From: Escherichia phage phita32
Reading direction: 5' to 3' (one strand)
Sequence record: PQ758395
DNA: 64,000 nt
Shown: positions 1-64,000 of the stretch, piece by piece
How positions within the stretch are numbered: position 1 is the first letter of the stretch
Layout: each line of letters opens with the position of its first letter
The notes under the pieces: generated by a model
What the model saw: the letters and a program-made list of their open reading frames with translations, nothing else
Told to the model about the DNA's origin: nothing
The model's database searches: none
Made by a program: the position numbers and the translations under genes

Positions 1-701
1 AGGAAGTTTACCAGAAAGTCTTCGACCATATCTCTGTTCAGGAATATGACGAGGCAATTGGTGAAATCCTTGTCTGGTTGGAACGCAAGAATGAGTTCAC
101 TACACTTGCAGACAACCTGATTATGAAAGATGGTAAGCTCTATTACTACGGTGTAGAGATGCAATCTACCATTGCAAAGAAAATTGAGGAAGATTATGTA
201 GATGGAACACTGGACGACCGATATGTTAAATTCCTTGTCCGTCTGCTACGCAACCCGTCTGCAAAATCTGTGAACATGCTCTACGATTTCATGCAGGCTA
301 ATGACATCCAGGTTGCAGAAGATGGTCGAATCATTTGCTATAAGGGGGTTCAGTTTAACGGAAGCAAGTGGGTGGATTGGCACAGCGGTAAAGTTCCACA
401 ATACCAGGGTGCTTTTGTATCCATGCCTCGTAACTTTGTAGAAGATGATCCGGAAGCTGCGTGTTCTTATGGCCTGCACTGCGCCAGCAAAGAGTATGCA
501 GCGGGCTATGGCACCGTAATGATGGTTATGGTTGACCCTGCGGATGTGGTTAGTGTGCCATACCAACACAACAGTGCTAAGTGCCGTGCATGCCGCTACG
601 AAATCGTAGCAGCACCGGAATCACGCAAAGATGGCGATCCGATTGAATACGTAGTTGATCGTGACGGTAACACTATCGACATTCTTTACGAGGAGGCGTA
701 A
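1..701 (+). CDS. hypothetical protein, 5'-partial (ORF open to window edge)
   Basis: Frame of track ORF 78..701 has no stop codon back to position 3, so the gene starts upstream of the window; stop TAA 699-701 overlaps next ATG. Confidence 0.5.
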   Translation, partial: EVYQKVFDHISVQEYDEAIGEILVWLERKNEFTTLADNLIMKDGKLYYYGVEMQSTIAKKIEEDYVDGTLDDRYVKFLVRLLRNPSAKSVNMLYDFMQANDIQVAEDGRIICYKGVQFNGSKWVDWHSGKVPQYQGAFVSMPRNFVEDDPEAACSYGLHCASKEYAAGYGTVMMVMVDPADVVSVPYQHNSAKCRACRYEIVAAPESRKDGDPIEYVVDRDGNTIDILYEEA

Positions 702-2071
702 TGGAAAAGGGGCAGTATGATGTAGGCACAGATGCTGCCCTCGTTGCAATCATGAGCGGTGAGAATGTCTTCGTTTCAGGACCCGCAGGTTGTGGGAAGA
801 CGTACCTCATCAACATGATCCAGTCAATGTATGGAGACTCTTGCATAACGGTTGCCCCGACAGGGGTAGCCGCTTTAAACGTTAATGGAGCAACAGCACA
901 CCGAACCTTCGATCTTGCAGCAGGTGTGAGCATGGAGTCAGACTGGACCGCAATAAGGGCAAAAACAGCAAAGCCTTTGAAGAGCAAGGCATTTACCATC
1001 TTAATTATCGATGAAATCTCTATGATCCGTGCTGATAAGTTTATAGAGATGGATAGGAAACTCCGCTTCCTTCGAAAAAATGACAAACCTTTCGGAGGCA
1101 TACAGGTCATATTGTTTGGCGATTTTTACCAGGCACCTCCTGTTGTCTCTTCTATGGAGAAGGAAGCCTACTTCAACTTCTACCATACGGACTTGTGTTG
1201 CTATACCGAATCTTGGAAAGAGCTTGACCTCCACAACATAGCCCTAATAGATCAGTTCCGACAGGAGTCTATTCGATTTGCCACAATGCTTAACTGTGTT
1301 CGTGAGGGTCGTCGCATAAAAGAGGTTGTAGCAGAGCTTAATGCTCACTGTTACAAAGGTGGTGTACCAACAGACGCTCTCACAATTTGCGCCACCAACA
1401 AACAAGCAGAGGAAGTGAACAGAAGGTTCTATGATGCCATCAACGCCCCAGAGAAGGTATACACTGGTGAAATGAAGGGTAAGTTTCCCTCCACCCTGCC
1501 AGTTGAGCAGGAGATGAAGTTGAAAATTGGCATGAAAGTTATGATAACCGCCAATGATGTTGACCCGACGCACAAAGTACCTTATTATGTTAACGGAACA
1601 CGTGCCACAATTGTTAAATTTAAGAACAAGGCAGTGGTGGTAGAGCTTGAAGATGGAACACAGGTTGACATAGAGCAGAGGTTGTGGGAGAATAACGAGT
1701 ATAAGCCCTCTCAGAGATACAACATTGCAGAAAGGAAGATGGAGAAGTTTATAGAGAGGGTAGTGATTGGGTCATACAAGCAACTTCCTCTGAAATCTGG
1801 GTATGCCGTAACATCTCATAAAAGTCAAGGACTTACGCTAGATTGTTACAACCTAGACCTTGGAAAGAACGGAGCTTTCTCTCCTGGGATGACGTATGTT
1901 GCTTTGAGTCGAGTTAAGACAATACAAGGAATAAACTTGTTGCGTCCACTAAGAGAAGTTGACATTATTGTTGACCCGCGAGTCGTAGAGTTTTACAATA
2001 CAACATTCCCTGACTTAGACAAAATTGTCAGGAAAGATTTTGAAACCAGAGCAGAAGAGGGGGACGTATGA
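701..2071 (+). CDS. Dda/PIF1/RecD-like SF1 DNA helicase
   Basis: Walker A GPAGCGKT, Walker B LIIDEISM, C-terminal VTSHKSQGLT motif typical of Dda/RecD/Pif1 helicases. Confidence 0.8.
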   Translation: MEKGQYDVGTDAALVAIMSGENVFVSGPAGCGKTYLINMIQSMYGDSCITVAPTGVAALNVNGATAHRTFDLAAGVSMESDWTAIRAKTAKPLKSKAFTILIIDEISMIRADKFIEMDRKLRFLRKNDKPFGGIQVILFGDFYQAPPVVSSMEKEAYFNFYHTDLCCYTESWKELDLHNIALIDQFRQESIRFATMLNCVREGRRIKEVVAELNAHCYKGGVPTDALTICATNKQAEEVNRRFYDAINAPEKVYTGEMKGKFPSTLPVEQEMKLKIGMKVMITANDVDPTHKVPYYVNGTRATIVKFKNKAVVVELEDGTQVDIEQRLWENNEYKPSQRYNIAERKMEKFIERVVIGSYKQLPLKSGYAVTSHKSQGLTLDCYNLDLGKNGAFSPGMTYVALSRVKTIQGINLLRPLREVDIIVDPRVVEFYNTTFPDLDKIVRKDFETRAEEGDV

Positions 2072-2409
2072 GTTTGTGGAGAAATATAGTTAACTACGTG
2101 TGCGGCAATCCAACTCCTGAAGAGAAGGATGTTGTGATTCACGATTTTACTAAAAGATCTCGTGAAAAAGATCTACTGCTAACAAAGGTGACTGATAAAG
2201 ATCCTGCAGTAGGGGACTGGGCAGGTTTTGCGTTCACATCGGACAAATACACCTTTAACAAAGGTGACTATCTTGTTGTGGATTTTAACGAAGACATCGA
2301 GGGTGCTGAACCTTACTATCAGACCCTTATCGTTGCAGGGTGTGTTAATCTCTCCGCAGGTATGCACAGTTTGATTCTTTTTGAGCTTGACTCTGAAGAC
2401 CTCCAGTAG
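2068..2409 (+). CDS. hypothetical protein
   Basis: ORF with ATGA start-stop overlap to upstream gene; no recognisable motif. Confidence 0.45.
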   Translation: MSLWRNIVNYVCGNPTPEEKDVVIHDFTKRSREKDLLLTKVTDKDPAVGDWAGFAFTSDKYTFNKGDYLVVDFNEDIEGAEPYYQTLIVAGCVNLSAGMHSLILFELDSEDLQ

Positions 2410-2466
2410 TAAGATGTGAGTCTAAAGGGGAGGCACCCTCCCCAAAAACTAAGGAAGCACTAAACG

Positions 2467-2769
2467 ATGAAACGTTATAAACCATACACTTTTGAAATCG
2501 ATTTCGAACTTGACGATATGTTTACTGTGGAAGCTCAGGCAGTTGTCCAGTTGCCAGACCCGGAGTGCCGTGATTCTGATGTTGACTATTATGGATTTAG
2601 GCAGATCACTGATGTGCATGTTTACCACAACGGCGAAGAGATTGACTTCCACCAACTGCCAAACGCTGTGCGCCACTCAATTTACAAACGTGCAGCCCGT
2701 GAACTAGAGTCCTATCTGGATGCAGCGACGACAGCAGCTGCATTTGCTGAAGAAGTGGGAGGTTTCTGA
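2467..2769 (+). CDS. hypothetical protein
   Basis: ORF preceded by AAGGAAG Shine-Dalgarno; GGGGAGG-cac-CCTCCCC hairpin at 2427-2443 upstream. Confidence 0.45.
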   Translation: MKRYKPYTFEIDFELDDMFTVEAQAVVQLPDPECRDSDVDYYGFRQITDVHVYHNGEEIDFHQLPNAVRHSIYKRAARELESYLDAATTAAAFAEEVGGF

Positions 2770-3164
2770 TGATTACAGGTGTGAAGATTATCCAATACCA
2801 CCTAACCAAATTGGAAGATGCTGAAAAAGAGCTTGCAGAAGTTCTGAATAGTGGATATACTTTGTTATCATGCGCCTGCTCAGACACCTACGTTGTGTGG
2901 ACACTTACTAAGAAGGAAGAGCCAGCATGGATCTTAGTGCCAAACCCTAAGATTATTAATGAGGTGGATGACTACTCTCATGACGGCCTGTCGGAAGACT
3001 GGGAAGTATGGGAAGGTGGTGAAAACCCTGCACCAGGTAAGTGGGTAAAATACAAACTACGTAGCGGTGCACAGCACGCTGGATACTCTGATAACATGGA
3101 CTGGAGTCATTCTTCACCGGAATCATTGGTAAGTGCATATGATATCATAGCTTTTAAGGAATAA
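2769..3164 (+). CDS. hypothetical protein
   Basis: ORF translationally coupled (TGATGA overlap). Confidence 0.45.
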   Translation: MITGVKIIQYHLTKLEDAEKELAEVLNSGYTLLSCACSDTYVVWTLTKKEEPAWILVPNPKIINEVDDYSHDGLSEDWEVWEGGENPAPGKWVKYKLRSGAQHAGYSDNMDWSHSSPESLVSAYDIIAFKE

Positions 3165-3176
3165 GGAGAAGGCGGT

Positions 3177-3659
3177 ATGTCAGATTTTATGTGGAAAGTA
3201 GGTTATGCCTCTCCTGAAATGTGCGAGGCTTGCTTTGTAAAAATAGGCCGCGAGGATATTGACAAAGTAATCTTTAAGTTTCGTGATGTATCTGTGATCG
3301 GCAACCGAGTGCTTAAGCACTTAAAGAATCTGAAGCTCACCAAAAAGAAGTTCTTCGGACTTTTCGAAGAGAAAGTTGATGCTTGGACCCATTGCATTCA
3401 GGAAGCTAAATCTCACTACAGTGCTATCGTTACCCCAGAACGGGTAGCCAAGATGGAAGGATTAATCAACAGTACAGAGTTTGAGTGCCTAAAGGCTGCT
3501 CTTAATAGTTATCCAAAGTGCCTCAAACACCTTGACAAGTATGTAGAAAAGGATGGGGAAATGTATCTCACCCTGGACGCATATTATGAGATGCAAGAAA
3601 TTTTAAATTTAGATTTGACATTGGTATCCACCGAGTATACAATAGGTATCCGGGTTTAA
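3177..3659 (+). CDS. hypothetical protein
   Basis: ORF with GGAGAAGG SD; followed by intrinsic terminator. Confidence 0.45.
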   Translation: MSDFMWKVGYASPEMCEACFVKIGREDIDKVIFKFRDVSVIGNRVLKHLKNLKLTKKKFFGLFEEKVDAWTHCIQEAKSHYSAIVTPERVAKMEGLINSTEFECLKAALNSYPKCLKHLDKYVEKDGEMYLTLDAYYEMQEILNLDLTLVSTEYTIGIRV

Positions 3660-3665
3660 CACTAG

Positions 3666-3692
3666 GCCCTGCCCGAAAGGGTGGGGCTTTTT
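3666..3692 (+). terminator. rho-independent terminator (GAAA tetraloop hairpin + T5)
   Basis: GCCCTGCCC-GAAA-GGGTGGGGC 9-bp stem with two G-U pairs followed by TTTTT; same 22-nt hairpin recurs at 15391. Confidence 0.7.
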
Positions 3693-3710
3693 GCATTAGG
3701 AGACAGCAAA

Positions 3711-4475
3711 TTGAAATTTATCTACAAAGAACACTACCACAAAGGTGTTGTGTGGAGCCTATTTGACGGGTCTGGTGGTGCAGTCATTGACTGGGCAAAA
3801 GCTGGGTACCTGTGCCTGTGCTTTAATGCAGAAGGTGCTGATCACGGCAGTTATGCAGAGGTGATAACCGATCATCACAACATTCACTATGTGGATTATT
3901 GGATTGATCCATGGTTCCCTCAGGAAACTTTTTGCATGTATCCAGCTCCAGACTTTATTCTTGCATTTCCTCCGTGCACGCATTTAGCGGTATCAGGTGC
4001 TGCACATTTTAAGAAAAAACTGGCTAAGGACCCCATGATCCAAATTAATGCTGTAAAGGATGCTCGGGTTGCGGAAGAGCTGGGAGAGATTTACGATTGC
4101 CCGTGGCATGTAGAGAATCCTGTGGGTGTTATGTCCACACTGTGGCGTAAACCTGATTACCGTTTTCATCCTTCTGACTATGGTGGGTATTTACCGGAGG
4201 ATGATGTAAACCCTTGGTTTCCTGAATTTATAGCTCCACGTGATGCCTATCCAAAAATAACTTGCGGCTGGATAGGTAATGGATTTATAATCCCGCCCAC
4301 AAAACCTGTCCCGCAAATAGTTGACGCGGTTAGCGGGTATTCCATGCAACACGCCAAGCTGGGTGGAAAGAGTGCAAGAACGAAGATGATTCGAAGTCTC
4401 ACACCACGTGGCTGGGCAAAAGCCGTATTCTTAGCAAACGAGCCTGTAGTAAGGAGCAGAATTAATGGGAAGTAA
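3711..4475 (+). CDS. putative DNA cytosine-5 methyltransferase-like protein
   Basis: Track ORF starts GTG 3681 inside the terminator; TTG 3711 has AGGAGA SD 7 nt upstream. Motifs resemble C5-MTase I (LFDGSGG), IV (FPPCTHLAVSG) and VI (HVENPVG); short for the family and PCT rather than PCQ. Confidence 0.35.
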   Translation: MKFIYKEHYHKGVVWSLFDGSGGAVIDWAKAGYLCLCFNAEGADHGSYAEVITDHHNIHYVDYWIDPWFPQETFCMYPAPDFILAFPPCTHLAVSGAAHFKKKLAKDPMIQINAVKDARVAEELGEIYDCPWHVENPVGVMSTLWRKPDYRFHPSDYGGYLPEDDVNPWFPEFIAPRDAYPKITCGWIGNGFIIPPTKPVPQIVDAVSGYSMQHAKLGGKSARTKMIRSLTPRGWAKAVFLANEPVVRSRINGK

Positions 4476-6543
4476 ATTTATGGCATCTGCATACAACCGT
4501 TTCGGTGAGCCAAACCCGAAAGCAACTAAGTATAAAAGTGGGGGAAGTGTGAAACGAGACTATCGTGATGAAAAAGAAGTTGAAACTGTAGAGACTGTTT
4601 TAGAAAATACTAAAATTGTCCCTGTCCCACAACAAAATATCGGTCTGATGGCTGCACAATATTTTGGTGTGCGATCAGCATTGTCCCAAGAAGACGGTGT
4701 GACAGTCACTGCAACATATTTCCCATATTACGACCGCTACGGAAATCTGTCTGGTTTCAAAAAGCGTGACTGGACTATTCCTAAAGAGCAAAGGGGCCAT
4801 TTCTCCGTTGTTGGCATCGTAAAGGCCAACTCCCAGATGTTTGGTCAAAAGCTGTGTGCATCTTCCAACAACCGTAAGCAGATTAACGTTTGTGAGGGAG
4901 AAGGTGATGTTATTGCAGCATGGCAGGCTGCATATCAGATACAAGTAAAAGGGATTCTCACCAACGCTAAAGCCCCGGCAAAGGTGAAGCAGTGGGCTAA
5001 AGAGGTCCAGGACGGGATCGACGCAGTTATCAACGGTGGTGATCTGGCAGGAAAACCATGCCTACCTTTTGTTGGAATTAACTGTGGATGTGCAAACGCA
5101 GTAGATACTTTTGCAAACAATGAGAAGTTTATCCGTAGCTATGGAACAGTTGTGCTGGCAATGGATAATGATGCAGCTAACGAGGTAGAGAAGCAAAAAC
5201 ACGTCATTAAAGGTGTTGAGGCCACGCATAATATCGCAGCATTTTTGATGGCTGATAACGTTTACCACGTAGAATACCCTGGTGAAGTAAATGACCCTGA
5301 CGGTGTAAAAGATATCCGAGACATGCTGAAGGCTAAAAAGCTGGAAGATATTGTCAACATGTTCCGGCACCCTGTTAAATATGTGCCTGATGCTGTGTCG
5401 GATTTAGAAGACTTCTCTATCGAGTCTTTGCGGAAAAAGACTTCCAACGGGGTAGATATCAGCGCAGAGTTCCCAAAACTGCAAAAAATGCTAAAAGGCT
5501 TGCACAAAGGGACACTCGTAATGCTTACAGGCCCGTCAGGTGGCGGTAAAACAACTGTAGCTAAAAAACTGGAACACTGTATTGCAAGATACCTAATGGA
5601 CCCGACATGTCCGAAGGCCGATGACTACGAAGAGGATGATCGTCTATGCATGATCCATCTTGAGGAGGACCCAGAGGAAGCAATTAACTCCTTGTATGCA
5701 AACCAGTTAGGGTTTGATGTTAAAGAGTTTGTTGAAGATCCTAGCCAGTTTTTAACTGATCAAGAACACGCAGAGATTCACCAATCATGGGCAAAAGCTG
5801 GAAAAATCAAAGTGTTCAAACATTTCGGATCTATTCCGGTGGACGAGTTGATTACTAAGCTTAAGCAAATGGTTTGCCTGTACCATTGTCGTTATATTGT
5901 ACTGGATCACCTGTCCATGGTAATTTCAGGGCTTAATGTTAAGGATGAGCGAAAAGAACTGGACATGGCTATGACCCAACTGGCTGCGTTTTGTAAGCAG
6001 TTTAACGTGTTTATCTTGGTGATCGCTCACCTCAAGCGTATAGAGATTGTGCCTCCTAAGGACAAGGATGGTAACCCGTTACCTTTCTGGTATCCTGTGC
6101 GAAAAGAGAATTTGCGAGGATCGGCTGGGCTTGAACAGTTGAGTTGGGTAGTCATAGGTGTCGAGGCCGAAGAAATGGTGGATCGTTCTCGTGGACGTGT
6201 CCGTCTGGTAGGTCTTAAAAACCGTCCAGCAAAAACTTTAGGTATTGCTGACACTTTAGTTATGGACCCTCACACAGGCAAGTTCCATGATGCCAGCAAT
6301 TGGTACTGGGACAAAGAAATGCAGATGTTTACAGACGGAGAAGGTGGGGAGGTTGTTTGGAGACCTCAGGCTATGTTTGAGGATCAGGAGCATACAGTTG
6401 TAGAAACACCTATGGGTAAGGTTGTGGCTGATAAGGTTGTAACTCCTACTGTTAAGCCTGTTGACACGCAGGAAGACCTCCAGTACGATGATCCATCCTC
6501 TGACCCTGTCCCTGGTTTTGAGGACGATGAAACGCCTTTTTAA
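4465..6543 (+). CDS. bifunctional DNA primase/helicase (Toprim + DnaB-like RecA-fold ATPase, T7 gp4-like)
   Basis: Toprim-like VCEGEGDVIAAW and LAMDNDAANE acidic motifs; Walker A LTGPSGGGKTT; Walker B YIVLDHLSM; AAGGAG SD. Confidence 0.8.
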   Translation: MGSKFMASAYNRFGEPNPKATKYKSGGSVKRDYRDEKEVETVETVLENTKIVPVPQQNIGLMAAQYFGVRSALSQEDGVTVTATYFPYYDRYGNLSGFKKRDWTIPKEQRGHFSVVGIVKANSQMFGQKLCASSNNRKQINVCEGEGDVIAAWQAAYQIQVKGILTNAKAPAKVKQWAKEVQDGIDAVINGGDLAGKPCLPFVGINCGCANAVDTFANNEKFIRSYGTVVLAMDNDAANEVEKQKHVIKGVEATHNIAAFLMADNVYHVEYPGEVNDPDGVKDIRDMLKAKKLEDIVNMFRHPVKYVPDAVSDLEDFSIESLRKKTSNGVDISAEFPKLQKMLKGLHKGTLVMLTGPSGGGKTTVAKKLEHCIARYLMDPTCPKADDYEEDDRLCMIHLEEDPEEAINSLYANQLGFDVKEFVEDPSQFLTDQEHAEIHQSWAKAGKIKVFKHFGSIPVDELITKLKQMVCLYHCRYIVLDHLSMVISGLNVKDERKELDMAMTQLAAFCKQFNVFILVIAHLKRIEIVPPKDKDGNPLPFWYPVRKENLRGSAGLEQLSWVVIGVEAEEMVDRSRGRVRLVGLKNRPAKTLGIADTLVMDPHTGKFHDASNWYWDKEMQMFTDGEGGEVVWRPQAMFEDQEHTVVETPMGKVVADKVVTPTVKPVDTQEDLQYDDPSSDPVPGFEDDETPF

Positions 6544-6601
6544 TGTTTAACAAAGAGCGGGAGGGGTAGTACAACCGCCTCCCCTTTAAGGAGAACTGTA
6601 T

Positions 6602-9025
6602 ATGAGTATGTGGTCTTTCGATCTGGAGGCCTCCGGGCTTTTGGAAGATCTAGATCTTTATTATCACTGCGGTCTGTTTAAAGAGCTGAATAAGAACCGT
6701 TTTATGCTGTTCCTTCCTCTAAATGACCGCACACACTACTCCAAGGAGGATATAGAGAAGGCCAAGAACTTTATTCTGGCAAAGAAAACTCTTTATAAAG
6801 ATTTTGAAGTCCGCATAGCAGATTTTTCGGAGTTGGAAGGTTGGCTTACAGGCAATTCCGACTGGTCACCAACAGCTTTGAACTGCCATAACTGCTACAG
6901 TTATGACTTTATGCTGATGGAGAGATTATCCGGTATTCATTTTGATATGTTCCGTGATCCTAAATGCATGGGGACTATCAACGACCACCAGGTTAATCTG
7001 TTTGATACGTTGGCGATGAGCCGAATCTTGTGGCCTGATCGCCCTTTACCAAAAGGTTGTCCGGACTCTGTATTCAACCCGGTTACTAAGAAAATGCAGC
7101 CTGTTGGTCCTCACGGCCTTATGGCATGGGGCTACGCCCTTGGTAACCAGAAAGTTCAAATTGATGACTGGCGCGATCTTCCGTTGTGGAAGTATGTGGA
7201 TCGTGTATTCGAGGACGTTATCATCCAGGAGCTGCTCTGGAAAGAGCTGGTAGCGGAATCAAAAGGTGTATTCTACGGCAAATCTGACATGCAGAACTTT
7301 ATGTATGATCCTGCCAAAGAGAAGCCGAAAGGGTTCAAGAAGATCACCTGGAAGAACGCATTACGTCGAGGCATGCTGCAGCACTTCCTGATGGAGCTGC
7401 AGGCCCGTCAGGGTGTATACTTCGACATAGATGGAGCTATTGCTTTACGTGACCGTTGCGATGCGTGGATGAAAGAAATCGCTGATCGTGTTGAACCACA
7501 ACTACCTTTAAAAGAGCTGTCAATGTCTCAGCGGCCCAAGTTCCCTGAAAAGCCGTTTAACCAAGACGGGACAATCTCTAATAATGGTTGGAAATGGTTA
7601 AAAGATAAGCTTGGCTATCCTGTAGACATGAGCGCTTTAGAGTTCAAAGCCCCGCCTAAGCGAGCATTTACCTCTACAGGGGATGTCAGCAAGATGGGGA
7701 TAAAATGGTGTGAAGAGATGGGCTGCAAAGACCCCGATAAGATGGCTGATTTCTTGAGAGGCTATATTAAGGGTACCTCCACACCACAACCTTTACCTAA
7801 AGAGCTAATGGATCAGGCAATAAGTGATCTGCAGCAGAAGCGAATGCCTGACTGCAAGATACCTATGAAAATCGGCAATCAGGACGACATCAAGCGATAC
7901 CTAATCAGTGCTGGTTGGCTCCCAACAATGTGGAGAACTAAAGATGTAACTAAAGACAGCAAGAAGAAAGCTTTACCTGATGCAGATGTTGATGCACGAG
8001 TATATGCATACATGGACGAGCTTTTAGAGTCAGAGTATTGTGACCTGATTATCAACTTCTGGAACAAAACTGATGCTAAGTTTCAGACAACCGTGCACAA
8101 GTTCCGAAGCTTTCCTAACTCCGAAAGGATTAAAAAGGAAGTGTTCGGGAAAATACGTAGAAAAGCCAGGGCACTTATTACTTCTCCGCAACTGAAAGAT
8201 ACGTTTGGACACCTATGCCCAAATCTTGAAAAATTGAACGGAGAGATGGCTAAAGATATCGTCTTGTGGTTATCATTGCGAAACCGCAGATCGGTCCTTG
8301 ATCCAATCAAGGAGGATAAGGTTGATACTGGTCTTCTTAATCACCCACGTTTGAAGATTGACCATAAGCTTCCTGCTAAAAGCTCTGGATTAACAAACAC
8401 TTCCAGACAGAAACACAGTATTTGTGCAAACATGCCTAAACCATCTCCTAAAGTGGTTATGGGTAAAGAGATGCGTAGTCTGTGGGGTGTTCCTCCAGGA
8501 TACTTTGAGATCGGTATTGACGGGTCCAACTTAGAGCAGCTTATCGGGGCTTGGGGTGCCTTTGAGTTCGACAACGGCTTGTATTATGATGTTGTAAGTA
8601 ACGGAGACGCACACCAAAACAATGCTGAGGCATATACAAAAGTAGCAGGCAGAGAGGTGTCCCGTAACGACGGTAAACCTATCACGTATGGGGTTATGTA
8701 CGGGGCACAAAAAGATAAAGTTGCAGATATGCTGGACATCTCTCCAGAGTTGGGACAAAGGGTAATCGATGCACTCTGGGATGCCAACCCAGGTCTTAAG
8801 GGGCGCAAAGAGGATCTGGAGAAATTCTGGGAAGCAACAGGTAAGAAGTTTATCTACTCTTTTGATGGTCATGCTATCTGGACCAGATCTAAACACTCTT
8901 TACTTAATGCATACCAACAAAATGGCGGTGCATCGTTGTGTGACTTAGTTGGAATACTCATGCACCACCAGATGGTGAAGCGTGGGTGGTACGATGAAGG
9001 TGTTCGTCGTATTATTTATTACCAT
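6602..9025 (+). CDS. DNA polymerase, family A, exon 1 (3'-5' exo + palm motifs A and B)
   Basis: N-terminal FDLEASG Exo I-like motif; motif A YFEIGIDGSNLEQL; motif B RNDGKPITYGVMYGAQ; ORF runs 2 codons into intron before stop at 9031. Confidence 0.8.
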
Positions 9026-9301
9026 AAATAACATTGTGGCTTCATAGAGTAATCTATGTCGAATAACCTCTTTAACTGCGGGAAGCCTAAACCTTATGGC
9101 AAGGTAATCCGCAACGAAGCGCTCAAAAGAGCGAACGCTCAGAGGCCATTCCGAAAGGAAGTAGACCAGCAAGTGCGGTCGAAATGGGAGGATTCCTGTG
9201 GTTGCTTATTATAGGAATATGAGATGGTCCGATCCTACGTGAAAACGTATGGCTATGCACGTAATGGTGCGGGGTAGCTTAACGACCTACCTGAACTATT
9301 G
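9026..9301 (+). ncRNA. group I self-splicing intron (no ORF) in DNA polymerase gene
   Basis: Exon 1 ends in U (..UACCAU) pairing with intron GUGG guide at 9037-9040; intron ends in G 9301; P/Q/R/S-like core elements AACTGCGGGAAGC 9074-9086, TAATCCGCAACG 9105-9116, GCTCAGAGGCC 9137-9147, GAGATGGTCCGATCC 9221-9235; splicing restores motif C YHDEYQLQV. Confidence 0.6.
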
Positions 9302-9655
9302 GATGAGTACCAACTTCAAGTGCCTGACACACCGAAGTATAAGACTGTGTACACCTTCGACACAATTGAAGAACTGGAAGCATTTAAGGCAGAGCAGGAA
9401 GCCAAACTTCATGTGTTCGACGGTCATAAGTACAAAAAGGCACGCAAGGATGAGGACGGAAACGAAGTGGTTGACAGAGACGGAAACACGGTGTACGATC
9501 CTATCCTGAACGATGACGGAAAGCTTGAACTTATCTGGAGCCCTGTGGGTGAAATGGTGGTGCATTGCTTCTGGCAAGCTTCTAAAATGATGGGAGTCCC
9601 GTTCCAGATCACAGGTGAATACTTGTGTGGGGCTAATTGGGGTAGTTGCCATTGA
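9302..9655 (+). CDS. DNA polymerase, family A, exon 2 (motif C and C-terminus)
   Basis: Begins DEYQLQV (completes HDE motif C) and ends GANWGSCH, matching T7 pol / Pol I C-terminal signature; no start codon or SD of its own. Confidence 0.7.
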   Translation, partial: DEYQLQVPDTPKYKTVYTFDTIEELEAFKAEQEAKLHVFDGHKYKKARKDEDGNEVVDRDGNTVYDPILNDDGKLELIWSPVGEMVVHCFWQASKMMGVPFQITGEYLCGANWGSCH

Positions 9656-9666
9656 TCTGATAAGAG

Positions 9667-10323
9667 ATGTTTGCTATGGAAGAATGGAGAAAACTGGTTG
9701 GCAAGGAGGCCAACTATGAAGTTAGCAGCAAAGGAAGGATTAAAAGGCTGTCTTACCTGAGGAAGTACAGTAACCAAACAGGTAAAGTTACTTTCAAAGC
9801 TGTCCCTGACAGGATTTTAAAAGGTAGCGTAGACAGTAGCGGTTACATTCAAGTAAATGTGGATGGAAGATCGGAATTGCTTCACAGGTTAATTGCCGAG
9901 ACCTTTCTAGAGCCTCCTTCAAAAGAGCTTGTAGAGGAATGTAAGGCAGCAGGGCTGGACTATGTACCGATTAATCATAAAGACCATAACCGCCTAAACA
10001 ATGCTGCTGACAACCTTGAATGGGCCTCGCCTTCAAAAAATGCACAAGATGTGGACTACGATTACTGTAAAACAAGAGGTGAAAATTCATACTGTGCAAA
10101 ACTTAAAGAGCGAGATGTTGACGAAATATTAAAGCTTTCCAAAACAGGTATGTCGCAGCAAGCTATAGCAGATCTTTTCGGTGTTAATCAGATAACCATT
10201 TCCAATATCTTGACAGGAAGGAGTTGGGCATGGTACACTGGGATACCTAAAACCGCAAGGTGTAAAAACAAAAGGAAGAGATCCCCAAAAAGCATGTCCG
10301 AGCAAAATTTCTCGGTAAGCTGA
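9667..10323 (+). CDS. HNH homing endonuclease (NUMOD4 + HNH_3 + C-terminal HTH), free-standing
   Basis: EEWRKLVG..YEVSSKGRIKRL NUMOD4-like; INHKDHNRLNNAADNLEW HNH motif; C-terminal LSKTGMSQQAIADLFGVNQITISNIL helix-turn-helix. Confidence 0.8.
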   Translation: MFAMEEWRKLVGKEANYEVSSKGRIKRLSYLRKYSNQTGKVTFKAVPDRILKGSVDSSGYIQVNVDGRSELLHRLIAETFLEPPSKELVEECKAAGLDYVPINHKDHNRLNNAADNLEWASPSKNAQDVDYDYCKTRGENSYCAKLKERDVDEILKLSKTGMSQQAIADLFGVNQITISNILTGRSWAWYTGIPKTARCKNKRKRSPKSMSEQNFSVS

Positions 10324-10382
10324 TTGTCACTAATGTAAACTATCAACACATGGAAGTGTTGTTGAGCAAAGAGGAGACTTTT

Positions 10383-10667
10383 ATGGTAGTAGAACCAACA
10401 AAAACATTTACATCTATGACTATCCCTGTTATTATGCAGGTGGAGTGTGTTCAGGTATCTCAAGTGTGGCCTGGCACCAAAATCCCAACAGGGCCTGATT
10501 TCTTTCAGGTTGGGAAAGTGTACAATGTCTGGAAGGCACCAGATTGTTACCCTTTCATTAAAGATGACCGTGGAATGTTGTGGTATCTTGGAAATGATTT
10601 GACACTGCACCTTGGGAATGCTATTATTGCAGTATTCAGACTTAACAAGAAGGAGACCGATCAATGA
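10383..10667 (+). CDS. hypothetical protein
   Basis: Start moved from track 10350 to ATG 10383 with AAGAGGAG SD. Confidence 0.45.
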   Translation: MVVEPTKTFTSMTIPVIMQVECVQVSQVWPGTKIPTGPDFFQVGKVYNVWKAPDCYPFIKDDRGMLWYLGNDLTLHLGNAIIAVFRLNKKETDQ

Positions 10668-10891
10668 CAACTTTGGTTAAAGCTACTTTTGTAGAAGAAA
10701 AGATGACAGACCTGTCCTTCTTTAAAGAAGGAAAGACCTACGAGGTTTATTACGATAAAAATCGTGCAAACAAGATGATTAAAGACGAGGAAGGGATTGC
10801 CTGGTTTATCTCCCATCTGGCAAACGGTGAGTATCATATCTACGGAACCACCCTGCTTGCCAAGTTCGTAGCTGTTGAAGAGGACCTATGA
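10664..10891 (+). CDS. hypothetical protein
   Basis: ORF with AAGGAG SD, ATGA overlap. Confidence 0.45.
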   Translation: MTTLVKATFVEEKMTDLSFFKEGKTYEVYYDKNRANKMIKDEEGIAWFISHLANGEYHIYGTTLLAKFVAVEEDL

Positions 10892-11082
10892 AAGTAAAGT
10901 ATCTGGCTGAGGGTATGAGTAGGTATTTCACCCTTGGTGAAGAATATTGGCCCTTTACAAGCAACGGCGATGTATACGTGAAAGATAATTTCGGCACGCC
11001 GTGGTTTCTGCACTCTAATGGGCTGGGATACTCCATTTACTGTGGTGCAGTGAACAACACAACCCTTGCAGAGTTCGTTTAA
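10888..11082 (+). CDS. hypothetical protein
   Basis: ORF, ATGA overlap with upstream gene. Confidence 0.4.
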   Translation: MKVKYLAEGMSRYFTLGEEYWPFTSNGDVYVKDNFGTPWFLHSNGLGYSIYCGAVNNTTLAEFV

Positions 11083-11092
11083 AGGAGGTAGG

Positions 11093-11464
11093 ATGTTAGT
11101 AAAAGGTACCCACACAGTCAAACAACGTATTGAAGTTGAGATTGATGATTGTGAGCTGAAGCATATTTTACGGTCATGCTCCAACGTTTTGCTCCTTAGC
11201 ATTCTTCAGGAGCGGGCAGAGAACGAGTTCTTAAATGCACTGGCAGGCCGTCCTGGTGACTTCTGTGTGCGTAAGCGTGGTGACAACAAGTCATGGTTGT
11301 GGGAAATCGATGCCGACTGGGATTACCACAAAAATGAGGGTATAGATGAGCCTATTCGTGAATTGACAGACAAAGAGATTCAGATGTACAATGAAGTTTG
11401 TCATTGGGCAACACGCCAACAAATTTACCTCGACCCTGTGTGGCTGATTGAAAATAGCCATTGA
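11093..11464 (+). CDS. hypothetical protein
   Basis: Start moved from track 11066 (TTG) to ATG 11093 with AAGGAGG SD. Confidence 0.45.
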   Translation: MLVKGTHTVKQRIEVEIDDCELKHILRSCSNVLLLSILQERAENEFLNALAGRPGDFCVRKRGDNKSWLWEIDADWDYHKNEGIDEPIRELTDKEIQMYNEVCHWATRQQIYLDPVWLIENSH

Positions 11465-11489
11465 CAAGAAGTAAGATTAGATATAAGAT
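11461..11489 (+). promoter_or_regulatory. sigma70-like promoter (TTGACA-17-TAAGAT)
   Basis: -35 TTGACA 11461-11466, 17-bp spacer, -10 TAAGAT 11484-11489, upstream of gene 11541. Confidence 0.4.
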
Positions 11490-11540
11490 GCTTCACACAA
11501 ACAGAGCGTTGATTTTTAAATAACTAAGGAGACTGCCAAG

Positions 11541-11792
11541 ATGAAAATTACTTTGAAGCCAGAATGCGTTGCAAATGACCGAGCTTTTAAAGATTGCACA
11601 GTCGGTGCAATTTATGAAGCAGAGTTTTGTGAGAGCCCTCTGGTAAAAGCCCTTCTGGAAGAAGGCTCTTTATCACAAGAAGAGATCGATGAGCTGGAAA
11701 ACTCAGCACAGTGCCTTACCTTTAAAGATGATGAAGGAGACTCTGTCTGGTGCACTGTTAACGAAGTCGTTTTTGTAAAACCTGAACATTAA
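11541..11792 (+). CDS. hypothetical protein (tandem paralog A)
   Basis: ORF with AAGGAGA SD; shares AF(K/R)DCT and DD(E/N)GD..(W/F)CT motifs with the next gene. Confidence 0.5.
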   Translation: MKITLKPECVANDRAFKDCTVGAIYEAEFCESPLVKALLEEGSLSQEEIDELENSAQCLTFKDDEGDSVWCTVNEVVFVKPEH

Positions 11793-11795
11793 TAC

Positions 11796-11824
11796 TTGAC
11801 AACAGTGATGGGGCCTAATATAAT
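11796..11824 (+). promoter_or_regulatory. consensus sigma70 promoter (TTGACA-17-TATAAT)
   Basis: Perfect -35 TTGACA 11796-11801 and -10 TATAAT 11819-11824 with 17-bp spacer. Confidence 0.6.
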
Positions 11825-11855
11825 GGCCCTATCAAAACGAAAGGGGACCACAGCA

Positions 11856-12116
11856 ATGACCAAACAATATCAACGAATTAAAGCCAAGGTTAAGCCAGAC
11901 TATCTGGAGAAAGACTCTGCTTTTCGGGACTGCACAGCCGACAAAGTTTACACAGGGGCTGTCCTATTGAACGATAAACTTGAAGTAGATGTGCTGGGTA
12001 AAGAGGCCGTTATCGAGGATGACAACGGTGACTGTGTTTTCTGCACCACACGGGAGCTAGAAGTCTTAGAATACTTCGGTGAAATCTTCAACTCCTTAGA
12101 CGACGAGGAAGCGTGA
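11856..12116 (+). CDS. hypothetical protein (tandem paralog B)
   Basis: Start moved from track 11796 (which overlaps the promoter) to ATG 11856; paralog of 11541..11792. Confidence 0.5.
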   Translation: MTKQYQRIKAKVKPDYLEKDSAFRDCTADKVYTGAVLLNDKLEVDVLGKEAVIEDDNGDCVFCTTRELEVLEYFGEIFNSLDDEEA

Positions 12117-12505
12117 TGAAAAATATTTGGGATATTGATATCTTTGAAGCCTCTAAGCTTGACGGTGCTGATGGAGTGATTATGGTGTCTGATGGCAAGG
12201 CAACACTAACTTCCGGAGATATCATCTATGCCTTGGACGAGCTGGCGCTTCTGAAATCTATCGGTAACACTTTGGAGGAGCGTCTTCAAGGCTTCGCTTT
12301 CAAAGAAGGTACAAATACCGCCATGATGTGCACCACACGGACAGTCCAGGTAGGTAACGGTGTCTATATGATCATTGCTGTGTGTCCTAAATTCAGCAAC
12401 GTCAACAAAGATGATACTGACGCTGTCAACGATGTGGTTGTTCTCTTCGTGGGTGACGCTATGGCAGATCTGATGAATGCAGGAGAAGCAGCAAATGAAG
12501 ACTGA
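12113..12505 (+). CDS. hypothetical protein
   Basis: ORF with GAGGAAG SD. Confidence 0.45.
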   Translation: MMKNIWDIDIFEASKLDGADGVIMVSDGKATLTSGDIIYALDELALLKSIGNTLEERLQGFAFKEGTNTAMMCTTRTVQVGNGVYMIIAVCPKFSNVNKDDTDAVNDVVVLFVGDAMADLMNAGEAANED

Positions 12506-12797
12506 AAACATCACCCCCGCAAGGTTCTTAAAAGTATACCGTGAACTGCTATATACTACAGAGGACAGTGTTCTAGAGTATCCAGAATATCTTTTGCTGT
12601 ATAAGTATCTGCAGGAGGCTGGTGAAAATCTGCCAGTTAGTGCAGAAGGTGGTCCGAACTGGATATACAGCGCATGGAGAAAGGTTGACATTCTCCCCGA
12701 CCCAGGTAAAGATATGGTAGTTTGGCAGCTTATCAACAACATCGGGATTCCAATCTTTGATGAAGCTGTTAAAATCTATTTTGAACTTGACGATTAA
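12495..12797 (+). CDS. hypothetical protein
   Basis: Start moved from 12477 to ATG 12495 (AGGAGA SD at 12481). Confidence 0.4.
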   Translation: MKTENITPARFLKVYRELLYTTEDSVLEYPEYLLLYKYLQEAGENLPVSAEGGPNWIYSAWRKVDILPDPGKDMVVWQLINNIGIPIFDEAVKIYFELDD

Positions 12798-12814
12798 TAT
12801 CAGGAGACCTTAAG

Positions 12815-13060
12815 ATGACTGAAGTAGTTGCTCGCGCAGGACAGAAAGTACGTTGTGTTGAAGTAGGTTTTGGTGGCAAAGGGTGTCAAAACTTGACTCA
12901 AGGTAAGGAATACGCTGTTATTTCTGGTGGTGGCGACGAAAGTATTGTGTTCGAGGGCCACATCCTGGATGCTGAAAACTTTGAAATCTTTGACGACGAT
13001 GGGGATCCGATCACCTGCCTGCTGGACGGGAATTGGGGAACTTTTGAAGTGATTGGCTAA
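12815..13060 (+). CDS. hypothetical protein
   Basis: ORF with AGGAGA SD. Confidence 0.45.
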   Translation: MTEVVARAGQKVRCVEVGFGGKGCQNLTQGKEYAVISGGGDESIVFEGHILDAENFEIFDDDGDPITCLLDGNWGTFEVIG

Positions 13061-13143
13061 CAAATATCTATTGTAATTTGCAGAAGGGGATGCTAAAATA
13101 GTGTCTCCTTCTATGTTGTTCAAATAAAATCGGAGATTCCATA

Positions 13144-13509
13144 ATGGAACAAATGAACGATCAAGCGTCGGTTGCGATGAACGAGCAAGAACAACCTCAA
13201 GAATTTTTCTTAGGGTTAAGTAAAGATCAAGTGTCTCTTTTGCTAGTGCTTTCTTCTTTCATGGGAAGACTTCAAGAGCTCACACAACAACCGGAGGCTG
13301 AACAATTATTTCAGGCTCTGCGTGAAGAAGAAAAATATCGTCGTTTGGACTATGCCTTAGGTTGGGTAGCTCAACAACGGGATATGCTGATGGCCCTCTC
13401 TGGGACCACAAGTTTTGCAATGGGCCTGTTGGCTCAAGTTCAGGACAAATTAATTCAAGCAGGGTTCGCACACACGGCAAGCACTAACGAAGAACAAGGA
13501 GACAAATAA
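13144..13509 (+). CDS. hypothetical protein
   Basis: ORF with SD; Gln/Glu-rich. Confidence 0.45.
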   Translation: MEQMNDQASVAMNEQEQPQEFFLGLSKDQVSLLLVLSSFMGRLQELTQQPEAEQLFQALREEEKYRRLDYALGWVAQQRDMLMALSGTTSFAMGLLAQVQDKLIQAGFAHTASTNEEQGDK

Positions 13510-14780
13510 TGAGCGTTATTCAACAATTCGCTAACCCAATGAATCCGCGTGAAACTGTTTTACTGGCTCACGGCATGATTAAACGTGTTAGCATCAAGCC
13601 TATCAAAGGTGCTGATCCTACAACAGGTATTAAAACCACTGTGTGGCAAGGTAAGAAAATTGAATCCAGCCACACCATCTCTTTACTGATTTCTGAACTG
13701 GATTCCTCTGATAACCTGCTTCAAGGTGGTGAAGAAGTCTGGATCAGCATGGGTGATAAGCTGCTTAAACCAGGTCATCAAGACTCTGTCTCTGTTAAGA
13801 TTGATGACAAGTGGGAAACCGTAACGCCAGGATGGATCGTAAATATCCCTTTGAAGGCAAACGAGCATAACGGTAAGACCTATTACAAGGGCTCACTGGC
13901 TAAGATGGTTAAGCTGGGTGCAGGAGAGGCTCCAGCAGCGACTCAGCAGCAAAAACAGCAACAAGGTGCACAATCACAAGGCCAGAAGCAGAAACCTCAG
14001 CAGAATGCCAATCAGGACGTTTTACGCATCTATGGTGATGTGACTCAGATTGTTGGCAACGTGGTTACTGTTAATGACCACAAGATTGGCGAAGGTGCTA
14101 TGGTTGTCACTGATGAGCAGCTTAAAGATCTGGTGGTAGGTGGTCGTGTTGCAGCCATTGTTGACAAAGACACCGGAAACATTATCAGTGGTTTCAAAGC
14201 CTATCCTCCTAAGGCAGAGAACGGCACTCAAGGCTCCGGTGGCAAGCGTAAATCCTCTTACGACCCTATCGGTGTGGAAACGGGGCATAGCATCAATGCG
14301 TTGCAGATCATCCTGGATCGCGGGTTTAAGGTAGACGACCCACTGGGCGTGGCTAAAACACTGCACGTAGTCACCATTGAGCTTAAGAAAGAGTATGCTC
14401 AAGCCACCAACCGAACTGAAGATGAAGTAGGTGCCAGTGTCGGTAATGCGGTGTTGAACGCTTGTCGCCGTATTGACAAGAAAACGAAAGTTGATGATTT
14501 TGCAGCGGCAATTACTGCAGAAGCAAAAGATGTCTTGACTAATCTGGCTGAGCCGTTGTACGATTGGATCAAGAACGGTGCTGGGTCAACTGACCATCAA
14601 GAACCTCAGGCTGCCAAACAGGAAGCAGCTCCACAGCAAAACACTGTAGACGCTCCTCCTGTAAATGATGAGGAAGATGACCCAATGGATCAGAATCCGG
14701 CGCAGTATGACTTCTGTGATGACATACCTTTCGCTCCGGTAGGTTTGCAATATGGCAAAAGTAGAATCCACGCATTGTAA
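13509..14780 (+). CDS. hypothetical protein with Gln-rich linker and SSB-like acidic DDIPF tip (possible ssDNA-binding/replication accessory protein)
   Basis: [20 protein letters not shown] low-complexity linker; acidic [22 protein letters not shown] near C-terminus resembling the E. coli SSB tip; ORF reads 18 aa past DDIPF into the next gene. Confidence 0.4.
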
Positions 14781-15375
14781 GAGGTGCATCAAGTGCGGGG
14801 AGGTGAAAGACCTCTCCGAGTTCTACAAACACCAAAAGATGTCTGACGGTCATCTTAATAAGTGCAAAGAGTGTTGCAAGAAGGCCAGTAGGGAGGCTGA
14901 CCAATTTTCCTACGACTCTTCAGAAAAAGGTGTAATACGCGTGCTGTACAAGGCTCAAAAGTGCAACAGCAAGCAAAGAGGTCACCCGCCTCCGACTTAC
15001 ACCAAAAAAGAGTTTAAGGAGTGGCTATACCTAAACGGTTACAAAGAGTTGTATGATCAATGGGTAGCCAGCGGATACGACAAAAGGAAAAAGCCTTCTT
15101 GTGACAGGATAGATGATTTCAAAGGGTACTCTTTTGATAATATCCGTTTAACGACTTGGGGAGAAAATAAAGACAAGCAGACAGAGGATATTCTGTTGCA
15201 TAGAAGCACCAGCGGTAGACGGTGTAAAAATGTAAGGAGGCTGGACATGAATGGCAACGTTCTTAAAGAATGGGTATCCCACAATTCTTGTAGAAGAGAA
15301 ACCGGAATATGTGTTGATTACTACATTCATGAAAAAATTCCAGCCCCGGATGGATACCTCTATGAATACTTTTAG
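14752..15375 (+). CDS. putative zinc-finger / HNH-like homing endonuclease
   Basis: N-terminal [26 protein letters not shown] zinc-finger pattern common in phage homing endonucleases; [22 protein letters not shown] resembles a degenerate HNH_3 motif. Confidence 0.4.
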
Positions 15376-15390
15376 CACCTAACTAACATA

Positions 15391-15419
15391 GCCCTGCCCG
15401 AAAGGGTGGGGCATTTTTG
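15391..15419 (+). terminator. rho-independent terminator (duplicate of 3666 element)
   Basis: Identical GCCCTGCCCGAAAGGGTGGGGC hairpin followed by ATTTTTGT. Confidence 0.7.
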
Positions 15420-15437
15420 TATAAGGAGATCTGAAAA

Positions 15438-15653
15438 ATGACATTAGAAGATATCATTGTTAAACCTGAGAACTATGACCAATACAACCTGTCAACTCAA
15501 TCTGTAGGCCTCGGATGCGCCACAGTCAGTGCATGGCTGGTTAACGGAAAAGAGCTTGACGAGTGCCTGGAAGCACACATGTCGGTGAATAAATTTCTTG
15601 ATGAAAATACCCACTGGCTGGAGGGTGCAGGAGTATATGCTTCATGGTTGTAG
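15438..15653 (+). CDS. hypothetical protein
   Basis: ORF with AAGGAGA SD. Confidence 0.4.
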   Translation: MTLEDIIVKPENYDQYNLSTQSVGLGCATVSAWLVNGKELDECLEAHMSVNKFLDENTHWLEGAGVYASWL

Positions 15654-15656
15654 AGT

Positions 15657-15854
15657 ATGGGATTCGACTACCAATCTGAAGAGGGGTGGTGGAGCTATTT
15701 AGCTATCTGCCCAGAGACGCTGCAATGCTTCATGAAATATTCTGAAGATTTGGAGTACCGGGCGGTGGTTGATAGTGCTATTGCCCGTTATAGCCGTAAA
15801 CCTTTTTCCCACGACATTAAAACTGTGGAAGAGTTTGTTGAAGTTTTCTGTTGA
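15657..15854 (+). CDS. hypothetical protein
   Basis: ORF immediately downstream, weak SD. Confidence 0.35.
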   Translation: MGFDYQSEEGWWSYLAICPETLQCFMKYSEDLEYRAVVDSAIARYSRKPFSHDIKTVEEFVEVFC

Positions 15855-15950
15855 CACAGGTTGAAAGGTGTGCAATTATAACTTCATAGAACGGGAGGAC
15901 GTGATGAACGAAGAAAACTGGGATGTATAACTAACAGGAGGCCACTGCCC

Positions 15951-16148
15951 ATGATTTATCGAATCCGTGTAAGAGAAGATGTACCAGGCTGTTACTTTGA
16001 CTGGCGTGGGTGGTGGTTTCTCCACCCGATGGATGGACTCACAGATAGAATGCTGGATGCTGCCCTTTATACAGATACCGACATAGAATATAATCTCTAC
16101 CTGAAGGACGGTATAGATAACGGTCTATTTGAAGCAATTCCTGTGTAA
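15951..16148 (+). CDS. hypothetical protein
   Basis: ORF with AGGAGG SD; TTGACA at 15851 upstream. Confidence 0.4.
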   Translation: MIYRIRVREDVPGCYFDWRGWWFLHPMDGLTDRMLDAALYTDTDIEYNLYLKDGIDNGLFEAIPV

Positions 16149-16216
16149 GAGACTGTGATAGCCATGTTTTATGATCTTCCTGTAGCACCACCACCTGTTG
16201 AACCCGGAGAACTAAG

Positions 16217-16642
16217 ATGATCTATGAAATGCCAAAACTGATTCGTGACGATGCCCAAAACGCTCACACCATTATTATGGGCAAACGCATGGATATTATT
16301 TGTCATAAAGATTTCTGGGAAGGAAGTTACTTCACAGAGTATTTTGGTAAACTGGACAATGGTCTGCTGATCCAGTTCTACACCGATGCGGAAAACAATA
16401 TCTGCTGGGAGTTCGAAACTGAAGATATCCATAAACTTTTCACCTTCCTCGGTATTAAGGTTGAGGCCAAGTTTGAAGAAGGTGAGTGCGACGATTGTGG
16501 ATTCTACGAGGTAACAGATTTCTACCTCCCGAGCGGTGAGAACCTTTACTATGAAAGCCACTTCGGTAACTCCAATATGCCACAGTGCTGGACTGAGTTT
16601 TTTGAAATTGCGGAAGAGGAGCTGGCATACCGTGATTATTGA
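16217..16642 (+). CDS. hypothetical protein
   Basis: ORF with GGAGA SD; acidic, Cys pair CDDC. Confidence 0.45.
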   Translation: MIYEMPKLIRDDAQNAHTIIMGKRMDIICHKDFWEGSYFTEYFGKLDNGLLIQFYTDAENNICWEFETEDIHKLFTFLGIKVEAKFEEGECDDCGFYEVTDFYLPSGENLYYESHFGNSNMPQCWTEFFEIAEEELAYRDY

Positions 16643-17090
16643 TACTGTAGGGGGAGATCTAATCTCTCTTTTCAAGAAAGGGTCGGGCCACATGATCCAC
16701 GGTTGTAACTGCTTTCACACAATGGGTGCAGGCATAGCGAAAGACATTGCCCGTGAGTTCCCTCAAGCACTGGCAGCCGACAAAGAGACTGCTTATGGTA
16801 ATCTAGACAAGCTGGGTATGTTTTCTTGTTGGGAGCATTTTGCCAAGAACAGGGTCGTATATGGAATCAACCTGTATACCCAGTTCTACCCAGGGCCCAA
16901 TGCTGAATACTTCTCAATCATGAAAGGTTTTGAGCGAGTCAACGAGGTATTCAAAGGTGTGTCATTGCCGTTCTACATTCCTAAAATCGGATGCGGTATT
17001 GGCGGTCTAAAGTGGGAACATGTAGAAGATGTAATTAATCTTGCAACCACAGATATTGATGTGGTTGTAGTAGAGTACAAAAAGTGTTGA
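16632..17090 (+). CDS. macro domain protein (ADP-ribose binding/hydrolase fold)
   Basis: VGGDLISL..GSGHMIHGCNCFHTMGAGIAKDI and FYIPKIGCGIGGL match macrodomain signature motifs; GTG 16632 (GAGGAG SD) preferred over track start 16536, which overlaps the upstream gene. Confidence 0.6.
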   Translation: MIIDTVGGDLISLFKKGSGHMIHGCNCFHTMGAGIAKDIAREFPQALAADKETAYGNLDKLGMFSCWEHFAKNRVVYGINLYTQFYPGPNAEYFSIMKGFERVNEVFKGVSLPFYIPKIGCGIGGLKWEHVEDVINLATTDIDVVVVEYKKC

Positions 17091-17111
17091 CGACCATCTT
17101 CTGAGGTGATA

Positions 17112-17154
17112 TAGTCTCCACAACAACTAAGAGAGGAGAGCACTGTGGAGACTA
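17112..17154. repeat. inverted repeat (11-bp arms TAGTCTCCACA / TGTGGAGACTA, 21-nt spacer)
   Basis: Perfect 11-bp inverted repeat just downstream of the macro gene; no U-tract, so operator or RNA hairpin rather than canonical terminator. Confidence 0.35.
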
Positions 17155-17341
17155 AAATCTTAATTCTTGCTGTGGTAGATACAACCGAAGGAGCTATATT
17201 CGAATCTGCAGGAGGGTATTTCTACCTACCATACGGAAAAAGAACTTCCGAGCCAAGTAAAGATTCAATCCTCAAAGTGTTCCCGTGTGCTTTCTGGCTG
17301 GAGATTTTGGTATAAGATTGCAGAGGATTTGGGAGAGAATT

Positions 17342-17536
17342 ATGAGAAACAAGAAAGAGCTTTACTCTGGTGAGTGGATCAACGATCAACAGGTGGGAGA
17401 GGTAACCTGCTTCCGATGTTTTACCAGGTACAATCTTAAAACTGCACCAAAAAGTGTTCCAAAGACTGATGGTTATTACATAAAAGAACCTCATTGCCCA
17501 AAATGTAAATGCCGATTATACTGGAGTAACCTGTAA
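17342..17536 (+). CDS. small zinc-ribbon protein
   Basis: Start moved from track 17285 to ATG 17342 (GGGAGAGA SD); CFRC..CPKCKC motif. Confidence 0.4.
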   Translation: MRNKKELYSGEWINDQQVGEVTCFRCFTRYNLKTAPKSVPKTDGYYIKEPHCPKCKCRLYWSNL

Positions 17537-17540
17537 AAGA

Positions 17541-17568
17541 TTGACATCTGAAAACTGCAGTGTATAAT
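17541..17568 (+). promoter_or_regulatory. sigma70-like promoter (TTGACA-16-TATAAT)
   Basis: -35 TTGACA 17541-17546, -10 TATAAT 17563-17568. Confidence 0.55.
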
Positions 17569-17599
17569 ATATGCATAAACTAACAGAGAGTGATGTATT

Positions 17600-17791
17600 A
17601 TGGTAATTTTTAACCGGGATGGTATCATAGTTAGACAGCACCCGTTCCTTGAATACTATCAAATTGAGCAATGGTGCTACGGGGATTGCAGTCACTCCTA
17701 TGGGCAAAGTTGGGGATATCGTACAGTTTTTGAATCAACAGACCTTGACAAAGTAAGACAGAAAGTTTTAGAACTTATTAACAACAAGTGA
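17600..17791 (+). CDS. hypothetical protein
   Basis: ORF downstream of promoter. Confidence 0.4.
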   Translation: MVIFNRDGIIVRQHPFLEYYQIEQWCYGDCSHSYGQSWGYRTVFESTDLDKVRQKVLELINNK

Positions 17792-17798
17792 GTATGAT

Positions 17799-18131
17799 AT
17801 GGTAACATTAGAAAGACGTAAAGCTATCGCCGCCACACTGGCAGACATCTTTTGGGATTGTAATTTAAAATCTACCCGAAATTGTGGTGCATCTGTAGAT
17901 GTATTATTCCCACGGCCTACTATTGTTGCAATGGGCAACCTGCTCGATGTGGTATACGGAGCATGGGACAAGGAAGGTGGATTCTATATCTGGCAACCTG
18001 ACTACGGGACTTGGAAAGAGGTTAGTGGTTCTACGGACTTCACTCCTGCAGTGGCTAAAATGGATGGCTGGAAAATCTATGTCGGTAACGACATGGAACT
18101 GAAAGGCGAAATTGTTTACTGGTTACCTTAA
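17799..18131 (+). CDS. hypothetical protein
   Basis: ORF in same array. Confidence 0.45.
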   Translation: MVTLERRKAIAATLADIFWDCNLKSTRNCGASVDVLFPRPTIVAMGNLLDVVYGAWDKEGGFYIWQPDYGTWKEVSGSTDFTPAVAKMDGWKIYVGNDMELKGEIVYWLP

Positions 18132-18152
18132 AAAAGTCCAGGAGATAAAGTT

Positions 18153-18398
18153 ATGAACAAAGGGTGGACATTTGTAGACGGCGTTAAAAACATGCCTCTA
18201 GGAAAGTATATTGTAGCCATGGCAGATGAGAATGGCAAGGTGGATTTCGGAGTTTGCGAGGTTGTTCTTGCAGGATCTGGTGACTATGCTCACAAAACTG
18301 GGATAATTAACGATCATTTCTACTTTGATTACAACCCTGTTGTGGCGTATATGGCTATGCCAGAGTTAGAGCTCCCAAAGGAGGGTGCAGATGTTTAA
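18153..18398 (+). CDS. hypothetical protein
   Basis: ORF with CAGGAGA SD. Confidence 0.45.
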   Translation: MNKGWTFVDGVKNMPLGKYIVAMADENGKVDFGVCEVVLAGSGDYAHKTGIINDHFYFDYNPVVAYMAMPELELPKEGADV

Positions 18399-18588
18399 GC
18401 TTAAATCTGCATGGAACATCGCTGTGGGGGACGAGATCCGCATCCCAGGTGGAAAGACCATTATGAAGATATCACGTATCGAGTATGAAGGTGATCGTGT
18501 ATTTCATATCTTTGCAGAAGATGGCCGAGAAATTTATATACAGGCAGGCTCTCACATCTATATCCGTAAGAAAGGGGACGACAAATGA
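18385..18588 (+). CDS. hypothetical protein
   Basis: ORF with AAGGAGGG SD. Confidence 0.4.
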   Translation: MQMFKLKSAWNIAVGDEIRIPGGKTIMKISRIEYEGDRVFHIFAEDGREIYIQAGSHIYIRKKGDDK

Positions 18589-18917
18589 CAGAGATCATCG
18601 TTTCAACTGCAGGGTATGTATTCCTGACAATCATTGCGCTGGCTATTCTGGTGGCGGTGTATGGATTTGTTATCCTGCCTATTCTTGAGACATTTAGTTT
18701 GTGTCGGTGCTGGAGAAAAGCTTACGGACCACAACCGTGGAAAGACTGGTTCCATTTGGTGCGTATAGCGTTCTCTTATGCCTATGACCACTCTAGCAGT
18801 GCATGCGTAACCGGGTACCATGCCTACAACTGGAACTGGGAAGGGCTGGGGAGATGGACTGTTACAAAAACTATACCCTTACGGTTGTATAAAGGAAAGA
18901 ACACACTGGGAGCCTGA
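18585..18917 (+). CDS. putative membrane protein
   Basis: N-terminal hydrophobic helix IVSTAGYVFLTIIALAILVAVYGFVILPIL; AAAGGGGA SD. Confidence 0.45.
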   Translation: MTEIIVSTAGYVFLTIIALAILVAVYGFVILPILETFSLCRCWRKAYGPQPWKDWFHLVRIAFSYAYDHSSSACVTGYHAYNWNWEGLGRWTVTKTIPLRLYKGKNTLGA

Positions 18918-18929
18918 TATTTTAAGTTA

Positions 18930-19500
18930 TCAGGTTGCCAGAGATCAGGAGGATTTCTAAAATGGATTTCCTCCTTTTGATATTTTACCTACCAGGATAT
19001 TTTAAAATCCTTAGAAAATCAGAAAATGGATCGAAAACTAAAATGGATTTTTCAGAGCAGGCACGACGAGATGAACCACTCATCCTATCGTTTGCACCAT
19101 ATTCCAGACCACCATTACAGATTTCCCGCACATGCTCACATCCTTCTCCTAGAACTTCCCCCACTTACCCTTGACCTTTTATGGTAATGATATAACCACT
19201 ATCTTGAAGTTGCGGTGCAGCTTTCCAAGTACTCGATCTGTTTTTCGTTTCAAAGATTGAATTTTCTGAAAATTTTTCTCGATAAATTTCTCAGTACTCG
19301 ATCTGTTTTTCGTTTTCTGAATCGGATTTTCTGGAAATCGTTCCGGCTCTCGACCTGAAATTTTTGGGGACGAAATCGATTTTTCGTTTTCAGAAATGGA
19401 TTTTTAAAATTTCTATATGGGAATATTTTAGTGGATACTATTTTATAGGAAATTGTTACGGAGGGTAATTAGCGTGCTAATTAAATTTATTAAATGCGAG
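18930..19500. repeat. ORF-poor region with short direct-repeat families
   Basis: AAATGGAT(T/C) four times (about 18961, 19024, 19040, 19405); TACTCGATCTGTTTTTCGTTT twice (19221, 19293); TTTTCGTTTTC variants. Confidence 0.4.
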
Positions 19501-19518
19501 GAGTTCTAATTTAGAATT

Positions 19519-19537
19519 TTGAATGATAATCATTCTC
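19519..19537. promoter_or_regulatory. Fur-box-like site 1
   Basis: ttgAATGATAATCATTcTC matches 15 of 19 positions of the Fur consensus GATAATGATAATCATTATC. Confidence 0.3.
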
Positions 19538-19552
19538 GTTTGCAGAATAACG

Positions 19553-19575
19553 GGCAGGCCCGGTGATTGTCTCCC
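19553..19575 (+). repeat. GC-rich 23-bp element GGCAGGCCCGGTGATTGTCTCCC (left copy)
   Basis: Recurs degenerate at 19696-19712 and as an exact inverted copy at 29118-29140. Confidence 0.45.
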
Positions 19576-19655
19576 GGCCCCTGTTGCCCCGGCTTGTTAT
19601 TATAGTATCACGCAGGACAAAGAAAGCAAGGATTTTTTGCATAAATTTTTAGACG

Positions 19656-19674
19656 ATAATGATAACCGTTCTCA
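19656..19674. promoter_or_regulatory. Fur-box-like site 2
   Basis: GATAATGATAAcCgTTcTC matches 16 of 19 positions of the Fur consensus. Confidence 0.3.
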
Positions 19675-20059
19675 TTCTATCTAGCGCCCATCCCCAGTGA
19701 TTGTCTCCCCCGTCACCAGGGCCTGCCGTCCTTTCGATAGGTATATTGTGCCACCTGGCGGGGCCGCTGTCAACACCTTTCAAAAAAAAAAAATTATAAC
19801 CAGGTGCGCCCACTGCCAGGACCTGGCGGGGCCAACCTGGCAGGTCCGCGCTATAAAGTGAACAGCTACAGAAGAGGTACAAAAATGAAAGGTAATGCTA
19901 CTCACCTGGAAAATAGTAATTGATGATACGGAAGCTATCGCCCTGGTCGAGAAGGCTAAAACTGAAGCACCGGAACATAAAGAAGAGTACGAAAAACGGT
20001 GGTGATCTGGCAGGGCGGCGGCAGGTGGATTCTATCATAAAAATAATTTAAAATAATTG

Positions 20060-20088
20060 TTGACAACCGGGGGAGTCCTGCTATTCTT
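20060..20088 (+). promoter_or_regulatory. sigma70-like promoter (TTGACA-17-TATTCT)
   Basis: -35 TTGACA 20060-20065; weaker -10. Confidence 0.4.
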
Positions 20089-20138
20089 ATCCTACAAGGT
20101 GAACAACACCGCACTAACTAGTAAAGAGGATAAAAATC

Positions 20139-20351
20139 ATGAACGCATACGGAATCAAAGTACGTCGCAACACTCGCCAGGTGGTAACCGATCAAGTGGT
20201 TTGCCTGGTGGATGTAACCATCAACAACGGGCAAGGCCTTTATAAATTTCGTCGCGGTCATAGTTATACCCTGCAACAGCTTAACCGTTGCGCCCTGACA
20301 AAAGGTCAGATCAACCACTGGTTTAATAAAAAAATAAATATTGACATGTAG
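20139..20351 (+). CDS. hypothetical small protein
   Basis: ORF with AAGAGGA SD. Confidence 0.5.
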   Translation: MNAYGIKVRRNTRQVVTDQVVCLVDVTINNGQGLYKFRRGHSYTLQQLNRCALTKGQINHWFNKKINIDM

Positions 20352-20369
20352 TCTGAAACAAAATATACT
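20341..20369 (+). promoter_or_regulatory. sigma70-like promoter (TTGACA-17-TATACT)
   Basis: -35 20341-20346 overlaps the upstream stop; -10 TATACT 20364-20369. Confidence 0.55.
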
Positions 20370-20401
20370 AAAAGCACAAAAGACACTAAGAGGATAAAAT
20401 C

Positions 20402-20800
20402 ATGAAAACCACAACCTTTAATTTTGATAATGCTAACTTCTCTTTTTCTGATGTTAAGAACTGCCGCCGTGATCGCGGATTCTACAAGGCCTATAATCTG
20501 GTTGGCCTTGACGATGATAATAATTTGCACGAAGTGGCGGAGATCCGGTACTATGCCGCCGCCAGTGGTAACACTAACTACTGCGTTTTTTGGATACACG
20601 ACAACAAGAACAATAAGTACGGTTATACTGGCGGCAAGGCGAGCGGTCACGGTTATGATAAAGCCAACGCTGCACTTGAAAGCGCATTAAATGCCATGGG
20701 AATCACTGCTAACGGCTGGATCTATGAAGAAGAATTTTTGGCGGCACTTGCTGCCCACCTGGGCTATAAAAAGCACATTGTAACATGCGCCCACGAATAA
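20402..20800 (+). CDS. hypothetical protein
   Basis: ORF with AAGAGGA SD; Gly/Tyr-rich. Confidence 0.5.
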   Translation: MKTTTFNFDNANFSFSDVKNCRRDRGFYKAYNLVGLDDDNNLHEVAEIRYYAAASGNTNYCVFWIHDNKNNKYGYTGGKASGHGYDKANAALESALNAMGITANGWIYEEEFLAALAAHLGYKKHIVTCAHE

Positions 20801-20811
20801 AAAAAAAATAT

Positions 20812-20839
20812 TTGACACGCCACAAAATTTAAGTAGACT
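20812..20839 (+). promoter_or_regulatory. sigma70-like promoter (TTGACA-16-TAGACT) with leader hairpin
   Basis: -35 20812-20817, -10 20834-20839; GGCGGGAAACATCCCGCC hairpin 20849-20866 then CA-rich leader and SD. Confidence 0.5.
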
Positions 20840-20883
20840 ATATACAAAGGCGGGAAACATCCCGCCAACACAGAGGAAAAGCT

Positions 20884-21279
20884 ATGAATAAGAACGTACG
20901 CCGCATCATGAACGAACTGGCAAACGATGAAAAAATTATTGACATGCATTTGGTCAACATTTGCCGCCGTTGTGTAACATACAACAACCGCGCCGCAAAA
21001 GCGCGTGAGATGAACGCAAAAGGCACCTTAAAGCCCTTTCAGGTGGTTGTAAAATCTATAACTAATGCAGCAGGCCAGGCGCATGATCACAACAACGAGA
21101 GCACTAATATTGATCCGTCTTACGTAATGAAACGGATCCGGACTTGCAAGAATAAAGAGCAGGTGTATAACGTCATAGATTGGCTTGATTCCATGGGCGA
21201 CGTGGTTTACAATAGATTTTCTGCAGCTATTGAAATTCAGTTAGACAGGTTGGACGGGAAAGTACTAAAAACTTACTGA
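20884..21279 (+). CDS. hypothetical protein
   Basis: ORF with GAGGAAAAG SD. Confidence 0.5.
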   Translation: MNKNVRRIMNELANDEKIIDMHLVNICRRCVTYNNRAAKAREMNAKGTLKPFQVVVKSITNAAGQAHDHNNESTNIDPSYVMKRIRTCKNKEQVYNVIDWLDSMGDVVYNRFSAAIEIQLDRLDGKVLKTY

Positions 21280-21290
21280 GTTTATTTTTA

Positions 21291-21327
21291 GATGGCCTTG
21301 ACTCCAGGGCCATCAATAAAGTAAACT
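21291..21327 (+). promoter_or_regulatory. palindrome-embedded promoter (GATGGCC-TTGACT..-GGCCATC, -10 TAAACT), copy 1
   Basis: 7-bp inverted arms flank the -35; near-identical copies at 21912 and 25629. Confidence 0.45.
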
Positions 21328-21359
21328 AATCCCAGTTAAGCGAAAAAGGAGGCTTGAAG

Positions 21360-21479
21360 ATGAGCACTACACGCCAGCACACAAAGGTAACTATTATCGT
21401 TTGCATCATTGGTTATATCCTGGCGCAAATGTTGATGGGTAGCGCCAACGGTGTCGCAAAATTTTTCTTAAACTTTTAA
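21360..21479 (+). CDS. small hydrophobic peptide (39 aa, not in ORF track)
   Basis: ATG 21360 with AAAAAGGAGG SD; MSTTRQHTKVTIIVCIIGYILAQMLMGSANGVAKFFLNF. Confidence 0.4.
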   Translation: MSTTRQHTKVTIIVCIIGYILAQMLMGSANGVAKFFLNF

Positions 21480-21507
21480 TTGACAAGCTAACTTAGATCA
21501 GTATACT
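21480..21507 (+). promoter_or_regulatory. sigma70-like promoter (TTGACA-16-TATACT)
   Basis: -35 21480-21485, -10 21502-21507. Confidence 0.55.
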
Positions 21508-21558
21508 AAACACATAAACGGGAAAACTTCCCAGAACACACAAAAGGAGAAAAACACC

Positions 21559-21900
21559 ATGACTACTATGACCGCCGCAGAAAAAGCTATTCAGGTTGCA
21601 GCACTGAAAAAACAGATCGCAGACCTTGAGAACAAGATCGATAACTTTGAAATCGACGAGGACAAGTACGACGAAAACTATGATGAATGGTTAGACGAGA
21701 TCTACGGCGAAATTATGATCGGAAACATTTCTTTTCTTCCGTCGCGTATCCTCAAGGAGCTAGATCCTATCGCTTACCGCTGCGGATTTAGCGACTACAT
21801 CGACAGCCTGGATATTGAGGACGATGAAGAATACCAGGAATTACAGACAGAGTTGGAAGAAGCAAAAGAAGAGCTTGCAGAACTGGAAGAAAACGAGTAA
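21559..21900 (+). CDS. hypothetical acidic coiled-coil protein
   Basis: ORF with AAGGAGA SD; highly acidic C-terminus. Confidence 0.5.
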   Translation: MTTMTAAEKAIQVAALKKQIADLENKIDNFEIDEDKYDENYDEWLDEIYGEIMIGNISFLPSRILKELDPIAYRCGFSDYIDSLDIEDDEEYQELQTELEEAKEELAELEENE

Positions 21901-21911
21901 ATTTATTTTTA

Positions 21912-21948
21912 GATGGCCTTGACGCCAGGGCCATCGATAAAGTAAACT
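21912..21948 (+). promoter_or_regulatory. palindrome-embedded promoter, copy 2
   Basis: GATGGCC TTGACG CCAG GGCCATC .. TAAACT. Confidence 0.45.
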
Positions 21949-21989
21949 TTATACTGTTAACACTGAACTAATACAGAGGAGTTAAAACC

Positions 21990-22235
21990 ATGGCAGCACT
22001 AATCACCAAATACTATGCACCGACCAACACCAAAAGCGCACGCATCTTGGTAAAAGGATTCGGACGTAAAAAGGTTTACACCTGGGATTATGCCTTAGAC
22101 ATGGAAGACAACTACACCAACGCGATGACAGATTTTATTAATGAACTAAATAAACAGATCTTAACCAATTATAAGGTGACCGACATCGCCTATGTTGGGG
22201 AAGGTGGGATCTGTTTTGTCGGTATTGTCAAATAA
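21990..22235 (+). CDS. hypothetical protein
   Basis: ORF with GAGGAG SD. Confidence 0.5.
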   Translation: MAALITKYYAPTNTKSARILVKGFGRKKVYTWDYALDMEDNYTNAMTDFINELNKQILTNYKVTDIAYVGEGGICFVGIVK

Positions 22236-22247
22236 GCTGTTTTTCGG

Positions 22248-22267
22248 TGGCCCTGGTGGCAGGGCCA
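22248..22267. promoter_or_regulatory. variant palindrome TGGCCCTG-gtgg-CAGGGCCA
   Basis: 8-bp arm hairpin/operator followed by TATAAAG; related to the GATGGCC..GGCCATC family. Confidence 0.3.
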
Positions 22268-22309
22268 TCTATAAAGATAGTTTATTAACACCATGAAAGG
22301 AGAAAGTAC

Positions 22310-22663
22310 ATGATCAGTGGGGCTAGTTTTATTATTGGCGCTATTGCTACGGCTTTAATTGTAAACAAGATCCAGGATAAAAAGGAAAGAGGAAGTACCG
22401 ACCTTGCAGAATATCCATTTTGGACATTCAATGATAACGAAGATTATATTGTAAAGTATAAAAATAAAGAAGGTGACCAAGTAACACCGCGACCGATCCC
22501 GGCTTACAAGATGCAGGAAACACTATACCGCTTGGAGGCGGGAGGCGCAAAAATTGTGGACTTTTGGGGATACGATCACACAGATCAGGAAGTTATAAAG
22601 CGCCGTATCCGGGCTATTCAGGCCAATATTGAAGTTAGCAAGGGGGGAATATATGAAGATTAA
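22310..22663 (+). CDS. putative membrane-anchored protein
   Basis: N-terminal helix ISGASFIIGAIATALIVNKI; AAAGGAGAAAG SD. Confidence 0.5.
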   Translation: MISGASFIIGAIATALIVNKIQDKKERGSTDLAEYPFWTFNDNEDYIVKYKNKEGDQVTPRPIPAYKMQETLYRLEAGGAKIVDFWGYDHTDQEVIKRRIRAIQANIEVSKGGIYED

Positions 22664-22850
22664 TTTTGAGAAGATTGTAAAGCGATCTCATGATTCCGAA
22701 GAGCTGCCGGAACGCCGCCAGCGTAACAATAAACTGAATAAGCCAAAAAGATTTGGGAAGATCTGGCGGAATCATTATGATCGTAAATTGCCGGGCCTCC
22801 TTTTGGAACGTGAACGACAGGCGGAACGATACCGCCACAAAGGCAAATAA
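22653..22850 (+). CDS. hypothetical basic protein
   Basis: Start moved from track 22629 to ATG 22653 (AAGGGGGG SD); Arg/Lys-rich. Confidence 0.4.
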   Translation: MKINFEKIVKRSHDSEELPERRQRNNKLNKPKRFGKIWRNHYDRKLPGLLLERERQAERYRHKGK

Positions 22851-22859
22851 CAACCAACG

Positions 22860-22888
22860 CCCCGCTATTGTGCGGGGCTTTTTATTTC
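22860..22888 (+). terminator. rho-independent terminator
   Basis: GCCCCGC-tattgt-GCGGGGC followed by TTTTTATTT. Confidence 0.7.
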
Positions 22889-23008
22889 TATCCCGCCGAT
22901 AGCGCCCCTGGTTGGCCCCACAACGCCCTAAAGGCCCCCTACCTATGCAATCTCCTTTCTTAACCTGAAAACATCGTCAAAGGCCGTTTTAAAGCGTTAA
23001 AAATATTG

Positions 23009-23036
23009 TTGACATCTAAAATATTCTAGATATACT
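23009..23036 (+). promoter_or_regulatory. sigma70-like promoter (TTGACA-16-TATACT)
   Basis: -35 23009-23014, -10 23031-23036. Confidence 0.55.
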
Positions 23037-23071
23037 AATCACATCAAAGCGAGAAGTAAGGAGTAAACGCC

Positions 23072-23341
23072 ATGCGTAAATTGAAAAATTTTGATAAAGT
23101 CGATGTTGTCCTAAATAATTTTTACTACTGCAATAATAAAGCCGTTTGGTGGCGCGATAATTCCACCGATAAGGTTAAGGCGCGCTTTCTCCAAGGGTAC
23201 TGGCAAGGCCGTCCAGTGATTAAAATCCTGGGGCAATTGGTAGCGTTTAAAAATTGCCGCCGTGTTGACGACGTTGAAGAGATTTTAAACATTTTGCGCC
23301 ACAATAATTTAAAAATAGTGTTGACAAGTAAATATCGATAA
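23072..23341 (+). CDS. hypothetical protein
   Basis: ORF with AAGGAG SD. Confidence 0.5.
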   Translation: MRKLKNFDKVDVVLNNFYYCNNKAVWWRDNSTDKVKARFLQGYWQGRPVIKILGQLVAFKNCRRVDDVEEILNILRHNNLKIVLTSKYR

Positions 23342-23348
23342 GTATACT
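23321..23348 (+). promoter_or_regulatory. sigma70-like promoter (TTGACA-16-TATACT) with leader hairpin
   Basis: -35 23321-23326 inside 3' end of upstream gene; GGCGGGAAAACTTCCCGCC hairpin 23359-23377. Confidence 0.55.
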
Positions 23349-23405
23349 TAAACACACAGGCGGGAAAACTTCCCGCCACTAACAAAGAAAATAGGAGAAA
23401 ATATC

Positions 23406-24029
23406 ATGACCACCGTTAACATTACTACAGGTTACAATTTATCTTTCGACGTGCTGACCGACGAACAAAAAGAAAAAGCCGTTGAAATGGTCCGCGAAAG
23501 AGAAGAACACAGCGGGGATAACTTTTTTGCAGAAAGTGTAATTGAATACTATAAAGAGTATGTTTTTCCAGAGTACGGGCTTGAAGATACAGAGGTACAT
23601 TGGTCCGGCTTTTGGTGCCAGGGTGACGGCGCGTCAATCAGTGCTGAAAACGTGGACTTAGAAAAATTCTTGCGTAAAGTCAAGTCTCTGACTAAATTCC
23701 GCTCAATTCGCCACTTGTTCGGCACAATGCATGACGGGGAATTATCAGCCAGTGTTGAACGTGACACATACAGCCGCTATAGTCACGAAAACACTGTAAA
23801 CGGATACATCGATACTACTTGGCTAGACCTAACCGCCAAACAAGAAAACAAAGTGGAAGATTTGGAAGAGCTGATCACCGAGACGGTACGGGAGTTATCC
23901 CGCAAGGTTTACGTAGACTTGGAAGCGGCCTATTTGGAGCAATTCACATCTGAAAACTTGATCGGCCTTATCGAGGCCAATGATTGGCGGTTTGATGTCG
24001 ATGAATATGGTGAGATGACTTTTTCATAA
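23406..24029 (+). CDS. hypothetical acidic protein (207 aa)
   Basis: ORF with AGGAGAAAA SD; no motif assigned. Confidence 0.5.
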   Translation: MTTVNITTGYNLSFDVLTDEQKEKAVEMVREREEHSGDNFFAESVIEYYKEYVFPEYGLEDTEVHWSGFWCQGDGASISAENVDLEKFLRKVKSLTKFRSIRHLFGTMHDGELSASVERDTYSRYSHENTVNGYIDTTWLDLTAKQENKVEDLEELITETVRELSRKVYVDLEAAYLEQFTSENLIGLIEANDWRFDVDEYGEMTFS

Positions 24030-24037
24030 ATAAAGTG

Positions 24038-24065
24038 TTGCAATAACCTAAAAACCTGTTATATT
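24038..24065 (+). promoter_or_regulatory. sigma70-like promoter (TTGCAA-16-TATATT) with leader hairpin
   Basis: GGGGGCAAGACGTTTGCCCC hairpin 24075-24094. Confidence 0.45.
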
Positions 24066-24118
24066 AAAACTCAAGGGGGCAAGACGTTTGCCCCACACAA
24101 AACAAAGAGGAAAACATC

Positions 24119-24499
24119 ATGAAAAACACTACTAAAGCTATTGACACCGTTATGTTTAACCTGGTTACCTTTCGCGAGGATATGAAAGATCTTCCACGTG
24201 AAACAGTGTGCGACCATATCGAAAACTATCGCAAACTAATCAAAGAGTTGCCTTTAAAACGTGACCAGTATGCGGCTAACGCTATGCTTAACGCTATGAT
24301 CAAAAAGATGATCCAGTGTGATTTAACTCTGGCCTATGATTATGCAGGTGGTCGTTTTGCAGTATACAATCGGCCCGTGCCTGGTATGAGCACCACCGAA
24401 GAATTGCACGCGCTCAATCTAAAACAAGACGTGTGGGATAGTATGCCCCGCGTGGTGGTGTGGGCAGAAAGCGGAAAGATTTACGGCGATAATTTTTAA
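24119..24499 (+). CDS. hypothetical protein
   Basis: ORF with AGAGGAAAA SD. Confidence 0.5.
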   Translation: MKNTTKAIDTVMFNLVTFREDMKDLPRETVCDHIENYRKLIKELPLKRDQYAANAMLNAMIKKMIQCDLTLAYDYAGGRFAVYNRPVPGMSTTEELHALNLKQDVWDSMPRVVVWAESGKIYGDNF

Positions 24500-24509
24500 T
24501 CAGGTAACA

Positions 24510-24538
24510 GGCGGCGGCATATTTGCCGCCTTATTGTT
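24510..24538 (+). terminator. probable rho-independent terminator
   Basis: GGCGGC-atattt-GCCGCC then TTATTGTT. Confidence 0.55.
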
Positions 24539-24566
24539 AAACAGAACTGTAAAAGAGGTACATAGA

Positions 24567-24926
24567 ATGGAATTTATTATTCTGACTGTATTAGTTGCCT
24601 TGTTCAACGCCTGGATCGCTGGCAAGGTAGGCAGATCCGCTTTCTTATGGTTTATTATATCTATTTTCCTGGGAGTGGTTGCAACTATCATATTGGTTAT
24701 CCTTGCAATTGTTGACAAAGGTAATAATAGAAAGGGTAAAGTATTTTCCGACCTGTATGACGCACAAACGTTCGTCAACGCCTATTATGGTGATCTCCCG
24801 GTATCCCTACGCTGCAGCCTGGCACAACAGGTTTTTGATGAAGCTAAAACCAGAGATCAAGCCCATGAGATATGTTTAACTGAGGCGGATCGCCTATTTG
24901 AGAGGAATAGAAAATATGTGGGCTAA
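24567..24926 (+). CDS. putative membrane protein (two TM helices)
   Basis: Start moved from track 24534 to ATG 24567 (AAGAGG SD); helices IILTVLVALFNAWIAG and FLWFIISIFLGVVATIILVILAIV. Confidence 0.5.
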   Translation: MEFIILTVLVALFNAWIAGKVGRSAFLWFIISIFLGVVATIILVILAIVDKGNNRKGKVFSDLYDAQTFVNAYYGDLPVSLRCSLAQQVFDEAKTRDQAHEICLTEADRLFERNRKYVG

Positions 24927-25161
24927 CCGTTTAAATAACTCCGCGCTAATTAATCCCTTTAGTGAAGATTTGAAGCCAGCCGCCTGGCGTGATGGATTCA
25001 ATACCGAAGGATTTATTTTCAGGCCTGATCTTGAGGAATTTTATAACAATGGATCGAACAACGACAGAGATAATTTTTCTTGTGATGTGCGTAGCGATGG
25101 TACTCCTGGGGGCCATTGCAAACCACATCACTACTACCAGGGGGAAAGGGGGAGACGATGA
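24916..25161 (+). CDS. hypothetical protein (uncertain)
   Basis: ORF with GAGAGGAA SD; overlapping alternative-frame ORF 24989..25174 makes the assignment ambiguous. Confidence 0.25.
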   Translation: MWANRLNNSALINPFSEDLKPAAWRDGFNTEGFIFRPDLEEFYNNGSNNDRDNFSCDVRSDGTPGGHCKPHHYYQGERGRR

Positions 25162-25277
25162 CAACCAAGGATAAGCCCCGCACCGATAAGGCGCGCCGGG
25201 TTATGGTATGGCTTGAGATCATCGCCCTTGAAATATTGCTAGGCGTAGGGATGTACTTTATCGCTGTAAGTAACTAA
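25158..25277 (+). CDS. small membrane peptide (39 aa, not in ORF track)
   Basis: ATG 25158 with AGGGGGAAAGGGGGAG SD; MTTKDKPRTDKARRVMVWLEIIALEILLGVGMYFIAVSN; terminator follows. Confidence 0.4.
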   Translation: MTTKDKPRTDKARRVMVWLEIIALEILLGVGMYFIAVSN

Positions 25278-25282
25278 GAACG

Positions 25283-25310
25283 GCCCCCGATCATGGGGGC
25301 TTATCTTTTT
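25283..25310 (+). terminator. rho-independent terminator
   Basis: GCCCCC-gatcat-GGGGGC then TTATCTTTTT. Confidence 0.7.
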
Positions 25311-25332
25311 AAAAAATTTCCCTTCCAGGGTG

Positions 25333-25361
25333 TTGCAATCCGGTCCGCAATATGGATAATA
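25333..25361 (+). promoter_or_regulatory. sigma70-like promoter (TTGCAA .. GATAAT) with leader hairpin
   Basis: GGGGAGCTAATCCCC hairpin downstream; same architecture at 26149. Confidence 0.45.
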
Positions 25362-25416
25362 ACAATCAACGGGGAGCTAATCCCCACCAACACAAAAACC
25401 AGAAAGGAGAAACAAA

Positions 25417-25617
25417 ATGAGCAACAATATCCGCGTTATTAACTTCAAAAAAGAAGAAAAAATTGCCGTGCTGATTGACGGTCAAGAAATCTTCAAGGGC
25501 TATTATGAAGATCATCAAACGGCGATTAGTATCACTCGCGTGATCGGTTACCATAATTTCTACCCCCAAGGCGCTGAGGCAGCGGTTAAACGAATCAAAG
25601 AGATTGTAGGCCTGTAA
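25417..25617 (+). CDS. hypothetical small protein
   Basis: ORF with AAAGGAGAAA SD. Confidence 0.5.
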   Translation: MSNNIRVINFKKEEKIAVLIDGQEIFKGYYEDHQTAISITRVIGYHNFYPQGAEAAVKRIKEIVGL

Positions 25618-25628
25618 ATTTATTTTTA

Positions 25629-25665
25629 GATGGCCTTGACTCCAGGGCCATCAATAAAGTAAATT
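25629..25665 (+). promoter_or_regulatory. palindrome-embedded promoter, copy 3
   Basis: GATGGCC TTGACT CCAG GGCCATC .. TAAATT; near-identical to 21291 copy. Confidence 0.45.
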
Positions 25666-25707
25666 TTAATCGTGATAAAATAATCAGTGCAAAAAGGAGT
25701 AATGATC

Positions 25708-26007
25708 ATGTTCATACCCGCCAATAATCTTTATTTCTTTGATGGTCAAATCGTAGACGGTGTGGAGGTGGAGATCACCGGGTGCCCTGGTGGTCAGGTT
25801 ATGACTTTCCGGAATAATGCCTTTGATGATTCTCATATCGTTATGAGAATGGAAGTTAGTAAGCTAGATGATAAGAAAACATTGATTGACTATTCCGTCA
25901 AAGATCATCCAGACTACCACATGATCTATGGTGATTTGTGCATTGTTGACCGTGACAAGGTGGGCGGCATTGTGATCGCTATTGTGAACGATGTTTTCTC
26001 TGTATAG
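25708..26007 (+). CDS. hypothetical protein
   Basis: Start moved from track 25687 to ATG 25708 (AAGGAG SD 8 nt upstream). Confidence 0.5.
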   Translation: MFIPANNLYFFDGQIVDGVEVEITGCPGGQVMTFRNNAFDDSHIVMRMEVSKLDDKKTLIDYSVKDHPDYHMIYGDLCIVDRDKVGGIVIAIVNDVFSV

Positions 26008-26065
26008 TTCCGGTAAATGATGCAAAATAAGGCCCCTAGCAGGGCCTGCAGCGATATAATCACAT

Positions 26066-26100
26066 AAAGGCCATGCAACCGCATGGCCTTTATTATTTTG
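26066..26100 (+). terminator. rho-independent terminator
   Basis: AAAGGCCATGC-aacc-GCATGGCCTTT then ATTATTTTG. Confidence 0.6.
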
Positions 26101-26148
26101 GCGTTACAGCGGCCCCCAAGGTGCTTAAAAAATTTTTTAAAGAAGTAC

Positions 26149-26177
26149 TTGCATCAAGCCCTACAATATGGATAATA
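26149..26177 (+). promoter_or_regulatory. sigma70-like promoter (TTGCAT .. GATAAT) with leader hairpin
   Basis: GGGGGCGGCCCCC hairpin downstream. Confidence 0.45.
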
Positions 26178-26232
26178 GGACGTGTCGGGGGGCGGCCCCC
26201 AATCATTAACCGGATAGATAGGAGTTAAAATC

Positions 26233-26517
26233 ATGGCTATTGTTACCGTTGGCGATGTAGTAGAAATGGAAGCAAAATACTTAAAAGCGGGTATGCATAT
26301 CCTACGGAATGATCAAGAGTTACTATTAACGATGGTCGACTATAATCCCGGCCAGGATTATCCAAGCATCGACTACTTTTTTGAGTATGTTGATGAAGAG
26401 TTGAAAGAGGATGAGGCCTATTGCGGTGAGTTCTGCAACTTCTTTTGTCCTGATGAGGTTGTAAAGGTTATTTATCAACCTGGCGTAGCTTTCCCGCTGC
26501 ACGCTATCAATAAATAA
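26233..26517 (+). CDS. hypothetical protein
   Basis: ORF with AGGAG SD. Confidence 0.5.
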   Translation: MAIVTVGDVVEMEAKYLKAGMHILRNDQELLLTMVDYNPGQDYPSIDYFFEYVDEELKEDEAYCGEFCNFFCPDEVVKVIYQPGVAFPLHAINK

Positions 26518-26582
26518 ACCTGGCGGGGCCGAAAAGGCCCCTACAGCATAAAATCATAAAAAATAAAGAGAGGCAAATCATC

Positions 26583-26816
26583 ATGATGGAACAAATTAAA
26601 CGCGCCGAGGCTATTAATGGCAATGTGATCTATTTTGTTAGCAATAACGAAAAAGGCGTACCATATGCAGCGGTAATAGTGCAGCCTGACGGCGATTATT
26701 GGTTTACTGTATACGGATCTTATTCTTTCGGGCGTCCGGTGCATGATAGAATTTTAAAAGTAGCTAATCCAACCGGGAAGAATATCACAGCAGAAAAATT
26801 TTTTGAAAATAGTTGA
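26583..26816 (+). CDS. hypothetical protein
   Basis: ORF with AGAGAGG SD; GGGGCCGAAAAGGCCCC hairpin upstream. Confidence 0.5.
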   Translation: MMEQIKRAEAINGNVIYFVSNNEKGVPYAAVIVQPDGDYWFTVYGSYSFGRPVHDRILKVANPTGKNITAEKFFENS

Positions 26817-26840
26817 CATGACCGTATAAGACTGTAGTAT
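26813..26840 (+). promoter_or_regulatory. sigma70-like promoter (TTGACA-16-TAGTAT) with leader hairpin
   Basis: -35 overlaps stop of upstream gene; GGGGGCAAGCCCC hairpin 26851-26863. Confidence 0.55.
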
Positions 26841-26889
26841 ATAAATCAAAGGGGGCAAGCCCCACCAACCACAAAGAGGATAAAAAATC

Positions 26890-27069
26890 ATGGCTATTAT
26901 TGCAAAGACCGAGATTTTAGGTTTAGATTCTATTCTCCTGGCATACGAGGAAGCTATAGAAATGTATGTGGTTTCCTATGGTGAGTATATCCGTGAATAT
27001 GAATCTATTGATCTAGCTTTTGAATGTTATATTCACCAGGTAAATAAGGCATATGATGATTATCGTTAA
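26890..27069 (+). CDS. hypothetical small protein (59 aa, not in ORF track)
   Basis: ATG 26890 with AAGAGGATAAAAAA SD. Confidence 0.4.
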   Translation: MAIIAKTEILGLDSILLAYEEAIEMYVVSYGEYIREYESIDLAFECYIHQVNKAYDDYR

Positions 27070-27151
27070 AATAGTTTGACAACAGTCAACAATCTGGTAA
27101 AGTGTACTACATAGCGCGGGAATACTTCCCGCCATTAATGAGGGTAATTTA

Positions 27152-27298
27152 ATGAAAACTTTCAACGCAACGGCCTCGACAATTGGTTATATTATTACAG
27201 TACAAGCCGTGGATCTGGTAGCAGCAGCAAACAAGATTAAAAAGATGATTCCGCCAGGCAGTGAATTTTCCGTTTGGGAAGTAAAAAATAAATCTTGA
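27152..27298 (+). CDS. hypothetical small protein (48 aa, not in ORF track)
   Basis: ATG 27152 downstream of GCGCGGGAATACTTCCCGCC leader hairpin and GAGGGTAA SD. Confidence 0.35.
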   Translation: MKTFNATASTIGYIITVQAVDLVAAANKIKKMIPPGSEFSVWEVKNKS

Positions 27299-27322
27299 CG
27301 ATAATTTGTTATCTGATAGAAT
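27295..27322 (+). promoter_or_regulatory. sigma70-like promoter (TTGACG-16-TAGAAT) with leader hairpin
   Basis: GGGCG..CGCCC hairpin 27335-27358. Confidence 0.5.
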
Positions 27323-27382
27323 GTATTTCGTAGGGCGGGGAAATAAGGCAACGCCCCACATCAACCGGAAGAGGAAAACAAG

Positions 27383-27619
27383 ATGAGTATTGCGACAATA
27401 TTAACCGCTGTTAAAACCGCTGAACGTTCCGGCCTGCAAGTTGAGATTATAGATCAACCAGGTGGCGATCTCCTTGTCCAAGTTTACCCGCCGAAAGTAG
27501 GGGATGATTATTATTGGTGTTATTCTGATACGTTCGAACAAGTAGACACGAAAGCAATAACCGCCTTTATTTTAAAAGCCGTTGAAGAAAATAACTTGCA
27601 CAATAACGTCAATCAATAA
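27383..27619 (+). CDS. hypothetical protein
   Basis: ORF with AAGAGGAAAA SD. Confidence 0.5.
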   Translation: MSIATILTAVKTAERSGLQVEIIDQPGGDLLVQVYPPKVGDDYYWCYSDTFEQVDTKAITAFILKAVEENNLHNNVNQ

Positions 27620-27673
27620 ACCATAAGCGAAGTGGTAACGCCCCATTAAACGCAATAGAAAGAGGATAACTAC

Positions 27674-27778
27674 ATGAAACAGAAATTAATTGATGCGGTG
27701 ATCCTGGTTATTGCCCTAGGTATTGGCCTGATTGCAACCATGGCTAATATGATCTTGTCTTCCAACGGTATCGGATAA
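27674..27778 (+). CDS. small membrane peptide (34 aa, not in ORF track)
   Basis: ATG 27674 with AAGAGGATAA SD; MKQKLIDAVILVIALGIGLIATMANMILSSNGIG. Confidence 0.35.
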   Translation: MKQKLIDAVILVIALGIGLIATMANMILSSNGIG

Positions 27779-27787
27779 GGTGGGCAA

Positions 27788-28003
27788 ATGATCACCAACA
27801 AAACAGGCAAAACAGAATTTTTACGCAACTTGCAGATCGGCAAGCCTGAGATCTGGTATTGCACTAAAACACCACGTGACGAAATGAAAGACTTCACCGC
27901 CACGCTGCAACGGGTGAAGATATCTATCACACAGAAAAAGGCCTTACTAGTGGTGGAAGGTGAGATCCCCCAAACCGTTGTTATAGTTGAGCGTACAGCA
28001 TAG
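27788..28003 (+). CDS. hypothetical protein
   Basis: ORF with AAGGTGGG SD. Confidence 0.45.
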   Translation: MITNKTGKTEFLRNLQIGKPEIWYCTKTPRDEMKDFTATLQRVKISITQKKALLVVEGEIPQTVVIVERTA

Positions 28004-28094
28004 TTTAATTTATACAGATACCTGAAAATTAACCAACAAAGCATAAACAGGCGGTTACCGCCGCCTTAAACGTAGCAGAAAGAGGATAGACACA

Positions 28095-28379
28095 ATGAAA
28101 AAGATGATCGCAGTGGTTTCCCTGGTTGTTGGACTTAATGCGCCTGTAATGGCTAAAGAGCTGGCAAAAGAGGTTGATCTAACGGATATCCATGCCGTCA
28201 ATCAAATCGGGGTTACTTATCGCTTATGCCTTGCCGCTAAAACTTTTAATGACGGCACAACAGAGTACTACGGATTCGAGGGTATCCGGTGCGGTGAGCT
28301 TGCTCGCGACCTTAAGGAAGATCCAGACCTGGAAGATCTGCCCATCACCGTAAACGGTAAAGCTTACGTAGACCGTTAA
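28095..28379 (+). CDS. putative secreted/periplasmic protein
   Basis: N-terminal signal-peptide-like MKKMIAVVSLVVGLNAPVMA; AAGAGGATAG SD. Confidence 0.5.
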   Translation: MKKMIAVVSLVVGLNAPVMAKELAKEVDLTDIHAVNQIGVTYRLCLAAKTFNDGTTEYYGFEGIRCGELARDLKEDPDLEDLPITVNGKAYVDR

Positions 28380-28381
28380 CC

Positions 28382-28522
28382 ATGAGAAAGATAATCATCA
28401 CCTTGGGGATTGTGGTAGCAATATTGGCGCTCTTTCCCCTTATGGTTAGATATGTGCTGATACGTGCTGTTCTAGTGGTCAGCGATCTGGTGTTATATAT
28501 ATATATTAACTTACTGTTTTAG
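28382..28522 (+). CDS. small hydrophobic peptide (46 aa, not in ORF track)
   Basis: ATG 28382 directly after upstream stop; MRKIIITLGIVVAILALFPLMVRYVLIRAVLVVSDLVLYIYINLLF. Confidence 0.3.
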   Translation: MRKIIITLGIVVAILALFPLMVRYVLIRAVLVVSDLVLYIYINLLF

Positions 28523-28718
28523 GTGCGATAATGACCACTGATGAAGCTGTAAAAGTGTTGGCGGTATTGAGATAACATAATCAGACAAAAGTTATAAACG
28601 ATCCTGATTATGTTGACTCAAAGCGTGAAGATGAGACATTGACCGCAATAGGGATTATTCAAGAATTGCTAAAGCGCATGACAGAGAAAAACCGACCTGA
28701 CTACATAGGGGGTAAAAT

Positions 28719-29030
28719 ATGATCGCTATTACGCCAACCGTTTTAGATTGGTATCGGCAACGCATAGCGCTTCCGCTGGCTATCTTCAAAGATGCGGAAG
28801 CAAAACAACGCCGGATCTCAATACATGAGATCATCAACCTTAACGCTGGAGGCACACCATACCGTCCAGGACCTGGCCGTGAGATGGACAATACGTTAGC
28901 GATCCTGAAGATACGCCGTAAACGGTCCTCCCTTACGCTGGACTCATTACACACAATGCAGTCTCCGTTCCAGGTGACCGGGAAACGGATCGCCAGGTCC
29001 TGGACAAAGGCCAATGATCGGACCGTATAA
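28719..29030 (+). CDS. hypothetical protein (uncertain; lies in GC-rich repeat-containing segment)
   Basis: ORF with AGGGGGTAAAAT SD on the array strand; region carries CCAGGACCTGG / CCAGGTCCTGG inverted motifs and could be non-coding. Confidence 0.3.
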   Translation: MIAITPTVLDWYRQRIALPLAIFKDAEAKQRRISIHEIINLNAGGTPYRPGPGREMDNTLAILKIRRKRSSLTLDSLHTMQSPFQVTGKRIARSWTKANDRTV

Positions 29031-29117
29031 ATAAAAAGTGTTTTGGTACTGATTTTGGGGTTGACTTGTTCGGCCCCTTTTGCTATTCTTATTAAACGGG
29101 CGGCACTTGGGAACAGG

Positions 29118-29140
29118 GGGAGACAATCACCGGGCCTGCC
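29118..29140 (-). repeat. GC-rich 23-bp element (inverted right copy)
   Basis: Plus strand GGGAGACAATCACCGGGCCTGCC is the reverse complement of 19553-19575. Confidence 0.45.
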
Positions 29141-29165
29141 TGTCATATAAGAACTATAAAAACCT

Positions 29166-29194
29166 TTGACATCTGCCATGGGGTGAGGTAACAT
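29166..29194 (+). promoter_or_regulatory. sigma70-like promoter (TTGACA-17-TAACAT) with leader hairpin
   Basis: GGGGGCAAAAGTGCCC hairpin downstream. Confidence 0.5.
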
Positions 29195-29249
29195 TTATCT
29201 TGAAGGGGGCAAAAGTGCCCACACAACAACCAGGAGAGAGGAAAACACT

Positions 29250-29522
29250 ATGTCAAGCTGGATTAATCAAGAAGTCGAATCACGTTTTAATGCTATTTGG
29301 GATCTCATCGAAAAAGAGGACGGAACATCAAGCCCCTACCTCAACAATTTGGAATTCCATTTTGTGGAAGCGATGAACGCAGAACATGATCACGAAGGTG
29401 GCGCGGATGAGTTCGCTAAAGGTTATGGCTTTAACAATGCCAACGAAATGATCGAGGCGGTAGTACTCCAGGCTGAGGAAGATTATCAATTAAAAACTCT
29501 TGAATTCTGCCGCCGCAAGTAA
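29250..29522 (+). CDS. hypothetical protein
   Basis: ORF with AGGAGAGAGGAAAA SD. Confidence 0.5.
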   Translation: MSSWINQEVESRFNAIWDLIEKEDGTSSPYLNNLEFHFVEAMNAEHDHEGGADEFAKGYGFNNANEMIEAVVLQAEEDYQLKTLEFCRRK

Positions 29523-29582
29523 TAAGATAATGACACGGGCCGAAAGGCCCACTAATCAAGATCACATAGAGAGGAAAACATC

Positions 29583-29846
29583 ATGAAACGCATCGATCAG
29601 CTTAAAGTAGTTCAACATATGGCTTACCGTATCCTTGAAGTTCAAAAAGGCAGCAAAAAAGAAGTTTGTGAAAAAGCCTATAAAATTTTCACCCGCAAAA
29701 AGGACGACTGGATGTTACGCCAGACTAAAAAGGACGATATCTTGGGATACTTGGAAGAAGAGATCCGCCTTGCCGAGCAAGAAGAGATCCGCCGTGATGA
29801 AGCAGAATATCAGGCAAGTTGGGAATACTGGATGAATAACAAGTAA
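29583..29846 (+). CDS. hypothetical protein
   Basis: ORF with AGAGAGGAAAA SD; GGGCC-GAAA-GGCCC hairpin upstream. Confidence 0.5.
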   Translation: MKRIDQLKVVQHMAYRILEVQKGSKKEVCEKAYKIFTRKKDDWMLRQTKKDDILGYLEEEIRLAEQEEIRRDEAEYQASWEYWMNNK

Positions 29847-29907
29847 TACAGCAAGCCATGCAACCAGGGCGAAAGCCCCTTGATTCTGAAAAATAATGCT
29901 ATCCTTA

Positions 29908-29936
29908 TTGACAAGGATCGGCAGTTTTGCTATATT
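29908..29936 (+). promoter_or_regulatory. sigma70-like promoter (TTGACA-17-TATATT)
   Basis: -35 29908-29913, -10 29931-29936. Confidence 0.55.
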
Positions 29937-29983
29937 CTTTTTCAGAAGGAAGTTGTAAGAAAATTATCTAAGAGGTAAACACC

Positions 29984-30403
29984 ATGAATATTAAATCTAA
30001 CAATCCCGCATACAGCTTTGATAACGCTTTTTGTCACGGCCCAGCCGCAAAAGGTTTTGAAATTGATGGTAAACTGGTTATTGTGAATGTTGACGGGGAA
30101 GAGGTTGCAGTATATCCGGTGGCAGACGTTAAAAGCCGTTTACAATGCCGCATTGATGTTACCGCATATCAGCTTGATCCGGTCCGCGTAGTTGCCCTGG
30201 TCCTGGAGGAAGAAATCAAAGCGATGCACCATAGTAACAGGTTTATTGGTGACGCGCAGGATAATATGAAGGTGTGCCGTTATAAAGTTAATGAAGTGCT
30301 TAAAGAATATGGATTTAAGGATCTGATGATCAAACGTGATGAAAAATTTCGTTATCGTAACGACCTGGCAAATCGAATCTATGAAATATACGAATCATTA
30401 TAA
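29984..30403 (+). CDS. hypothetical protein
   Basis: ORF with AAGAGGTAAA SD; last gene of the rightward array. Confidence 0.5.
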   Translation: MNIKSNNPAYSFDNAFCHGPAAKGFEIDGKLVIVNVDGEEVAVYPVADVKSRLQCRIDVTAYQLDPVRVVALVLEEEIKAMHHSNRFIGDAQDNMKVCRYKVNEVLKEYGFKDLMIKRDEKFRYRNDLANRIYEIYESL

Positions 30404-30421
30404 TTTTTTAACTGAATTATC

Positions 30422-30448
30422 AAGGGGCTTAAAGCCCCTTTCTTTTTG
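30422..30448 (+). terminator. rho-independent terminator
   Basis: AAGGGGCTT-t-AAGCCCCTT hairpin then TCTTTTTG. Confidence 0.7.
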
Positions 30449-30449
30449 T

Positions 30450-33020
30450 CTCCTCTTTTCCTACCACAAACGGCCAAGCCTGGCAAGTGGAATAATTGAC
30501 TAGCCAGCAATTACCAACACTGTACAAACATACATGTAAAATAGCTATTGCATAATATTTCATTGTGTGGTAGCAGGGCCATTTTTACCCGCTTTTCCTT
30601 CCAAAACTGCATGTAATTCCACTATTGCACAAAATTTAACCTGATGCACAATATCTCTTTCTTGTCAACAACTAAAAATCTTTATAAGTCATACACTTAC
30701 ATAACCACAAAAGCGTGTTCTACGTGAAAAATCGGGTATAACTATAGCCACTAAATTCCAGAATTCACGTAGCGTCACCATTCTATAGCCCGCTAAGTAT
30801 TTATTCCGACCATAGAATAACGGAATAGTCAATACCTGCATAAAATAATTATTCGTGTAAACTGCATAACATAAATCAGCTAGGGTGTCAACATTTTTCG
30901 TAAACAGCTTGAAATTATCACGGTGAGTTATCATAAGCAGATAAATCTTTAGTCGTCTAATGTTTACTGTACGTTACTATACTAACTGAAATCATTAGAT
31001 GACTAAGAGAAAGATAAGAAATCATTAACAATGCAATTGTTTTATTCGTAACAATAAGGCAACTATGCAAACGAATGGCATGGCGCGACGGAGTCGCGAC
31101 ATAATATAAAAGCAGTAACCATCACCCCCGTGATAGTTTGTCTGCAAACTATTAATCAGATCATAGTTGCCTTGTATTTAGTTAATCATGACATAAACTC
31201 AGGCATAGCCTTCGTCTCGAGGATGTTAACAAGCAAGGCAACTATAGATCTGCTAATAGTTGCCCTGCTTTTATATTATGTCATAGAAACACCCGAAGGG
31301 GTGACCAAAGGTCACCTGGCATAGCCAGTGAAAGATTATTAACTTGCTAATTGTCAACTTGTTGGCTGTTAGCTTGTCAATTGTAAACTAGTTAATTGTT
31401 ATCATGCAAACGAATGGCATGGCTTATCATCTATGCGTGAACTATCCAGGCGTAAACAGTCTATGTGGGAACAATCTATACGTGAACAGTGAAACATGAA
31501 ATAATAACAGTCGTTATTGTGGCGTATTGTGCTGCAGTATGTCATATTGTGTCAGACAAGTTTTTCTCCTCTTTGTCAAGTGCTGCATGAAAAATTTACA
31601 ATCTTGTATGGTAGCATTTTGCGGCCCTGTTTACATTCAGGAATGTATGTATAATCCTTGTTGTGTGGGCGTTTAGACGTCTGGACGGTCAGAAGTCTGC
31701 AGGTTAATATCTAATCTATTGGCTGCTAACTATATCCCCCACAAATAATAAGAAATATAATTGTTATATGTGTAAACCGTAACTCATGTTATCAATCCCT
31801 GTATGTATCGCCAGTGGTGCGCATAATGGGTATTATGTTAAATTGCCCGTAATGATAACTATTCTCACAATGATAGGTATTCTCATTCACCCCACAAGAT
31901 AGGTTGCAAATGTTGTGCCACTGTGTGAACGGCCTCACCTATTAATTTGCCTCACTGCCTCGATATTTGAGAATTATTATAAGAATGAAAAGTATTCCCA
32001 TTTCGTCCGCCTGGCAGCACTCCAGTCGCTACCGGCTCCTGACAGGGAAGCACTCCTGTAGGACAAGCACAAAATCGTGGTATAACTGGACCTGTTCAGA
32101 TATTTCTGGCTGGCTCTTCAGGTCTGTGTGGGAAAAGTCAACCTCTCTGGCGGGGCAGGGGATCATGACGGGAAAATTGCAGGTCAATTAAAAAATTTAC
32201 GTGGTGTATGAAGCGCTCTTCAGGTAAGGCATGTATTATGGGATGAAACCCTCTTCAGGCAATGATATTTGTGGGTGTGATATTTGCTGGAAAGCCAGAT
32301 ATGACGGGACTCCCGTCGGGGCAGGGGTAGTACAGACAGGGAAAATATGGGGATGTAGTTGGGGAAATTGATCAGACAGGTAGAGTATGGAATATGTTAC
32401 AAGTATGTTAACTATGGAGGGTGAATATCTGTAGGATTTGTGTGTAAAATCAAAGACTTAAGTGGTGTTGTGGTATTTTCTATAAATAATTCAAGTTTAA
32501 TAGGTAATATTTGTCTCTATCCGCTTTGTGTGGTAAACAGATTCAGATGAGATTGGTTTACAAGTGTATACATAATATACAAATTAAAGATACAAGAAAC
32601 CCCCCTCCCCCTTCAGCTACCATTCACCTTTTCCTCTGACTGGTACTTAAACACTTATTCAGACTCTTCAGGTTATCACCCATATATCATATGGCAGTGA
32701 CTGGTGTCCTCCGGCCCCTCTTTCGTCACCCGTCCGCTTCGCCATGCTAATGCCATAGCCAAATGTTCGGTTGTTCACCCTGTTCACTCAGGTGTATCTC
32801 CATACCCCTTCAAACCGAAGAGAACAGAAAACCCGAATTACTCGGTAAAAGAAAAGAGAAGAACTTAATTTTATCAGGATAGGCAAGAATGTCAAGGCAT
32901 GACTGCTCACTAAACAAGCAAACAGTCATGTGTGGTAGGTAAGTGATTGTGGTGGTAGGAAATTTAGTTGAAAGATGTGTTATAGGTGCTTCCAGCACTT
33001 TAGCCGGGCAACTAATTGTG
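30450..33020. other. 2.6-kb ORF-free, repeat-dense region between convergent gene blocks (candidate origin/regulatory or ncRNA locus)
   Basis: No ORF of 60 aa or more except one weak hit; repeat families GGCAACTAT/ATAGTTGCC (x4, 31050-31280), CTATRYGTGRAAC direct repeats (31431-31490), CAAACGAATGGCATGGC (x2), CTCTTCAGG (x4-5), GGGGCAGGGG (x2). Confidence 0.5.
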
Positions 33021-33022
33021 TG

Positions 33023-33238
33023 TCAGTCCAGTGGTTCATCACCTACTTCACTGAAATCGATGTTCATGGTCTCCTCCCAACCATCAATCTCAGCACCAGA
33101 GTAGAGATCTTTAGGACTCACTCCCAAAGCCTCAGCAACAGAATCCATGTTTAACACTTCTGGCAGGTACGATTCATCGAATTCGAGGTAAATCAGGCCA
33201 CGAGTGTTGTCAGCTCCACCAAATATTTCTATCTTCAT
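33023..33238 (-). CDS. hypothetical acidic protein
   Basis: ORF with AGGAGA SD; first/most distal gene of leftward block. Confidence 0.45.
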   Translation of the reverse strand: MKIEIFGGADNTRGLIYLEFDESYLPEVLNMDSVAEALGVSPKDLYSGAEIDGWEETMNIDFSEVGDEPLD

Positions 33239-33359
33239 GAAATCTCCTCTAGAAATGAGAGTGTGAACAGGGTTTTATACGTTCCAATGCACAGGAATTA
33301 TGCACGTTTGCCTCTTCAGGCCATGCTTTAGCATGAGGAACCTGTGTGGGCTCGGTGCT

Positions 33360-33572
33360 TCATAGTCTACCACCCCTGAACTCTTCGTGCTCAGGCATAA
33401 TAGAGAACCAGATATCTACGATGTCCTCCCACGTCAGGTCATCAGCCTCAGGATCCACCTGGAGCAAAGATGGAGAGTCTTCAGAATCGAAGTTTTCCTC
33501 TTTAACTGGCTCAGCCAAGGGACATATGGTCACTCCTTTGGATGTTTCTTCAGATGCATGTGTGTTGATCAT
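33360..33572 (-). CDS. hypothetical acidic protein
   Basis: ORF; ATGA overlap with upstream small peptide gene. Confidence 0.45.
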   Translation of the reverse strand: MINTHASEETSKGVTICPLAEPVKEENFDSEDSPSLLQVDPEADDLTWEDIVDIWFSIMPEHEEFRGGRL

Positions 33573-33670
33573 GTTCCACCCGTGAGTATTCCGGCAACAG
33601 CCGCTATGGACGTAATGATCATCAGGATCACCACTAAAACCTCGGATAATGTTCTCATTGTGTATCCCAT
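33569..33670 (-). CDS. small membrane peptide (33 aa, not in ORF track)
   Basis: ATG at 33670 downstream of minus-strand promoter; MGYTMRTLSEVLVVILMIITSIAAVAGILTGGT. Confidence 0.35.
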   Translation of the reverse strand: MGYTMRTLSEVLVVILMIITSIAAVAGILTGGT

Positions 33671-33690
33671 ATTCTACAAATTATGTGTGG

Positions 33691-33719
33691 ATACTATCAC
33701 TGGAGCGGTAATGTGTCAA
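33691..33719 (-). promoter_or_regulatory. sigma70-like promoter, minus strand (TTGACA-17-TAGTAT)
   Basis: Minus-strand -35 is the complement of 33714-33719, -10 the complement of 33691-33696. Confidence 0.55.
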
Positions 33720-33879
33720 CAGAAACGCCGCGAGGGTTTGGTTAAAATCCGAGCGTATGGTGATTTGGGTCAAAACGGACGTGCGTTCTCGCTACGCTCG
33801 AAAGAGGGATTTGTTTGTAGACCGTCCTTAAACGCTCTGTAACGAGACTATCTGTCCAAGGTATGCAATCGTGCACCAG

Positions 33880-33908
33880 ATAAAGAAAAGGACGCCACAG
33901 AGCGTCCT
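33880..33908 (-). terminator. probable rho-independent terminator, minus strand
   Basis: Minus-strand AGGACGC-tctgtg-GCGTCCT then TTTCTTTAT. Confidence 0.55.
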
Positions 33909-33932
33909 AGGTGTCTTAAATTTGATATTTTG

Positions 33933-34235
33933 CTATACCCATGAGGGTTTATCAAGGTTGGAGTAGCTAAAAGGTGTCAAAAGGTGATTGTCAAAATCTC
34001 TCAAACTATCCAGATCTTTTTCCTCGTCCTGACACCATCTGTGTCTACATTTATTGTTGTAGTGCATAGAATGCATAGCGTTCTGCAACTTAACAGGCAC
34101 AAGTGATTCAAGTATTGTTGGGTATGCCAGAACCACCTCAAACAGTGGAAACACATCGAAACTAAAGTCTACCTCTGCAAAGGTTGATGGCATGTAGGAG
34201 TATTTAGCCGCCTTTGTAGACATAATCCACCTCAC
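33933..34235 (-). CDS. hypothetical protein
   Basis: ORF in leftward operon. Confidence 0.45.
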   Translation of the reverse strand: MRWIMSTKAAKYSYMPSTFAEVDFSFDVFPLFEVVLAYPTILESLVPVKLQNAMHSMHYNNKCRHRWCQDEEKDLDSLRDFDNHLLTPFSYSNLDKPSWV

Positions 34236-34564
34236 ACAGGTTTGATAATACCTTTACCGAATAACTCTTCGTATCTAATCCTATCCGGATCCCACCCCTG
34301 GATAATTTCGAAGACAATATCCAACCCTGGGATGATCACTTCTCCAGTGTCAAGCTTAGCAAGAACAAAACCGGAAGGTTGAATGGTTTCCCAGTTACAG
34401 CGATCAGAGTAAAGTACTTCGAAAATATTACCAACCTCAATCCGTTTCTGTTGCTCAAGATGCTCCAGGTTCTCTTTCATGCGGATGCAGCGGATTTTTC
34501 GTGCAGGCCATAGACCGCCTGCATCACGTTCATTTAGCTCTTTTACAGTAATCGGTATACCCAT
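34232..34564 (-). CDS. hypothetical protein
   Basis: ORF, ATGA overlap. Confidence 0.45.
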   Translation of the reverse strand: MGIPITVKELNERDAGGLWPARKIRCIRMKENLEHLEQQKRIEVGNIFEVLYSDRCNWETIQPSGFVLAKLDTGEVIIPGLDIVFEIIQGWDPDRIRYEELFGKGIIKPV

Positions 34565-34620
34565 CTCAAATCTCCTTCATAGATAGTAAAAAAGAGGGGC
34601 CCAAGCTCCCCTCTTTGTCA

Positions 34621-34926
34621 TTATTCTACAGAGCGTTTGAACAGAATGTCTGCCTCAGACATGTGCTCAACCTCTTCTTCGATTTTAGCTCGACGTTTTT
34701 CAGCCTCATAGCGAATATCGAACTCAGTAGCCACCAGAGATTTGATGAATTTAGGAGAATACAGATGATCCTGCTTCTCAACGAGAATGATATCCTTAAT
34801 GGCATCTTTCAGATCTTTAATCTGAAGTTGGAGTTCCACCAGTTCTTCGATTGTTTTGCGAAGGCGATCACGCTCTGCAGTGTCAGAAGGAAGAGAGGTG
34901 AACAGTTCAACTTTAGATTTAGCCAT
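34621..34926 (-). CDS. hypothetical coiled-coil protein
   Basis: ORF with SD. Confidence 0.45.
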   Translation of the reverse strand: MAKSKVELFTSLPSDTAERDRLRKTIEELVELQLQIKDLKDAIKDIILVEKQDHLYSPKFIKSLVATEFDIRYEAEKRRAKIEEEVEHMSEADILFKRSVE

Positions 34927-34954
34927 AGTAAGAGTCTCCTTATGTTGTTTTAAA

Positions 34955-35206
34955 TTAACGTTCTACAAAAATACCGTTCAGTTCAATAACCAGGAATTTC
35001 TGGTCTTCACTATCGTCTCGTGCCAGCACCTCACAGACGTATCGGTCATCCCCATCATCATCGCAGTCAAATACAAGACTGAGGACTTTATCATGATAAA
35101 CCTTCGCCACTACCGCCTCGTAAGTATTGCCGATTGTGAATCCAAGATAATCTCCAATGCATTTGACAACAACATGATCACCAGCATTCAAGTCAATCTT
35201 CGTCAT
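34955..35206 (-). CDS. hypothetical protein
   Basis: Start moved from track 35272 to ATG 35206 with AAGGAG SD. Confidence 0.45.
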   Translation of the reverse strand: MTKIDLNAGDHVVVKCIGDYLGFTIGNTYEAVVAKVYHDKVLSLVFDCDDDGDDRYVCEVLARDDSEDQKFLVIELNGIFVER

Positions 35207-35361
35207 TACTGCGCTCCTTGGGTAATAATACTGTATGTAAAACTTTAACCAGAGATGTGAACAACGCCCCAAAACACACCGATAGCGCTAAAACAGACAA
35301 GGCCATCATTAAAGCTTCAGTAAAATCAGTCATTCCTCACCTCTTGTTAGTCACTATACTA

Positions 35362-35625
35362 TCATTTATCCTTGCCGTCAAGAACTTTTTTAAATCTTTC
35401 AGGTATATCACCCGTTCTTAGATAGCTCATGACCTCACAAGGTTCCCACTTGAATTTCTTACAGAGCAGGGCGGCTGAGATTGTTTCATTGCGAAAAGAA
35501 AGGATATTAATATCCCACTCTGAGAACCCCAATTTACGAAGAGTAGCTACAGAAATCCTCACCGCAACCCAGCAGCAAAAACATGCAACAAACGCCACTG
35601 CTACAACCCACATCAGGATGTTCAT
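35362..35625 (-). CDS. putative membrane protein
   Basis: N-terminal helix NILMWVVAVAFVACFCCWVAV. Confidence 0.45.
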   Translation of the reverse strand: MNILMWVVAVAFVACFCCWVAVRISVATLRKLGFSEWDINILSFRNETISAALLCKKFKWEPCEVMSYLRTGDIPERFKKVLDGKDK

Positions 35626-35714
35626 ATAAGCACCTTACTGAAATACAAGACACAGGGTTAAGGTTACTGACCAGCAAATAATTAACAGTGCCGTTGCAAC
35701 CTTGGCAAGATTTA

Positions 35715-36002
35715 TCATAGTGCCTCTAAGATTTCATACCCTTCGGGTCGGAATACAAGCCACTCCGTGGCTCCGTTTGGTCGATATGCTTTATACAAAA
35801 CAACCTGATCTCGGCACATACACATGGCTACATAGTTTTCATCCACACCTGCAGCCTGCATTGCATCTTCTTCTCCGGCAACTGCTTTGCTTACAACTTC
35901 CTTGGTAGGCAGGTGTGCGATCAGCTCGTCACCATCATTAATTCCAAAATGGCTGAGTTCTCCATTGGTATCTTTAATCTTAATCTTAACCAGATCTTTC
36001 AT
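35715..36002 (-). CDS. hypothetical protein
   Basis: ORF in operon. Confidence 0.45.
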   Translation of the reverse strand: MKDLVKIKIKDTNGELSHFGINDGDELIAHLPTKEVVSKAVAGEEDAMQAAGVDENYVAMCMCRDQVVLYKAYRPNGATEWLVFRPEGYEILEAL

Positions 36003-36331
36003 TGGTCTTTCTCCAGGTTCAAAGGCCCTAAGATTTCATATGCCAGATTAGAAGTTACCAGAGGGTCTTCTACATCTTTAGTATTATACCACCCGTGAAT
36101 AACCAGAGTCCCACTCTGTTTCATATCTAACTGGAACTGTTCTGCAGTTTCTTCATCCATCTCTAAGATCTCCATAAGGTATTTGATGTTAGGAAGGTAT
36201 GCAGCTGTTACAGTTCCCTCCACCAAACCTTCTGGCCAACCTACATCTGGATGACAAGTAGGAACCAGGTTGGTCAGCTTAATGGTGTACGCTTTTTCTG
36301 CACGAGCCTTCAGTAGCTGGTCAATCTTCAT
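35999..36331 (-). CDS. hypothetical protein
   Basis: ORF, overlapping stop/start. Confidence 0.45.
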   Translation of the reverse strand: MKIDQLLKARAEKAYTIKLTNLVPTCHPDVGWPEGLVEGTVTAAYLPNIKYLMEILEMDEETAEQFQLDMKQSGTLVIHGWYNTKDVEDPLVTSNLAYEILGPLNLEKDQ

Positions 36332-36681
36332 TATTCGTCCTCCTCTTCGGTGCCTGCTTCCAGTAATAAGTTAAGAATATCTTCTGCACAAGGCTCATAG
36401 AACTCTTGGCCTTCATTATCGATGATTTTGTAGTCATCTCCGCGAATAATCAGAGGATCACTCTCAAAATTATCGAGACCTTTAACAACGACAACACGAT
36501 CGATTGCCATCATTGTAAGAACTTTATCGACATCTTCCTCTGCTACACCATACTGCAGCAGAATGTCTTTGGTAGGAGGGACAGCATCCACCACAACACC
36601 GTTACCAAAACCTTCCGGCAAGTTAGCTAAAATATCTTCCGGAACCACATTCACATCAAAACCGGTAATTTCTACTTTCAT
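36331..36681 (-). CDS. hypothetical acidic protein (MK-V/I family)
   Basis: Starts MKVEITG, acidic tail EEEDE. Confidence 0.45.
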   Translation of the reverse strand: MKVEITGFDVNVVPEDILANLPEGFGNGVVVDAVPPTKDILLQYGVAEEDVDKVLTMMAIDRVVVVKGLDNFESDPLIIRGDDYKIIDNEGQEFYEPCAEDILNLLLEAGTEEEDE

Positions 36682-36942
36682 TTACAGCACCTCTTCGTCA
36701 ACTACTTCATAAAAATGGCCTGGGATTGCAATAGCGTTCTCACCTTCACCTACAAACACAGTTCCGTCAAGAATCAACATCATAAGAATTTCTGGAATAT
36801 CCTCTTCCGGAACGTTGCCAAAACCTTTAATCAGTGTGTAGGTTGGAAGATTTACCTCTAAGATGTCACCATCTTTAGAGCGGAAATCAACACCATCCTG
36901 AATCTCTGCCATTTCAAGGTTTTTCAGTTTAATCTTCATCAA
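36682..36942 (-). CDS. hypothetical acidic protein (MK-V/I family)
   Basis: Starts MMKIKLKN, ends EVVDEEVL. Confidence 0.45.
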   Translation of the reverse strand: MMKIKLKNLEMAEIQDGVDFRSKDGDILEVNLPTYTLIKGFGNVPEEDIPEILMMLILDGTVFVGEGENAIAIPGHFYEVVDEEVL

Positions 36943-37018
36943 TCAGTCTCCCGTCTTGTTAAGATGAAGGTATTATTTCACACAGAGTTGGTGTTGTCAA
37001 CACCTGTGTGCAAGAAAA

Positions 37019-37414
37019 TTACTGAAACAGTGCAGATAAATTACCTTCTGGTGGGAACTTATCTGCCAAAAACGGTGTTAGCACAGTAGCCTTCTGAAGA
37101 TCTGGGGTCCACTCGTTGTTCAGAACATCCCAGTAGTACGCAATGTTGCTGTGTGGGTGCCGCATTACGAACTTTTTCCCTTCGTAGTCATCTGAAACCT
37201 CTACAGAAGAAATAACAACAGAATCTTCAAGGGTTTCTTCATAGAAAGATCCGCCTTCAAATTTCCAACGAGATGCAAGAGCCCCTGCCTTGAACGCTGC
37301 AGATAACGGACTGTCGGCAAGAACATACATTTCTTGCACTCTGTCGCTGCGATCTTTGCTTCTTACGTTGTACACAGTATCTGAGCTATACTCAACACGG
37401 TATAGGCTTACCAT
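37019..37414 (-). CDS. hypothetical protein (paralog of 39222..39620)
   Basis: Shares HP(H/D)S..(Y/H)YW...WTP motif with 39222..39620. Confidence 0.45.
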   Translation of the reverse strand: MVSLYRVEYSSDTVYNVRSKDRSDRVQEMYVLADSPLSAAFKAGALASRWKFEGGSFYEETLEDSVVISSVEVSDDYEGKKFVMRHPHSNIAYYWDVLNNEWTPDLQKATVLTPFLADKFPPEGNLSALFQ

Positions 37415-37746
37415 TACCGCACCTCCTCAATAACTTCCACATCTGAACCCACCACAAATGCAAAAGGACAGGTTTCATGAAAGACATCCGGATCGCCGCC
37501 AAGCTTGCTAACAATTTCTCCACCACTAATAAACACAAGCTCACCGATATTAATCAGATTGCTGAAATAGTATCCATAATGATTAAAGAATGCAGCAGGG
37601 TCAGGTAGACTAGTGGCCTCAAGTTCTACATCGGTTGAGATTACTTTCTTATCATAACCTCTCGCCTTCTGAGATGCAAGATCTGCAGAATCTTCAGGCG
37701 ACCGGAGATGCACAGGAATTGTTTCACCAATAAAGCGTACTTTCAT
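37414..37746 (-). CDS. hypothetical protein (MKV family)
   Basis: Start moved from track 37773 (TTG) to ATG 37746 (MKVRFIGE); ends VEVIEEVR. Confidence 0.45.
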   Translation of the reverse strand: MKVRFIGETIPVHLRSPEDSADLASQKARGYDKKVISTDVELEATSLPDPAAFFNHYGYYFSNLINIGELVFISGGEIVSKLGGDPDVFHETCPFAFVVGSDVEVIEEVR

Positions 37747-37750
37747 ATTA

Positions 37751-38015
37751 TCACCCAACAACCATAGCTTCAAAAGGGGTCATGAACGAATAAACGGCAT
37801 CATCATCTGCTTCAGGGAATGCTCCCAAAGACTTCATGTCTGAGCCCTTGACAAATACAAGGTTTTGATCAAAAGCTTCTTGGGGGGTCAATCCGATACA
37901 TATTTCGTAGAATATCACCTACCTCTTCATCAAGAGGTGAGTATGCTGTGCACGTTTTTCCGATCAAGCTTTGAGAATCAGGGTATCCACCTGAAGTTTT
38001 AAAATAAACAATCAT
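37751..38015 (-). pseudogene. frameshifted member of the MKV small-protein family
   Basis: ATG 38015 with GAGGTGA SD opens a 46-codon ORF that stops; a second frame continues ..LVFVKGSDMKSLGAFPEADDDAVY resembling NVVFILGSDLITAGAPE of 39633..39887. Confidence 0.4.
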
Positions 38016-38106
38016 ATAGTATCACCTCTGGTAAGAGATTGGGATTCCTTTCCCACAAATAATTACAAATCTTCCTTATCGAGGAAGTATGCTAATCCAA
38101 GCAGGA

Positions 38107-38376
38107 TTATTCCTCTACAATCTCATACACATCAGGAGTTACAATCAACTCTTCTCCGTTACCCGGTGCAACAAACACCACCAAACCTTCAGGTGTGTGC
38201 TTTTTAGCCATTTCGATAACATCTTCTCGCAGAGCTGGCTCCATCAGATCAAAACCTTCACCCAGGGCATCACGAACCACCTTCATATAGTCAACTGGTT
38301 GTGCTTCGACAATCATGCCTTCAACCAGTCCACAGTTTTTGTCTGCCAGCTCAGTTTTGAATAATTTAATTTTCAT
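38107..38376 (-). CDS. hypothetical acidic protein (MK-V/I family)
   Basis: Starts MKIKLFK, ends VYEIVEE. Confidence 0.45.
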   Translation of the reverse strand: MKIKLFKTELADKNCGLVEGMIVEAQPVDYMKVVRDALGEGFDLMEPALREDVIEMAKKHTPEGLVVFVAPGNGEELIVTPDVYEIVEE

Positions 38377-38402
38377 TTAGAGGTCTCCTCAATTATTTGA
38401 TA

Positions 38403-38504
38403 TTAATAGCCGTAACCTAACACATTAACTACAACTGCGATTGCAAACATAATTTCAAAGCATGCAATCTCTACATTTGGGACTAATTTCTTAATCACGC
38501 CCAT
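38403..38504 (-). CDS. small hydrophobic peptide (33 aa, not in ORF track)
   Basis: ATG 38504 with GAGGTG SD 10 nt after the HPF stop; MGVIKKLVPNVEIACFEIMFAIAVVVNVLGYGY. Confidence 0.3.
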   Translation of the reverse strand: MGVIKKLVPNVEIACFEIMFAIAVVVNVLGYGY

Positions 38505-38513
38505 TGTAGCACC

Positions 38514-38831
38514 TCATTCTCCAAAGTCAATCTTTACTTTGCCTTTCCCCTTACCTTTCTTTCCACCGCATTTAGCCAGCTGACGTGCTGCAACATCTAC
38601 CATACGGTCAGTTGCCTCGTAAGCATCACTACCTTTAGCCTTGGCAATAACTTCTTTTCCAGAATTGTCAAAAATGAGCGCCATAACTCCCTGGTGATCA
38701 TTTTCAACTTTTACACTCACACGTGCATAGTTGGCAGAGGGGTGCAAACGCTCCAGCTTAGACATTTTGTGGGAAATGAAAGACACCATACCTTCAGTGA
38801 TTTCTACGTTGCCAGTGATTTCAATTTGCAT
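38514..38831 (-). CDS. ribosome hibernation promoting factor / RaiA (YfiA) family protein
   Basis: MQIEITGNVEITEGM..KLERL..VSVKVEN..AKGSDAYEATDRMVDVAARQLAK aligns along its length with E. coli HPF/RaiA (MQLNITGNNVEITEAL..KLEQY..VVLKVEK..AEGQDMYAAIDGLIDKLARQLTK). Confidence 0.75.
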   Translation of the reverse strand: MQIEITGNVEITEGMVSFISHKMSKLERLHPSANYARVSVKVENDHQGVMALIFDNSGKEVIAKAKGSDAYEATDRMVDVAARQLAKCGGKKGKGKGKVKIDFGE

Positions 38832-38878
38832 AACGTGTTCCTTTTAAAGAAGAGGGAACCAAACCCTCTTTGAAAACA

Positions 38879-38907
38879 ATGATACTAAATCTGAAGCGTT
38901 GTGTCAA
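38879..38907 (-). promoter_or_regulatory. sigma70-like promoter, minus strand (TTGACA-17-TATCAT) for the HPF gene
   Basis: Minus-strand -35 is the complement of 38902-38907, -10 of 38879-38884; AGAGGG..CCCTCT leader hairpin 38850-38869. Confidence 0.55.
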
Positions 38908-38913
38908 CAGTTT

Positions 38914-39204
38914 TTACAGCTTGTTGTCGATAGTTTTTAAAATATCCACAGCGAGATCTGCCATTTTTCGAACATACTCTGCAAACTCAACAGGATCCTT
39001 GATCAAAGAATTCACAGGGTCGTACCCTAGAGCGTTTAAAATGGCTGCAGCATCTACAACCTTCTCATCATTTGCGAAGATCTCTCCGTCAAACTTGTAG
39101 GTCCATTTTGAGTCAACCTTAGCAGAGCAGGGTTTGTCCATGCTTGTTACACCATCGTCTTTAAACTCTCCTGCGTTATCAATATTTAGAATTAAATCCA
39201 TCAT
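38914..39204 (-). CDS. hypothetical protein
   Basis: ORF in operon. Confidence 0.45.
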   Translation of the reverse strand: MMDLILNIDNAGEFKDDGVTSMDKPCSAKVDSKWTYKFDGEIFANDEKVVDAAAILNALGYDPVNSLIKDPVEFAEYVRKMADLAVDILKTIDNKL

Positions 39205-39221
39205 GGTGACACCTCACTGTT

Positions 39222-39620
39222 TCAGTTTAGCTTTTCTTCAACAACCCCATAACTTGGGGCAGAGTCAAGAGCTTTCTGGTTTAAAAGTGGCGTAGCAGAA
39301 TCTGCAAACGGTGTCCAAGTTTTTGTTCTGGCATTCCAGTAATGCTTCACTCTGGAATCTGGATGCACTATAACAAAAACTTTTTCACTTGTCAACACAT
39401 TAATTTCTTCTACACCCTTGCTGATAATTTCTCCGTCATAGCCCCCAGTCTGGTATCCTTCGTACCAGGTTCTTGCATAGGCATAGCCAGCCTGCCAGCA
39501 TGCAGCCTCCTCCGAGGTGGAGACTACGTAGAAGTCTTTCTCAAATTCTGGAATACGCCCTTGCTTTACGCTCCAAGCCCCGCGAATTTTCATTGTAACT
39601 TTAAACAGTTTATTTTTCAC
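39222..39620 (-). CDS. hypothetical protein (paralog of 37019..37414)
   Basis: Shared HPDS..HYW..WTP motif. Confidence 0.45.
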   Translation of the reverse strand: MKNKLFKVTMKIRGAWSVKQGRIPEFEKDFYVVSTSEEAACWQAGYAYARTWYEGYQTGGYDGEIISKGVEEINVLTSEKVFVIVHPDSRVKHYWNARTKTWTPFADSATPLLNQKALDSAPSYGVVEEKLN

Positions 39621-39632
39621 AACGGTTACCCA

Positions 39633-39887
39633 TCACAGCTCTACAATATCTGCATCTGACCCTACCCCAAAGGCATAGTAGGACTCTTCCCCGAAATAAT
39701 ATTCAGGTGCACCAGCGGTGATCAGGTCTGATCCCAAGATAAACACCACGTTGTGGCCTACATAACTGTGATGTTGCCGCACAGGATCATCCCACGGCAA
39801 CCCTTCAAAGTATACCGCAGGAGCGACCTTTCCCTTCAGGAAGGATTGTCCCAAGTAGACGTTAGAATCAAGAATTTTAACCTTCAT
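39633..39887 (-). CDS. hypothetical protein (MKVK family)
   Basis: MKVKILDSNVYLGQ..GKV..DLITAGA shared with 39877 and 43531 genes. Confidence 0.45.
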   Translation of the reverse strand: MKVKILDSNVYLGQSFLKGKVAPAVYFEGLPWDDPVRQHHSYVGHNVVFILGSDLITAGAPEYYFGEESYYAFGVGSDADIVEL

Positions 39888-40104
39888 GATCGTCCTCCAC
39901 TACCTCTACATCCTCGCCTAGGGCAAAGTTGTAGGTCCACTGACTGTCAAAGCAGTCCTGAGATGCACCAGCGGCAATAAGATCTGCTCCTTTTATTTTT
40001 AAAAGGTCAGGGTAATCTTCGTTAGGGACAGCAGTAAACACTTTTCCTACTAAAGGCTCCTGACCAATATAGAAGCTTGAATCTAAAACTTTAACTTTCA
40101 TCAA
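39877..40104 (-). CDS. hypothetical protein (MKVK family)
   Basis: MMKVKVLDSSFYIGQ..GKV..DLIAAGA, acidic tail VEVVEDD. Confidence 0.45.
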   Translation of the reverse strand: MMKVKVLDSSFYIGQEPLVGKVFTAVPNEDYPDLLKIKGADLIAAGASQDCFDSQWTYNFALGEDVEVVEDDHEG

Positions 40105-40388
40105 CGGTCTCCATCAGGTGGTTGTGGGACGTAAACACTGTTACGAATATCGTCCGCAGTATAGTAATAAGTGTCTCCAACCCTATCTCTGGCTGCAATG
40201 TACTCTGCTATACCAATAAGTGCCATTGATTTGGTGGCGTATCTTCCCAACTCGTTAGCTCCCCAGTAGAATTTAGACCAATAGGGAATAAGACCGAACA
40301 AATATACCTTTTGACGAACTTCCCAGTAAGTGCCTTTCCCGACAAGTTTAAACTCAACTTCACCACTGTTAATCTTTTTCATTATCAA
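40101..40388 (-). CDS. hypothetical protein
   Basis: ORF, overlapping stop/start. Confidence 0.45.
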   Translation of the reverse strand: MIMKKINSGEVEFKLVGKGTYWEVRQKVYLFGLIPYWSKFYWGANELGRYATKSMALIGIAEYIAARDRVGDTYYYTADDIRNSVYVPQPPDGDR

Positions 40389-40681
40389 TCTCCCTCCACC
40401 GTGGTTGGATTGTCAGTAAGAAATTGAGCATTAGCTGGAGGCACGCCTGACATTTTCCACACAACCATAAGTTTGTAACCAGGCACTCTATTAAGTGCAG
40501 ATCGAGTAGAGTTTGTGCACGTATATTTTCGCTTTCCAAACCCGTTCTCAAGCATGATCCAGTATCCCGTGTCTTTATCACCTGGAATTGGTAATCCCTC
40601 ATCGTCCACCCATTGAATGGACCATGGCACGATGGCTACAGCTTTATATTTAAACTTTTTAAACCACTCAAAAAGTTTCAT
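40385..40681 (-). CDS. hypothetical protein
   Basis: ORF, overlapping stop/start. Confidence 0.4.
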   Translation of the reverse strand: MKLFEWFKKFKYKAVAIVPWSIQWVDDEGLPIPGDKDTGYWIMLENGFGKRKYTCTNSTRSALNRVPGYKLMVVWKMSGVPPANAQFLTDNPTTVEGD

Positions 40682-40776
40682 AATTCAGCCTCGCATAGAC
40701 ATAATCACTATAAACAGGCAAACAATGAATCCGAATGCCACGCCACTCATAAACGTTAATATTGATGCAATCATAG

Positions 40777-40962
40777 TCAATCAGCCTCGCTTGGCAACTC
40801 TTCCACCTTAACATGCCGAAAAGTGTTACCGTAATGGTTGATCCATGACATCAGCTCACTTTCTTGCTCTTCCTCTGAGATGGACTCTCGAATGCTGACA
40901 AGTTTTAAGAAAACCCAATCACAATCTGAACCCATTCTACCAGACAGACAATAGTGCTTCAT
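40777..40962 (-). CDS. hypothetical protein
   Basis: short ORF. Confidence 0.35.
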   Translation of the reverse strand: MKHYCLSGRMGSDCDWVFLKLVSIRESISEEEQESELMSWINHYGNTFRHVKVEELPSEAD

Positions 40963-40981
40963 AAAAACCCTCCACCCTGGT

Positions 40982-41182
40982 TTAGAATACTGCCTCTTTT
41001 AATGATCCAAGGAGCAGCAGGTGTGAAATCTGATCCACATTCATGGTAGATTCAATCTCCTCTCTTTTGAAAGGTTCTCGGCAAAACAGTACTACATTCG
41101 GGTTTTCGCTACGCACTATATAATACAGATCGTTCAAATCATTCTCATAGTAGGTATTAAATTTAAGAATTTTGTCACTCAT
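40982..41182 (-). CDS. hypothetical protein
   Basis: short ORF. Confidence 0.4.
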   Translation of the reverse strand: MSDKILKFNTYYENDLNDLYYIVRSENPNVVLFCREPFKREEIESTMNVDQISHLLLLGSLKEAVF

Positions 41183-41241
41183 TTTCTAATCCTCTTCTTA
41201 GATTTTTGGGGAGAAACGCTTTCTGCAATACGGGACAAACG

Positions 41242-41466
41242 TTATTCTGAAGCCTTGCCTATTCCAGGTTTTTTGAGTGGATTATCTTTATGACCACAAT
41301 CCAATTGGATATTGGATACCTCTCCAACCTTGTAAGTCAATTCTAGCAAAAGGTTGTCGTCCTTGTCAAATGTTCTTACGATAAATTTTTTATCGTTCTC
41401 CTGAACTTCATATCTGGTACCTGCAGTATACAGCATGGTGCCATCAGCATAAGATATCCAGATCAT
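41242..41466 (-). CDS. hypothetical protein
   Basis: short ORF. Confidence 0.4.
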   Translation of the reverse strand: MIWISYADGTMLYTAGTRYEVQENDKKFIVRTFDKDDNLLLELTYKVGEVSNIQLDCGHKDNPLKKPGIGKASE

Positions 41467-41810
41467 TGAGCCTCCTTCTGCTGCAACAGCATTAACTCTT
41501 TGTTAGAGATCTTTACTGCTGTTTTTATTGTTCCATCTTTACGGAACCACGACCAGAACTCTACAGTGTCCCCACTATCAAGCAAAGCATGCCCATGGTA
41601 GAAGTCTTTGTCCTTGGACAGTTTCTCATCTATGTCTGCATCGACACATTCGTGATCCATAGCATTTTGCCTGAATGCATCGGTTATGCCAATGCACGCC
41701 TTGCTCTCAAGACTGGCATATCCGATATCTTTTAATTCAGTTTCCCAAACCCATGACCCTATAAAAGCCACAACAGCTACCCACATTAATATCGATTTAA
41801 TCTTTGACAT
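41463..41810 (-). CDS. putative secreted/membrane-anchored protein
   Basis: N-terminal hydrophobic MSKIKSILMWVAVVAFIGSWVW. Confidence 0.45.
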   Translation of the reverse strand: MSKIKSILMWVAVVAFIGSWVWETELKDIGYASLESKACIGITDAFRQNAMDHECVDADIDEKLSKDKDFYHGHALLDSGDTVEFWSWFRKDGTIKTAVKISNKELMLLQQKEAQ

Positions 41811-41870
41811 TCTCTCTACCTCTTTCTTAGTTTATTTAGTTATGGCACATCCTTTGTGCCTTATTGCACG

Positions 41871-42332
41871 CTACTTAAACAACAGTTCAAGATAGTGCAA
41901 AATTAACAGAAGTTGAATTACGCCTAGCACAACGGCAAGTATGTTAATCTTAGAATCAAAAAACTTCTTAACTTTTACCCTAAAAGGCTCCTTGATGTCC
42001 TTTACGATCCTATTTATAGATGATTTCATATCCCTGATTACCATCCTAAACATTAGGGACGGATCTTCCTTCTCTGTAACAGAATCGAAAACATACTCTC
42101 TTCGGTCATAAGGACCTCCAGATCTGCGTATTAACCTCTCCACAGAGACCTCGTACGACACACCTGTAACGTAATCATCTATGATAAGTAGTGACGGGTC
42201 TTTATCGTCCAAGGGTATCAAAGTTATCTTTCCAGATTTTGTTAAAATTTCTCCTTTTTCAAGCAAGGTGTACCAATGCTCTCTACCAAGATTGTTGAGG
42301 CACGTTTTTACATATTTAACAAACATCGTCAC
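41871..42332 (-). CDS. hypothetical protein with C-terminal membrane anchor
   Basis: C-terminal ILAVVLGVIQLLLILHYLELLF helix. Confidence 0.45.
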   Translation of the reverse strand: MTMFVKYVKTCLNNLGREHWYTLLEKGEILTKSGKITLIPLDDKDPSLLIIDDYVTGVSYEVSVERLIRRSGGPYDRREYVFDSVTEKEDPSLMFRMVIRDMKSSINRIVKDIKEPFRVKVKKFFDSKINILAVVLGVIQLLLILHYLELLFK

Positions 42333-42532
42333 CCCTCATCGCACGTCTGATATAACCACTCTATAAAATCTTGATACCATTCGCCCTCTGAGCGCTCCGT
42401 AGGCCAATAATCTTCACCCTCTCGTGCATTAAAATCTGAGTATTCAACTTTCCACTCCTTTACCAGCTCGTGGAGAAGGTTTTCAGCCTGCTCTAAAGAT
42501 TTATTTTTTGCCATTGCTGTCTCCTTTTTCAA
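42329..42532 (-). CDS. hypothetical protein
   Basis: short ORF. Confidence 0.4.
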   Translation of the reverse strand: MKKETAMAKNKSLEQAENLLHELVKEWKVEYSDFNAREGEDYWPTERSEGEWYQDFIEWLYQTCDEG

Positions 42533-42733
42533 GATAGTTATACATCAGAACTGCACCACCTAAGATGGCTACCAGTAACAATACCCCAGATAGCATCTCA
42601 ATAAACATGGCTTGAAACACTGGAAGGTCTCCCTAAATTAACGCACCATTTTAAATACATGCTCTTTTCCCATAAAGGTGCTTGGCTAAGATCTGCGTAG
42701 AACGCAATCTCTTTAAGAACAGTATAAACAGTT

Positions 42734-42970
42734 TTAGGTGCGGTATCCATCCCTACTCTCCTTTTTCTCCTTACGGATATTCTTGTAGTAATCAACTAGG
42801 CACATTATTACGATGAAGATAACAATAGGCCAAAAAGGTGCAGCAGTGATGATGGTGATAAAATCATCAAACTTCACCTTTCGTCTAGCCACGATGCATA
42901 CACCTGTCAAGAATACCGCTGTTATAACGGCTATCACCAGGTAACCTATTAGCACAACATTTATACTCAT
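42734..42970 (-). CDS. putative small membrane protein (two TM helices)
   Basis: VVLIGYLVIAVITAVFLTGVCIV and AAPFWPIVIFIVIMCLV helices. Confidence 0.4.
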   Translation of the reverse strand: MSINVVLIGYLVIAVITAVFLTGVCIVARRKVKFDDFITIITAAPFWPIVIFIVIMCLVDYYKNIRKEKKESRDGYRT

Positions 42971-43000
42971 TAGTCCTCACTTTGTAGGTTAAATTGTATA

Positions 43001-43534
43001 CTACAGATGGTTGCTGATGGTGTCAAGAAAATTATCCCGTTCTTTCTCAGAGTTTTCACGGGTGTATCTGAAAAACATATCGAGAATAACCTTATTGATA
43101 TATTCCAGCTCCTCTGTGTTCAGGTACTTAGCAGGATCTACAATGACATCCCAAATATCATACAGACCACACTCATGATATCCATAACGCCACTCAATTG
43201 TCAAGCTGAGCGGCAAATCTTTACCGTCACAAACAACCTTCCATCTACATATGTTGGTATCTGGGCGTATCTGTGCACGGTATACCTGTACAAAATCCAA
43301 TTTGAATTTGAGGTATTCGTCATGCAATTTAAGCACAAAGCTCTCGATTTGTGGAGACACTTTTGCAGCAAACTGTGCGTATTTGTATTTGCACTGGATG
43401 ATCTTTCTGCGTTTTGCAGTTAAATTTTTTGCCGCCAGTTGTTCTTCAGTGTATCTCCACCTACGATCAACAAACGCAACAGGGTCTTTGTCCCCATAGA
43501 GGTCTTCCCAGTTAATCAGAAGCATACCTGTCAC
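43001..43534 (-). CDS. hypothetical protein
   Basis: 177-aa ORF. Confidence 0.45.
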   Translation of the reverse strand: MTGMLLINWEDLYGDKDPVAFVDRRWRYTEEQLAAKNLTAKRRKIIQCKYKYAQFAAKVSPQIESFVLKLHDEYLKFKLDFVQVYRAQIRPDTNICRWKVVCDGKDLPLSLTIEWRYGYHECGLYDIWDVIVDPAKYLNTEELEYINKVILDMFFRYTRENSEKERDNFLDTISNHL

Positions 43535-43764
43535 TCCTCCACAACTTCAAGTCCTTTACCGCCTCGCTCTGGCAGATTACTTAAAGATAGGTAATACATA
43601 TAATCAGGAGAGATCCTGCCAGACTCTGCACCTGCAGATAGTAAATCTTTTCCCTTAACCATGACAACATTATCGTTTGCAGATAGCCGTTTTGCTTCCA
43701 CAATTTTACCAACGCAGTCAACCAAGGAAGGGTACCCTAAATCTGTAAGAAATTTAACTTTCAT
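43531..43764 (-). CDS. hypothetical protein (MKVK family)
   Basis: MKVKFLTDLGY..GKIVEA..DLLSAGA, ends LEVVEE. Confidence 0.45.
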   Translation of the reverse strand: MKVKFLTDLGYPSLVDCVGKIVEAKRLSANDNVVMVKGKDLLSAGAESGRISPDYMYYLSLSNLPERGGKGLEVVEE

Positions 43765-43803
43765 GCTACCTCCTACTTCTACCGTCCCTGGTAAGATGAA
43801 TTA

Positions 43804-44202
43804 TTACTGAACAGAGCGCGGGGCTGGGAAGGATAACTCTTCTAAAGAGAAGATTTCATTTCCCACAATCCATGTTGCCGGATCATCTGGGTTGACCGGA
43901 TAGATAATCATCACCTCGTCAGTGTTACATACCCGCTTTTTACCTGTGGAGTCATCAGCAACCAGCATGCGCGGTTCTTCAGAAATGCACAGGTAGCCTC
44001 CTCGGCCCACTGTTCCTTCCACAGGGTCTTGTCCTTTGATCACGATGATTATCTTCTCTCCTGAGGCGATATTACCTTGCACACTCACCGTTTGACCAAC
44101 CTTGGATGTGCCAATCTTAGTGACTTCGAACATTACATCCCGAATTACTGTTGCATAATCGCCAGACACTTTCTTACCTTCTTTAGTGATCTCAATCTTC
44201 AT
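43804..44202 (-). CDS. hypothetical protein
   Basis: Starts MKIEITKEG. Confidence 0.45.
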   Translation of the reverse strand: MKIEITKEGKKVSGDYATVIRDVMFEVTKIGTSKVGQTVSVQGNIASGEKIIIVIKGQDPVEGTVGRGGYLCISEEPRMLVADDSTGKKRVCNTDEVMIIYPVNPDDPATWIVGNEIFSLEELSFPAPRSVQ

Positions 44203-44471
44203 ACACTGGGCCTCTTAAATGAATCTATGTAATCAATTAAATCCCAAGCATCCCTATGACCTGTCAGAGGGTATACTTCTCCAAGAGGGATCATAGCAAT
44301 AAGTCTATCAAAAACCCAATCTGGACGCAACATTTTATGGTGATACTCCCACTCACCTTCTACAGACTTTTTCTGAGTGATCAGGATCTCTGTGTAGTGT
44401 TTCGCCTGTCTTGAGTAGATTGAGAATGACTTGTACATAAATGGCTCCCTCTTGTTGAAAACAAAATACAC
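44199..44471 (-). CDS. hypothetical protein
   Basis: ORF, overlapping stop/start. Confidence 0.4.
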   Translation of the reverse strand: MYFVFNKREPFMYKSFSIYSRQAKHYTEILITQKKSVEGEWEYHHKMLRPDWVFDRLIAMIPLGEVYPLTGHRDAWDLIDYIDSFKRPSV

Positions 44472-44473
44472 TA

Positions 44474-44758
44474 CTACCAGGTCACTGTCAAGTAGGCAAC
44501 TGTGTTATTTTTCTCCGGAGAGATGCCAACAACATCCACCTGCAGACCTCCTTCCCTCAAATCCCCAACAATGTGTGGGAAGTAGTCTGAGAGGTGTGAT
44601 GGGAGATTTATCGAAAATCCACATCCCAGAAAGCCTGCTAACGCTTTATTTTGTATCTCCCCTACAATCGCATCATAAATAGAGTTAAGCTCGTCAGGAA
44701 GCGTTACAGGGCGTTTTAGCGCTAACTGGTGCAACTTGTCCTTAGCACTCATTTTCAT
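44474..44758 (-). CDS. hypothetical protein
   Basis: Start moved from track 44827 to internal ATG 44758 to remove overlap with the MTase gene. Confidence 0.4.
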   Translation of the reverse strand: MKMSAKDKLHQLALKRPVTLPDELNSIYDAIVGEIQNKALAGFLGCGFSINLPSHLSDYFPHIVGDLREGGLQVDVVGISPEKNNTVAYLTVTW

Positions 44759-45288
44759 TTCAAGTCTGCCTCTGGAGGTGCCAACCACATAAATGGCGGC
44801 AGGTCTAAACGGTTCTTCTTGTCCCACACAAAATATGCATATGCTTGCCCGTCAGTTCTGCCATTCGATTGGAATGATGGACGCTTAGATATTGTGATCA
44901 CAGTGGTAGGTGCATTATCAAGCCACCATTCAAATCTGGCTTTGCTTTCCAGAAAATTAAGACGCAAAAGCATAATAACTACGTCAGCATCTTTCAACGC
45001 CTTGTCTACAAACTCACGAGCCAAGCTGTACGGTGGGTTGGTGATAATACAGTCAACATGGTTGTATTCTGTATTCAGATAGTCAACACCTTCTTGGATT
45101 TCTCCCCATGCAGATCCTAACGGCATACGGGAGTAGAACACGCCTGAGGCGCTATTTCTGCAAGGCTCCAAATAGGTCCAATCTTCTGGGAACGGAATGA
45201 GGTCATACAGCCCTTCTGCACACCACTCCGGTGTCACATACTCATCGTAGGCGTTACGTTGTTCATCAGGTTTTCTAGCACAAGTCAT
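44755..45288 (-). CDS. small DNA methyltransferase (N6-adenine / N4-cytosine type)
   Basis: Motif IV DCIITNPPYS (NPPY). Confidence 0.6.
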   Translation of the reverse strand: MTCARKPDEQRNAYDEYVTPEWCAEGLYDLIPFPEDWTYLEPCRNSASGVFYSRMPLGSAWGEIQEGVDYLNTEYNHVDCIITNPPYSLAREFVDKALKDADVVIMLLRLNFLESKARFEWWLDNAPTTVITISKRPSFQSNGRTDGQAYAYFVWDKKNRLDLPPFMWLAPPEADLK

Positions 45289-45339
45289 GCAAATCTCCAG
45301 ATCATAAAAGCCCTCCGAAGAGGGCTTTAGAATTAATGT

Positions 45340-46389
45340 TTAAGCTTCTTCGACAATTCCTGCGCCCAGGATTTTTTCATTGAGCTCTTTTGCTGTTTTA
45401 ATAATATTGTCCACCAGACGCTTACGGGTCTTATCTTTCACCTGAACTTCTTCGCCGCCGTTCAGGGTGGTTTTCAATTGGGACAAAATGTCCTGAAGCT
45501 CTACCACAGAGAATCGCTGCAGATCTTCCGAGGTAATCTCACCCAGTGCAATCTTAACGGTCTCACCACTCTCCATCTGCAGATTCAGGAACACAGTGTG
45601 AACATCACCTTTCGAACCACCCGCTTTTGCAGATTCAACAGCATGAACTAACTCATCTAAAGATGTGCACTGGTGAATCTCCGGAAGACCTGCTTCACCT
45701 AACACGCCTTCTTCATCACCTTTTGCCAGAAGCTTTTTCGGTTTTTGTCCGTTCTGGATGCGTTGTATGTTGCCTTCATCCAGAATAATAGCTCCAGTGC
45801 GTGCTGCCAGCTCTTCTCCGTCCAACCACACTTCGCCACCAGCTGTGATGGATGCGATCTCATCTTCTGTCAGCACCCCACCGTAGTATTTTTCGATCAG
45901 GCGTTCAAAACGTTTTTTCCAGTAGCTGACCTGAGTATTCATGTTCACACCGTTACCATAAGTGCCACCTTGATAGTAGTGGAACATAAATTCTGTGTCC
46001 GGAGCCACAGTACGTTCTTTACAACCAAGCCATAAGATTGTTCCAGCAGAGCAGCACATCCCTTCAGCATGTGCAACAACGCTTGCCTGAGACTCGCGGA
46101 ATGCCTGCAGATAAGCCATTGCAATGTGCACGCAACCCCCAGGGCTATTGATGATCACCCGAATGCTTTCTTCCGGCTGAGCCATACGGATCGTCTGCAG
46201 ACGAGACATATGATCTTGTAAGTCTTCCAAATCGTCGATATAAAGAACGTGGTCAACAACAGGTGTTGGGTAGCTGTATGTTTCCATAATACCACCCGGC
46301 ATACCAAACATTTTATTACTCATAGGTTCGAAACCGTTCTGTTTTTCTTTCATGCCGTGTACTATGGTGCTGCGAGGTGTTAAATTCAT
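45340..46389 (-). CDS. ClpP-like (S14 fold) serine protease domain protein with C-terminal extension
   Basis: RVIINSPGGCVHIAMAY and AHAEGMCCSAGTIL resemble ClpP INSPGG and catalytic Ser region; about 150-aa charged C-terminal extension. Confidence 0.6.
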   Translation of the reverse strand: MNLTPRSTIVHGMKEKQNGFEPMSNKMFGMPGGIMETYSYPTPVVDHVLYIDDLEDLQDHMSRLQTIRMAQPEESIRVIINSPGGCVHIAMAYLQAFRESQASVVAHAEGMCCSAGTILWLGCKERTVAPDTEFMFHYYQGGTYGNGVNMNTQVSYWKKRFERLIEKYYGGVLTEDEIASITAGGEVWLDGEELAARTGAIILDEGNIQRIQNGQKPKKLLAKGDEEGVLGEAGLPEIHQCTSLDELVHAVESAKAGGSKGDVHTVFLNLQMESGETVKIALGEITSEDLQRFSVVELQDILSQLKTTLNGGEEVQVKDKTRKRLVDNIIKTAKELNEKILGAGIVEEA

Positions 46390-46449
46390 GAGAAATCCTT
46401 AATATTGGAAGTTGAAAGCTATTTATTTAAACCTGATTCACATTTACCT

Positions 46450-46761
46450 TTATTTAGCAATCACTAAGGAATACTTACGATTGTCAGAAGCATCACAGCT
46501 CAATGATTGCCAGTCTACCACATACCACGTATCATTGTCAACAATTACTTTATCGCCTGTTCTGTAGCAGGTGCTGCTTTCAATAATCCGAGACTCGATA
46601 AAGAATCTGTGTCGGCACTCACGTAGCAACGCTAAGTTGATTATATTACCACCACTGTCCTTGATCCACACATTCTTGTATCCTTTATTTGCCAAAATTG
46701 TCTCGCCTTTATAGACAAACAGGCAGTATATTTTATTCAGTCTCTCTTGTATTGTAGCCAT
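46450..46761 (-). CDS. hypothetical protein
   Basis: ORF with AGGAGA SD downstream of its own promoter. Confidence 0.45.
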   Translation of the reverse strand: MATIQERLNKIYCLFVYKGETILANKGYKNVWIKDSGGNIINLALLRECRHRFFIESRIIESSTCYRTGDKVIVDNDTWYVVDWQSLSCDASDNRKYSLVIAK

Positions 46762-46791
46762 ACTATCTCCTTCTACTTGTCTTGTCCGATA

Positions 46792-46820
46792 ATAATATCT
46801 AAAGCTTACCTGTTTGTCAA
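46792..46820 (-). promoter_or_regulatory. sigma70-like promoter, minus strand (TTGACA-17-TATTAT)
   Basis: Minus-strand -35 is the complement of 46815-46820, -10 of 46792-46797. Confidence 0.55.
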
Positions 46821-46864
46821 CAACTGTTTTAGATATTTAAGGGTGGAATAACCACCCTTCTGTA

Positions 46865-47653
46865 TTACTCGGAAACAGGGGTCCAAATATGATTTGCACG
46901 ATCCTCTATAAGATTGAGAGCAATCTGACGACCCAACCCGGAACGAACGACATCGTCTGGACTATCAAAGCTGATCATTCCAACCTCGGGATCTGGATGA
47001 CGAGTAAAGAAATCCGTCACCCATGCAAGGCCAGATTTACCAGGGATGTCACGTTGACTATTATCGCCCATAATTACAAGGGTGGCCTGATCAGAGATCC
47101 TTGTAATAATTGACAACATTTCTTCAGGGTTAGTTTGCTGTGCCTCGTCAATCAGGACAAAGCATCGCTCATCGAAACTACGACCACGAATGCTTTCAAC
47201 TTCACAAATCTCGATACGGCTGTTCTGACCATCTCCCAGCATTGCGGCAAAAGCACCTTTGCCAACACGACGACAAATCGTGTCCATCATGCTTCGAAGA
47301 TAGGGCCACAGTTTTTGCATTGCATTCCCTGGTTTAAATCCTGAAGTCTTTCCTGTCTGAACGTAAGGACGTGCAACAATGATCTTATCAATCTCGTTCT
47401 TACGCAGAAGATCACCTGCATATGCAGATGCCATGAATGTCTTACCGGATCCAAACACACCGTTTACAATAATAATCTTACGTGACCCTAGATAATCAAG
47501 ATACTTTTGCTGCTTCTTATTCATTGGTCGGAGAGCTGGAGCAGTGTGCTCTCTTTCGTCAGCAAATTTCTCAGCAGCCTTACGCAGGCGATCAGATTTG
47601 CGAGCCTCTCTAGCTTCATCACGCATGCGTTTTGTTTCTTTAGCTCGACCCAT
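46865..47653 (-). CDS. phoH: PhoH-like ATPase
   Basis: Walker A GVFGSGKTF, Walker B FVLIDEAQ and overall PhoH-family pattern. Confidence 0.8.
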   Translation of the reverse strand: MGRAKETKRMRDEAREARKSDRLRKAAEKFADEREHTAPALRPMNKKQQKYLDYLGSRKIIIVNGVFGSGKTFMASAYAGDLLRKNEIDKIIVARPYVQTGKTSGFKPGNAMQKLWPYLRSMMDTICRRVGKGAFAAMLGDGQNSRIEICEVESIRGRSFDERCFVLIDEAQQTNPEEMLSIITRISDQATLVIMGDNSQRDIPGKSGLAWVTDFFTRHPDPEVGMISFDSPDDVVRSGLGRQIALNLIEDRANHIWTPVSE

Positions 47654-47691
47654 GTTGGGACTCCTTTCAGATTGAGATGTGCCAAGTACTT

Positions 47692-48042
47692 TTACTGCAA
47701 CAGTTTTTCAATAGCCGCTTCCATGCTGCTTGCAACAGCCTGAACTCGGATATTCATCTCTTCTTGGTGGATCAGCTCCTTAAGCTCTTTAACGGTAAAT
47801 TCTTTAGAGAAACCTTCCACCATGATCTTGTGCAAGGCTTCTTGCGTGTCCACTTGCAAGAACTTTTCCAGTTTGTTGGCAGAGGCTTCTAAATCAGCCC
47901 GAATACGAGGGTCATCTGTGCGATTCAGCATTAGGCGTAAGCCATCAAGATTAGTAGAAATAGCGTCTGCATGTTGAGTAACTAACCGTGGCAAAATGAG
48001 ATCTACAAACTTATTAGCCAAATCGATACGTTCTTGTGTCAC
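47692..48042 (-). CDS. hypothetical protein
   Basis: ORF (GTG start). Confidence 0.45.
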   Translation of the reverse strand: MTQERIDLANKFVDLILPRLVTQHADAISTNLDGLRLMLNRTDDPRIRADLEASANKLEKFLQVDTQEALHKIMVEGFSKEFTVKELKELIHQEEMNIRVQAVASSMEAAIEKLLQ

Positions 48043-48152
48043 TGTTGCACCCCCTCTTCATCCTCATGATATTTCTTTTCACGCTTGTGTTTTTTCTTAA
48101 GCTCAAGCGCAATCTCTTTTTTGTACGCCTTCTTCAAGGCTTTTTTAGCCAT
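48039..48152 (-). CDS. small basic protein (37 aa, not in ORF track)
   Basis: ATG 48152 with AGGAGG SD; MAKKALKKAYKKEIALELKKKHKREKKYHEDEEGVQQ. Confidence 0.3.
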   Translation of the reverse strand: MAKKALKKAYKKEIALELKKKHKREKKYHEDEEGVQQ

Positions 48153-48214
48153 TTGGCACCTCCTCTGCTCTCATTACGCTAATTATAACCAACTTAACAA
48201 AGCTTTGTCAACGA

Positions 48215-48688
48215 TTAGTCAACCTGAACCCAACCATCTGCTACCTTTTTAAACATTCTTTGGTTATCACTACCTCTGAATGGTTTTTTGGTGGGGTTAT
48301 CTTTTTCGTACTTACCATCCATAATGTAATCGACACTATCTTTAATGTAATCTGGGACTTCTTCAAACAAATACCCTGTGTACACCCAGATAGTTTTTGT
48401 GTTGCCGAAGCGTTCACGGATAGCGAGAATGATCGAGTACATACCATCGATATTGTAAGGCGCTAAAGGTTCGCCACCACACAATGTAACTCCGGTAATA
48501 TGTTTCGGCTCTATAGAGTGGAGTATACTCTCAATTGTGTCATTTGTTAACGGTTCCCCTTTAGCGGGTGACCAAACACTTTTGTTTTGGCAACCAACGC
48601 AGTGATGTGGACAACCAGAACAGAACACCGTTGTCCTAATGCCTGGGCCGTCAACCATGCTACACTCTAGAATATTAACAACATTCAT
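48215..48688 (-). CDS. nrdG: anaerobic ribonucleotide reductase activating protein (radical SAM)
   Basis: N-terminal CPHHCVGC (CxxxCxxC) radical-SAM cluster motif, NrdG size, adjacent to nrdD. Confidence 0.8.
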   Translation of the reverse strand: MNVVNILECSMVDGPGIRTTVFCSGCPHHCVGCQNKSVWSPAKGEPLTNDTIESILHSIEPKHITGVTLCGGEPLAPYNIDGMYSIILAIRERFGNTKTIWVYTGYLFEEVPDYIKDSVDYIMDGKYEKDNPTKKPFRGSDNQRMFKKVADGWVQVD

Positions 48689-48921
48689 TCCTTATCCTCT
48701 TTGAGGTAGGGAGATTCAGGCCCACAATAAGCCCTATCTAAGAAAACAGCTTCTTCCCCTCTGGAATCAGTAGATTTATAATACCCATCACCCTGGTAAC
48801 TAACGAACCAGTAGCACCCATCATCGCTTTCTACTGTTGTGGCTCTGTCCGAATGAAAGATAATTTCATAATCCTTATCGAATGTAAACCATCTGTTGGC
48901 TTTTATGCAGGCACCTATCAT
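48685..48921 (-). CDS. hypothetical protein
   Basis: ORF, overlapping stop/start with nrdG. Confidence 0.4.
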   Translation of the reverse strand: MIGACIKANRWFTFDKDYEIIFHSDRATTVESDDGCYWFVSYQGDGYYKSTDSRGEEAVFLDRAYCGPESPYLKEDKE

Positions 48922-49072
48922 AAGGGACCTCTCTTCTGTGGTGTGCTTCTATTCAAGATAGACCTATAAAAGTCCATTTGATGAATCCGTATACCTTTCT
49001 ATACTTACACTTCAGTGCTAACAATTTTATCTTGATTTTCTTGATAAATTTCTGCATTTCAACCCCTTATGC

Positions 49073-49189
49073 TTATAAGTACTCCGCATCGCATTCAGGG
49101 CAATGCCAAATAAAATCATCAAGTGCCTTGCACCAACGAAGATTGCAACGACAACCACACTTGCAAATTTTATAAATACCTTTAGACAT
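49073..49189 (-). CDS. small Cys-rich zinc-ribbon peptide (38 aa, not in ORF track)
   Basis: ATG 49189 with AGGAGG SD; MSKGIYKICKCGCRCNLRWCKALDDFIWHCPECDAEYL. Confidence 0.3.
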   Translation of the reverse strand: MSKGIYKICKCGCRCNLRWCKALDDFIWHCPECDAEYL

Positions 49190-49250
49190 ACTGTACCTCC
49201 TAGTTCACTGTGCCAACAATATGCCACATCCTTGTGGCTTTTGTCAAGTA

Positions 49251-50222
49251 TCAGCAACCACAACTTCCGTAGTGCTTAACCCGTTCTATAACTTCCGCTT
49301 GCTTACCCTTATTGTAAGGACGGGAGTTAGGACTGGAAAGGTATCCAGACACACGTCGAATTACGCTGATCGTTCCCTCTTCATGGTTTCCACACTCTGG
49401 GCATACAAAGCCTTTAGCTGTTGCACTGAACTCACCAGAGAAACCACACTTGAGACATTTATCCACAGGCTGGTTGATACCAAAATACATAATGTGTTTA
49501 TATCCGAAATCAACAAGAGCTTCCAAAGCATCTAAGTTGTTTTTCAGATTTGGTGTCTCTACGTATCCGATGTTGCCACCAGAGGAGATCATAGCAAAAC
49601 CTTCCTCATACTCCCACTTATCAAAAGGAGAGCTATTGATCCATACTGGCTGATGGAAACTGTTGGTGAGATATTCATGCTCGTGCTTCAACACTTCAGG
49701 ATATTCACGATCCAGACAGGTTGCAGCTTTATAGCATAGACTCTCAGAAGGGGTGCCGTACAAGCTAAACGCTAGTCTACTTTCCTTCTTGTATCGCTCA
49801 CAAGCATCTCTCATGTGCTGAAGTATTCCAAGAGCTAAAGCCTTGTCACCCTCCCTGCCCAAAATCTGACAGGTTTCATACACACCAATATACCCAATAC
49901 TGATGGAAGCGTACCCGTCATAGAAGAGTTTATCAATACTCTCTTCAGGATCCAGGCGAGCAAGAGCGCCTTCACACCACATGATAGGGTTCTGCCCTGC
50001 CTTTGTTCCTTTTAGACGGTTAACCCTTACAAGGTGAGCCTCGTATGCAAGATCCAGGTATTCGTCAAGAACTGCAAAGAAATCAACACCTTCCGTTTTA
50101 GCTTTTGCCGCAATCATTGGCAGGTTAAGGCTAACAACGCCTAAGTTAAATCTGCCAAGGTATTTCTCCTCGCCTGTTACAGGGTCGCTATATTTCGATA
50201 AGAAACTTCTACACATTATGTT
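49251..50222 (-). CDS. nrdD: anaerobic ribonucleoside-triphosphate reductase NrdD, exon 3
   Basis: CRSFL..NLGVVSLNLP .. glycyl-radical RVSGYL and C-terminal Cys cluster, colinear with E. coli NrdD residues about 390-712. Confidence 0.8.
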   Translation of the reverse strand, partial: NIMCRSFLSKYSDPVTGEEKYLGRFNLGVVSLNLPMIAAKAKTEGVDFFAVLDEYLDLAYEAHLVRVNRLKGTKAGQNPIMWCEGALARLDPEESIDKLFYDGYASISIGYIGVYETCQILGREGDKALALGILQHMRDACERYKKESRLAFSLYGTPSESLCYKAATCLDREYPEVLKHEHEYLTNSFHQPVWINSSPFDKWEYEEGFAMISSGGNIGYVETPNLKNNLDALEALVDFGYKHIMYFGINQPVDKCLKCGFSGEFSATAKGFVCPECGNHEEGTISVIRRVSGYLSSPNSRPYNKGKQAEVIERVKHYGSCGC

Positions 50223-50993
50223 CAGGGTGGTTCGCAAGTCCACCCCCGCACCTTTACGTGCTGCTGCATGTTCCCATGCAGATCAGACTATATCTTCACA
50301 CTTAGTGTGTCTACCATTTCGAGTGTCATCGGCTTACACCCTACACCGCTACATTCATCACGGTTAGTCGTTAGGCATTTCGTAACAGAACTCGTAATCA
50401 TAGTTATTAGGCGCACCACGTTTCAGGATAGCAGATATTCTTTTTCTATCTACTCCTAAAACATCAGCACAACATCTCAGACTTTTAAAGTGGAAAACCT
50501 CACCAGTTAATTTGTTGGTGGCTTTCACACCGTGGCATCTTGTGTAAAAAGCATAACAGTTGTTGTTGTATCCTTCTTGCGTATTGTCTGGGCAAGCTCC
50601 CCACTCAAGGTTGTATACACTGTTATCTTTCCTGTTGTCCCCTTTGTGCTTAACATAGGGTAAATTGTCTGGATTTGGTAAGAACGCTTCAGCAACAAGT
50701 CTGTGAACCCTTAGGCAAACAGTCTTTTTGTTCTTGCGTATCCTAACAAGACGGTAACCTGTGTTTATCTCTTCCCACGAATGAATAATTCTTTCATTTT
50801 CGTAGCGGGTGCAATAAACATTGCCCATCTCGTCAATTTCATAACCTTCAAAATCACGAATTTGTTTTCTCATTTCAGGACTCCTCTTGGTCAGGAGTTC
50901 TGTTACGTTTAGCACGGGATTGTCCGTTCTGGAGTTTCCCCGTTTAGATAGATTTTACATGAGCAGTTATAGTTTACCCATGCTCGTTACTTT
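50223..50993 (-). mobile_element. group I intron 2 in nrdD carrying an HNH homing endonuclease gene
   Basis: NrdD frame breaks after KVTGSTDG and resumes at NIMCRSF with no start codon; upstream exon ends in U, intron ends in G (complement of 50223); junction uncertain by about 3 nt. Confidence 0.55.
50364..50915 (-). CDS. HNH homing endonuclease (intron-encoded)
   Basis: HNH_3 motif VKHKGDNRKDNSVYNLEW; C-terminal HTH SLRCCADVLGVDRKRISAIL. Confidence 0.8.
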   Translation of the reverse strand: MLNVTELLTKRSPEMRKQIRDFEGYEIDEMGNVYCTRYENERIIHSWEEINTGYRLVRIRKNKKTVCLRVHRLVAEAFLPNPDNLPYVKHKGDNRKDNSVYNLEWGACPDNTQEGYNNNCYAFYTRCHGVKATNKLTGEVFHFKSLRCCADVLGVDRKRISAILKRGAPNNYDYEFCYEMPND

Positions 50994-51275
50994 ACCATCT
51001 GTCGAGCCTGTCACTTTACGATTTAGTGGAACAGAAACAAAGTCAGGATAAATCCGCTCTGCAGAGCATTCCAGAGCTAATCGTTTCAAATCATAGTTAG
51101 GATCTCCAGGGTTCATGTTGACACCCTCTTCTAGGAAGAACAGCACTTTAGGGAACACAGGTGTGATACGTTCTTCACCAAGACCCATTTTGTGGACTTT
51201 CAAGTAATTTTTGGTAATCATTCTACCAAAGACCGAGGTATCCAGTCCTAAACTTAATGTGATGAATGGAGTCTG
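50994..51275 (-). CDS. nrdD: anaerobic ribonucleotide reductase NrdD, exon 2
   Basis: QTPFITLSLGLDTS..ITPVFPKVLFF..GDPNYDLKRLALECS colinear with E. coli NrdD residues about 296-390; no start codon. Confidence 0.7.
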
Positions 51276-52072
51276 CTGTCTCCTCCCTGTGTTTCCACAG
51301 GGCCAGACTATCTCTTACTCTACTTCAATAAGATAATAACCCTTTATTGTGAGATGCTTACCTTCGGCATTTCCTTCGATAGCCCTGTGAACGTTACCTA
51401 CGTTCAAATTTAAGGCTTTTGCACAGGCGTAGAGTGAAGGATATTCACCCACCAAGATTTTCCCTTTGTATGCCTGCACTTTCCTATAGCACTTACCTGG
51501 ACAAAGTCCTGTTCGGAAAGCATGTCTCTTATTATCTTCCGGCAAAACCCACTCTAGGTTAGACGGATGATCATTCAATGTATTGCCATCTTTATGATTC
51601 ACTTCCCAATTTTCAGGGTCTTCTGGGACATCTGGCAAACAATACAAGGCAACAACCCTTGAGGTTTGGATTCGAATCTTTTTACCTTTGTGGTTGAAAG
51701 AGTACATATAACGGCGTTTAACATGCTTATTACCTTTTCCATAACCTCCCCACAATATTGGGTGTAGCATTCCACGTTTTCCGTATACGTTTCCAACTTC
51801 ATCAATCACATAGTTTGATTCTTCACCATTAAGAATGATCTTTTTCATAGAGCCTCTCCATTTCGAAGTTAGTATTTCAACTAACCCCTACACTACTTGG
51901 TTCAGAAATGTTTGTCAAGCATCTCTGCCTTTCGTTAGTCGTTACAACCGTTCCAACTCCTGTAAGAACTAGTCACGGGATTGGCATAGCTTTCGCCTTA
52001 GCGTTCCCCGTTAGCCGGATTTACCGACCCCTCTTATGAGGTTAGGAGAGTTTTACAACGGCCAGTTTGTTA
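51276..52072 (-). mobile_element. group I intron 1 in nrdD carrying an HNH homing endonuclease gene
   Basis: Exon 1 ends ..AACGGU; intron starts UAAACAAACUGGCCGUUG, whose GCCGUU can pair with the exon end including the U-G wobble (P1); intron ends in G (complement of 51276); exon 2 resumes QTPF. Confidence 0.65.
51315..51848 (-). CDS. HNH homing endonuclease (intron-encoded)
   Basis: HNH_3 motif VNHKDGNTLNDHPSNLEW; C-terminal HTH; in same frame as exon 2, separated by a stop. Confidence 0.8.
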   Translation of the reverse strand: MKKIILNGEESNYVIDEVGNVYGKRGMLHPILWGGYGKGNKHVKRRYMYSFNHKGKKIRIQTSRVVALYCLPDVPEDPENWEVNHKDGNTLNDHPSNLEWVLPEDNKRHAFRTGLCPGKCYRKVQAYKGKILVGEYPSLYACAKALNLNVGNVHRAIEGNAEGKHLTIKGYYLIEVE

Positions 52073-52933
52073 ACCGTTGACAGAAGTTAACGTATTGATT
52101 TGATAGAGCAAAGTCTGCATGCTGTCAAATACGTCTTTATCTGTCATTTGCATTGCAACAGTCTCAGCATCTGGCAACCAATGTTCCTGGCAAAATTTAA
52201 GGTTCTTCTCATAGGTCGCTTCAGCATACTGTGCCAGATAATGATCAATATGGCTCATAGTCTGACCCCCATATTGAGCACTAGCTACTGCACTAGAGAT
52301 TTGGCTAAGGATTGTTGTTGCAACCCCTATTGACTTCGGCTTACTGACATGTGCGTTACCAATGTTGAATCCGTTTTCCAACATATCTGGATAATTTACC
52401 AAACAACAGTTTGTTAACGGACTGATCAAGTAGTCAAGATCATGCACATGGATGAAGCCTTTATTGTGCTCTTCTGAGACACGGTCTGGCAGGATCTGTG
52501 TTGATGCAAGGTGTTTGCTAAGGATGCCTGCAAGCAGGTCACGATGAGTGTGTACATGATTGGTAGGCTTATTTGCGTTTTCTTTTGTAAATTCATCACA
52601 AGTTCGATCCAAGAAGCCACTAATATCTGCAAGCAGTTTTCCACCTGCCTCTCTGTTATTATCTCTTGTCTGTCTATACTGGATGTATTCTCTGGCTGCA
52701 CATTTTAAACCCATATCCATAAGAGCATCTTCAACAAGGATATGGATATTTTTTACAGAGATCGTGTACTGGTCGGTTGGCAGATTGTTAGCAACAACTT
52801 CATTAACCGCACAAGCGATCCGGTAAGCTTCTTCTTCAGTATGTCCAGACTCAAGTAAGGCGGACTCTGCCGCCTTGATCACCTTAATTCCGTTATAGAA
52901 CTCTTCTCTACCGTCCCGTTTTACAACTTTCAC
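52073..52933 (-). CDS. nrdD: anaerobic ribonucleotide reductase NrdD, exon 1 (ATP-cone N-terminus)
   Basis: MKVVKRDGREEF ATP-cone start; ENANKPT..HRDLLAGI..HVHDLDY..NAHVSKPKSIG..YQINTLTSVNG colinear with E. coli NrdD residues 1-295. Confidence 0.8.
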
Positions 52934-53205
52934 TTTTTCTCTCCAAAACCATTCTTAACAAAAGAGATGAAATCGTCGGCACCGCCTATATGGATACTGT
53001 CAAGATCGCTTTCTAAGAAGATCTGCGGCAACGTTCGGGGGACGATTGGACTACACTTCTCAATAAGCTCTTCTTTTGTGTATCCCTCGCCAAGTGTCTT
53101 ATATACAAAAGGCAGACCTTTGCTGATTGCAAATTCTTTTGCTCTGACACAATGTGGGCAGTTATCCTTACCGTAAATGATGAAAAAAGATTTTTCGCAG
53201 CTCAT
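52930..53205 (-). CDS. glutaredoxin-like redoxin
   Basis: CPHC active-site dithiol near N-terminus, TLPQIF and GGADDF motifs typical of the glutaredoxin fold. Confidence 0.65.
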   Translation of the reverse strand: MSCEKSFFIIYGKDNCPHCVRAKEFAISKGLPFVYKTLGEGYTKEELIEKCSPIVPRTLPQIFLESDLDSIHIGGADDFISFVKNGFGEKK

Positions 53206-53208
53206 ATA

Positions 53209-54297
53209 TTAAAACTCCCAAATTTCTTCTTCAGCGTCGTTAACAGTTGTGTTGACGCGGTAGTCAGTGTTCGACATTTCTTGGTTCGCCGTCTGTTGCA
53301 ATGAAGGTTTCATCCACACCTGCATAAACGGTAGCGGGTCCTTTGTTGGCGGCACAAAGTCTTTGTCGATGTCGTAGTAATCATAAATCGGTGAACAGTT
53401 ATAGTCAACCCATTCTTTAAGCAACGGTGAGTTAAGACCTATAATCGCTCTTCCTTCGCTGAAAATATAGTCACTCCAACCGTACTCTTTGGTTCGTACT
53501 TCATCAAGAATCTCTTTTAACTCCCCTTTTATCTCCAGGAAGCTTTTCTCCCATGCGGGATCGTTAAGCAAGATATCAATGATGGCAAAATCACCTTTCG
53601 AATGTAGCATTTCGTCAAGCATGATTTTTTGAACAAGCTGCGCCACCTGAACAAAAATACCCTGTTCAGCTACTGCGAAAGTGCATGCAAAACTTGCAAT
53701 AAACTCAATACTTTCTAGAGCTAAAAGTGCAAAAAGCGCTCTAAGAATGCATTTCCGCACAATATCTTCTTCAACACTAGAAGGATCCAGGCGGTATTTT
53801 GCACCAATAACCTCAAGCTCTTGCATGTATTTGACAATAACGCCGGATCTGCTCAGAACGTTTTGGTTTTCCTGAATCTCTTCTATAATCTCACGGGCAT
53901 TGGGGAGGCATTGTCTAACAATCTCTGAGTAAGTTAGTGCGTGAAGAACTTCAATCTCTGACTGTTTCATCAATAGAGTGAAAAGCTCACTATTAGTGAT
54001 GAATGGTGAAAAGAGGCAGATGATCGATCTTGCCGCAACGCTATCAGCCTCCCATTGCCACATCAAGGTCTGCACCATCACGTCATAAGTTGACTTTGAG
54101 CATGTTACAAAATCTGAAATAGATTGCGACAAATCCACTTCATCCTCTGCCCAATCTTGCTCTTTTTGTTTTTTGTATAGTTCAAACAGTTGTGGATATT
54201 TTTTGTTGATAGAGTCGTACATACCCATTTGCTGTCCCAGAAACAGCGGATAGTCACCAGTTTTATGAGCGGTGTTCTCAGCATTAAATACAGCCAT
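53209..54297 (-). CDS. nrdB: ribonucleotide reductase class Ia beta subunit
   Basis: Colinear with E. coli NrdB (PLFLGQ..; EF..SFACSFA-like ESIEFIASFACTFA); start moved from track 54357 to ATG 54297 (AGAGGTAG SD). Confidence 0.8.
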   Translation of the reverse strand: MAVFNAENTAHKTGDYPLFLGQQMGMYDSINKKYPQLFELYKKQKEQDWAEDEVDLSQSISDFVTCSKSTYDVMVQTLMWQWEADSVAARSIICLFSPFITNSELFTLLMKQSEIEVLHALTYSEIVRQCLPNAREIIEEIQENQNVLSRSGVIVKYMQELEVIGAKYRLDPSSVEEDIVRKCILRALFALLALESIEFIASFACTFAVAEQGIFVQVAQLVQKIMLDEMLHSKGDFAIIDILLNDPAWEKSFLEIKGELKEILDEVRTKEYGWSDYIFSEGRAIIGLNSPLLKEWVDYNCSPIYDYYDIDKDFVPPTKDPLPFMQVWMKPSLQQTANQEMSNTDYRVNTTVNDAEEEIWEF

Positions 54298-54335
54298 TAT
54301 TCTACCTCTAAAATGGGGCCGAAGCCCCTTTAAAA

Positions 54336-56651
54336 TTATAGTGCACAGCTTTCGCAATACGGATCTTCAACTGAACTATCTGCAATCAAAGGATAGTTCT
54401 TTCTGGTTTCATCTTCAGCCTGTTTCTTGGCATGAAGTTCCTCTGCCAAGGAGTCACCAGCACCAACCCTAGAGTTTAAATAATACCATGTCTTCATCCC
54501 GAATTTAGTGGCACGGATAAGGTACCCTAACTGCTCCTTCATTGAAATTTTACCATCTTTCAACTTGGTGTAGTCTATGTATAAATCCGCGCTGATTGCC
54601 TGACCTGTGAATTTTTGAATCACAGCATACATATCGATCATGTCGTTAGTATCAACGTCCCAAGCCGAGGTGTAATACTCTTTCAACTCATCATAGTCAG
54701 GAACGATAAACAGCACCTGCCCTTGTGGCGATTTTTTAAAGATAATGTGCTCACGGACAGGATAAACCCCATTAGTGGTGTTTGTTGCCAGCGAAGAGCT
54801 TTCATTAGGCATATATGCTTCAAGAACGCTATTACGTAGCCCACCATTTTCAATGATTTCTTTACGTAACCCTTCCCAATCCTGTTTAAGAGAAGGATCT
54901 TTCACCACGCTATCGACCTCTTTGTTATAGGTGTCGATTGGTAACCAACCTTCTGGATATTTTGTTTTATGCATCCACTCGCAGACACCCCGCTCTTTTG
55001 CCAACCGTAAACTTGCCTTATGCAAGCTGTAGCTGTGAAGTTCTGCAAGATCGTGAACAAGCTGTTTACTTTCAGGAGATCCGTAAGTAACCTTGTGGCT
55101 GGCAATAAAATGTGCAACATTGGTAAGGCCAACCCCGATGGATCTGCGTTTTTTAACAGTACTCTCCATATTTTCATACGGATATGTCATGATTTCCATA
55201 ACATTGTCAATCATAAGCACCGTGTAGTATGCAACATCCTCATACTCCTCTGGGGTAACCCTTCCAGCTACAAGAGATGACAGGAAGCACAATGCAACCT
55301 CACCATCATCAACATCGTACTTGAAGATATTACGCATATCTGAATAGCCTTTTGTCGGGAGGGCTATTTCTGCACACAGGTTACTTGAATAGATCACATC
55401 TTTAAAAGGTGTATGTCTATTCATCTCATCTGTCCAGTATACGTACAGCCTTCCCACCTCAGTACGCTGCGTGATCAGCTCAACAGCAAGATCTCTAGCC
55501 CGGATCCATGTCTTAGGAATACTGTCATCTTTAGCAATACGCTCAACCTCTGCATCGAACTCCTCCATAGACATGGTGAAGATACCCTCATGCAGTTGAG
55601 GAGCGTGCTTATAAGAAACAAGCATCCAATCTAAATTCTTAGCCACACGGTTGATAAACGACCTATTAATACCGATGGAGTAGTCCATGGTGTTGATTCT
55701 TTTTGAAGCAACAGTCATAGGGTTTCTCAAACGGATTAGCTCATCAATCTGCGGGTCCAGTGCAAGGAATGATACTGTTGCAGAACCGCCACGTGATTGT
55801 TGTCTGTTCTCCTTAACACCAGCATCAATACCTCGATAATATGGAATCTTACCCATGTGTTTAATAGTGTTACCGCGAACACCATCACCTGCAGATCTTG
55901 ATGATAAATAGTAGCCGATACCTGCTTGGTTAACCGTCATTGTGTACGCAACTTCACGTGCCACACCAATAGATTTTGCTGTATCGTCAGCTTTTATTAC
56001 ACAACAAGATGCATACCCTGTCTTACCTGTGCGCAGCCCGTTTAAGTACGGTGTCGGGGCATTGATCTTTAAGTCGGACAGATAAGTGTATAATTTTACA
56101 ACATCGTTGATACGACGTTCTTTCGGCATATTCTTCATGACAGCCATTGCTATCCCCATAAACATCATCTGGGGAGATTCAAACAAGGTGTCTTTAAGAG
56201 TATCCTTGATCCCGTATTTGTCGCGAAACTGTTTAAGGACTGCATAGCCATAACCGAGATCTTTACTGTGGTCAATAACAGCGTCTAAAGTGTTTAGCTC
56301 GGTAAAGCTATATCCCATATCCTCCCAATACCCTTTCTCAACCATGTCGTTGTAAAATGATGGTAAGGAAGGGATCTTTGTAAACCCTCCAAAAGCCTCT
56401 TTATAAATCTGACCAATAAGAACACGACCAGCCATACGGGAATGTGCTTCGTCTTTACGGCTAACACAGGAGTCTATGATAGCTTGGTTAACTTCTTTGG
56501 TTGTACATCCATCATACAGTCGTTTGTATGCATCCAGTGCAATATGTGACCAATTGCCGTTACCGTCGTCACCGAAAATAGCTGCCTTATTTAAACGTTC
56601 TGGATCGAATGCCACTCCACATCCGTTGCTTTTAATTACCTTGGTGATCAA
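54336..56651 (-). CDS. nrdA: ribonucleotide reductase class Ia alpha subunit
   Basis: 771 aa; ATP-cone VIKSNGCGVAFDPERL; large RNR catalytic body; adjacent to nrdB. Confidence 0.85.
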   Translation of the reverse strand: MITKVIKSNGCGVAFDPERLNKAAIFGDDGNGNWSHIALDAYKRLYDGCTTKEVNQAIIDSCVSRKDEAHSRMAGRVLIGQIYKEAFGGFTKIPSLPSFYNDMVEKGYWEDMGYSFTELNTLDAVIDHSKDLGYGYAVLKQFRDKYGIKDTLKDTLFESPQMMFMGIAMAVMKNMPKERRINDVVKLYTYLSDLKINAPTPYLNGLRTGKTGYASCCVIKADDTAKSIGVAREVAYTMTVNQAGIGYYLSSRSAGDGVRGNTIKHMGKIPYYRGIDAGVKENRQQSRGGSATVSFLALDPQIDELIRLRNPMTVASKRINTMDYSIGINRSFINRVAKNLDWMLVSYKHAPQLHEGIFTMSMEEFDAEVERIAKDDSIPKTWIRARDLAVELITQRTEVGRLYVYWTDEMNRHTPFKDVIYSSNLCAEIALPTKGYSDMRNIFKYDVDDGEVALCFLSSLVAGRVTPEEYEDVAYYTVLMIDNVMEIMTYPYENMESTVKKRRSIGVGLTNVAHFIASHKVTYGSPESKQLVHDLAELHSYSLHKASLRLAKERGVCEWMHKTKYPEGWLPIDTYNKEVDSVVKDPSLKQDWEGLRKEIIENGGLRNSVLEAYMPNESSSLATNTTNGVYPVREHIIFKKSPQGQVLFIVPDYDELKEYYTSAWDVDTNDMIDMYAVIQKFTGQAISADLYIDYTKLKDGKISMKEQLGYLIRATKFGMKTWYYLNSRVGAGDSLAEELHAKKQAEDETRKNYPLIADSSVEDPYCESCAL

Positions 56652-56899
56652 TTTGCTTCCTCCACTTCATCAACGTATTTATCAAGGCAGGTATCAGTAT
56701 CTTGCTGGATAAAGTTATCCTCTTCTACAGAGATATTTATAATTTTACCTGTATACTCGTCATAATAAACATCATCATACATTTTAATATCGTTTGTCAG
56801 GCCGTTGAACCAAAGCCAACCAACATATTCTGCCCGACTTGCAAAACCAAGATCCTTCCACTTGGAGTTATGACTCATCTTCACCACCTTAGCTTTCAA
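56648..56899 (-). CDS. hypothetical protein
   Basis: ORF, overlapping stop/start. Confidence 0.4.
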   Translation of the reverse strand: MKAKVVKMSHNSKWKDLGFASRAEYVGWLWFNGLTNDIKMYDDVYYDEYTGKIINISVEEDNFIQQDTDTCLDKYVDEVEEAN

Positions 56900-57389
56900 T
56901 ACCGAATAATTTTTCTAGGCGATGCAGATCTTCAAAATTGAAAGGTTCATCAACAATATGAATATCTTCAGCCTTTTCAGATTGTTTTGTATACTTTCTT
57001 ACATTAACACGATCCTCTACAGGGATATCATACGGAAGATCTTGAACAAGCATTGCCTCACCGGGTGCTTTATCTACATCTAAAATATCTACACCGTTAT
57101 ACATTTGCGGGTATCTAAAGTCTGCACGCATGACACCAGCAAATACATCTGCCTTTCGATAATGTGTTGGCTTATTTTTGCATCGAACGTTTTTTCCACG
57201 AAGAACATCAATACTTTTTAAATCAAACCCTACGGCAAAGAGTGCAGCTCGGAGACCGTTTCGTGTGCGAACGTTAAACCCTGGAACGGTAGATAGGAAA
57301 TCCAAAGTAACTGAAATAAATGTCTTTTTAGGAATCATAACATTACTCATATCTGTCTCCATTTCTGGCTCACCAACAAAGTGAGCCAT
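56889..57389 (-). CDS. hypothetical protein
   Basis: 166-aa ORF in nucleotide-metabolism operon; no motif assigned. Confidence 0.4.
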   Translation of the reverse strand: MAHFVGEPEMETDMSNVMIPKKTFISVTLDFLSTVPGFNVRTRNGLRAALFAVGFDLKSIDVLRGKNVRCKNKPTHYRKADVFAGVMRADFRYPQMYNGVDILDVDKAPGEAMLVQDLPYDIPVEDRVNVRKYTKQSEKAEDIHIVDEPFNFEDLHRLEKLFGIES

Positions 57390-57448
57390 TATTATAGATT
57401 ATCTGATAATATTAGTCAACACAGAAGTTACCTATCGCTGTGATAGGA

Positions 57449-58432
57449 TTAACCTTTCACGAAGTGGTTATTAAGCAGTTGTCTGTGCTGAACCCACCCA
57501 CAAAAGTTGGCAGACCAGAATTTACCATCACGGTCTTGATGGGTTACACCTTCCTGCCAAACACAGCTGTCTTGTGTGATTTCACATGAAGATAGATAGT
57601 AGTTTAAACGTTCCATTGCGTTATCGTGATCCATAGGTGTTGCCTGGTGCTCGTAAGGGCTTGCATGAATACGATCCCCACCAATCAATTTTTTAGCCAC
57701 ACTGTCTGCCTTTTCAAAAGTGCTGTCAATATTTCGATAAGATACTTGTGCACAGCAACTAGCACTAATAGACAGAGCTTCTCCAGTATCGAGAATGCAA
57801 AGCTTTCCTTCTGTGTCACGTACAGCATAGTTAAACTCGCCGTCCAAATAAACGTGCTCTACATATGGTGTGTGCCATTGACCAGGTTTAAGGATTTCAG
57901 GAGTGCTATTCATAAGAGCCTCCCACATGCAATTAGCCAACATCTGAATAGTAGGGTCAGCATCGTGCCAGCAACGGAGATGGAAGAAATTATTCCACTC
58001 TGTGCTTGTTACAACTGTTTTCATGCGCTGAAACGGCTCCACTAAACGGTTACATACTTGCTTATGGTAACCAGCAAGGGCGAACTTCTCTGCATGCCAA
58101 GCGGCGTTTTTTGCAGCTTCTTTCCAAAACTCTTCAGGAGTTAACTCCATGTCAGTGTACTCTACACGGATCTTTTGATCGTGTTCCCCACCATCTTCCA
58201 TCCCCCGCTTATTTACACCGAAGCGAACTGGCATTGCCGGATTCTCCACAATCTGTTGTAGCATCTTGCCGACAGGCACTGCACGGGAAGACATGGCGTT
58301 TCGGCTGAACACTCGATGTGTCATAAGCTCTGAGTGAATAATTCGAGGATACTCTAGCTCAAAAGTGGTGATACGCTTACCTTTCTCGGAAATACTGTCA
58401 GCAATGATCTTTGCAGTGCACAGTTTTAGCAT
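57449..58432 (-). CDS. thyX: flavin-dependent thymidylate synthase
   Basis: ThyX signature HSELMTHRVFSRNAMSSRA (RHR-x7-S variant) and downstream R..DADPTIQ region, comparable to Thermotoga ThyX. Confidence 0.65.
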   Translation of the reverse strand: MLKLCTAKIIADSISEKGKRITTFELEYPRIIHSELMTHRVFSRNAMSSRAVPVGKMLQQIVENPAMPVRFGVNKRGMEDGGEHDQKIRVEYTDMELTPEEFWKEAAKNAAWHAEKFALAGYHKQVCNRLVEPFQRMKTVVTSTEWNNFFHLRCWHDADPTIQMLANCMWEALMNSTPEILKPGQWHTPYVEHVYLDGEFNYAVRDTEGKLCILDTGEALSISASCCAQVSYRNIDSTFEKADSVAKKLIGGDRIHASPYEHQATPMDHDNAMERLNYYLSSCEITQDSCVWQEGVTHQDRDGKFWSANFCGWVQHRQLLNNHFVKG

Positions 58433-58632
58433 TATTTAGCTCTCCTTGTTTTAATTTTGGAAATTTCGTCTGGGTTTATGTTAGCCTTAAATGCAAGATA
58501 TCTGTTAAACATATCAGAGCACATGTCTTGGGTGATCCTGGAGGCATACACTAGCTTACCACCCAGATCATATACCTCCAGCCAGTCACCGTATCTGACT
58601 ACAGGATCGCCACCTTTAGAACATCTGCCCAT
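58432..58632 (-). CDS. hypothetical protein
   Basis: short ORF, overlapping stop/start. Confidence 0.4.
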   Translation of the reverse strand: MGRCSKGGDPVVRYGDWLEVYDLGGKLVYASRITQDMCSDMFNRYLAFKANINPDEISKIKTRRAK

Positions 58633-58633
58633 T

Positions 58634-59227
58634 TCAAATACCTTCTAAAAACTTTCCTATTTTATACCAGCTATTAGTGGTATAGTCAACACTGACCTTT
58701 AACTCCTCGAATTGCTCATAAGGTGTGTCTTTTAGGATTTTAATAACTTCAGGTCGTGAAGCGAATTGGTTCAGGTATTCATGCCTGTCGTCAATTATAA
58801 CATCTACAGCCACATTACCTTTGAAATGTGTGGCGTAGAAGCCGTGACCCTGGGTGTGATCATCCAGATCCATAAAATCACTGGTCCAACGCTTTAAGAA
58901 CCTTGATTTAGATGCAAGGTGACCTTTCTTGCATACCGAGATAAATGCGAGCTTGTGACCGCGAGCCACCAAATCTTTCATAACCTCAATAGCCCCCTCT
59001 TCAGGCTTAAGAAAGTCGTAGAGGAACGGATCACTCCAGAAATCAAAAGGTCCTATGATGTTTTCTTTGGGGCGATCAGGCCAATACTTTGACAGATCGT
59101 AATACATCAGCCCATTAGAAGGTTTAACGACTGTCTTACTGGCTGGACCATACAAACGCTCCAACCACTCCCACCATGCTGTTCCTGAATCTACCAGTGT
59201 CAAATCTACATCAATTCCGATTAACAT
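58634..59227 (-). CDS. HAD-superfamily phosphatase, 5'(3')-deoxyribonucleotidase-like
   Basis: N-terminal IGIDVDLTLVDSG resembles HAD motif I (DxDxT). Confidence 0.45.
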   Translation of the reverse strand: MLIGIDVDLTLVDSGTAWWEWLERLYGPASKTVVKPSNGLMYYDLSKYWPDRPKENIIGPFDFWSDPFLYDFLKPEEGAIEVMKDLVARGHKLAFISVCKKGHLASKSRFLKRWTSDFMDLDDHTQGHGFYATHFKGNVAVDVIIDDRHEYLNQFASRPEVIKILKDTPYEQFEELKVSVDYTTNSWYKIGKFLEGI

Positions 59228-59838
59228 TCTTCTTGTGCCTCTTTAGCATCAATATACTTGCACACAATCTCCGATGCACATTCCCAAGGTGCACCTTCAG
59301 GATTTACAACATCGAACTCAATCCCTTTTATTCCGTTCTTTTCCAGACTTAGATAGGTTCTGGAATCATTTCCCCAGTCATATCCGACACGGTGAATACG
59401 GAACAACAACAGATCTCCACCTGTGCTGTATGCGTACTCGCTAAGGCATGCCAGCTCCTCTTTGAAGCCACCATCGGAGTAAACAACAACCCCTTTACCT
59501 TTAGGGAAATCTTTCTTCAAAGATTCGACTGCGGCTTTACCGAAAGCATCTTCACCAAAAATAGGTTTAATCAGATTTTCACTACAATGGATCATCCATT
59601 CTCGCGGAGAAACATGCTTGCCGTCTATCATTAAGAAAGGGCAAGGCTCTTCTTTGTAGTGGCGGTCATAAAGTGCATTCCAGAGCTGAGGAGTTACACC
59701 AGCTGCCTTAATTGCCACACTGAATAGCATCTCCTTAACCTCACGGTGGTGTGAGTTAGGAATAGCTTCCAACAAGAGATCTGCAATGTGATCCTTACCA
59801 CTGCTAGGTGGGGCGTTAAGAACAATAATATCCATCAA
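59221..59838 (-). CDS. deoxynucleoside monophosphate kinase-like P-loop kinase
   Basis: N-terminal IIVLNAPPSSGKDHIADLL resembles T4 gp1 dNMP kinase LIFLSGVKRSGKDTTADFI. Confidence 0.55.
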   Translation of the reverse strand: MMDIIVLNAPPSSGKDHIADLLLEAIPNSHHREVKEMLFSVAIKAAGVTPQLWNALYDRHYKEEPCPFLMIDGKHVSPREWMIHCSENLIKPIFGEDAFGKAAVESLKKDFPKGKGVVVYSDGGFKEELACLSEYAYSTGGDLLLFRIHRVGYDWGNDSRTYLSLEKNGIKGIEFDVVNPEGAPWECASEIVCKYIDAKEAQEEC

Positions 59839-60038
59839 AAACCTCCGTGGTATTCTTCAACTGCATCAATAATACTTTTACACTTATCTACCAGCTCGTT
59901 AGCCACTACAGCATCGTCTTCCCAAACAGCTTCCTCGATCTGATCAAGCAATGATCGCATCTTACCCATCATTTCTGGGATAAAGTTTTCTGAAAAGCTG
60001 TCTGGAATTGTTAACTTTAGTGTCATTGCGGTCCCCAA
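59835..60038 (-). CDS. hypothetical protein
   Basis: short ORF, overlapping stop/start. Confidence 0.4.
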   Translation of the reverse strand: MGTAMTLKLTIPDSFSENFIPEMMGKMRSLLDQIEEAVWEDDAVVANELVDKCKSIIDAVEEYHGGF

Positions 60039-60053
60039 TCATACTATACGTTA

Positions 60054-60512
60054 TTAGAAGTTTGTTTTTACACGTCCCTTTTCATCGACCTCGTTATTAG
60101 CTAAAAGCGTTACAAAGTCTGTGAAACGGACATGAAGAACTCTTTTCTTATCAAGGTATCCTAAAGCCACCCCTGAGAAATTTAGCATCAAAGGGGCTAA
60201 AGAAGCTCTGGCACTGAAATGCTGTTGTTCTACCCTTCCAACACCCTTAGTGTAGGATGGGTTAAGATTGTAAGTTCTGAATCCTAGTTTTGTTGGAGCT
60301 TTAGAATTAAAAACAACTTTATAGCGTTTCTTACTCAACTTATGCTCCAGGATAAGCATTCCCTTATCACCCTTGATAAGTTGAAAATCTGTAAAGTGCT
60401 CTTTTAAGACGAAAGGTAGTGCCAGCCCCATCGCCTGCCCCCTTTGTACCGCTGTCTCACCAAAAGCTTTTGCATCAGTAAGTTCTTTGGTCAAGTCTAT
60501 GCTTTTGATCAT
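60054..60512 (-). CDS. hypothetical protein
   Basis: ORF; overlaps 3' end of the MTase ORF by 38 nt, so one boundary is uncertain. Confidence 0.4.
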   Translation of the reverse strand: MIKSIDLTKELTDAKAFGETAVQRGQAMGLALPFVLKEHFTDFQLIKGDKGMLILEHKLSKKRYKVVFNSKAPTKLGFRTYNLNPSYTKGVGRVEQQHFSARASLAPLMLNFSGVALGYLDKKRVLHVRFTDFVTLLANNEVDEKGRVKTNF

Positions 60513-61323
60513 ACCTAGTCTCCAAAATGTATTGTAGTTCTTTCTTACCTATACTCTTCATTCCGGCAGTCTTACCTGCTTCTTCTTGAAAAGAAGAATA
60601 GCATTCAGCAAACACTCTGTCAACACCGTCAACTAAAGATTTTATGAAATATGTTGATTCTTCAGATTTTGGGTCATCATCCCCCAATACTTTTCCAGCA
60701 TTATACCCAACACGTCTTACACAGAAGTCGTAGTCATCTGGTGTGCTAAAAGAAAATAACTTATTCTCTCCAATCTTTACAGGATCCCTATTGCACTCCT
60801 TTTTCTCCCAAATTTGGAAAACACATGGCACGTCATAAGGTTTGCCATTAAGTAAAAACGAGTTCTTAGGGCACCTTTCGCTGTAGACAAGGTGCATCGA
60901 CATGTCCAGTTTGTTTGCAAAAAATATTTTTTCAAATGTCCGTGGCAAGATGAAGGCTATAGCCCCTCCAGGCTCTAGCAATGATGCACAATGGTTAAAG
61001 AATTTGCAAGCTAAAGATGAATTCTTGCCAAAGGGTGGGTTACCTATGAAGACATCTGCCTTGGGATGCACCTCCAAGAAGTTTGCCTGAATGCACGGTG
61101 TTGGTCCTTCAAATTCAGGATCTGGTACTAAATCGTACGACAGTATCTCTGAAAATAGTTTTGAAAAAGAACCCCTTCCAGCAGAAGGCTCAACGTATGC
61201 ACAATTCCCATACTTATCTTTTACTTTACCAACAAGGTATTCTGCATACTCAGGGTTTGTGTAATATTTGTCGTTGGACTCTTTCTTACTCAAAGTGCCT
61301 CCAAAAGGAAAAGGGAGGCGCAA
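60475..61323 (-). CDS. DNA N6-adenine methyltransferase
   Basis: Motif I-like YVEPSAGRGSF and motif IV FIGNPPFG (NPPF). Confidence 0.7.
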   Translation of the reverse strand: MRLPFPFGGTLSKKESNDKYYTNPEYAEYLVGKVKDKYGNCAYVEPSAGRGSFSKLFSEILSYDLVPDPEFEGPTPCIQANFLEVHPKADVFIGNPPFGKNSSLACKFFNHCASLLEPGGAIAFILPRTFEKIFFANKLDMSMHLVYSERCPKNSFLLNGKPYDVPCVFQIWEKKECNRDPVKIGENKLFSFSTPDDYDFCVRRVGYNAGKVLGDDDPKSEESTYFIKSLVDGVDRVFAECYSSFQEEAGKTAGMKSIGKKELQYILETRYDQKHRLDQRTY

Positions 61324-61338
61324 GCCTCCCTATACTTG

Positions 61339-62322
61339 TTAGATTATCTGAATCAGGGTGTTTTTCATTTCTTCTCTGGTACGGATGTTGTTACGGTCAC
61401 GAACAACAGATCCACAACCTTCGCAGCGGTATGTTTTAAATGCACTCAGCTGAGTATACGCCAAAGCTTCTTCCTCGTGAAGGTGTTCTCCACCACAGCG
61501 TGGGCAACGAACTTTTGGCTCCTCATCCTGGTAGTACAATGACATGTTGGGGTGCTGCTTAGCAAACGGGCGCGCCAGCAAATACAGGCCTTCCAGAGAT
61601 AGGATATCACCAACATTGTACTCCCGCATCTGTTTAAACGCCTCAAGATCACCGTGAACACACTTGATCCACATTTCAAATGTGTGGTCAATCAGTTTCT
61701 GTCGGGCAAGTTGGAAGTATTTGCATGCATACTCCAAAGTGTTTGCATTCAAACGGAATGCCTTCTTGATCATTTTAAGGGTGTCAACCTCTTTGTATGG
61801 GCTTGTTGGCGGAAACCCGTGAAATGCAAATCGTTGGTTGGCCCACCCACAGTCAAAACCTGAATTGTGGGCTACTGCGACATCACATTTATCCAGATAA
61901 TACCACAAGTCCTGAATCAATTCGAGATCATTGTGAATATCCTCATCCCACATTTTGTAATCAGGAAGAGCGCAGTCAACCACACTAGGACTGTCTAACC
62001 ACTTACCTGCGAAAGTTAGCATATAGGGCATAATTTCAATACCGCAGGTTTGAATGTTGGTCTTATAGTGCCCAAAGAACCAGCCGTTTGTTGGGGATGT
62101 CTCTGTATCATACACCCAAACTTTAGCGCCTTTGTGTTCTTCAAGGAAGCGCTCCGTTGCCTCTCCTACAATCTCTGACATATTCTCTTGTGCACGTTTA
62201 AGCTGTAGTCGGATCCAGCTCTCACGTGACTCACGGCCTAAAAATTCACGGGCAATTTGTCTATTAGTGTATCCCTGTTGCTTTAGTGTTAAAATTTGCT
62301 CAAGAGTTAACTTTGTCATCAT
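61339..62322 (-). CDS. DEDD-type 3'-5' exonuclease with N-terminal HTH and C-terminal zinc ribbon
   Basis: Exo I VWVYDTET, Exo II VAVAHNSGFD; N-terminal LKQQGYTNRQIAREF HTH-like; C-terminal CPRCGG..CEGCG. Confidence 0.55.
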   Translation of the reverse strand: MMTKLTLEQILTLKQQGYTNRQIAREFLGRESRESWIRLQLKRAQENMSEIVGEATERFLEEHKGAKVWVYDTETSPTNGWFFGHYKTNIQTCGIEIMPYMLTFAGKWLDSPSVVDCALPDYKMWDEDIHNDLELIQDLWYYLDKCDVAVAHNSGFDCGWANQRFAFHGFPPTSPYKEVDTLKMIKKAFRLNANTLEYACKYFQLARQKLIDHTFEMWIKCVHGDLEAFKQMREYNVGDILSLEGLYLLARPFAKQHPNMSLYYQDEEPKVRCPRCGGEHLHEEEALAYTQLSAFKTYRCEGCGSVVRDRNNIRTREEMKNTLIQII

Positions 62323-62334
62323 CGTTAAGATTCC

Positions 62335-62556
62335 TTAGTAAAACTGAAGAATGTCTTTTAAAGCGAAGTCACGATATTCGCCCTTGTCTACATCAAAGGC
62401 ACGCATCAACCACTGCTCTTCTTTATGATACTCTGTAGAGCCAAACCATAAATTAGGCTCAGTAACGCAGCGATCTGCAACAACACCTTTCCAGTTACGG
62501 TATTTCATCCTGATCAGGACTGAGTCGCAAGGATTGAATACCTTTTTCATCCCCAT
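62335..62556 (-). CDS. hypothetical protein
   Basis: short ORF. Confidence 0.4.
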   Translation of the reverse strand: MGMKKVFNPCDSVLIRMKYRNWKGVVADRCVTEPNLWFGSTEYHKEEQWLMRAFDVDKGEYRDFALKDILQFY

Positions 62557-63100
62557 AGAAATCTCTCTCCTCAGTTTTCTTTATAAACTCCTGCATGTAG
62601 GACTCAATAGCCTCATGCTTGGTGCACTCTGGATTAATGACAAGATTGAGATCTGATTCTGCTCGTGCAATAATCGTAGCTTTAGAGCATCTCCTCAAGA
62701 ACTTTGTCATATCATCTCTGTAGTTTTTGTGGAGCGGGAAGTCGCTGTAGTCTTTCTCCAGATAGTCAGCCATCCGGCGCAACGCCTCTGATAAACTGCA
62801 ATCTGTATACTCGTTACAGTATTTCATCCAGTATTTAAGCACATACCCCTCAAAGGTATTAGTGCACTGAGACAAAACACCCCTGCAACGACCAGTCAGA
62901 TGATCATGATCTAAACAAGGCTTACGAAGTGGCTCGCACAAGATCGGATCAAGACCATCCTGCTCCTCTGACAATTCTTTTCGAAAGTTGGCTATGTCCT
63001 TAGAATCTTTTAGCCACCCGCTATGAACGGGGGCTTTGACAGCTTTCTTTCTTATTTTACGCTTTGCGATAACCCCTCCAGATGCGCCCTGCCTATCCAA
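62495..63100 (-). CDS. endonuclease VII-like (HNH-type) junction-resolving nuclease
   Basis: PCLDHDHLTGRCRGVLSQCTN matches the T4 endonuclease VII signature HLDHDH..G.VRGLLC..CN. Confidence 0.65.
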   Translation of the reverse strand: MDRQGASGGVIAKRKIRKKAVKAPVHSGWLKDSKDIANFRKELSEEQDGLDPILCEPLRKPCLDHDHLTGRCRGVLSQCTNTFEGYVLKYWMKYCNEYTDCSLSEALRRMADYLEKDYSDFPLHKNYRDDMTKFLRRCSKATIIARAESDLNLVINPECTKHEAIESYMQEFIKKTEERDFYGDEKGIQSLRLSPDQDEIP

Positions 63101-63681
63101 TAAGCATCTGCGAGATCGGCCTTACCTTGTACCAAATTGATCCCATCTAGGAACCCTGGTTCAGATACTTCGCAGGCCTTAACCATCAACTTTTTATCCA
63201 TCGTAACAGGTTTCTTCACAGTATGCTCTTTACCTGTCTTTTTGTCAAGCTTTTTCTTCTCCTCAAAAGCAAGTTCTTCAGGAAGATGACTACGAGCAAA
63301 CTTTTTGGCAGTTGTTGGTGTCACTGTGTGAACCTTAAACAGGCCGTCATTTTCACAATCAGCTAAAGCATCCCAAAGCATAACTTCGAGACCGTAAAAC
63401 AACCCAGCCAGTTCACGTGTGGCATCCCCGCGAGATCCGAAGGAAAGTCCTTCCATAACCACGGTGTCAACTCCGTGCGTGTGGATATAATATCTGACCT
63501 GTTTGCAGATCCAGTCAATACGCTCAGCAGCTGTTGCAAAAGAAACCGTCCCTGGTTTCTTCTCTTTTGCAGATGAGCTTTGAGTTCGTAACACAACCTT
63601 ATGAACAGGCTTTCCATCGTCCCATACAACGCAAGCTGTGTGTGTCAACGACTGGTCTATGGATAATAGACGCTCTCTCAT
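63052..63681 (-). CDS. hypothetical protein, possibly RuvC/RNase H-fold nuclease
   Basis: Weak resemblance only: LSIDQSLTHTACVVW and DTVVMEGLSFGS loosely recall RuvC-like resolvase motifs. Confidence 0.3.
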   Translation of the reverse strand: MRERLLSIDQSLTHTACVVWDDGKPVHKVVLRTQSSSAKEKKPGTVSFATAAERIDWICKQVRYYIHTHGVDTVVMEGLSFGSRGDATRELAGLFYGLEVMLWDALADCENDGLFKVHTVTPTTAKKFARSHLPEELAFEEKKKLDKKTGKEHTVKKPVTMDKKLMVKACEVSEPGFLDGINLVQGKADLADAYWIGRAHLEGLSQSVK

Positions 63682-63980
63682 ACTTCCTCATCCTCCTCTC
63701 CTTCATCAGGAGCATAAGCCTTATCTTTGAACAAGACGAGAGAGCAAAGCTTAACATCTGTTTCCACACTGGTGAACATGCATAACCGCTCGCCCTCAAT
63801 CAGTTCACAATCCTCTTTTAAAACAGCAGACCATACACGGTCATCTGCGTAATCATCAGTGTACAGGATGTATGAAATGGTGTCATCTTCATACAACCGC
63901 CACATACCTGTGGCAACAACGAATGTATTTTTTGTTTTAAGTGTCCCTGTTGTATGATCATCCTCAAAAACAGCTTCCAT
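63678..63980 (-). CDS. hypothetical protein
   Basis: ORF, overlapping stop/start; start codon 63978-63980 lies inside the window. Confidence 0.4.
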   Translation of the reverse strand: MEAVFEDDHTTGTLKTKNTFVVATGMWRLYEDDTISYILYTDDYADDRVWSAVLKEDCELIEGERLCMFTSVETDVKLCSLVLFKDKAYAPDEGEEDEEV

Positions 63981-64000
63981 AATTGCACTATCTACAGAAT

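Follow-up and report, generated by a model that had tools for sequence, protein, structure and literature searches.

The DNA analysed here (the window) is a stretch of 64,000 nucleotides from Escherichia phage phita32 (PQ758395), an rV5-like phage of the genus Vequintavirus, and its + strand corresponds to the rV5 minus strand, here at about 116.7-118.0 kb. Between a gene for a 110-residue protein (18585-18917) and the next solid gene lie 960 bp that are annotated inconsistently among relatives: phage naam has no gene there, PMBT16 has a string of tiny ORFs, and rV5 has ORF199 and ORF198. The interval holds a non-coding stretch of about 600 bases that carries ordered repeats. ORF 18935..19174 is present in the window, with ORF199 at 18962-19174, and a protein-coding reading was rejected, since ORF199 is cut down to 7-35 residues in four of 12 relatives, and the others have frameshifts that lead to unrelated C-termini. 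No ORF is conserved across the stretch in the alignment with these 12 relatives, so the initial annotation, which described the stretch as ORF-free, was correct. It had also stated that ORF 18935..19174 has no SD, which does not hold for the internal ATG at 18962, where AGGAGG (18947-18952) lies 9 nt upstream. That AGGAGG also serves as the left arm of hairpin 2, which is conserved. Many GenBank records annotate small ORFs over this kilobase, and these are in all likelihood not genes.

The left edge of the module consists of two hairpins on the + strand. Hairpin 1 (18906..18941) is an inverted repeat that overlaps the stop codon of the upstream 110-residue gene and contains the first GATATTT box (18916-18922). 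Hairpin 2 (18944..18990) has the arms AGGAGGA (18947-18953) and TCCTCCT (18969-18975) within a stem-loop at 18944-18981, followed by TTTTGATATTTT, and its loop contains the first AAATGGATT as well as the ATG of ORF199. The second GATATTT box, also on the + strand, is at 18979-18985. The RNA fold of 18900-18995, which covers both hairpins, is far better than that of shuffled sequences (z = -5.9), and the fold of hairpin 2 has z = -2.2 to -5.9. The pairing of hairpin 2 is retained in relatives, with a two-sided compensatory change (GGAGAA/TTCTCC) in one of them (L005) and A-to-G changes that give G-U wobbles in four (L001, L004, L010 and L011). Three T of its T tail are lost in L005 and L007, and a terminator scan does not list hairpin 2, the loop of which is longer than 8 nt. 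Hairpin 2 may form a terminator-like end of the upstream operon.

The core of block A (18996..19055, + strand) follows, with the third GATATTT box (18996-19002), then AAAATCC in inverted orientation (19004-19010) and a set of short repeats, GAAAATCAG, AAAATGGATCG and AAAACTAAAATGGATTTTTC; among these are AAATGGATC (19024) and AAATGGATT (19041). The boxes of block A are 7-18 bp apart. The GATATTT boxes were absent from the repeat list of the initial annotation; those starting at 18916, 18979 and 18996 form the tightest triple among the 14 + strand copies in the window. A hypervariable spacer without strand assignment (19056..19225) separates block A from three tandem units on the + strand. In unit 1 (19226..19290), the core GTACTCGATCTGTTTTTCGTTTCAAAGATTGAATTTTCT is followed by GAAAATTTTTCTCGATAAATT, and in unit 2 (19291..19364), the core GTACTCGATCTGTTTTTCGTTTTCTGAATCGGATTTTCT is followed by GAAATTTTT. 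Unit 3 (19365..19415) has a diverged first half-site, reads GGACGAAATCGATTTTTCGTTTTCAGAAATGGATTTTTAAAATTTC and carries the fourth AAATGGATT at 19394. A unit core reads GGTTCTCGATCGATTTTTCAAAATCGAGATCGTATTTT. An exact copy of TCGATAAATT, which we take to be an H-NS-type motif, is present at 19279-19288. The AT-rich segment 19399..19458, which has no strand, abuts unit 3 and is the least stable 60-mer of the window, with a nearest-neighbour dG of -63.7 where the mean is -79.7 (z = 3.7), and a candidate DNA-unwinding element. At the module's right edge, beyond the stretch covered by the initial annotation, is a linker with a Fur-box promoter-like site (19459..19548, + strand), comprising TTGAAT (19519-24), GAATGATAATCATTCTC (19521-37) and CAGAAT (19543-48).

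The repeats are real and non-random, as was originally proposed. The four copies of AAATGGATY (18960, 19024, 19041 and 19394) are all on the + strand and within 443 nt, with no copy in the rest of the 64-kb window. Their total is ordinary (2.35 expected in the window), and the unusual part is the clustering within 443 nt on one strand, with a rough p of ~2e-7. The 21-mer TACTCGATCTGTTTTTCGTTT has exactly two copies in the 64-kb window, at 19230 and 19295, and the related CGATTTTTCGTTTTC starts at 19377; the motifs named in the initial annotation are thus present, while the positions given there (19221, 19293 and 19378) were off by 1-9 nt. The repeats form the three tandem units at start-to-start distances of 65 and 74 nt, and in a self-alignment units 1-2 match units 2-3 with 72% identity over 118 nt (E = 6e-11). 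Such alignments return two places per record, which are the tandem units aligned with themselves at an offset, and a second copy of the array elsewhere in the genome was rejected on this ground. The three units, the three GATATTT boxes and the AAATGGAT repeats are all on the + strand, in one orientation. Neither a 17-mer search (<=3 mismatches) nor a profile HMM of the unit finds further unit copies in the window. TRF does not detect the 65-74-bp units; the only array it reports is a 12-nt repeat in two copies.

Within the genus, the window was aligned with 12 relatives, and diversity was calculated from the 13 Vequintavirus sequences. Positions 18945-19055 and about 19231-19440 are near-invariant, while 19056-19230 is hypervariable, with indels of +1, +1 and -2. 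Pairwise diversity is 0.03-0.06 at 19000-19049 and 19250-19400 (0.03 at 19000-19049 alone); the corresponding values are 0.04-0.10 for the flanking genes and 0.20-0.29 for the spacer. The repeat blocks are as conserved as the flanking genes and so appear to be under selection.

Outside the genus, the sole part of the stretch that megablast matches is a 72-nt Fur-box piece downstream. The loci reached through this piece, in Seunavirus FENT2 and in the unclassified Vequintavirinae phage ABPH49, both have the same architecture in a gene-poor stretch of 1.2-1.4 kb. Further lineages were recovered from IMG/VR with a degenerate two-unit pattern, namely Mydovirus (Klebsiella phages KNP2, KpS8 and KPP-1), Avunavirus (Av-05) and Certrevirus-like phages. 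As the sole query, the unit array of Seunavirus matches PVP-SE1, GAP31, 4MG, Mydo, Av-05 and CR3/CR8/CR9, as well as Erwinia and Serratia members. Bacterial counterparts were rejected: the two-unit pattern has 89 matches in bacterial genomes, spread across phyla that are unrelated, and all of them lack both Fur boxes and the fuller unit signature.

The order of elements is constant in every lineage: block A repeats, spacer, three units, AT-rich DNA and Fur-box-like palindromes. Homologues of block A are present in all lineages and have three to six GATATTW boxes and short AAAT(C/G)G-TTTTC repeats at matching offsets, the GATATTW boxes being at about -317, -263, -252 and -236 relative to unit 1 in most of them. 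The last GATATTW box is 234-239 nt before unit 1 in eight of ten lineages. Since this distance is constant, the spacer is conserved in length and not in sequence. The number of units is exactly three in each lineage, with units of 64-78 bp and a distance of 133-143 bp from unit 1 to unit 3 in all lineages, and one to four Fur-box-like palindromes follow downstream. Flanking genes differ between genera, and the array is retained. Relatives might have carried a conserved gene here and not the repeats; the reverse is found, in that the repeats are kept beyond the genus in fixed order and spacing.

The unit has a 38-nt core, GGTTCTCGATCG-TTTTC-ATCGTATTT, plus A/T tracts. Spelled out, the core is GG-T-CTCGATCG-NN-TTTTC-N4-TC-N3-ATCGTATTT, and the unit also has a GAAAAATTTTT tract. 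The cores align without gaps across genera, with the consensus t.GGttCTCGATCgatTTTTCa.ttTc.aaAtCGtATTtt, and most units end in GAAAAAATTTTT. In Vequintavirus, ATCGTATTT of the second half-site has drifted to (A/T)TNG(G/A)ATTTT, that is, AAATGGATT. By this alignment, the two motifs of the initial annotation are the two half-sites of one unit core; its description of an ordered array with two motif classes stands, and independent iterons give way to paired half-sites of the 38-nt core. An HMM of the unit trained on other genera only, with the genus of the window left out, gives the three units as its top three matches in the 64 kb: unit 2 (19292-19331) is the best (E = 1.8e-4), unit 1 (19228-19264) has E = 0.05, and unit 3 (19375-19395) is third with E = 0.14. 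In each phage contig, even those of 146-153 kb, matches to the single-unit pattern are confined to one locus. With one locus per genome, the unit motif is not a promoter or regulator motif of the dispersed kind. The same order and spacing of repeats throughout the Vequintavirinae point to a single-copy, cis-acting, non-coding DNA module.

In most other lineages, one of the least stable segments of the locus likewise belongs to the module, where it is part of block A or follows unit 3. The A/T tracts are phased at ~11 bp in six of nine lineages, and phasing is absent in the other three. Genes for replication lie 10-18 kb upstream on the same strand and encode a Dda-like helicase, a primase/helicase and a DNA polymerase; the replisome type is a fused primase/helicase with a PolA-like polymerase. 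A DNA methyltransferase gene (3681-4475), the product of which has no Pfam match, is also upstream on the same strand. None of the small proteins flanking the module belongs to a Pfam family, and a conserved acidic protein of ~270 residues encoded just upstream of the module in four other lineages is absent from the window. Downstream, the Fur-box promoter layout is shared across genera: a Fur box sits between TTGAAT and cAGAAT and is preceded by an UP-like AAATTTTTT tract. All lineages have 257-298 nt between unit 1 and the main Fur box. Leftward sigma-70-like promoters are also present; in Seunavirus, one of them (TTGACA-18-GAGAAT) is located between unit 3 and the Fur boxes.

Whether the module acts as RNA or as DNA was addressed through its folding. 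The Alifold consensus structure over ten lineages has an energy of -6.3 kcal/mol with a covariation term of zero, the minimum free energy of the unit array does not exceed that of shuffled sequences on either strand (z = -0.12 and +0.14), and neither the window nor five other loci give a match to an Rfam family. A structured non-coding RNA was rejected on these three grounds. Since the primary sequence is kept in a fixed register and in one orientation, with a spacer of kept length, the module is probably recognised by protein as duplex DNA in a complex of fixed geometry. The proposal in the initial annotation of a protein-binding array remains the best reading of this ORF-free stretch, given its ordered, conserved repeats and the negative tests for RNA structure.

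We infer from this arrangement that proteins bind the repeats, that they form a complex and that the complex has an origin function. Specifically, the two repeat classes, the GATATTT boxes with the AAATSG short repeats on one side and the three 64-78-bp units on the other, would be protein-recognition sequences, held apart by the spacer of fixed length and free sequence. One or more sequence-specific proteins, encoded by the phage or the host, would bind them and fold ~560 bp into a nucleoprotein complex of fixed geometry. Such a complex would most likely mark the phage replication origin: the adjacent AT-rich DNA may melt, helped by transcription from neighbouring promoters, and the melted DNA would let the T7-type primase-helicase and the PolA-type polymerase load. 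That the array is a replication origin or its control region is our leading reading, held tentatively and at somewhat less than even confidence. The module is the best candidate so far for the replication origin or master control site of rV5-like phages.

An origin function, which the initial annotation had suggested, is plausible from the sequence. In its favour are the absence of a gene, the signs of selection, the architecture shared across genera, the single locus, the low duplex stability, the lack of RNA structure, the phased A/T tracts, the replication genes 10-18 kb upstream and the failure of skew analysis to locate an origin in rV5 (PMC3606486). Against it, no recognisable initiator gene lies beside the module, where the flanking small proteins have no Pfam match. 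Neither DnaA boxes (TTATNCACA, <=1 mismatch) nor the IHF consensus (WATCAANNNNTTR) is found in 18900-19500. The least stable DNA is also placed differently by lineage: some have it behind unit 3, others within block A. The tight linkage to Fur-box promoters suits a transcriptional role equally. In the window, cumulative GC skew has no extremum at the module. Within the co-oriented 33-kb block, GC skew has its best change-point at ~19.0 kb, stepping from 0.126 to 0.059 (p = 0.0013), but the sign of this step is opposite to that of a classical bidirectional origin; the step would fit a boundary of transcription units or gene classes equally well and is not taken as evidence for an origin.

Among known origins, the module appears closest in logic to those with iterons (lambda ori, P1 oriR, P4 ori/crr and oriV of the pSC101/RK2 type), with which it shares direct repeats in one orientation, a second and shorter repeat class, adjacent AT-rich DNA, nearby promoters and a single copy per genome. 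In P4 crr, long direct repeat units of about 70-120 bp carry short recognition sequences, and the module is alike in this. Classical iterons are about 17-22 bp long and spaced at one to two helical turns, whereas the units of the module start 64-78 bp apart in all lineages, against ~22 bp in classical iterons, and the module has no recognisable Rep gene nearby and no DnaA or IHF boxes. The module resembles an iteron origin in its logic and is distinct from one in unit size and spacing and in its want of a visible initiator or host boxes. The primary origin of T7 has tandem promoters (phi1.1A/B) followed by an AT-rich region and is served by the gp4 primase-helicase and a PolA-type polymerase. 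The phage analysed here shares this type of replisome genes, and the module shares the succession of a tandem array and then the least stable AT-rich DNA with promoters. Unlike the T7 promoters, its units are, on inspection, no recognisable promoters for host RNA polymerase, and we know of no phage RNA polymerase in the rV5-like group.

The strongest rival to the origin reading is an upstream regulatory or insulator array, which we regard as possible, if on balance unlikely. The repeats would then be operator or enhancer sites bound by a regulator, and the A/T tracts would serve as bends or UP-like elements. This regulator would control the adjacent promoters where the replication-gene operon meets the small early genes: the Fur-box promoter, which is rightward, and the sigma-70-like promoters, which are leftward. 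Such a role would account for the fixed distance from unit 1 to the main Fur box in all lineages, the conserved layout of the AAATTTTTT tract, TTGAAT, Fur box and cAGAAT, and the leftward Seunavirus promoter between unit 3 and the Fur boxes. The terminator-like hairpins at the left edge, with their compensatory change, and the change in GC skew at ~19.0 kb, which suggests a boundary of transcription or gene class, are consistent with it. However, the unit motif is at no other promoter in the genome, which is unusual for a temporal regulator, and a length-constrained architecture of ~560 bp is very elaborate given the small visible products. The units themselves also misfit sigma-70 promoters. 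Tandem sigma-70 promoters were rejected because the promoter scans listed no unit, the spacing from CTCGATC to TATTTT is ~21 nt, outside 16-18 nt, and the -10-like TATTT is, on inspection, not kept in Vequintavirus, where its TA is lost. The module is similar to the rrnB P1 promoter, which has an UP element and phased Fis sites, in that its repeated sites and A/T tracts are set at constant distances ahead of a promoter with an UP-like AAATTTTTT tract. The array of the module differs in that it extends over ~560 bp, has motifs unique to the locus and contains no Fis or IHF consensus.

The Fur boxes also allow for the whole non-coding kilobase being a switch by which a virulent phage senses host iron, which seems quite unlikely. 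The one to four conserved Fur boxes, at a fixed distance from the three-unit array and the easily melted DNA, would be bound by host Fur, and this would gate transcription over or beside the array and in turn gate origin firing or the early-to-replication transition by the iron status of the infected cell.

Slightly less credible still is action as RNA, in which an unstructured, repeat-bearing transcript would bind or titrate a protein or be processed into small RNAs; we think this improbable. Transcription could come from a promoter-like site at 18935, from read-through, or leftward from the downstream promoters. All repeats are in the sense orientation of the surrounding genes, a sigma-70-like site (TTGCCA-17-TAAAAT) is located at 18935-18963, and unit 3 is able to form a long AU-rich hairpin (z = -3.0). 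There is also a precedent in the same subfamily, since PhiTE, a Certrevirus, transcribes a non-coding repeat locus, pseudo-ToxI, in the course of infection (PMC3475682). Yet that locus is in a different genomic context, with 36-nt tandem ToxI-like repeats beside tRNAs, structural genes and the terminase, and is not homologous to the module. The ten lineages lack conserved secondary structure or covariation, the array folds like shuffled sequences on both strands and has no Rfam match, and a spacer kept in length and not in sequence is unexpected for an RNA that lacks structure. Nor is GGA in AAATGGATT conserved, since the element is ATCGTATTT elsewhere. Two specific forms of RNA action are disfavoured. 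A sponge that titrates CsrA/RsmA, prompted by the AUGGAU motifs, is disfavoured because GGA is replaced by ATCGTATTT outside the genus and no structure is conserved; ToxI-like antitoxin repeats are disfavoured because TRF reports only a 12-nt, two-copy array and the PhiTE locus is a non-homologous one in another context.

A packaging (pac) or terminus-related site recognised by terminase is likewise disfavoured and very improbable. The module recalls P1 pac, in which GATC-containing repeats flank a central region. Modules of other genera have 4-6 GATC per 225 bp against 1.1-2.2 locus-wide, but the module of the window has only two, and the tetramer is frequent throughout the genome (5.4 per kb); a Dam/GATC cluster as the essence of the motif was also rejected, the enrichment being modest and the window's module having so few. 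Several database records begin in or near the module (for example EC152, phiWec189 and VLCpiM5a), but record starts inside repeats are expected from assembly breaks. The module is situated among early and replication genes and not beside the terminase, and other members are reported to be circularly permuted with no fixed end. The Klebsiella phage KPP-1 has a 514-bp terminal repeat at 116,316-116,829 (PMC9862379), and its module at ~124,975-125,976 is roughly 8 kb away.

A partition (centromere-like) site, also named in the initial annotation, has the generic likeness of direct repeat arrays to sopC- or parC-type centromeres as its sole support and is extremely unlikely, since these phages are virulent with no plasmid-prophage stage (PhiTE is reported to have no lysogeny module; PMC3475682), no ParA/ParB-like protein is found among the ten largest ORFs of 1-24 kb in a window that covers 64 kb of ~137 kb, and none of the small proteins on either side matches a family.

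A "non-coding" box is marked in the rV5 paper (PMC3606486). The PVP-SE1 genome paper aside, the units have no prior description in the accessible literature, which comprises the rV5, PhiTE, KPP-1, CB7, Septuagintavirus and bovine-phage papers. A precise cis element has now been defined for the whole subfamily, with named motifs, a fixed number of units and fixed spacing. The Vequintavirinae are a large subfamily that is widely employed for therapy and for the biocontrol of E. coli, Salmonella, Klebsiella, Cronobacter and Pectobacterium, and the linkage of the element to canonical Fur boxes suggests an unexpected tie between the development of these phages and the iron status of their hosts.

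Downstream of the three repeat units lie two Fur-box-like palindromes, GAATGATAATCATTCTC at 19521-19537 (region 19503-19620) and GATAATGATAACCGTTCTC at about 19655-19673 (region 19640-19760); after each comes a GC-rich hairpin whose loop reads GGTGATTGTCTCC. The order of elements, AAATTTTTT, TTGAAT, Fur box, cAGAAT and hairpin, is kept across genera, and in some lineages the Fur boxes are arrayed in tandem, with three to four copies at the compared loci L017, L020, L033 and L035. This layout of Fur box and hairpin resembles a promoter for a small RNA, putatively repressed by Fur. The same DNA holds a frame resembling ORF198, a small ORF annotated in rV5. In the window this frame (19523-19684) reaches a stop after 53 aa, and in all 12 relatives aligned to the window it extends over 92-96 aa (132 aa in the case of slur12). 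Records such as those of rV5, FV3 and Gotham annotate it as a gene, but it probably does not encode a protein, since it is without an SD and has the internal DNA repeat within it.

A third copy of the GGCAGGCCCGGTGATTGTCTCCC hairpin element, inverted and 29 nt long, is located on the minus strand at 29118-29146, where it is 93% complementary to 19547-19575 and is accompanied by no Fur box. Two candidate roles for this copy are a small RNA gene paralogous to the others and a target of antisense pairing. Separately, four copies of a 55-nt cassette, TTTTTAGATGGCCTTGAC.CCAGGGCCATC.ATAAAGTAAA, lie in the gaps between small early genes (21276-21330, 21897-21951, 22231-22285 and 25614-25668); the cassette has the appearance of a hairpin that overlaps a TTGAC element resembling part of a promoter.

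Within the repeat array itself, the sequence TCGATAAATT (19279-19288), between units 1 and 2, is unchanged in 13 of 13 Vequintavirus sequences and is an exact match to the high-affinity motif of H-NS. The cores of the units contain GATC/CGATCG, so the target specificity of a predicted methyltransferase encoded at 3681-4475 could be relevant to the module; the prediction comes from a hit to the PHROG family ‘DNA methyltransferase’ (E = 1e-86), and the ORF has no match in Pfam. The module also coincides with the best change-point in GC skew, at about 19.0 kb, where the skew falls from 0.126 to 0.059 (p = 0.0013) inside a block of genes that all lie on the plus strand (window 1-33000).

Downstream of the module in the unclassified Vequintavirinae phage ABPH49 (L016, about 3134-3391), an ORF looks by eye like a putative TraR/DksA-type C4 zinc-finger protein, although translation between these coordinates runs into stop codons, which makes the frame tentative. 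Immediately upstream of the module, Seunavirus, Mydovirus, Avunavirus and ABPH49 encode an acidic protein that is conserved among them and about 250-276 aa long (L015, 1130-1957; L016, 1237-1995; also upstream of the modules in L018 and L023); it has no Pfam match and, by tblastn, no match in the window. The 3′ end of its gene overlaps the first GATATTT boxes, and the protein is a possible binding partner of the module.

Follow-up and report, generated by a model that had tools for sequence, protein, structure and literature searches.

Fur-type operators in conserved non-coding DNA of rV5-like and phAPEC8-like virulent phages, and a possible iron input to phage transcription

Escherichia phage phita32 (sequence record PQ758395) is an rV5-like virulent myophage (Vequintavirus), and the 64,000-nucleotide stretch of its DNA analyzed here (the window) holds two sites that a sequence-only reading had likened to Fur boxes. 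Are these sites operators of the host regulator Fur, and if so, what might they control in a lytic phage? They lie within an ORF-poor gap of about 1.15 kb (18960–20138) that interrupts a long array of small genes, all of them rightward and each with a sigma-70 promoter of its own. Ten flanking ORFs were searched against Pfam and matched no family, and for that reason no iron-related gene is recognized near the boxes; a tRNA/tmRNA scan found neither kind of gene. The 1.5 kb around the sites matches 121 phage records, nearly all of them rV5-like Escherichia phages (Vequintavirus), at 89–93% identity.

Measured against the standard 19-bp consensus GATAATGATAATCATTATC, site 1 (ttgAATGATAATCATTcTC, 19519–19537) matches 15 of 19 positions, with position and score as first reported, and site 2 (GATAATGATAAcCgTTcTC) matches 16 of 19, as had also been claimed, at 19655–19673, one base to the left of the 19656–19674 originally given. 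The spacing of about 20–35 bp between each box and a downstream element is borne out as well, since the elements (GGTGATTGTCTCC, starting at 19562, and AGTGATTGTCTCC, starting at 19696) begin 22–24 bp after the boxes. The two pairs of a box and a GC-rich element form a single 134–136-bp tandem duplication (repeat families D5 and D6). Eight verified Fur operators of E. coli K-12 (fepA-fes, fepD-entS, fepB-entC, fhuA, ryhB, fecI, fecA, and cirA) match the same consensus at 12–16 of 19 positions (best match per region), which places the two phage sites at the upper end of what verified E. coli operators show. The features discussed below are collected in Table 1.

Table 1. Features of the box array, its promoters and leaders, and the related loci in the window. 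PWM, position weight matrix; positions are those of the window.
Feature	Position	Strand	Score or basis
Three iteron-like direct repeats, 65–74 bp period, GTACTCGATCTGTTTTTCGTTT...GGATTTT	19219–19404		Repeat family D1
Box 0, degenerate Fur-like box AAATGCGAGGAGTTCTAATTT	19492–19512		11.8 bits, other-genera PWM
Candidate weak rightward sigma-70 promoter TTGAAT-N18-CAGAAT, spacer = box 1	19519–19548	+	Read from sequence, 8/12
Box 1 (candidate Fur operator) GAATGATAATCATTCTCGTTT	19521–19541		15/19; 25.0 bits, other-genera PWM; 24.3 bits, E. coli-only PWM
Leader core c1 GGGAGACAATCACCGGGCCTGCCCGTTATT	19546–19575	-	46.5 bits, core PWM from other phages; conserved across genera
Promoter P2(-): TTGCTT (19629–19624), 19-nt spacer, TATAAT (19604–19599)	19599–19629	-	Read from sequence; equivalent in every relative
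Box 2 (candidate Fur operator) TAATGATAACCGTTCTCATTC	19657–19677		16/19; 24.2 bits, other-genera PWM; 22.1 bits, E. coli-only PWM
Leader core c2, degenerate duplicate	19680–19709	-	23.5 bits; part of 134–136 bp duplication; in Vequintavirus loci examined
Promoter P1(-): TTGACA-N17-CACAAT with upstream TG	19745–19773	-	Promoter scan, 10/12 matches
Promoter of c3: TTGACT-N17-TATTCT	29061–29089	+	Promoter and core conserved across genera
Leader core c3 GGGAGACAATCACCGGGCCTGCCTGTCATA, inverted relative to c1/c2, 9.6 kb away	29118–29147	+	41.3 bits; exact 13-mer match on opposite strand
Two overlapping Fur-like boxes 18 bp apart (hits 31850, 31868)	31850–31888		12.8 and 15.9 bits, other-genera PWM; 18.5 and 15.8 bits, E. 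coli-only PWM
Fur-like box ~10 bp inside inner boundary of predicted terminal repeat	31983–32003		16.6 bits, other-genera PWM; 16.7 bits, E. coli-only PWM

Fur operators have been described by several models, namely the 19-bp consensus used above, a 7-1-7 arrangement, and M9 (Chen et al. 2007, PMC2189734). We compared phage and host sites by motif in both directions. A palindromic 21-mer, AAATGATAATCATTATCATTT, was derived de novo by expectation-maximization from eight Fur-regulated intergenic regions, and thus directly from K-12 DNA, of which five 50-kb pieces (250 kb) were scanned. When the resulting E. coli-only matrix was run over the whole window, the weight-matrix scoring that had been proposed as a check on the sites, box 1 ranked first and box 2 second; the training operators themselves score 12.6–24.0 bits, values that the two phage sites equal or exceed. 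Under the same matrix, 25 phage boxes score from 6.7 to 27.8 bits, with 22 of them at 16.5 bits or more. In the opposite direction, a phage-only matrix built from these 25 boxes, drawn from 11 phage loci (consensus GAATGAGAATCATTCTCATTT), was run over the same 250 kb of K-12 DNA, and nine of its 12 best hits proved to be verified Fur operators (fecI, ryhB, fhuA, cirA, fecA, fepA-fes, entC, fepB, and fepD-entS). All nine have been footprinted or confirmed by gel shift (Chen et al. 2007, PMC2189734). A matrix from other genera only gave the two sites higher scores (Table 1) than these nine K-12 operators (6–22 bits). The half-sites fit a TGA(T/G)AAT inverted-repeat dimer in which position 4 is T or G independently in each half. 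The forward and reciprocal motif tests, joined by the conservation across phage genera described below, strongly support the original proposal of Fur-type operators, and by motif equivalence we regard the two sites as probably genuine operators of host Fur.

An AT-rich and repeat-rich region with palindromic boxes could in principle produce such matches by chance, or as hairpins that have no protein partner. Yet 300 first-order Markov randomizations of the window yielded a mean of only 0.32 sites at 15/19 or better and 0.023 at 16/19 or better, the other-genera matrix found six window hits of at least 12 bits against 0.36 expected, and the boxes are conserved from genus to genus. Their internal variation is equally telling: in 13 of the 25 boxes, position ±4 is non-complementary, the left half carrying T or G and the right half C or A, each independently of the other, and no position among the 25 switches to another Watson-Crick pair type. 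Because the half-sites vary independently and alternative pair types are absent, the boxes look like a protein site rather than a hairpin, and the unpaired ±4 position rules out RNA or DNA hairpins. Markov expectation, matrix tests, and mismatch pattern together effectively refute the chance or hairpin reading, to which we assign a negligible probability.

Which protein would occupy such a site? A tblastn search with E. coli Fur against 50,697 phage records gave no hit in any Vequintavirinae; the 99.3% match of the query to a Salmonella fragment indicates that it was sound. Since these Vequintavirinae records encode no Fur homologue, the binder would be the Fur of the host. A phage-encoded or other protein with Fur-like specificity, such as a replication initiator or an early regulator acting with iterons in an origin architecture, would account for boxes that adjoin iteron-like repeats and for a strict 29-bp spacing unlike that of host Fur clusters, and the neighboring phage proteins are uncharacterized and belong to no Pfam family. 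However, the phage motif coincides with that of Fur over all 21 positions in both test directions, and its constancy across phages of eight host genera is more in keeping with a conserved factor of the host than with a phage protein that co-evolves. Together with the missing Fur homologue, these observations make a binder other than Fur improbable, and we continue with host Fur as the preferred occupant.

How far does the array extend beyond this phage? A sensitive blastn search with 19400–19900 returned 249 records. Outside the genus, the conserved part is 19519–19577, comprising box 1 and its element, at 80–88% identity; it is kept in phages of Klebsiella, Salmonella, Serratia, Pectobacterium, Erwinia, and Enterobacter, as well as in phAPEC8-like phages, which belong to another subfamily. 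The E. coli-only matrix detects one to five boxes of at least 12 bits in 18 of 19 related loci (Vequintavirinae and Stephanstirmvirinae). Adjacent boxes are exactly 29 bp apart, center to center, in 18 of 27 cases, the rest being 38, 24, 23, or 17 bp and, in one instance, 277 bp; in the window, the center of box 0 lies 29 bp to the left of that of box 1. Phages Gotham and naam preserve box 0 better (close relatives' version, ...GTTCTCATTT) and also conserve box 2, which in relatives reads as overlapping GATAAT hexamers. The distance from box to leader is fixed at 12–13 nt across genera, and so is the position of the boxes between promoter and repeats. The sole box-less locus of the 19, L148, also lacks the adjacent element and retains the downstream block, which argues that the two parts are separable modules. 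No match to 19486–19612 was found by blastn in 5,426 E. coli genomes, and an IMG/VR scan with the 16-mer AATGATAATCATTCTC gave mostly unrelated chance hits, with L071 and L125 as the only useful loci. Judged by this pattern of conservation, the array and its position are under selection.

The orientation of transcription at the array was judged from the element. At the core of a conserved 30-nt sequence lies the GGTGATTGTCTCCC element; on the other strand this sequence reads GGAGACAAWCACCGGnnCTGCCCGCTATT, and the window contains exactly three copies of it (c1, c2, and c3). The exact opposite-strand 13-mer at 29119–29131 has an estimated chance probability of about 0.002, and the c3 locus is conserved across genera; in phage anhysbys it lies about 10 kb from c1, as it does in the window. 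We aligned 18 copies of the element from 12 phages, representing two genomic loci. Upstream of all 18, in the GGAGACAATCACC/GGAGAC orientation, stands a sigma-70 promoter (TTGnnn, 16–19 nt, TAnnnT) at a distance of 25–40 nt. The spacers of these promoters are unrelated in sequence between lineages, so that only the hexamers are conserved, the pattern that real promoters leave. As every element copy has its promoter on the opposite strand, leftward transcription with the boxes downstream of the starts is the most likely arrangement, and the element at 19.5 kb is most likely the 5' leader of leftward transcripts. The earlier layout, in which a box stood upstream of a rightward transcript beginning with GGTGATTGTCTCCC or of the genes that open the array, has weaker support and was probably reversed.

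The array has two such promoters. From P2(-), which has a suboptimal 19-nt spacer, transcription is predicted to start near 19592, so that box 1 would fall at about +51 to +71 and box 0 at +80 to +100. P1(-), with a predicted start near 19738, is preceded by a 12-nt A/T tract at 19782–19793; counted from its start, box 2 spans about +61 to +81. All genera have a strong minus-strand promoter homologous to it. The succession of promoter, leader, boxes, and repeats is preserved from genus to genus, and in Certrevirus the second locus, where c3 lies, repeats the order of promoter, leader, and then, about 45 nt later, a Fur-like box.

The leader core is conserved as sequence. RNAalifold found no consensus secondary structure in 19 leader copies, the stems of c1 and c3 differ, and Rfam scans, run on the window region and on ten related loci, had no hit with E below 0.29. 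Scanning representative genomes for the leader core produced nine hits in unrelated phyla against an estimated nine or so by chance, and a number at the chance level argues that the core is not a host element. A terminator is annotated over the element in phages phiTE and Murica. Several identities were considered for the element and set aside. An intrinsic terminator was rejected because no T-run follows the stem on either strand and a terminator scan made no call there. A Fur-regulated small RNA of the RyhB type is not supported, given the lack of an Rfam hit and of a terminator, together with an uncertain overlap of box and promoter. A likeness of the loop to ToxI or pseudo-ToxI, prompted by phiTE, gave nothing meaningful by blastn-short. 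All of the proposed RNAs lack a recognizable terminator and a defined 3' end.

Leftward transcripts from either promoter would run toward the three iteron-like repeats. Other genera have equivalent repeats in the same place (GGTCTCGATCG...TTTTTCAAAATCG...GAAAAAATTTTT, with GATC cores), and we consider the repeats at 19219–19404 a putative replication origin or protein-binding array, the target of the leftward transcripts. Neither an initiator protein nor a DnaA box was identified for them as an iteron-type origin.

These features suggest a mechanism in which host Fur, loaded with iron, gates non-coding transcription at the array in rV5-like and phAPEC8-like virulent phages, a proposal whose chances we regard as evenly balanced. 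Read along the minus strand, the order would be sigma-70 promoter, a leader of about 50 nt, one or more Fur boxes, and the iteron-like repeats, and the window would hold two such modules in tandem, P1(-)/c2/box 2 and P2(-)/c1/box 1/box 0. When iron is present, Fur-Fe2+ dimers on the boxes (about +50 to +100) would block the leftward polymerase, so that only a short leader is made, and Fur on box 1 would also occlude a weak convergent rightward promoter. When iron is absent, Fur would leave the boxes and transcription could enter the repeats of the putative origin. We infer Fur occupancy, the roadblock, iron dependence, and the role of the repeats from this arrangement. In terms of operator-promoter overlap, box 1 lies in the spacer of the weak rightward promoter, whereas relative to the stronger, universally conserved promoters the boxes occupy +50 to +100. 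In the classical arrangement, a Fur operator overlaps the -35/-10 region; a Fur roadblock this far downstream is, to our knowledge, undocumented. Clusters of Fur sites in E. coli show a 6-bp phasing (PMC2189734), unlike the 29-bp spacing of the array.

The overlap at box 1 allows another reading, in which the box is the operator of the rightward promoter itself. Its hexamers, TTGAAT (19519–19524) and CAGAAT (19543–19548), flank an 18-nt spacer that is filled by box 1, the classical geometry of Fur repression. Such a promoter would start near 19555 and fire only under iron starvation; its RNA would begin with the GGUGAUUGUCUCC stem-loop, antisense to the leftward leader and with a loop complementary to the c3 leader at 29.1 kb, and would act as an iron-responsive antisense RNA or through interference between convergent promoters. 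The loop is indeed exactly complementary to the 13-mer at 29119–29131, a TTG is found chiefly before the promoter-proximal box, and most c1 loci retain (C/T)AGAAT, more than the Fur motif by itself would demand, with TAGAAT as the -10 in L141. Most relatives, though not all, conserve the two hexamers. However, the promoter matches consensus at only 8 of 12 positions, below the threshold of the promoter scan, which accordingly did not call it, and the -11 A, an essential base, is replaced by T in Klebsiella phages and by G in phiTE. Neither box 2 nor the box of the second Certrevirus locus has equivalent hexamers, the conservation of ATTTGCAGAAT (ATTTGC-AGAAT) could instead reflect an extended F-F-x-R-R Fur array, and each of the window's three core copies has a stronger promoter on the opposite strand. 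On balance we consider this reading unlikely, though the strongest of the alternatives. Should the rightward promoter be real, it would converge with P2(-), the starts being about 36 nt apart, and yield an antisense RNA to the leader that is induced by iron starvation.

Boxes also occur away from the array. Three further ones lie between 31555 and about 32013, inside a predicted 459-bp direct terminal repeat, whose position follows from homology with a 459-bp repeat_region that the linear Gotham record annotates at its end. If that annotation describes the physical ends, each virion DNA would carry the terminal-repeat boxes twice. Overlapping sites in host Fur clusters are offset by 3 or 6 bp (Chen et al. 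2007, PMC2189734); the main array is spaced 29 bp, and the overlapping boxes of the terminal repeat lie 18 bp apart. As no leader adjoins the terminal-repeat boxes, they fit general recruitment or titration of Fur better than a single switch acting in cis. Taken to its end, this would make a Fur sponge: boxes on hundreds of replicating genomes would titrate Fur and derepress the host iron-uptake regulon, feeding phage iron enzymes such as ribonucleotide reductase, and would play no local role in cis. That multicopy Fur boxes derepress the regulon is the principle of the Fur titration assay. The window alone supplies at least six or seven near-consensus operators per genome, with scores as high as or above those of the best host operators, the number of copies varies from one to five, and the extra boxes in the terminal repeat and at the second Certrevirus locus always fall in non-coding DNA. 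A sponge leaves unexplained the 12–13-nt distance to the leader, the 29-bp spacing, and a placement between promoter and repeats that does not change from genus to genus. Moreover, E. coli contains thousands of Fur molecules per cell, so that titration would be partial. We therefore judge a pure sponge to be quite improbable, and return to gating of transcription as the preferred role.

Taken together, the data suggest that these phages probably read, or soak up, the iron signal of the host. The most inclusive formulation, in which two subfamilies (Vequintavirinae and Stephanstirmvirinae) have recruited host Fur as a structural or regulatory component of core non-coding control DNA, through the array beside the putative iteron origin and the sites in the terminal repeat, and use it either to gate transcription or replication by iron or as a Fur sponge, is one we put forward tentatively, with the odds against it. 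Our searches of the literature for Fur operators in virulent myophages or in this phage group, for transcriptomes of the group, and for binding or expression data on it turned up nothing relevant. Fur operators are textbook knowledge; what appears to be new is the setting, in that the boxes lie beside a putative origin, within core non-coding DNA that these lytic phages conserve, and also in a terminal repeat. Within the searchable literature, this would be the first case found of a global metal regulator in the core control region of lytic coliphages. If the Fur input is real, the developmental program of the phage, or the iron physiology of the infected cell, would depend on iron status. The gut and infected tissue are iron-limited, and it is there that rV5-like and phAPEC8-like phages are being developed as therapeutics for their broad host range. 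The analysis also marks out a non-coding module of promoter, leader, Fur array, and iterons, along with a candidate origin, in a group whose replication and early regulation are uncharacterized.

How do these sites relate to known systems? With the chromosomal Fur operators of E. coli they share the 21-bp palindrome AAATGAkAATnATTmTCATTT, the clustering of boxes, and scores that are equal or higher on the phage side, and the motifs recover each other's sites in both directions. They differ in lying in the non-coding DNA of a virulent phage with no iron gene nearby, in the 29-bp rather than 6-bp phase of the main array, and in that most boxes are downstream of the best-supported promoters.

The leader invites comparison with the antitermination leaders of lambda (nut boxA/boxB), HK022 (put), and rrn operons (boxB-boxA), since here a conserved element of about 50 nt sits directly after early sigma-70 promoters. 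The element is promoter-proximal in all copies and occurs at two loci per genome, and its end, CGCTATTC, resembles boxA CGCTCTTA at six of eight positions (boxA consensus used for the check, CGCTCTTTA/TGCTCTTTAACAA), a comparison of our own that we offer as a lead only. On the other hand, the copies share no common structure, as the missing RNAalifold stem indicates, match nothing in Rfam, and come with no identified N-like protein; c1 and c2 moreover point at non-coding repeats, not at genes.

Iron control of phage DNA has precedents among temperate phages, since Stx1 prophages have an iron-regulated stx1 promoter. Temperate lambdoid coliphages carry a Fur box upstream of the sitABCD cargo operon (PMC6969025). 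In these cases, as here, a host Fur operator resides on phage DNA. There, however, it serves a single cargo or virulence operon that is expressed from the prophage as part of the host regulon, whereas the sites described here occupy a core non-coding control region of strictly lytic phages from two subfamilies. A parallel in lytic phages comes from cyanophages, which use host PhoB pho-boxes upstream of phage pstS and phoA, as well as NtcA sites. As in those cyanophages, a virulent phage would here wire a host nutrient-sensing transcription factor into its own program; the cyanophage sites control auxiliary metabolic genes, whereas the Fur-type array, with a different regulator and in different hosts, is associated with a non-coding leader and repeats.

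The conserved 30-nt leader element that adjoins the Fur-like boxes (predicted palindromic sites for the host regulator Fur) has a third core copy in the window, and this copy is accompanied by its own promoter. The promoter, a strong TTGACT-N17-TATTCT, lies 8-30 nt upstream of the core, and its spacer doubles as a terminator-like hairpin with a T-run. Both the promoter and the third core are kept across genera, ~10 kb away from the first core copy. These two conserved copies, both facing outward, flank a block of small early genes.

Positions of the third core copy, the conserved block of the relatives and the direct repeats
Feature	Location	Remarks
Third core copy of GGTGATTGTCTCC with its promoter	window 29061-29147	inverted; plus strand reads GGGAGACAATCACCGGGCCTGCC
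Nearly invariant ~120-nt block, CTACCGGCGATCCACCTTCC...GGTAYGTTAGCCCCGCCTTTWCGCCGTGGGGTGGCG	L127, about 1640-1760	also in the related-phage loci L003, L004, L005, L126, L128-L131 and L148
Iteron-like direct repeats	window 19219-19404 (and 18954-19050)	period 65-74 bp

In most genera, the ~120-nt block sits between the two minus-strand promoters, while Vequintavirus lacks it and carries a second copy of the leader and box in its place. At one locus (L148), the block is retained and the Fur module is missing. At least one stem within the block covaries, with GACCTGG/CCCGGTAC in some sequences versus AACCAGG/CCTGGTAT in others, and a comparison with Rfam returned no match for the block, which we regard as a candidate novel phage small RNA.

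Four copies of TTTCTnAAATGGATTT accompany the iteron-like repeats of the window; the counterpart repeats of other genera carry GGTCTCGATCG cores with GATC sites, plus GAAAAAATTTTT tracts. The repeats are a candidate replication origin for this phage group. The linear record of the close relative Gotham ends in an annotated terminal repeat_region of 459 bp, to which window 31555-32013 is homologous; the physical genome ends of the window phage therefore probably lie in this stretch, within which three Fur-like boxes are found (at 31850, 31868 and 31983).

At window 19886-20005, a 12-codon ORF (ATG at 19886) overlaps a 36-codon ORF (19895-20005) in a different frame. Relatives are annotated with one gene of ~80 codons at this place (naam_109, in the close relative naam), so the two-ORF state may result from a frameshift or may be genuine.

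When applied to E. coli K-12, the phage-derived matrix gave high scores to Fur-like candidates in the map-rpsB (AATTGAGAATCATTCTGAATT; L133, K-12 189580) and yeiS-preT (TATTGAGAATAATTATTACTT; L136, 2233860) intergenic regions. Separately, in the regions used as queries, ~16-22 GenBank records titled 'Campylobacter phage' (host C. jejuni) share 90-95% identity with these rV5-like phages of E. coli; mislabelling or contamination of the assemblies is the probable explanation.

An isolated Fur-like box, ATATACGAATCATTATAATTT (window 30386-30406; 13.6 and 16.5 bits), falls on the stop codon that ends ORF 29984-30403 and could be a chance occurrence. Convergent gene blocks are separated by ~2.5 kb of non-coding, low-GC sequence (window 30500-33000) that is rich in other repeats, such as GCAAACGAATGGCATGG, present twice, and several ...CTCTTCAGG... 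units. Judged by its position, this region probably matches the 'non-coding' box drawn in the rV5 genome paper.

Follow-up and report, generated by a model that had tools for sequence, protein, structure and literature searches.

A conserved promoter-proximal sequence module at both ends of the early-gene array of an rV5-like phage, and its possible coupling to an adjoining iteron-type region with candidate Fur boxes

The closest model for the locus described here is probably, by analogy, the primary origin of phage T7, in which an AT-rich region that includes a primase site for gp4 comes after the tandem promoters phi1.1A and phi1.1B. In HK022, the putL and putR elements lie in inverted orientation behind divergent early promoters, and in RSF1010 outward priming is directed by the ssiA and ssiB sites, which adjoin one another, need no promoter and serve as recognition sites for the RepB' primase; to our knowledge no RepB'-type primase occurs in rV5-like phages. 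The T5 repeats IRC-spacer-IRD and IRD'-spacer-IRC' (131 bp) carry DnaA boxes and have been proposed as an injection stop signal (bioRxiv 10.1101/866236). Phage rV5 encodes a gp4-like primase-helicase and PolA, a T7-like replisome, and its origin is undefined (PMC3606486).

The window analysed here, a stretch of 64,000 nucleotides from Escherichia phage phita32 (PQ758395), belongs to an rV5-like (Vequintavirus) phage. The initial annotation had described inverted 23-bp elements at the two ends of an accessory array, and the 23-mer GGCAGGCCCGGTGATTGTCTCCC indeed occurs in exactly two copies in 64 kb, at 19553-19575 (+) and 29118-29140 (-), and the elements are not scattered; no match to it, with up to 3 mismatches permitted, was present in any of 100 shuffles. 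Extended without gaps, the arms measure 29 nt each at 93% complementarity and lie 9542 nt apart. The degenerate copy reported at 19696-19712 is real: the 13-nt core GGGAGACAATCAC recurs exactly at 19697-19709 (-), 19693-19711 is 95% complementary to 29116-29134, and the core copies within the window number three. The flanks had also been called GC-rich, and the element segments do have a GC content of 0.64-0.71, compared with a mean of 0.43 over the whole window; among 60-nt windows the 99th percentile is 0.567. Of the palindromes said to be shared by both flanks, CCAGGWCCTGG is exact at 19816 and 28866, with its third exact site at 28993 rather than 28995 (four matches against 0.57 expected when one-mismatch sites are counted), and the two right-hand copies sit within the ORF at 28719-29030, outside the flank proper.

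The 23-mer is the core and 3' arm of a GC-rich module of about 50 nt, a previously undescribed conserved sequence box with the consensus GGGGAGACAAnCACCGGnCCTGCCYGYYATTC. Left module A (19545..19598, minus strand), which contains the 23-mer at 19553-19575, is made up of a 5' arm (19592-19573), the invariant core AGACAATCACC (19572-19562), a 3' arm GGGCCTGCCCG (19561-19551) and the hexamer TTATTC (19550-19545). Left module B, the degenerate copy (19680..19738, minus strand), has the core AGACAATCACT at 19706-19696 and a 5' arm, GGCAGGCCCTGGTGA, that is similar to the 5' arm of the right copy. The right module (29096..29146, plus strand), in which the 23-mer lies in reverse complement (29118-29140), comprises the 5' strand of an outer stem (29096-29104), a mini-hairpin CTTG-GGAA-CAGG (29106-29117), the core AGACAATCACC (29121-29131) and a 3' arm GGGCCTGCCTGTC (29132-29144). 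The core AGACAAnCACC...TGCCYG is asymmetric and orientation-specific, without dyad symmetry, and the spacing core-N5-TGCCYG-NN-ATTC is fixed across copies.

Each of the three window copies starts a few nucleotides past a predicted sigma70-type start site. Module A follows a putative sigma70 promoter on the minus strand (19599..19629; TTGCTT at 19629-19624, TATAAT at 19604-19599), which was read from the sequence and was missed by the promoter scan because of its non-optimal 19-nt spacer; other genera also have a promoter at the corresponding position, for example TTGACC-17-GATAAT in Hena1 and, in L044, a contig resembling Salmonella phage GEC_vB_MG, TTGATC-16-TATTAT. Module B follows a sigma70-type promoter with a TG element (19745..19773, minus strand; TTGACA-17-CACAAT), for which the scan gave 10/12 matches, and the right module follows the scan-predicted sigma70 promoter TTGACT-17-TATTCT (29061-29089, plus strand), which overlaps a terminator-like hairpin at 29057-29077 (+) with a T-run after it, the two jointly occupying 29057..29089. 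A second sigma70-type promoter, TTGACA-17-TAACAT (29166..29194, plus strand), lies between the right module and the gene at 29250-29522. The distance from the -10 box to the module copy is 26-31 nt for the three window copies and 26-32 nt when at least 10 relatives are included, with the copy always in the orientation of its promoter, and in 11 of 14 relatives and 3 distant contigs a promoter was found whose end lies 28-48 nt ahead of the core. Modules B and A are read leftwards and the right module rightwards, all exiting the early-gene array, and the 23-mers are inverted because two predicted transcription units face outward; on the sequence evidence, the inverted copies reflect divergent outward transcription from the predicted promoters. 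Terminators are predicted downstream in the right transcription unit (hairpin at 30420-30445), and the scan predicted none downstream of the left copies.

Two sites resembling the 19-bp enterobacterial Fur operator consensus GATAATGATAATCATTATC (overlapping 7-1-7 repeats) accompany the left modules, and 0.45 sites with at most 4 mismatches would be expected by chance per 64 kb. Site A (TTGAATGATAATCATTCTC, 19519..19537, 15/19) lies directly downstream of module A in transcript orientation, and site B (GATAATGATAACCGTTCTC, 19655..19673, 16/19), whose rV5 counterpart matches at 17/19, lies downstream of module B. A Fur-box-like site beside the left module is kept in seven relatives (rV5, ukendt, phiTE, KpS11, Kashira, GEC_vB_MG and Hena1), and in Certrevirus and Seunavirus such boxes also follow the right module. 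By consensus match and conserved position the left sites are candidate Fur boxes. Past the leftward modules and beyond both Fur-box-like sites lie three AT-rich, iteron-like direct repeats of 47-57 nt (19219..19404), spaced 65 and 74 nt. In the non-coding region 19190-19885 the promoters stand immediately upstream of an AT-rich iteron region (19773 to 19219), a layout shared with phiTE and the uncultured phage contigs L043, L037 and L071, which have analogous repeat arrays 3' of the module, while in Vequintavirus, Phapecoctavirus and the uncultured contig L058 the right copy leads into a further promoter and a gene, with no iterons. That the iterons mark an origin is something we infer only.

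The module is the sole part of 19480-19900 with blastn matches in other genera, and with queries of 421 nt and 221 nt the matches were limited to the module together with the Fur box (left) or the promoter (right). Matches of 70-89% identity were found in Mydovirus, Seunavirus, Certrevirus, Henunavirus, Serratia phages and Phapecoctavirus, and blastn matches extend to other genera of the Vequintavirinae and to the Stephanstirmvirinae; the core AGACAAnCACC is nearly invariant among 28 distinct copies. Complete phage contigs of 137-153 kb hold one or two copies, at most one on each strand, and in every genome inspected the left copy is on the minus strand and the right copy on the plus strand. 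The pair encloses 7.9-10.2 kb of small plus-strand genes in six genomes from four genera, confirming that the elements stand at the array ends in relatives, and in phiTE, KpS11, Kashira, Hena1 and 4MG the right copy is missing and the left is kept. The module was found in four unrelated uncultured phage contigs (L043, L037, L058 and L071), three of which have a near-consensus promoter upstream of it and three of which have iterons downstream, and among 45 pattern matches outside the relatives a promoter of 11-12/12 ending 28-48 nt upstream occurred only in L043, L058 and L071; blastn of L043 and L071 against known phages returned no relatives, and an E. coli homologue of the module was not found. 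The T5 repeats are similar in being deeply conserved, inverted and non-coding, in enclosing early genes that show little conservation and span a few kb, in lying near a large non-coding region and in carrying boxes for a host DNA-binding protein; the boxes here are candidate Fur boxes rather than DnaA boxes, and no promoter linkage has been described for T5.

The reading that we favour, with a probability of roughly 40%, is that the module serves as a cis element close to the promoter and links host transcription to a Fur-controlled origin or control region of the iteron type. Its target in cis would be either the transcribing complex or the RNA-like strand that is displaced, and transcription by host RNA polymerase would be coupled to activation or priming of the iteron-type origin or control regions adjoining the array; with Fur bound immediately downstream, this transcription would become iron-responsive, and the right copy would have arisen by lineage-specific duplication of the same cassette of promoter and leader. 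Consistent with this are the constant placement and orientation of copies behind their promoters, the near-invariance of the core, the cross-genus conservation at one or two copies per complete genome, the Fur boxes kept right after the left modules with iterons downstream in several genomes, the wobble changes detailed below, which fit pairing of the transcript-like strand only, and the gp4-like primase-helicase and PolA of rV5 (PMC3606486). As in the T7 primary origin, tandem promoters fire into an AT-rich non-coding region, and the replisome of rV5 is T7-like (PMC3606486); the promoters here are those of host sigma70, a GC-rich box of about 50 nt and Fur boxes intervene before the AT-rich DNA, and iterons are present, all unlike T7. 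On its template strand the invariant core has 5'-TTGTC-3', a T7-type primase recognition sequence, but GTC is absent from ukendt-R and KpS11. The resemblance to RSF1010 ssiA/ssiB lies in conserved, sequence-specific, hairpin-prone elements inverted on opposite strands with iterons nearby, although the copies here are 9.5 kb apart and always promoter-linked. Against origin coupling stand the right copies that precede a promoter and gene, the 19-nt spacer of the module A promoter, the modest support for a hairpin, and the consideration that a priming or R-loop role has no obvious need for an invariant 11-nt core. An unlikely further step would make the AGACAAnCACC...TGCCYG box an unrecognised origin-priming or replisome-loading signal in several unrelated large virulent phage lineages, read on the strand that host RNA polymerase displaces and Fur-wired in the rV5/phAPEC8 group; if so, phage DNA replication, or entry into it, would in that group be iron-responsive via host Fur, and the densely clustered Fur boxes of the two non-coding regions might also titrate Fur.

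Only somewhat less probable than the origin-coupling cis element is a leader RNA of put-like or stabilising type; the module would then be a cis-acting leader RNA unrelated to replication, acting in decay protection or through a termination-resistant polymerase, with HK022 putL/putR as the model. A structured 5' end would block 5'-end-dependent decay, or the conserved core would contact polymerase or a host factor. The module begins at the predicted RNA 5' end in every copy, and in the three window copies it is the transcript-like strand that gives the better fold (MFE z of -2.35, -2.14 and -1.35, versus -0.86, -0.01 and +0.83 for the opposite strand). Wobble changes (C-G to U.G and G-C to G.U), which occur in module B on the left and in the mini-hairpin of the right copies, keep pairing only on the transcript-like strand, and in the right copies 85.6% of cells are paired versus 31-56% when the partners are slid. 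A leader RNA would suit all contexts, including copies that precede genes, and the right transcription unit does run into predicted terminators. Structure conservation across the family is weak, however, with sequence conservation far stronger: the mean MFE z is -1.07 for sense versus -0.81 for antisense (p=0.067), RNAalifold recovered hardly any consensus structure from 13 left-A copies (-1.35 kcal/mol), and the right copies have a single compensatory pair. No Rfam 15 covariance model reached its gathering score on the window except a group I intron elsewhere, and at E<=10 the element regions and the KpS11 locus gave chance-level matches only. The left copies lack predicted downstream terminators, and the recurrent link to Fur boxes and iterons is left unexplained by a leader RNA. 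As with HK022 putL/putR and lambda nutL/nutR, homologous inverted leaders stand just past two oppositely directed early promoters, and the module is orientation-specific, non-palindromic and promoter-proximal. Unlike in those systems, the promoters do not diverge from an immunity region but face outward over 9.5 kb of genes, the left transcripts run into non-coding DNA, boxA and boxB are absent by inspection, and there is no N gene or evident two-stem put fold; set against the two-stem put fold of ~70 nt, the inverted promoter-proximal arrangement is present and the consensus fold is weak.

It is improbable that the module is a double-stranded DNA control element, whether a second, Fur-repressed promoter composed of GAGACA, an 18-bp GC-rich spacer and a TATTCT-like hexamer, which would place the Fur box at about +1 to +20, or an operator acting on the upstream promoter, with the core as the site for a phage or host regulator. 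The stronger conservation of sequence than of structure and the fixed internal spacing would suit such an element, as would the YATTCN, CATATA or TAGAAT found 18 nt past GAGACA in most copies and the Fur box beginning 6-7 nt after the -10-like hexamer in left copies. Yet TTG is missing from the -35-like hexamer, L071, L037 and L043 have a poor -10-like hexamer or none, the core is non-palindromic, and wobble-type substitutions would not be favoured in duplex DNA; with 1-3 copies per genome, the module is therefore no general middle-promoter box.

Very unlikely is a trans-antisense pair under iron-dependent control, in which a Fur-repressed plus-strand promoter, TTGAAT-N18-CAGAAT, overlapping Fur box A would yield a short RNA from ~19551 that could pair perfectly, over its first 23 nt, with the right transcript's 5' leader and also with the leftward transcripts. 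TTGAAT-N18-C[AT]GAAT with a Fur box in its spacer is conserved and has classical Fur-repressed promoter geometry, the 23-nt complementarity is perfect in the window, and within each of three Vequintavirus genomes the left and right 3' arms share a GGGCC or GGGGG variant. This geometry is lost at the right-copy Fur boxes, the putative -10 has A, T or G at position 2, left and right copies complement each other poorly in ukendt and imperfectly in rV5 and DU_PP_I, the plus strand folds no better than shuffles, and the right copy is missing from many genomes; identity within genomes (26.7/33) hardly exceeds that across genomes (25.7/33, p=0.045), a comparison confounded by phylogeny. Still less probable are GC-rich hairpins serving as bidirectional terminators or insulators that would shield the early array from flank transcription: the phiTE record annotates a 'terminator' within the homologous element, and on the opposite strand the hairpin is followed by AT-rich promoter DNA, but the terminator scan flagged 0/3 copies on either strand, no U-run follows on either strand, an invariant loop is unexpected for a terminator, and hairpin stability is unremarkable in many relatives. 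A Rho-independent terminator was rejected on the same scan and on the missing T-run.

The initial annotation took the elements for a cassette boundary or a pair of recombination sites; they do mark both ends of the early-gene array, but site-specific inversion or excision of the 9.5-kb array as a unit is scarcely credible, given the promoter at fixed distance and shared orientation, which leave the recombination-site reading unsupported. In favour of it are the exact inverted 23-mer at each end, the bracketing kept in four genera and a weak left-right co-variation, and opposed to it are the asymmetric core, the five genomes with a left copy only, the single orientation throughout, and the fact that the copies are accounted for as promoter-leader paralogues. 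All 55 records aligned (at least 80% coverage, one strand) are collinear across both elements, with no inversion of the segment among them. The initial annotation had seen no recombinase or transposase between the elements, and no recombinase is annotated in the array of relatives, whose genes are hypothetical or encode membrane proteins, and the array-end ORFs match only PHROGs of unknown function. A hix/gix-type invertible segment was likewise rejected, there being no recombinase, a single orientation and no partial dyad symmetry. Rather than varying as a unit, the array aligns in relatives as 3-8 blast pieces per genome, a mosaic with several internal breakpoints and with breakpoints at ~19846 and at 29078 within the right promoter, not at the 23-mers. 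The right module promoter, embedded in a promoter/terminator stem-loop (29057-29089), and the mosaic breakpoints at such stem-loop sites resemble the PeSL of T4-type phages (PMC4122927), from which the 23-mer box differs in lying downstream of the promoter, in being GC-rich with an invariant core and in occurring at the array ends only. The array is itself rich in promoter/terminator stem-loops, for example a family at 21276, 21897, 22231 and 25614.

The two ends of the early-gene array of phita32 carry copies of one GC-rich module of ~50 nt, here called the box, which is real and conserved and appears to be undescribed in the literature searched, where we came across no account of these elements, no report that virulent phages of this group have Fur boxes, and no transcriptomes for these phages. 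The 23-mer GGCAGGCCCGGTGATTGTCTCCC, reported in the initial annotation as inverted at the two array ends, occurs exactly at 19553-19575 (+) and as an exact reverse complement at 29118-29140, and none of 100 shuffles of the sequence gave any match; after gapless extension the arms are 29 nt long, 93% complementary and 9542 nt apart. The degenerate left copy is also present, with a third exact match to the 13-nt core GGGAGACAATCAC at 19697-19709 (-). The GC content of the element segments is 0.64-0.71 against 0.43 in the window (99th percentile of 60-nt windows, 0.567), matching the claim of unusual GC-richness, and the palindromic motifs assigned to both flanks are found as three exact copies of CCAGGWCCTGG at 19816, 28866 and 28993. 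With these points confirmed, the earlier description of the feature was correct. The CCAGGWCCTGG copies at 28866 and 28993 have opposite orientations and both lie within ORF 28719-29030 (phrog_13681), and a further GC-rich motif, ACCTGGCGGGGCC, has five copies (19753, 19821, 19835, 20005 and 26518) that are partly promoter spacers.

The window belongs to an rV5-like myovirus (Vequintavirus) with ~91% identity to phages I29 and rV5 across 19-30 kb, and the array consists of ~25 small plus-strand genes, all hypothetical in annotated relatives, with numerous sigma70-type promoters and terminators among them. On the left it is flanked by ~700 bp without credible genes (19190-19885), and on the right by three further small genes and then a ~1.6-kb non-coding region (30446-32100); the two non-coding regions have no common 10-mers. 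When each copy is oriented by the strand that spells GGGAGACAATCAC, copies A (19545-19598, minus) and B (19680-19738, minus) point leftward out of the array and the right copy (29096-29146, plus) points rightward out of it, so that no recombination is needed to account for their inversion. All three lie 26-31 nt downstream of the -10 box of a sigma70-like promoter on the box-sense strand, predicted at 19773-19745 (-) for copy B (TTGACA-17-CACAAT), at 19629-19599 (-) for copy A (TTGCTT-19-TATAAT) and at 29061-29089 (+) for the right copy (TTGACT-17-TATTCT), and their alignment spans the promoter, a GC-rich 5' arm, the core and a 3' arm. Within ~10-20 nt beyond each of copies A and B, in transcript orientation, is a sequence resembling the binding site of the host iron regulator Fur, at 19519-19537 (TTGAATGATAATCATTCTC, 15/19 to the E. 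coli consensus) and 19655-19673 (GATAATGATAACCGTTCTC, 16/19), where chance would give 0.45 sites with four or fewer mismatches per 64 kb. Left of these lie three AT-rich, iteron-like direct repeats of 47-57 nt (19219-19404, TACTCGATCTGTTTTTCG...), a candidate replication origin; phiTE has GGGTCTCGATC repeats at the equivalent position. The box is a promoter-proximal, orientation-specific and deeply conserved element that opens outward-facing predicted transcription units, coupled on the left side to Fur-box-like sites and iterons.

In sensitive blastn searches with 19480-19900 and 29030-29250 as queries, only 19486-19577 (Fur box, 3' arm and core) on the left and 29057-29140 (promoter and module) on the right still match other genera, namely Mydovirus, Seunavirus, Certrevirus, Henunavirus and Serratia phages, as well as Phapecoctavirus from another subfamily. 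Every copy in the loci compared has a promoter followed by ~8 nt and then by a GC-rich 5' arm, AGACAA[A/T/C]CACC, N5, TGCC[C/T]G and [C/T][T/C]ATTC, and the information profile of 28 distinct copies reads gggGGAGACAAnCACCgg.ccTGCCcGctAttc. The left module and its Fur box are found in all genera examined, copy B, whose 5' arm is similar to that of the right copy, only in Vequintavirus, and phiTE, KpS11, Kashira, Hena1 and 4MG yielded no right copy within 12 kb; in Certrevirus and Seunavirus Fur boxes also lie beyond the right copy, past a ~40-nt GC-rich spacer. The claim that the elements mark the array ends holds, in that left (-) and right (+) copies bracket the array in six genomes, separated by 7,918 nt in GEC_vB_MG, 7,929 in DU_PP_I, 8,806 in rV5, 9,448 in ukendt, 9,549 in this window and 10,225 in F2M1E. 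A scan of IMG/VR for AGACAANCACCNNNNNTGCCNG gave at most one minus and one plus match per complete contig of 137-153 kb, so the box is locus-specific and not the motif scattered over the genome that the initial annotation had considered. Further pattern scans of sequence collections added few loci. In unrelated viral contigs most of 45 pattern hits are plainly chance, inside coding DNA, and in three (L043, L058 and L071) a sigma70 promoter scoring 11-12/12 ends 28-48 nt before the core, the same spacing as in the copies of the rV5-like phages and their relatives. These uncultured phage contigs, L043 (328 kb, box locus 2050-2500), L058 (183 kb, 3400-3620) and L071 (94 kb, 560-900), together with L037 (87 kb, 1330-1730), all carry AGACAAnCACC-N5-TGCCYG, and in L043, L037 and L071 tandem iterons follow 50-250 nt downstream. 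A blastn search of 50,697 phage records gave no relatives of the latter three, so the promoter-box-iteron layout recurs in lineages with different iterons, which suggests a more general signal.

Because a conserved promoter-proximal box opens outward units with Fur and iteron linkage on the left, we infer, with a probability of roughly 0.4, that it works in cis to couple transcription by the host polymerase with an iteron-type origin or control region. Transcription through the box would activate or prime that region, Fur would make such transcription iron-dependent, and the primary origin of T7 would be the model. On its template strand the core spells 5'-TTGTC-3', a T7-type primase site. What weakens origin coupling most is the position of the L058 copy and of right copies in Vequintavirus and Phapecoctavirus, which precede ordinary genes. 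A put-like or stabilizing leader RNA fits all of these contexts, but it leaves the Fur and iteron linkage unexplained, and we regard it as somewhat less likely. Known analogues of the box include putL/putR of HK022, ssiA/ssiB of RSF1010 and the conserved inverted repeats of T5, which contain DnaA boxes and lie on either side of variable pre-early genes (bioRxiv 10.1101/866236). For rV5 itself a T7-like replisome is described, with the origin unmapped (PMC3606486).

In the three window copies the transcript-like strand folds better than its complement (z of -2.35, -2.14 and -1.35 against -0.86, -0.01 and +0.83), and the C-G to U.G and G-C to G.U changes of copy B relative to relatives are tolerated on that strand only; a duplex-DNA promoter or operator is doubtful. 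Among 11 right copies, an outer stem with a CYUG-loop-CRGG mini-hairpin is 85.6% paired, against 31-56% with the partners slid, and the proposed fold shows one compensatory A-U/G-C pair and U.G/C-G variation. Across the family, RNAalifold finds almost no consensus fold in 13 left-A copies (-1.35 kcal/mol) and little in the right copies (-7.6), and the mean z of 32 copies is -1.07 sense versus -0.81 antisense (p=0.067), so that a strong conserved hairpin is supported by neither measure. Since this evidence is weaker than that from the window copies, the dominant constraint is invariant sequence, with pairing secondary and different between copies. A Fur-controlled antisense RNA is very improbable, and a terminator or insulator slightly more so, the terminator scan having ruled out intrinsic terminators for the copies.

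Least credible of all is the reading of the 23-mers as recombination sites, with the array exchanged as a unit between them. No recombinase is annotated in the arrays of relatives, in line with the initial annotation, 55 relatives are collinear across both elements on a single strand, element orientation is identical in every genome inspected, and the box is asymmetric. Blast splits the array into a mosaic of 3-8 pieces per genome, with one breakpoint at ~19846, just right of the ACCTGGCGGGGCC motifs, where homology among Vequintaviruses breaks, and another at 29078, within the right promoter/terminator hairpin, which fits shuffling of the promoter-early stem-loop (PeSL) type rather than cassette exchange at the 23-mers (PMC4122927). 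Concerted evolution of the left and right copies is marginal only (26.7/33 identity within genomes versus 25.7/33 between them, p=0.045, confounded by phylogeny), so the exact 23-nt identity comes mainly from strong conservation of the shared module. Inside the array, promoter-in-stem-loop elements of ~55 nt at 21276-21330, 21897-21951, 22231-22285 and 25614-25668 (GATGGCCTTGAC.CCAGGGCCATC...TAAACT) resemble the PeSLs of T4, which mediate modular shuffling.

Phages of the rV5-like and phAPEC8-like groups are among the coliphages of broadest host range and are candidates for phage therapy, and to our knowledge neither their replication origin nor their early regulation has been defined; the box behind outward early promoters makes it possible to test where replication or early control begins, and its Fur-box linkage to test whether they sense host iron status. 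It also corrects an annotation, since the plus-strand ORF that relatives carry over the left elements (rV5 ORF198, phrog_14993, 92 aa) is split here between two frames, with fragments 19523-19684 and 19697-19861 (+) matching its two halves, and is probably an artefact over non-coding DNA. Coding over the right element was rejected as well, the 179-aa minus-strand ORF there having no family. Blastn against 5,426 E. coli genomes returned nothing for the left region, no Rfam family matches, and the bases required for a CsrA GGA-loop, DnaA box, IHF site, RfaH ops or boxA/boxB are, by eye, not conserved among copies. Neither the window genes at 13-19 kb, nor DUF7170 of other genera, nor the ORFs of L037, L043, L058 and L071 gave a replication or regulatory clue.

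In the place of copy B, other genera have a different conserved promoter and GC-rich leader (..GCCACCCCACGGCGAAAAGGCGGGGCTAAC..GGAAGGTGGATCGCCGG..), without an Rfam hit, in KpS11 (L006, ~12100-12330, minus), 4MG (L021), ukendt (L002, 1430-1560) and phiTE (L003, 1200-1330). The adjoining small minus-strand gene matches DUF7170 in KpS11 and 4MG, ukendt and phiTE have a related small gene with the motif LGWQGGTVHQV, and window 19600-19886 is too short for such a gene. Boxes of the TGTAAAGA / TCTTTACA type lie directly upstream of the -35 of module and neighbouring promoters in KpS11 (L006, ~12130-12160), phiTE (L003, 1180-1210), ukendt (L002, 1405-1425) and DU_PP_I (L019, ~19085), and are absent from the non-coding regions of the window, with just two chance-level hits elsewhere in it. 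A second Fur-box-like cluster occupies part of the large right-hand non-coding region (31840-31890, CGTAATGATAACTATTCTC...AATGATAGGTATTCTCATTC), with equivalents in phiTE (L003, 10700-11540; at least eight sites, including GATAATGAGAATCATTATC with one mismatch), KpS11 (L006, 18971-19143) and GEC_vB_MG (L008, 22572-23230), and such dense sites on a replicating virulent genome could titrate Fur. This non-coding region also contains repeats of its own, with ATGCAAACGAATGGCATGGC at 31065 and 31404, the inverted repeat GACATAATATAAAAGCAG (31098 and 31265-31282) and three copies of AAGGCAACTAT. The records of several relatives begin at ~31350 of the window, and the direct terminal repeat of Hena1 lies in the equivalent region; 30446-32100 may be a genome terminus or packaging region. 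Elsewhere, the window has a group I intron at 9016-9251 on the plus strand (Rfam RF00028, 63 bits, E=1e-13).
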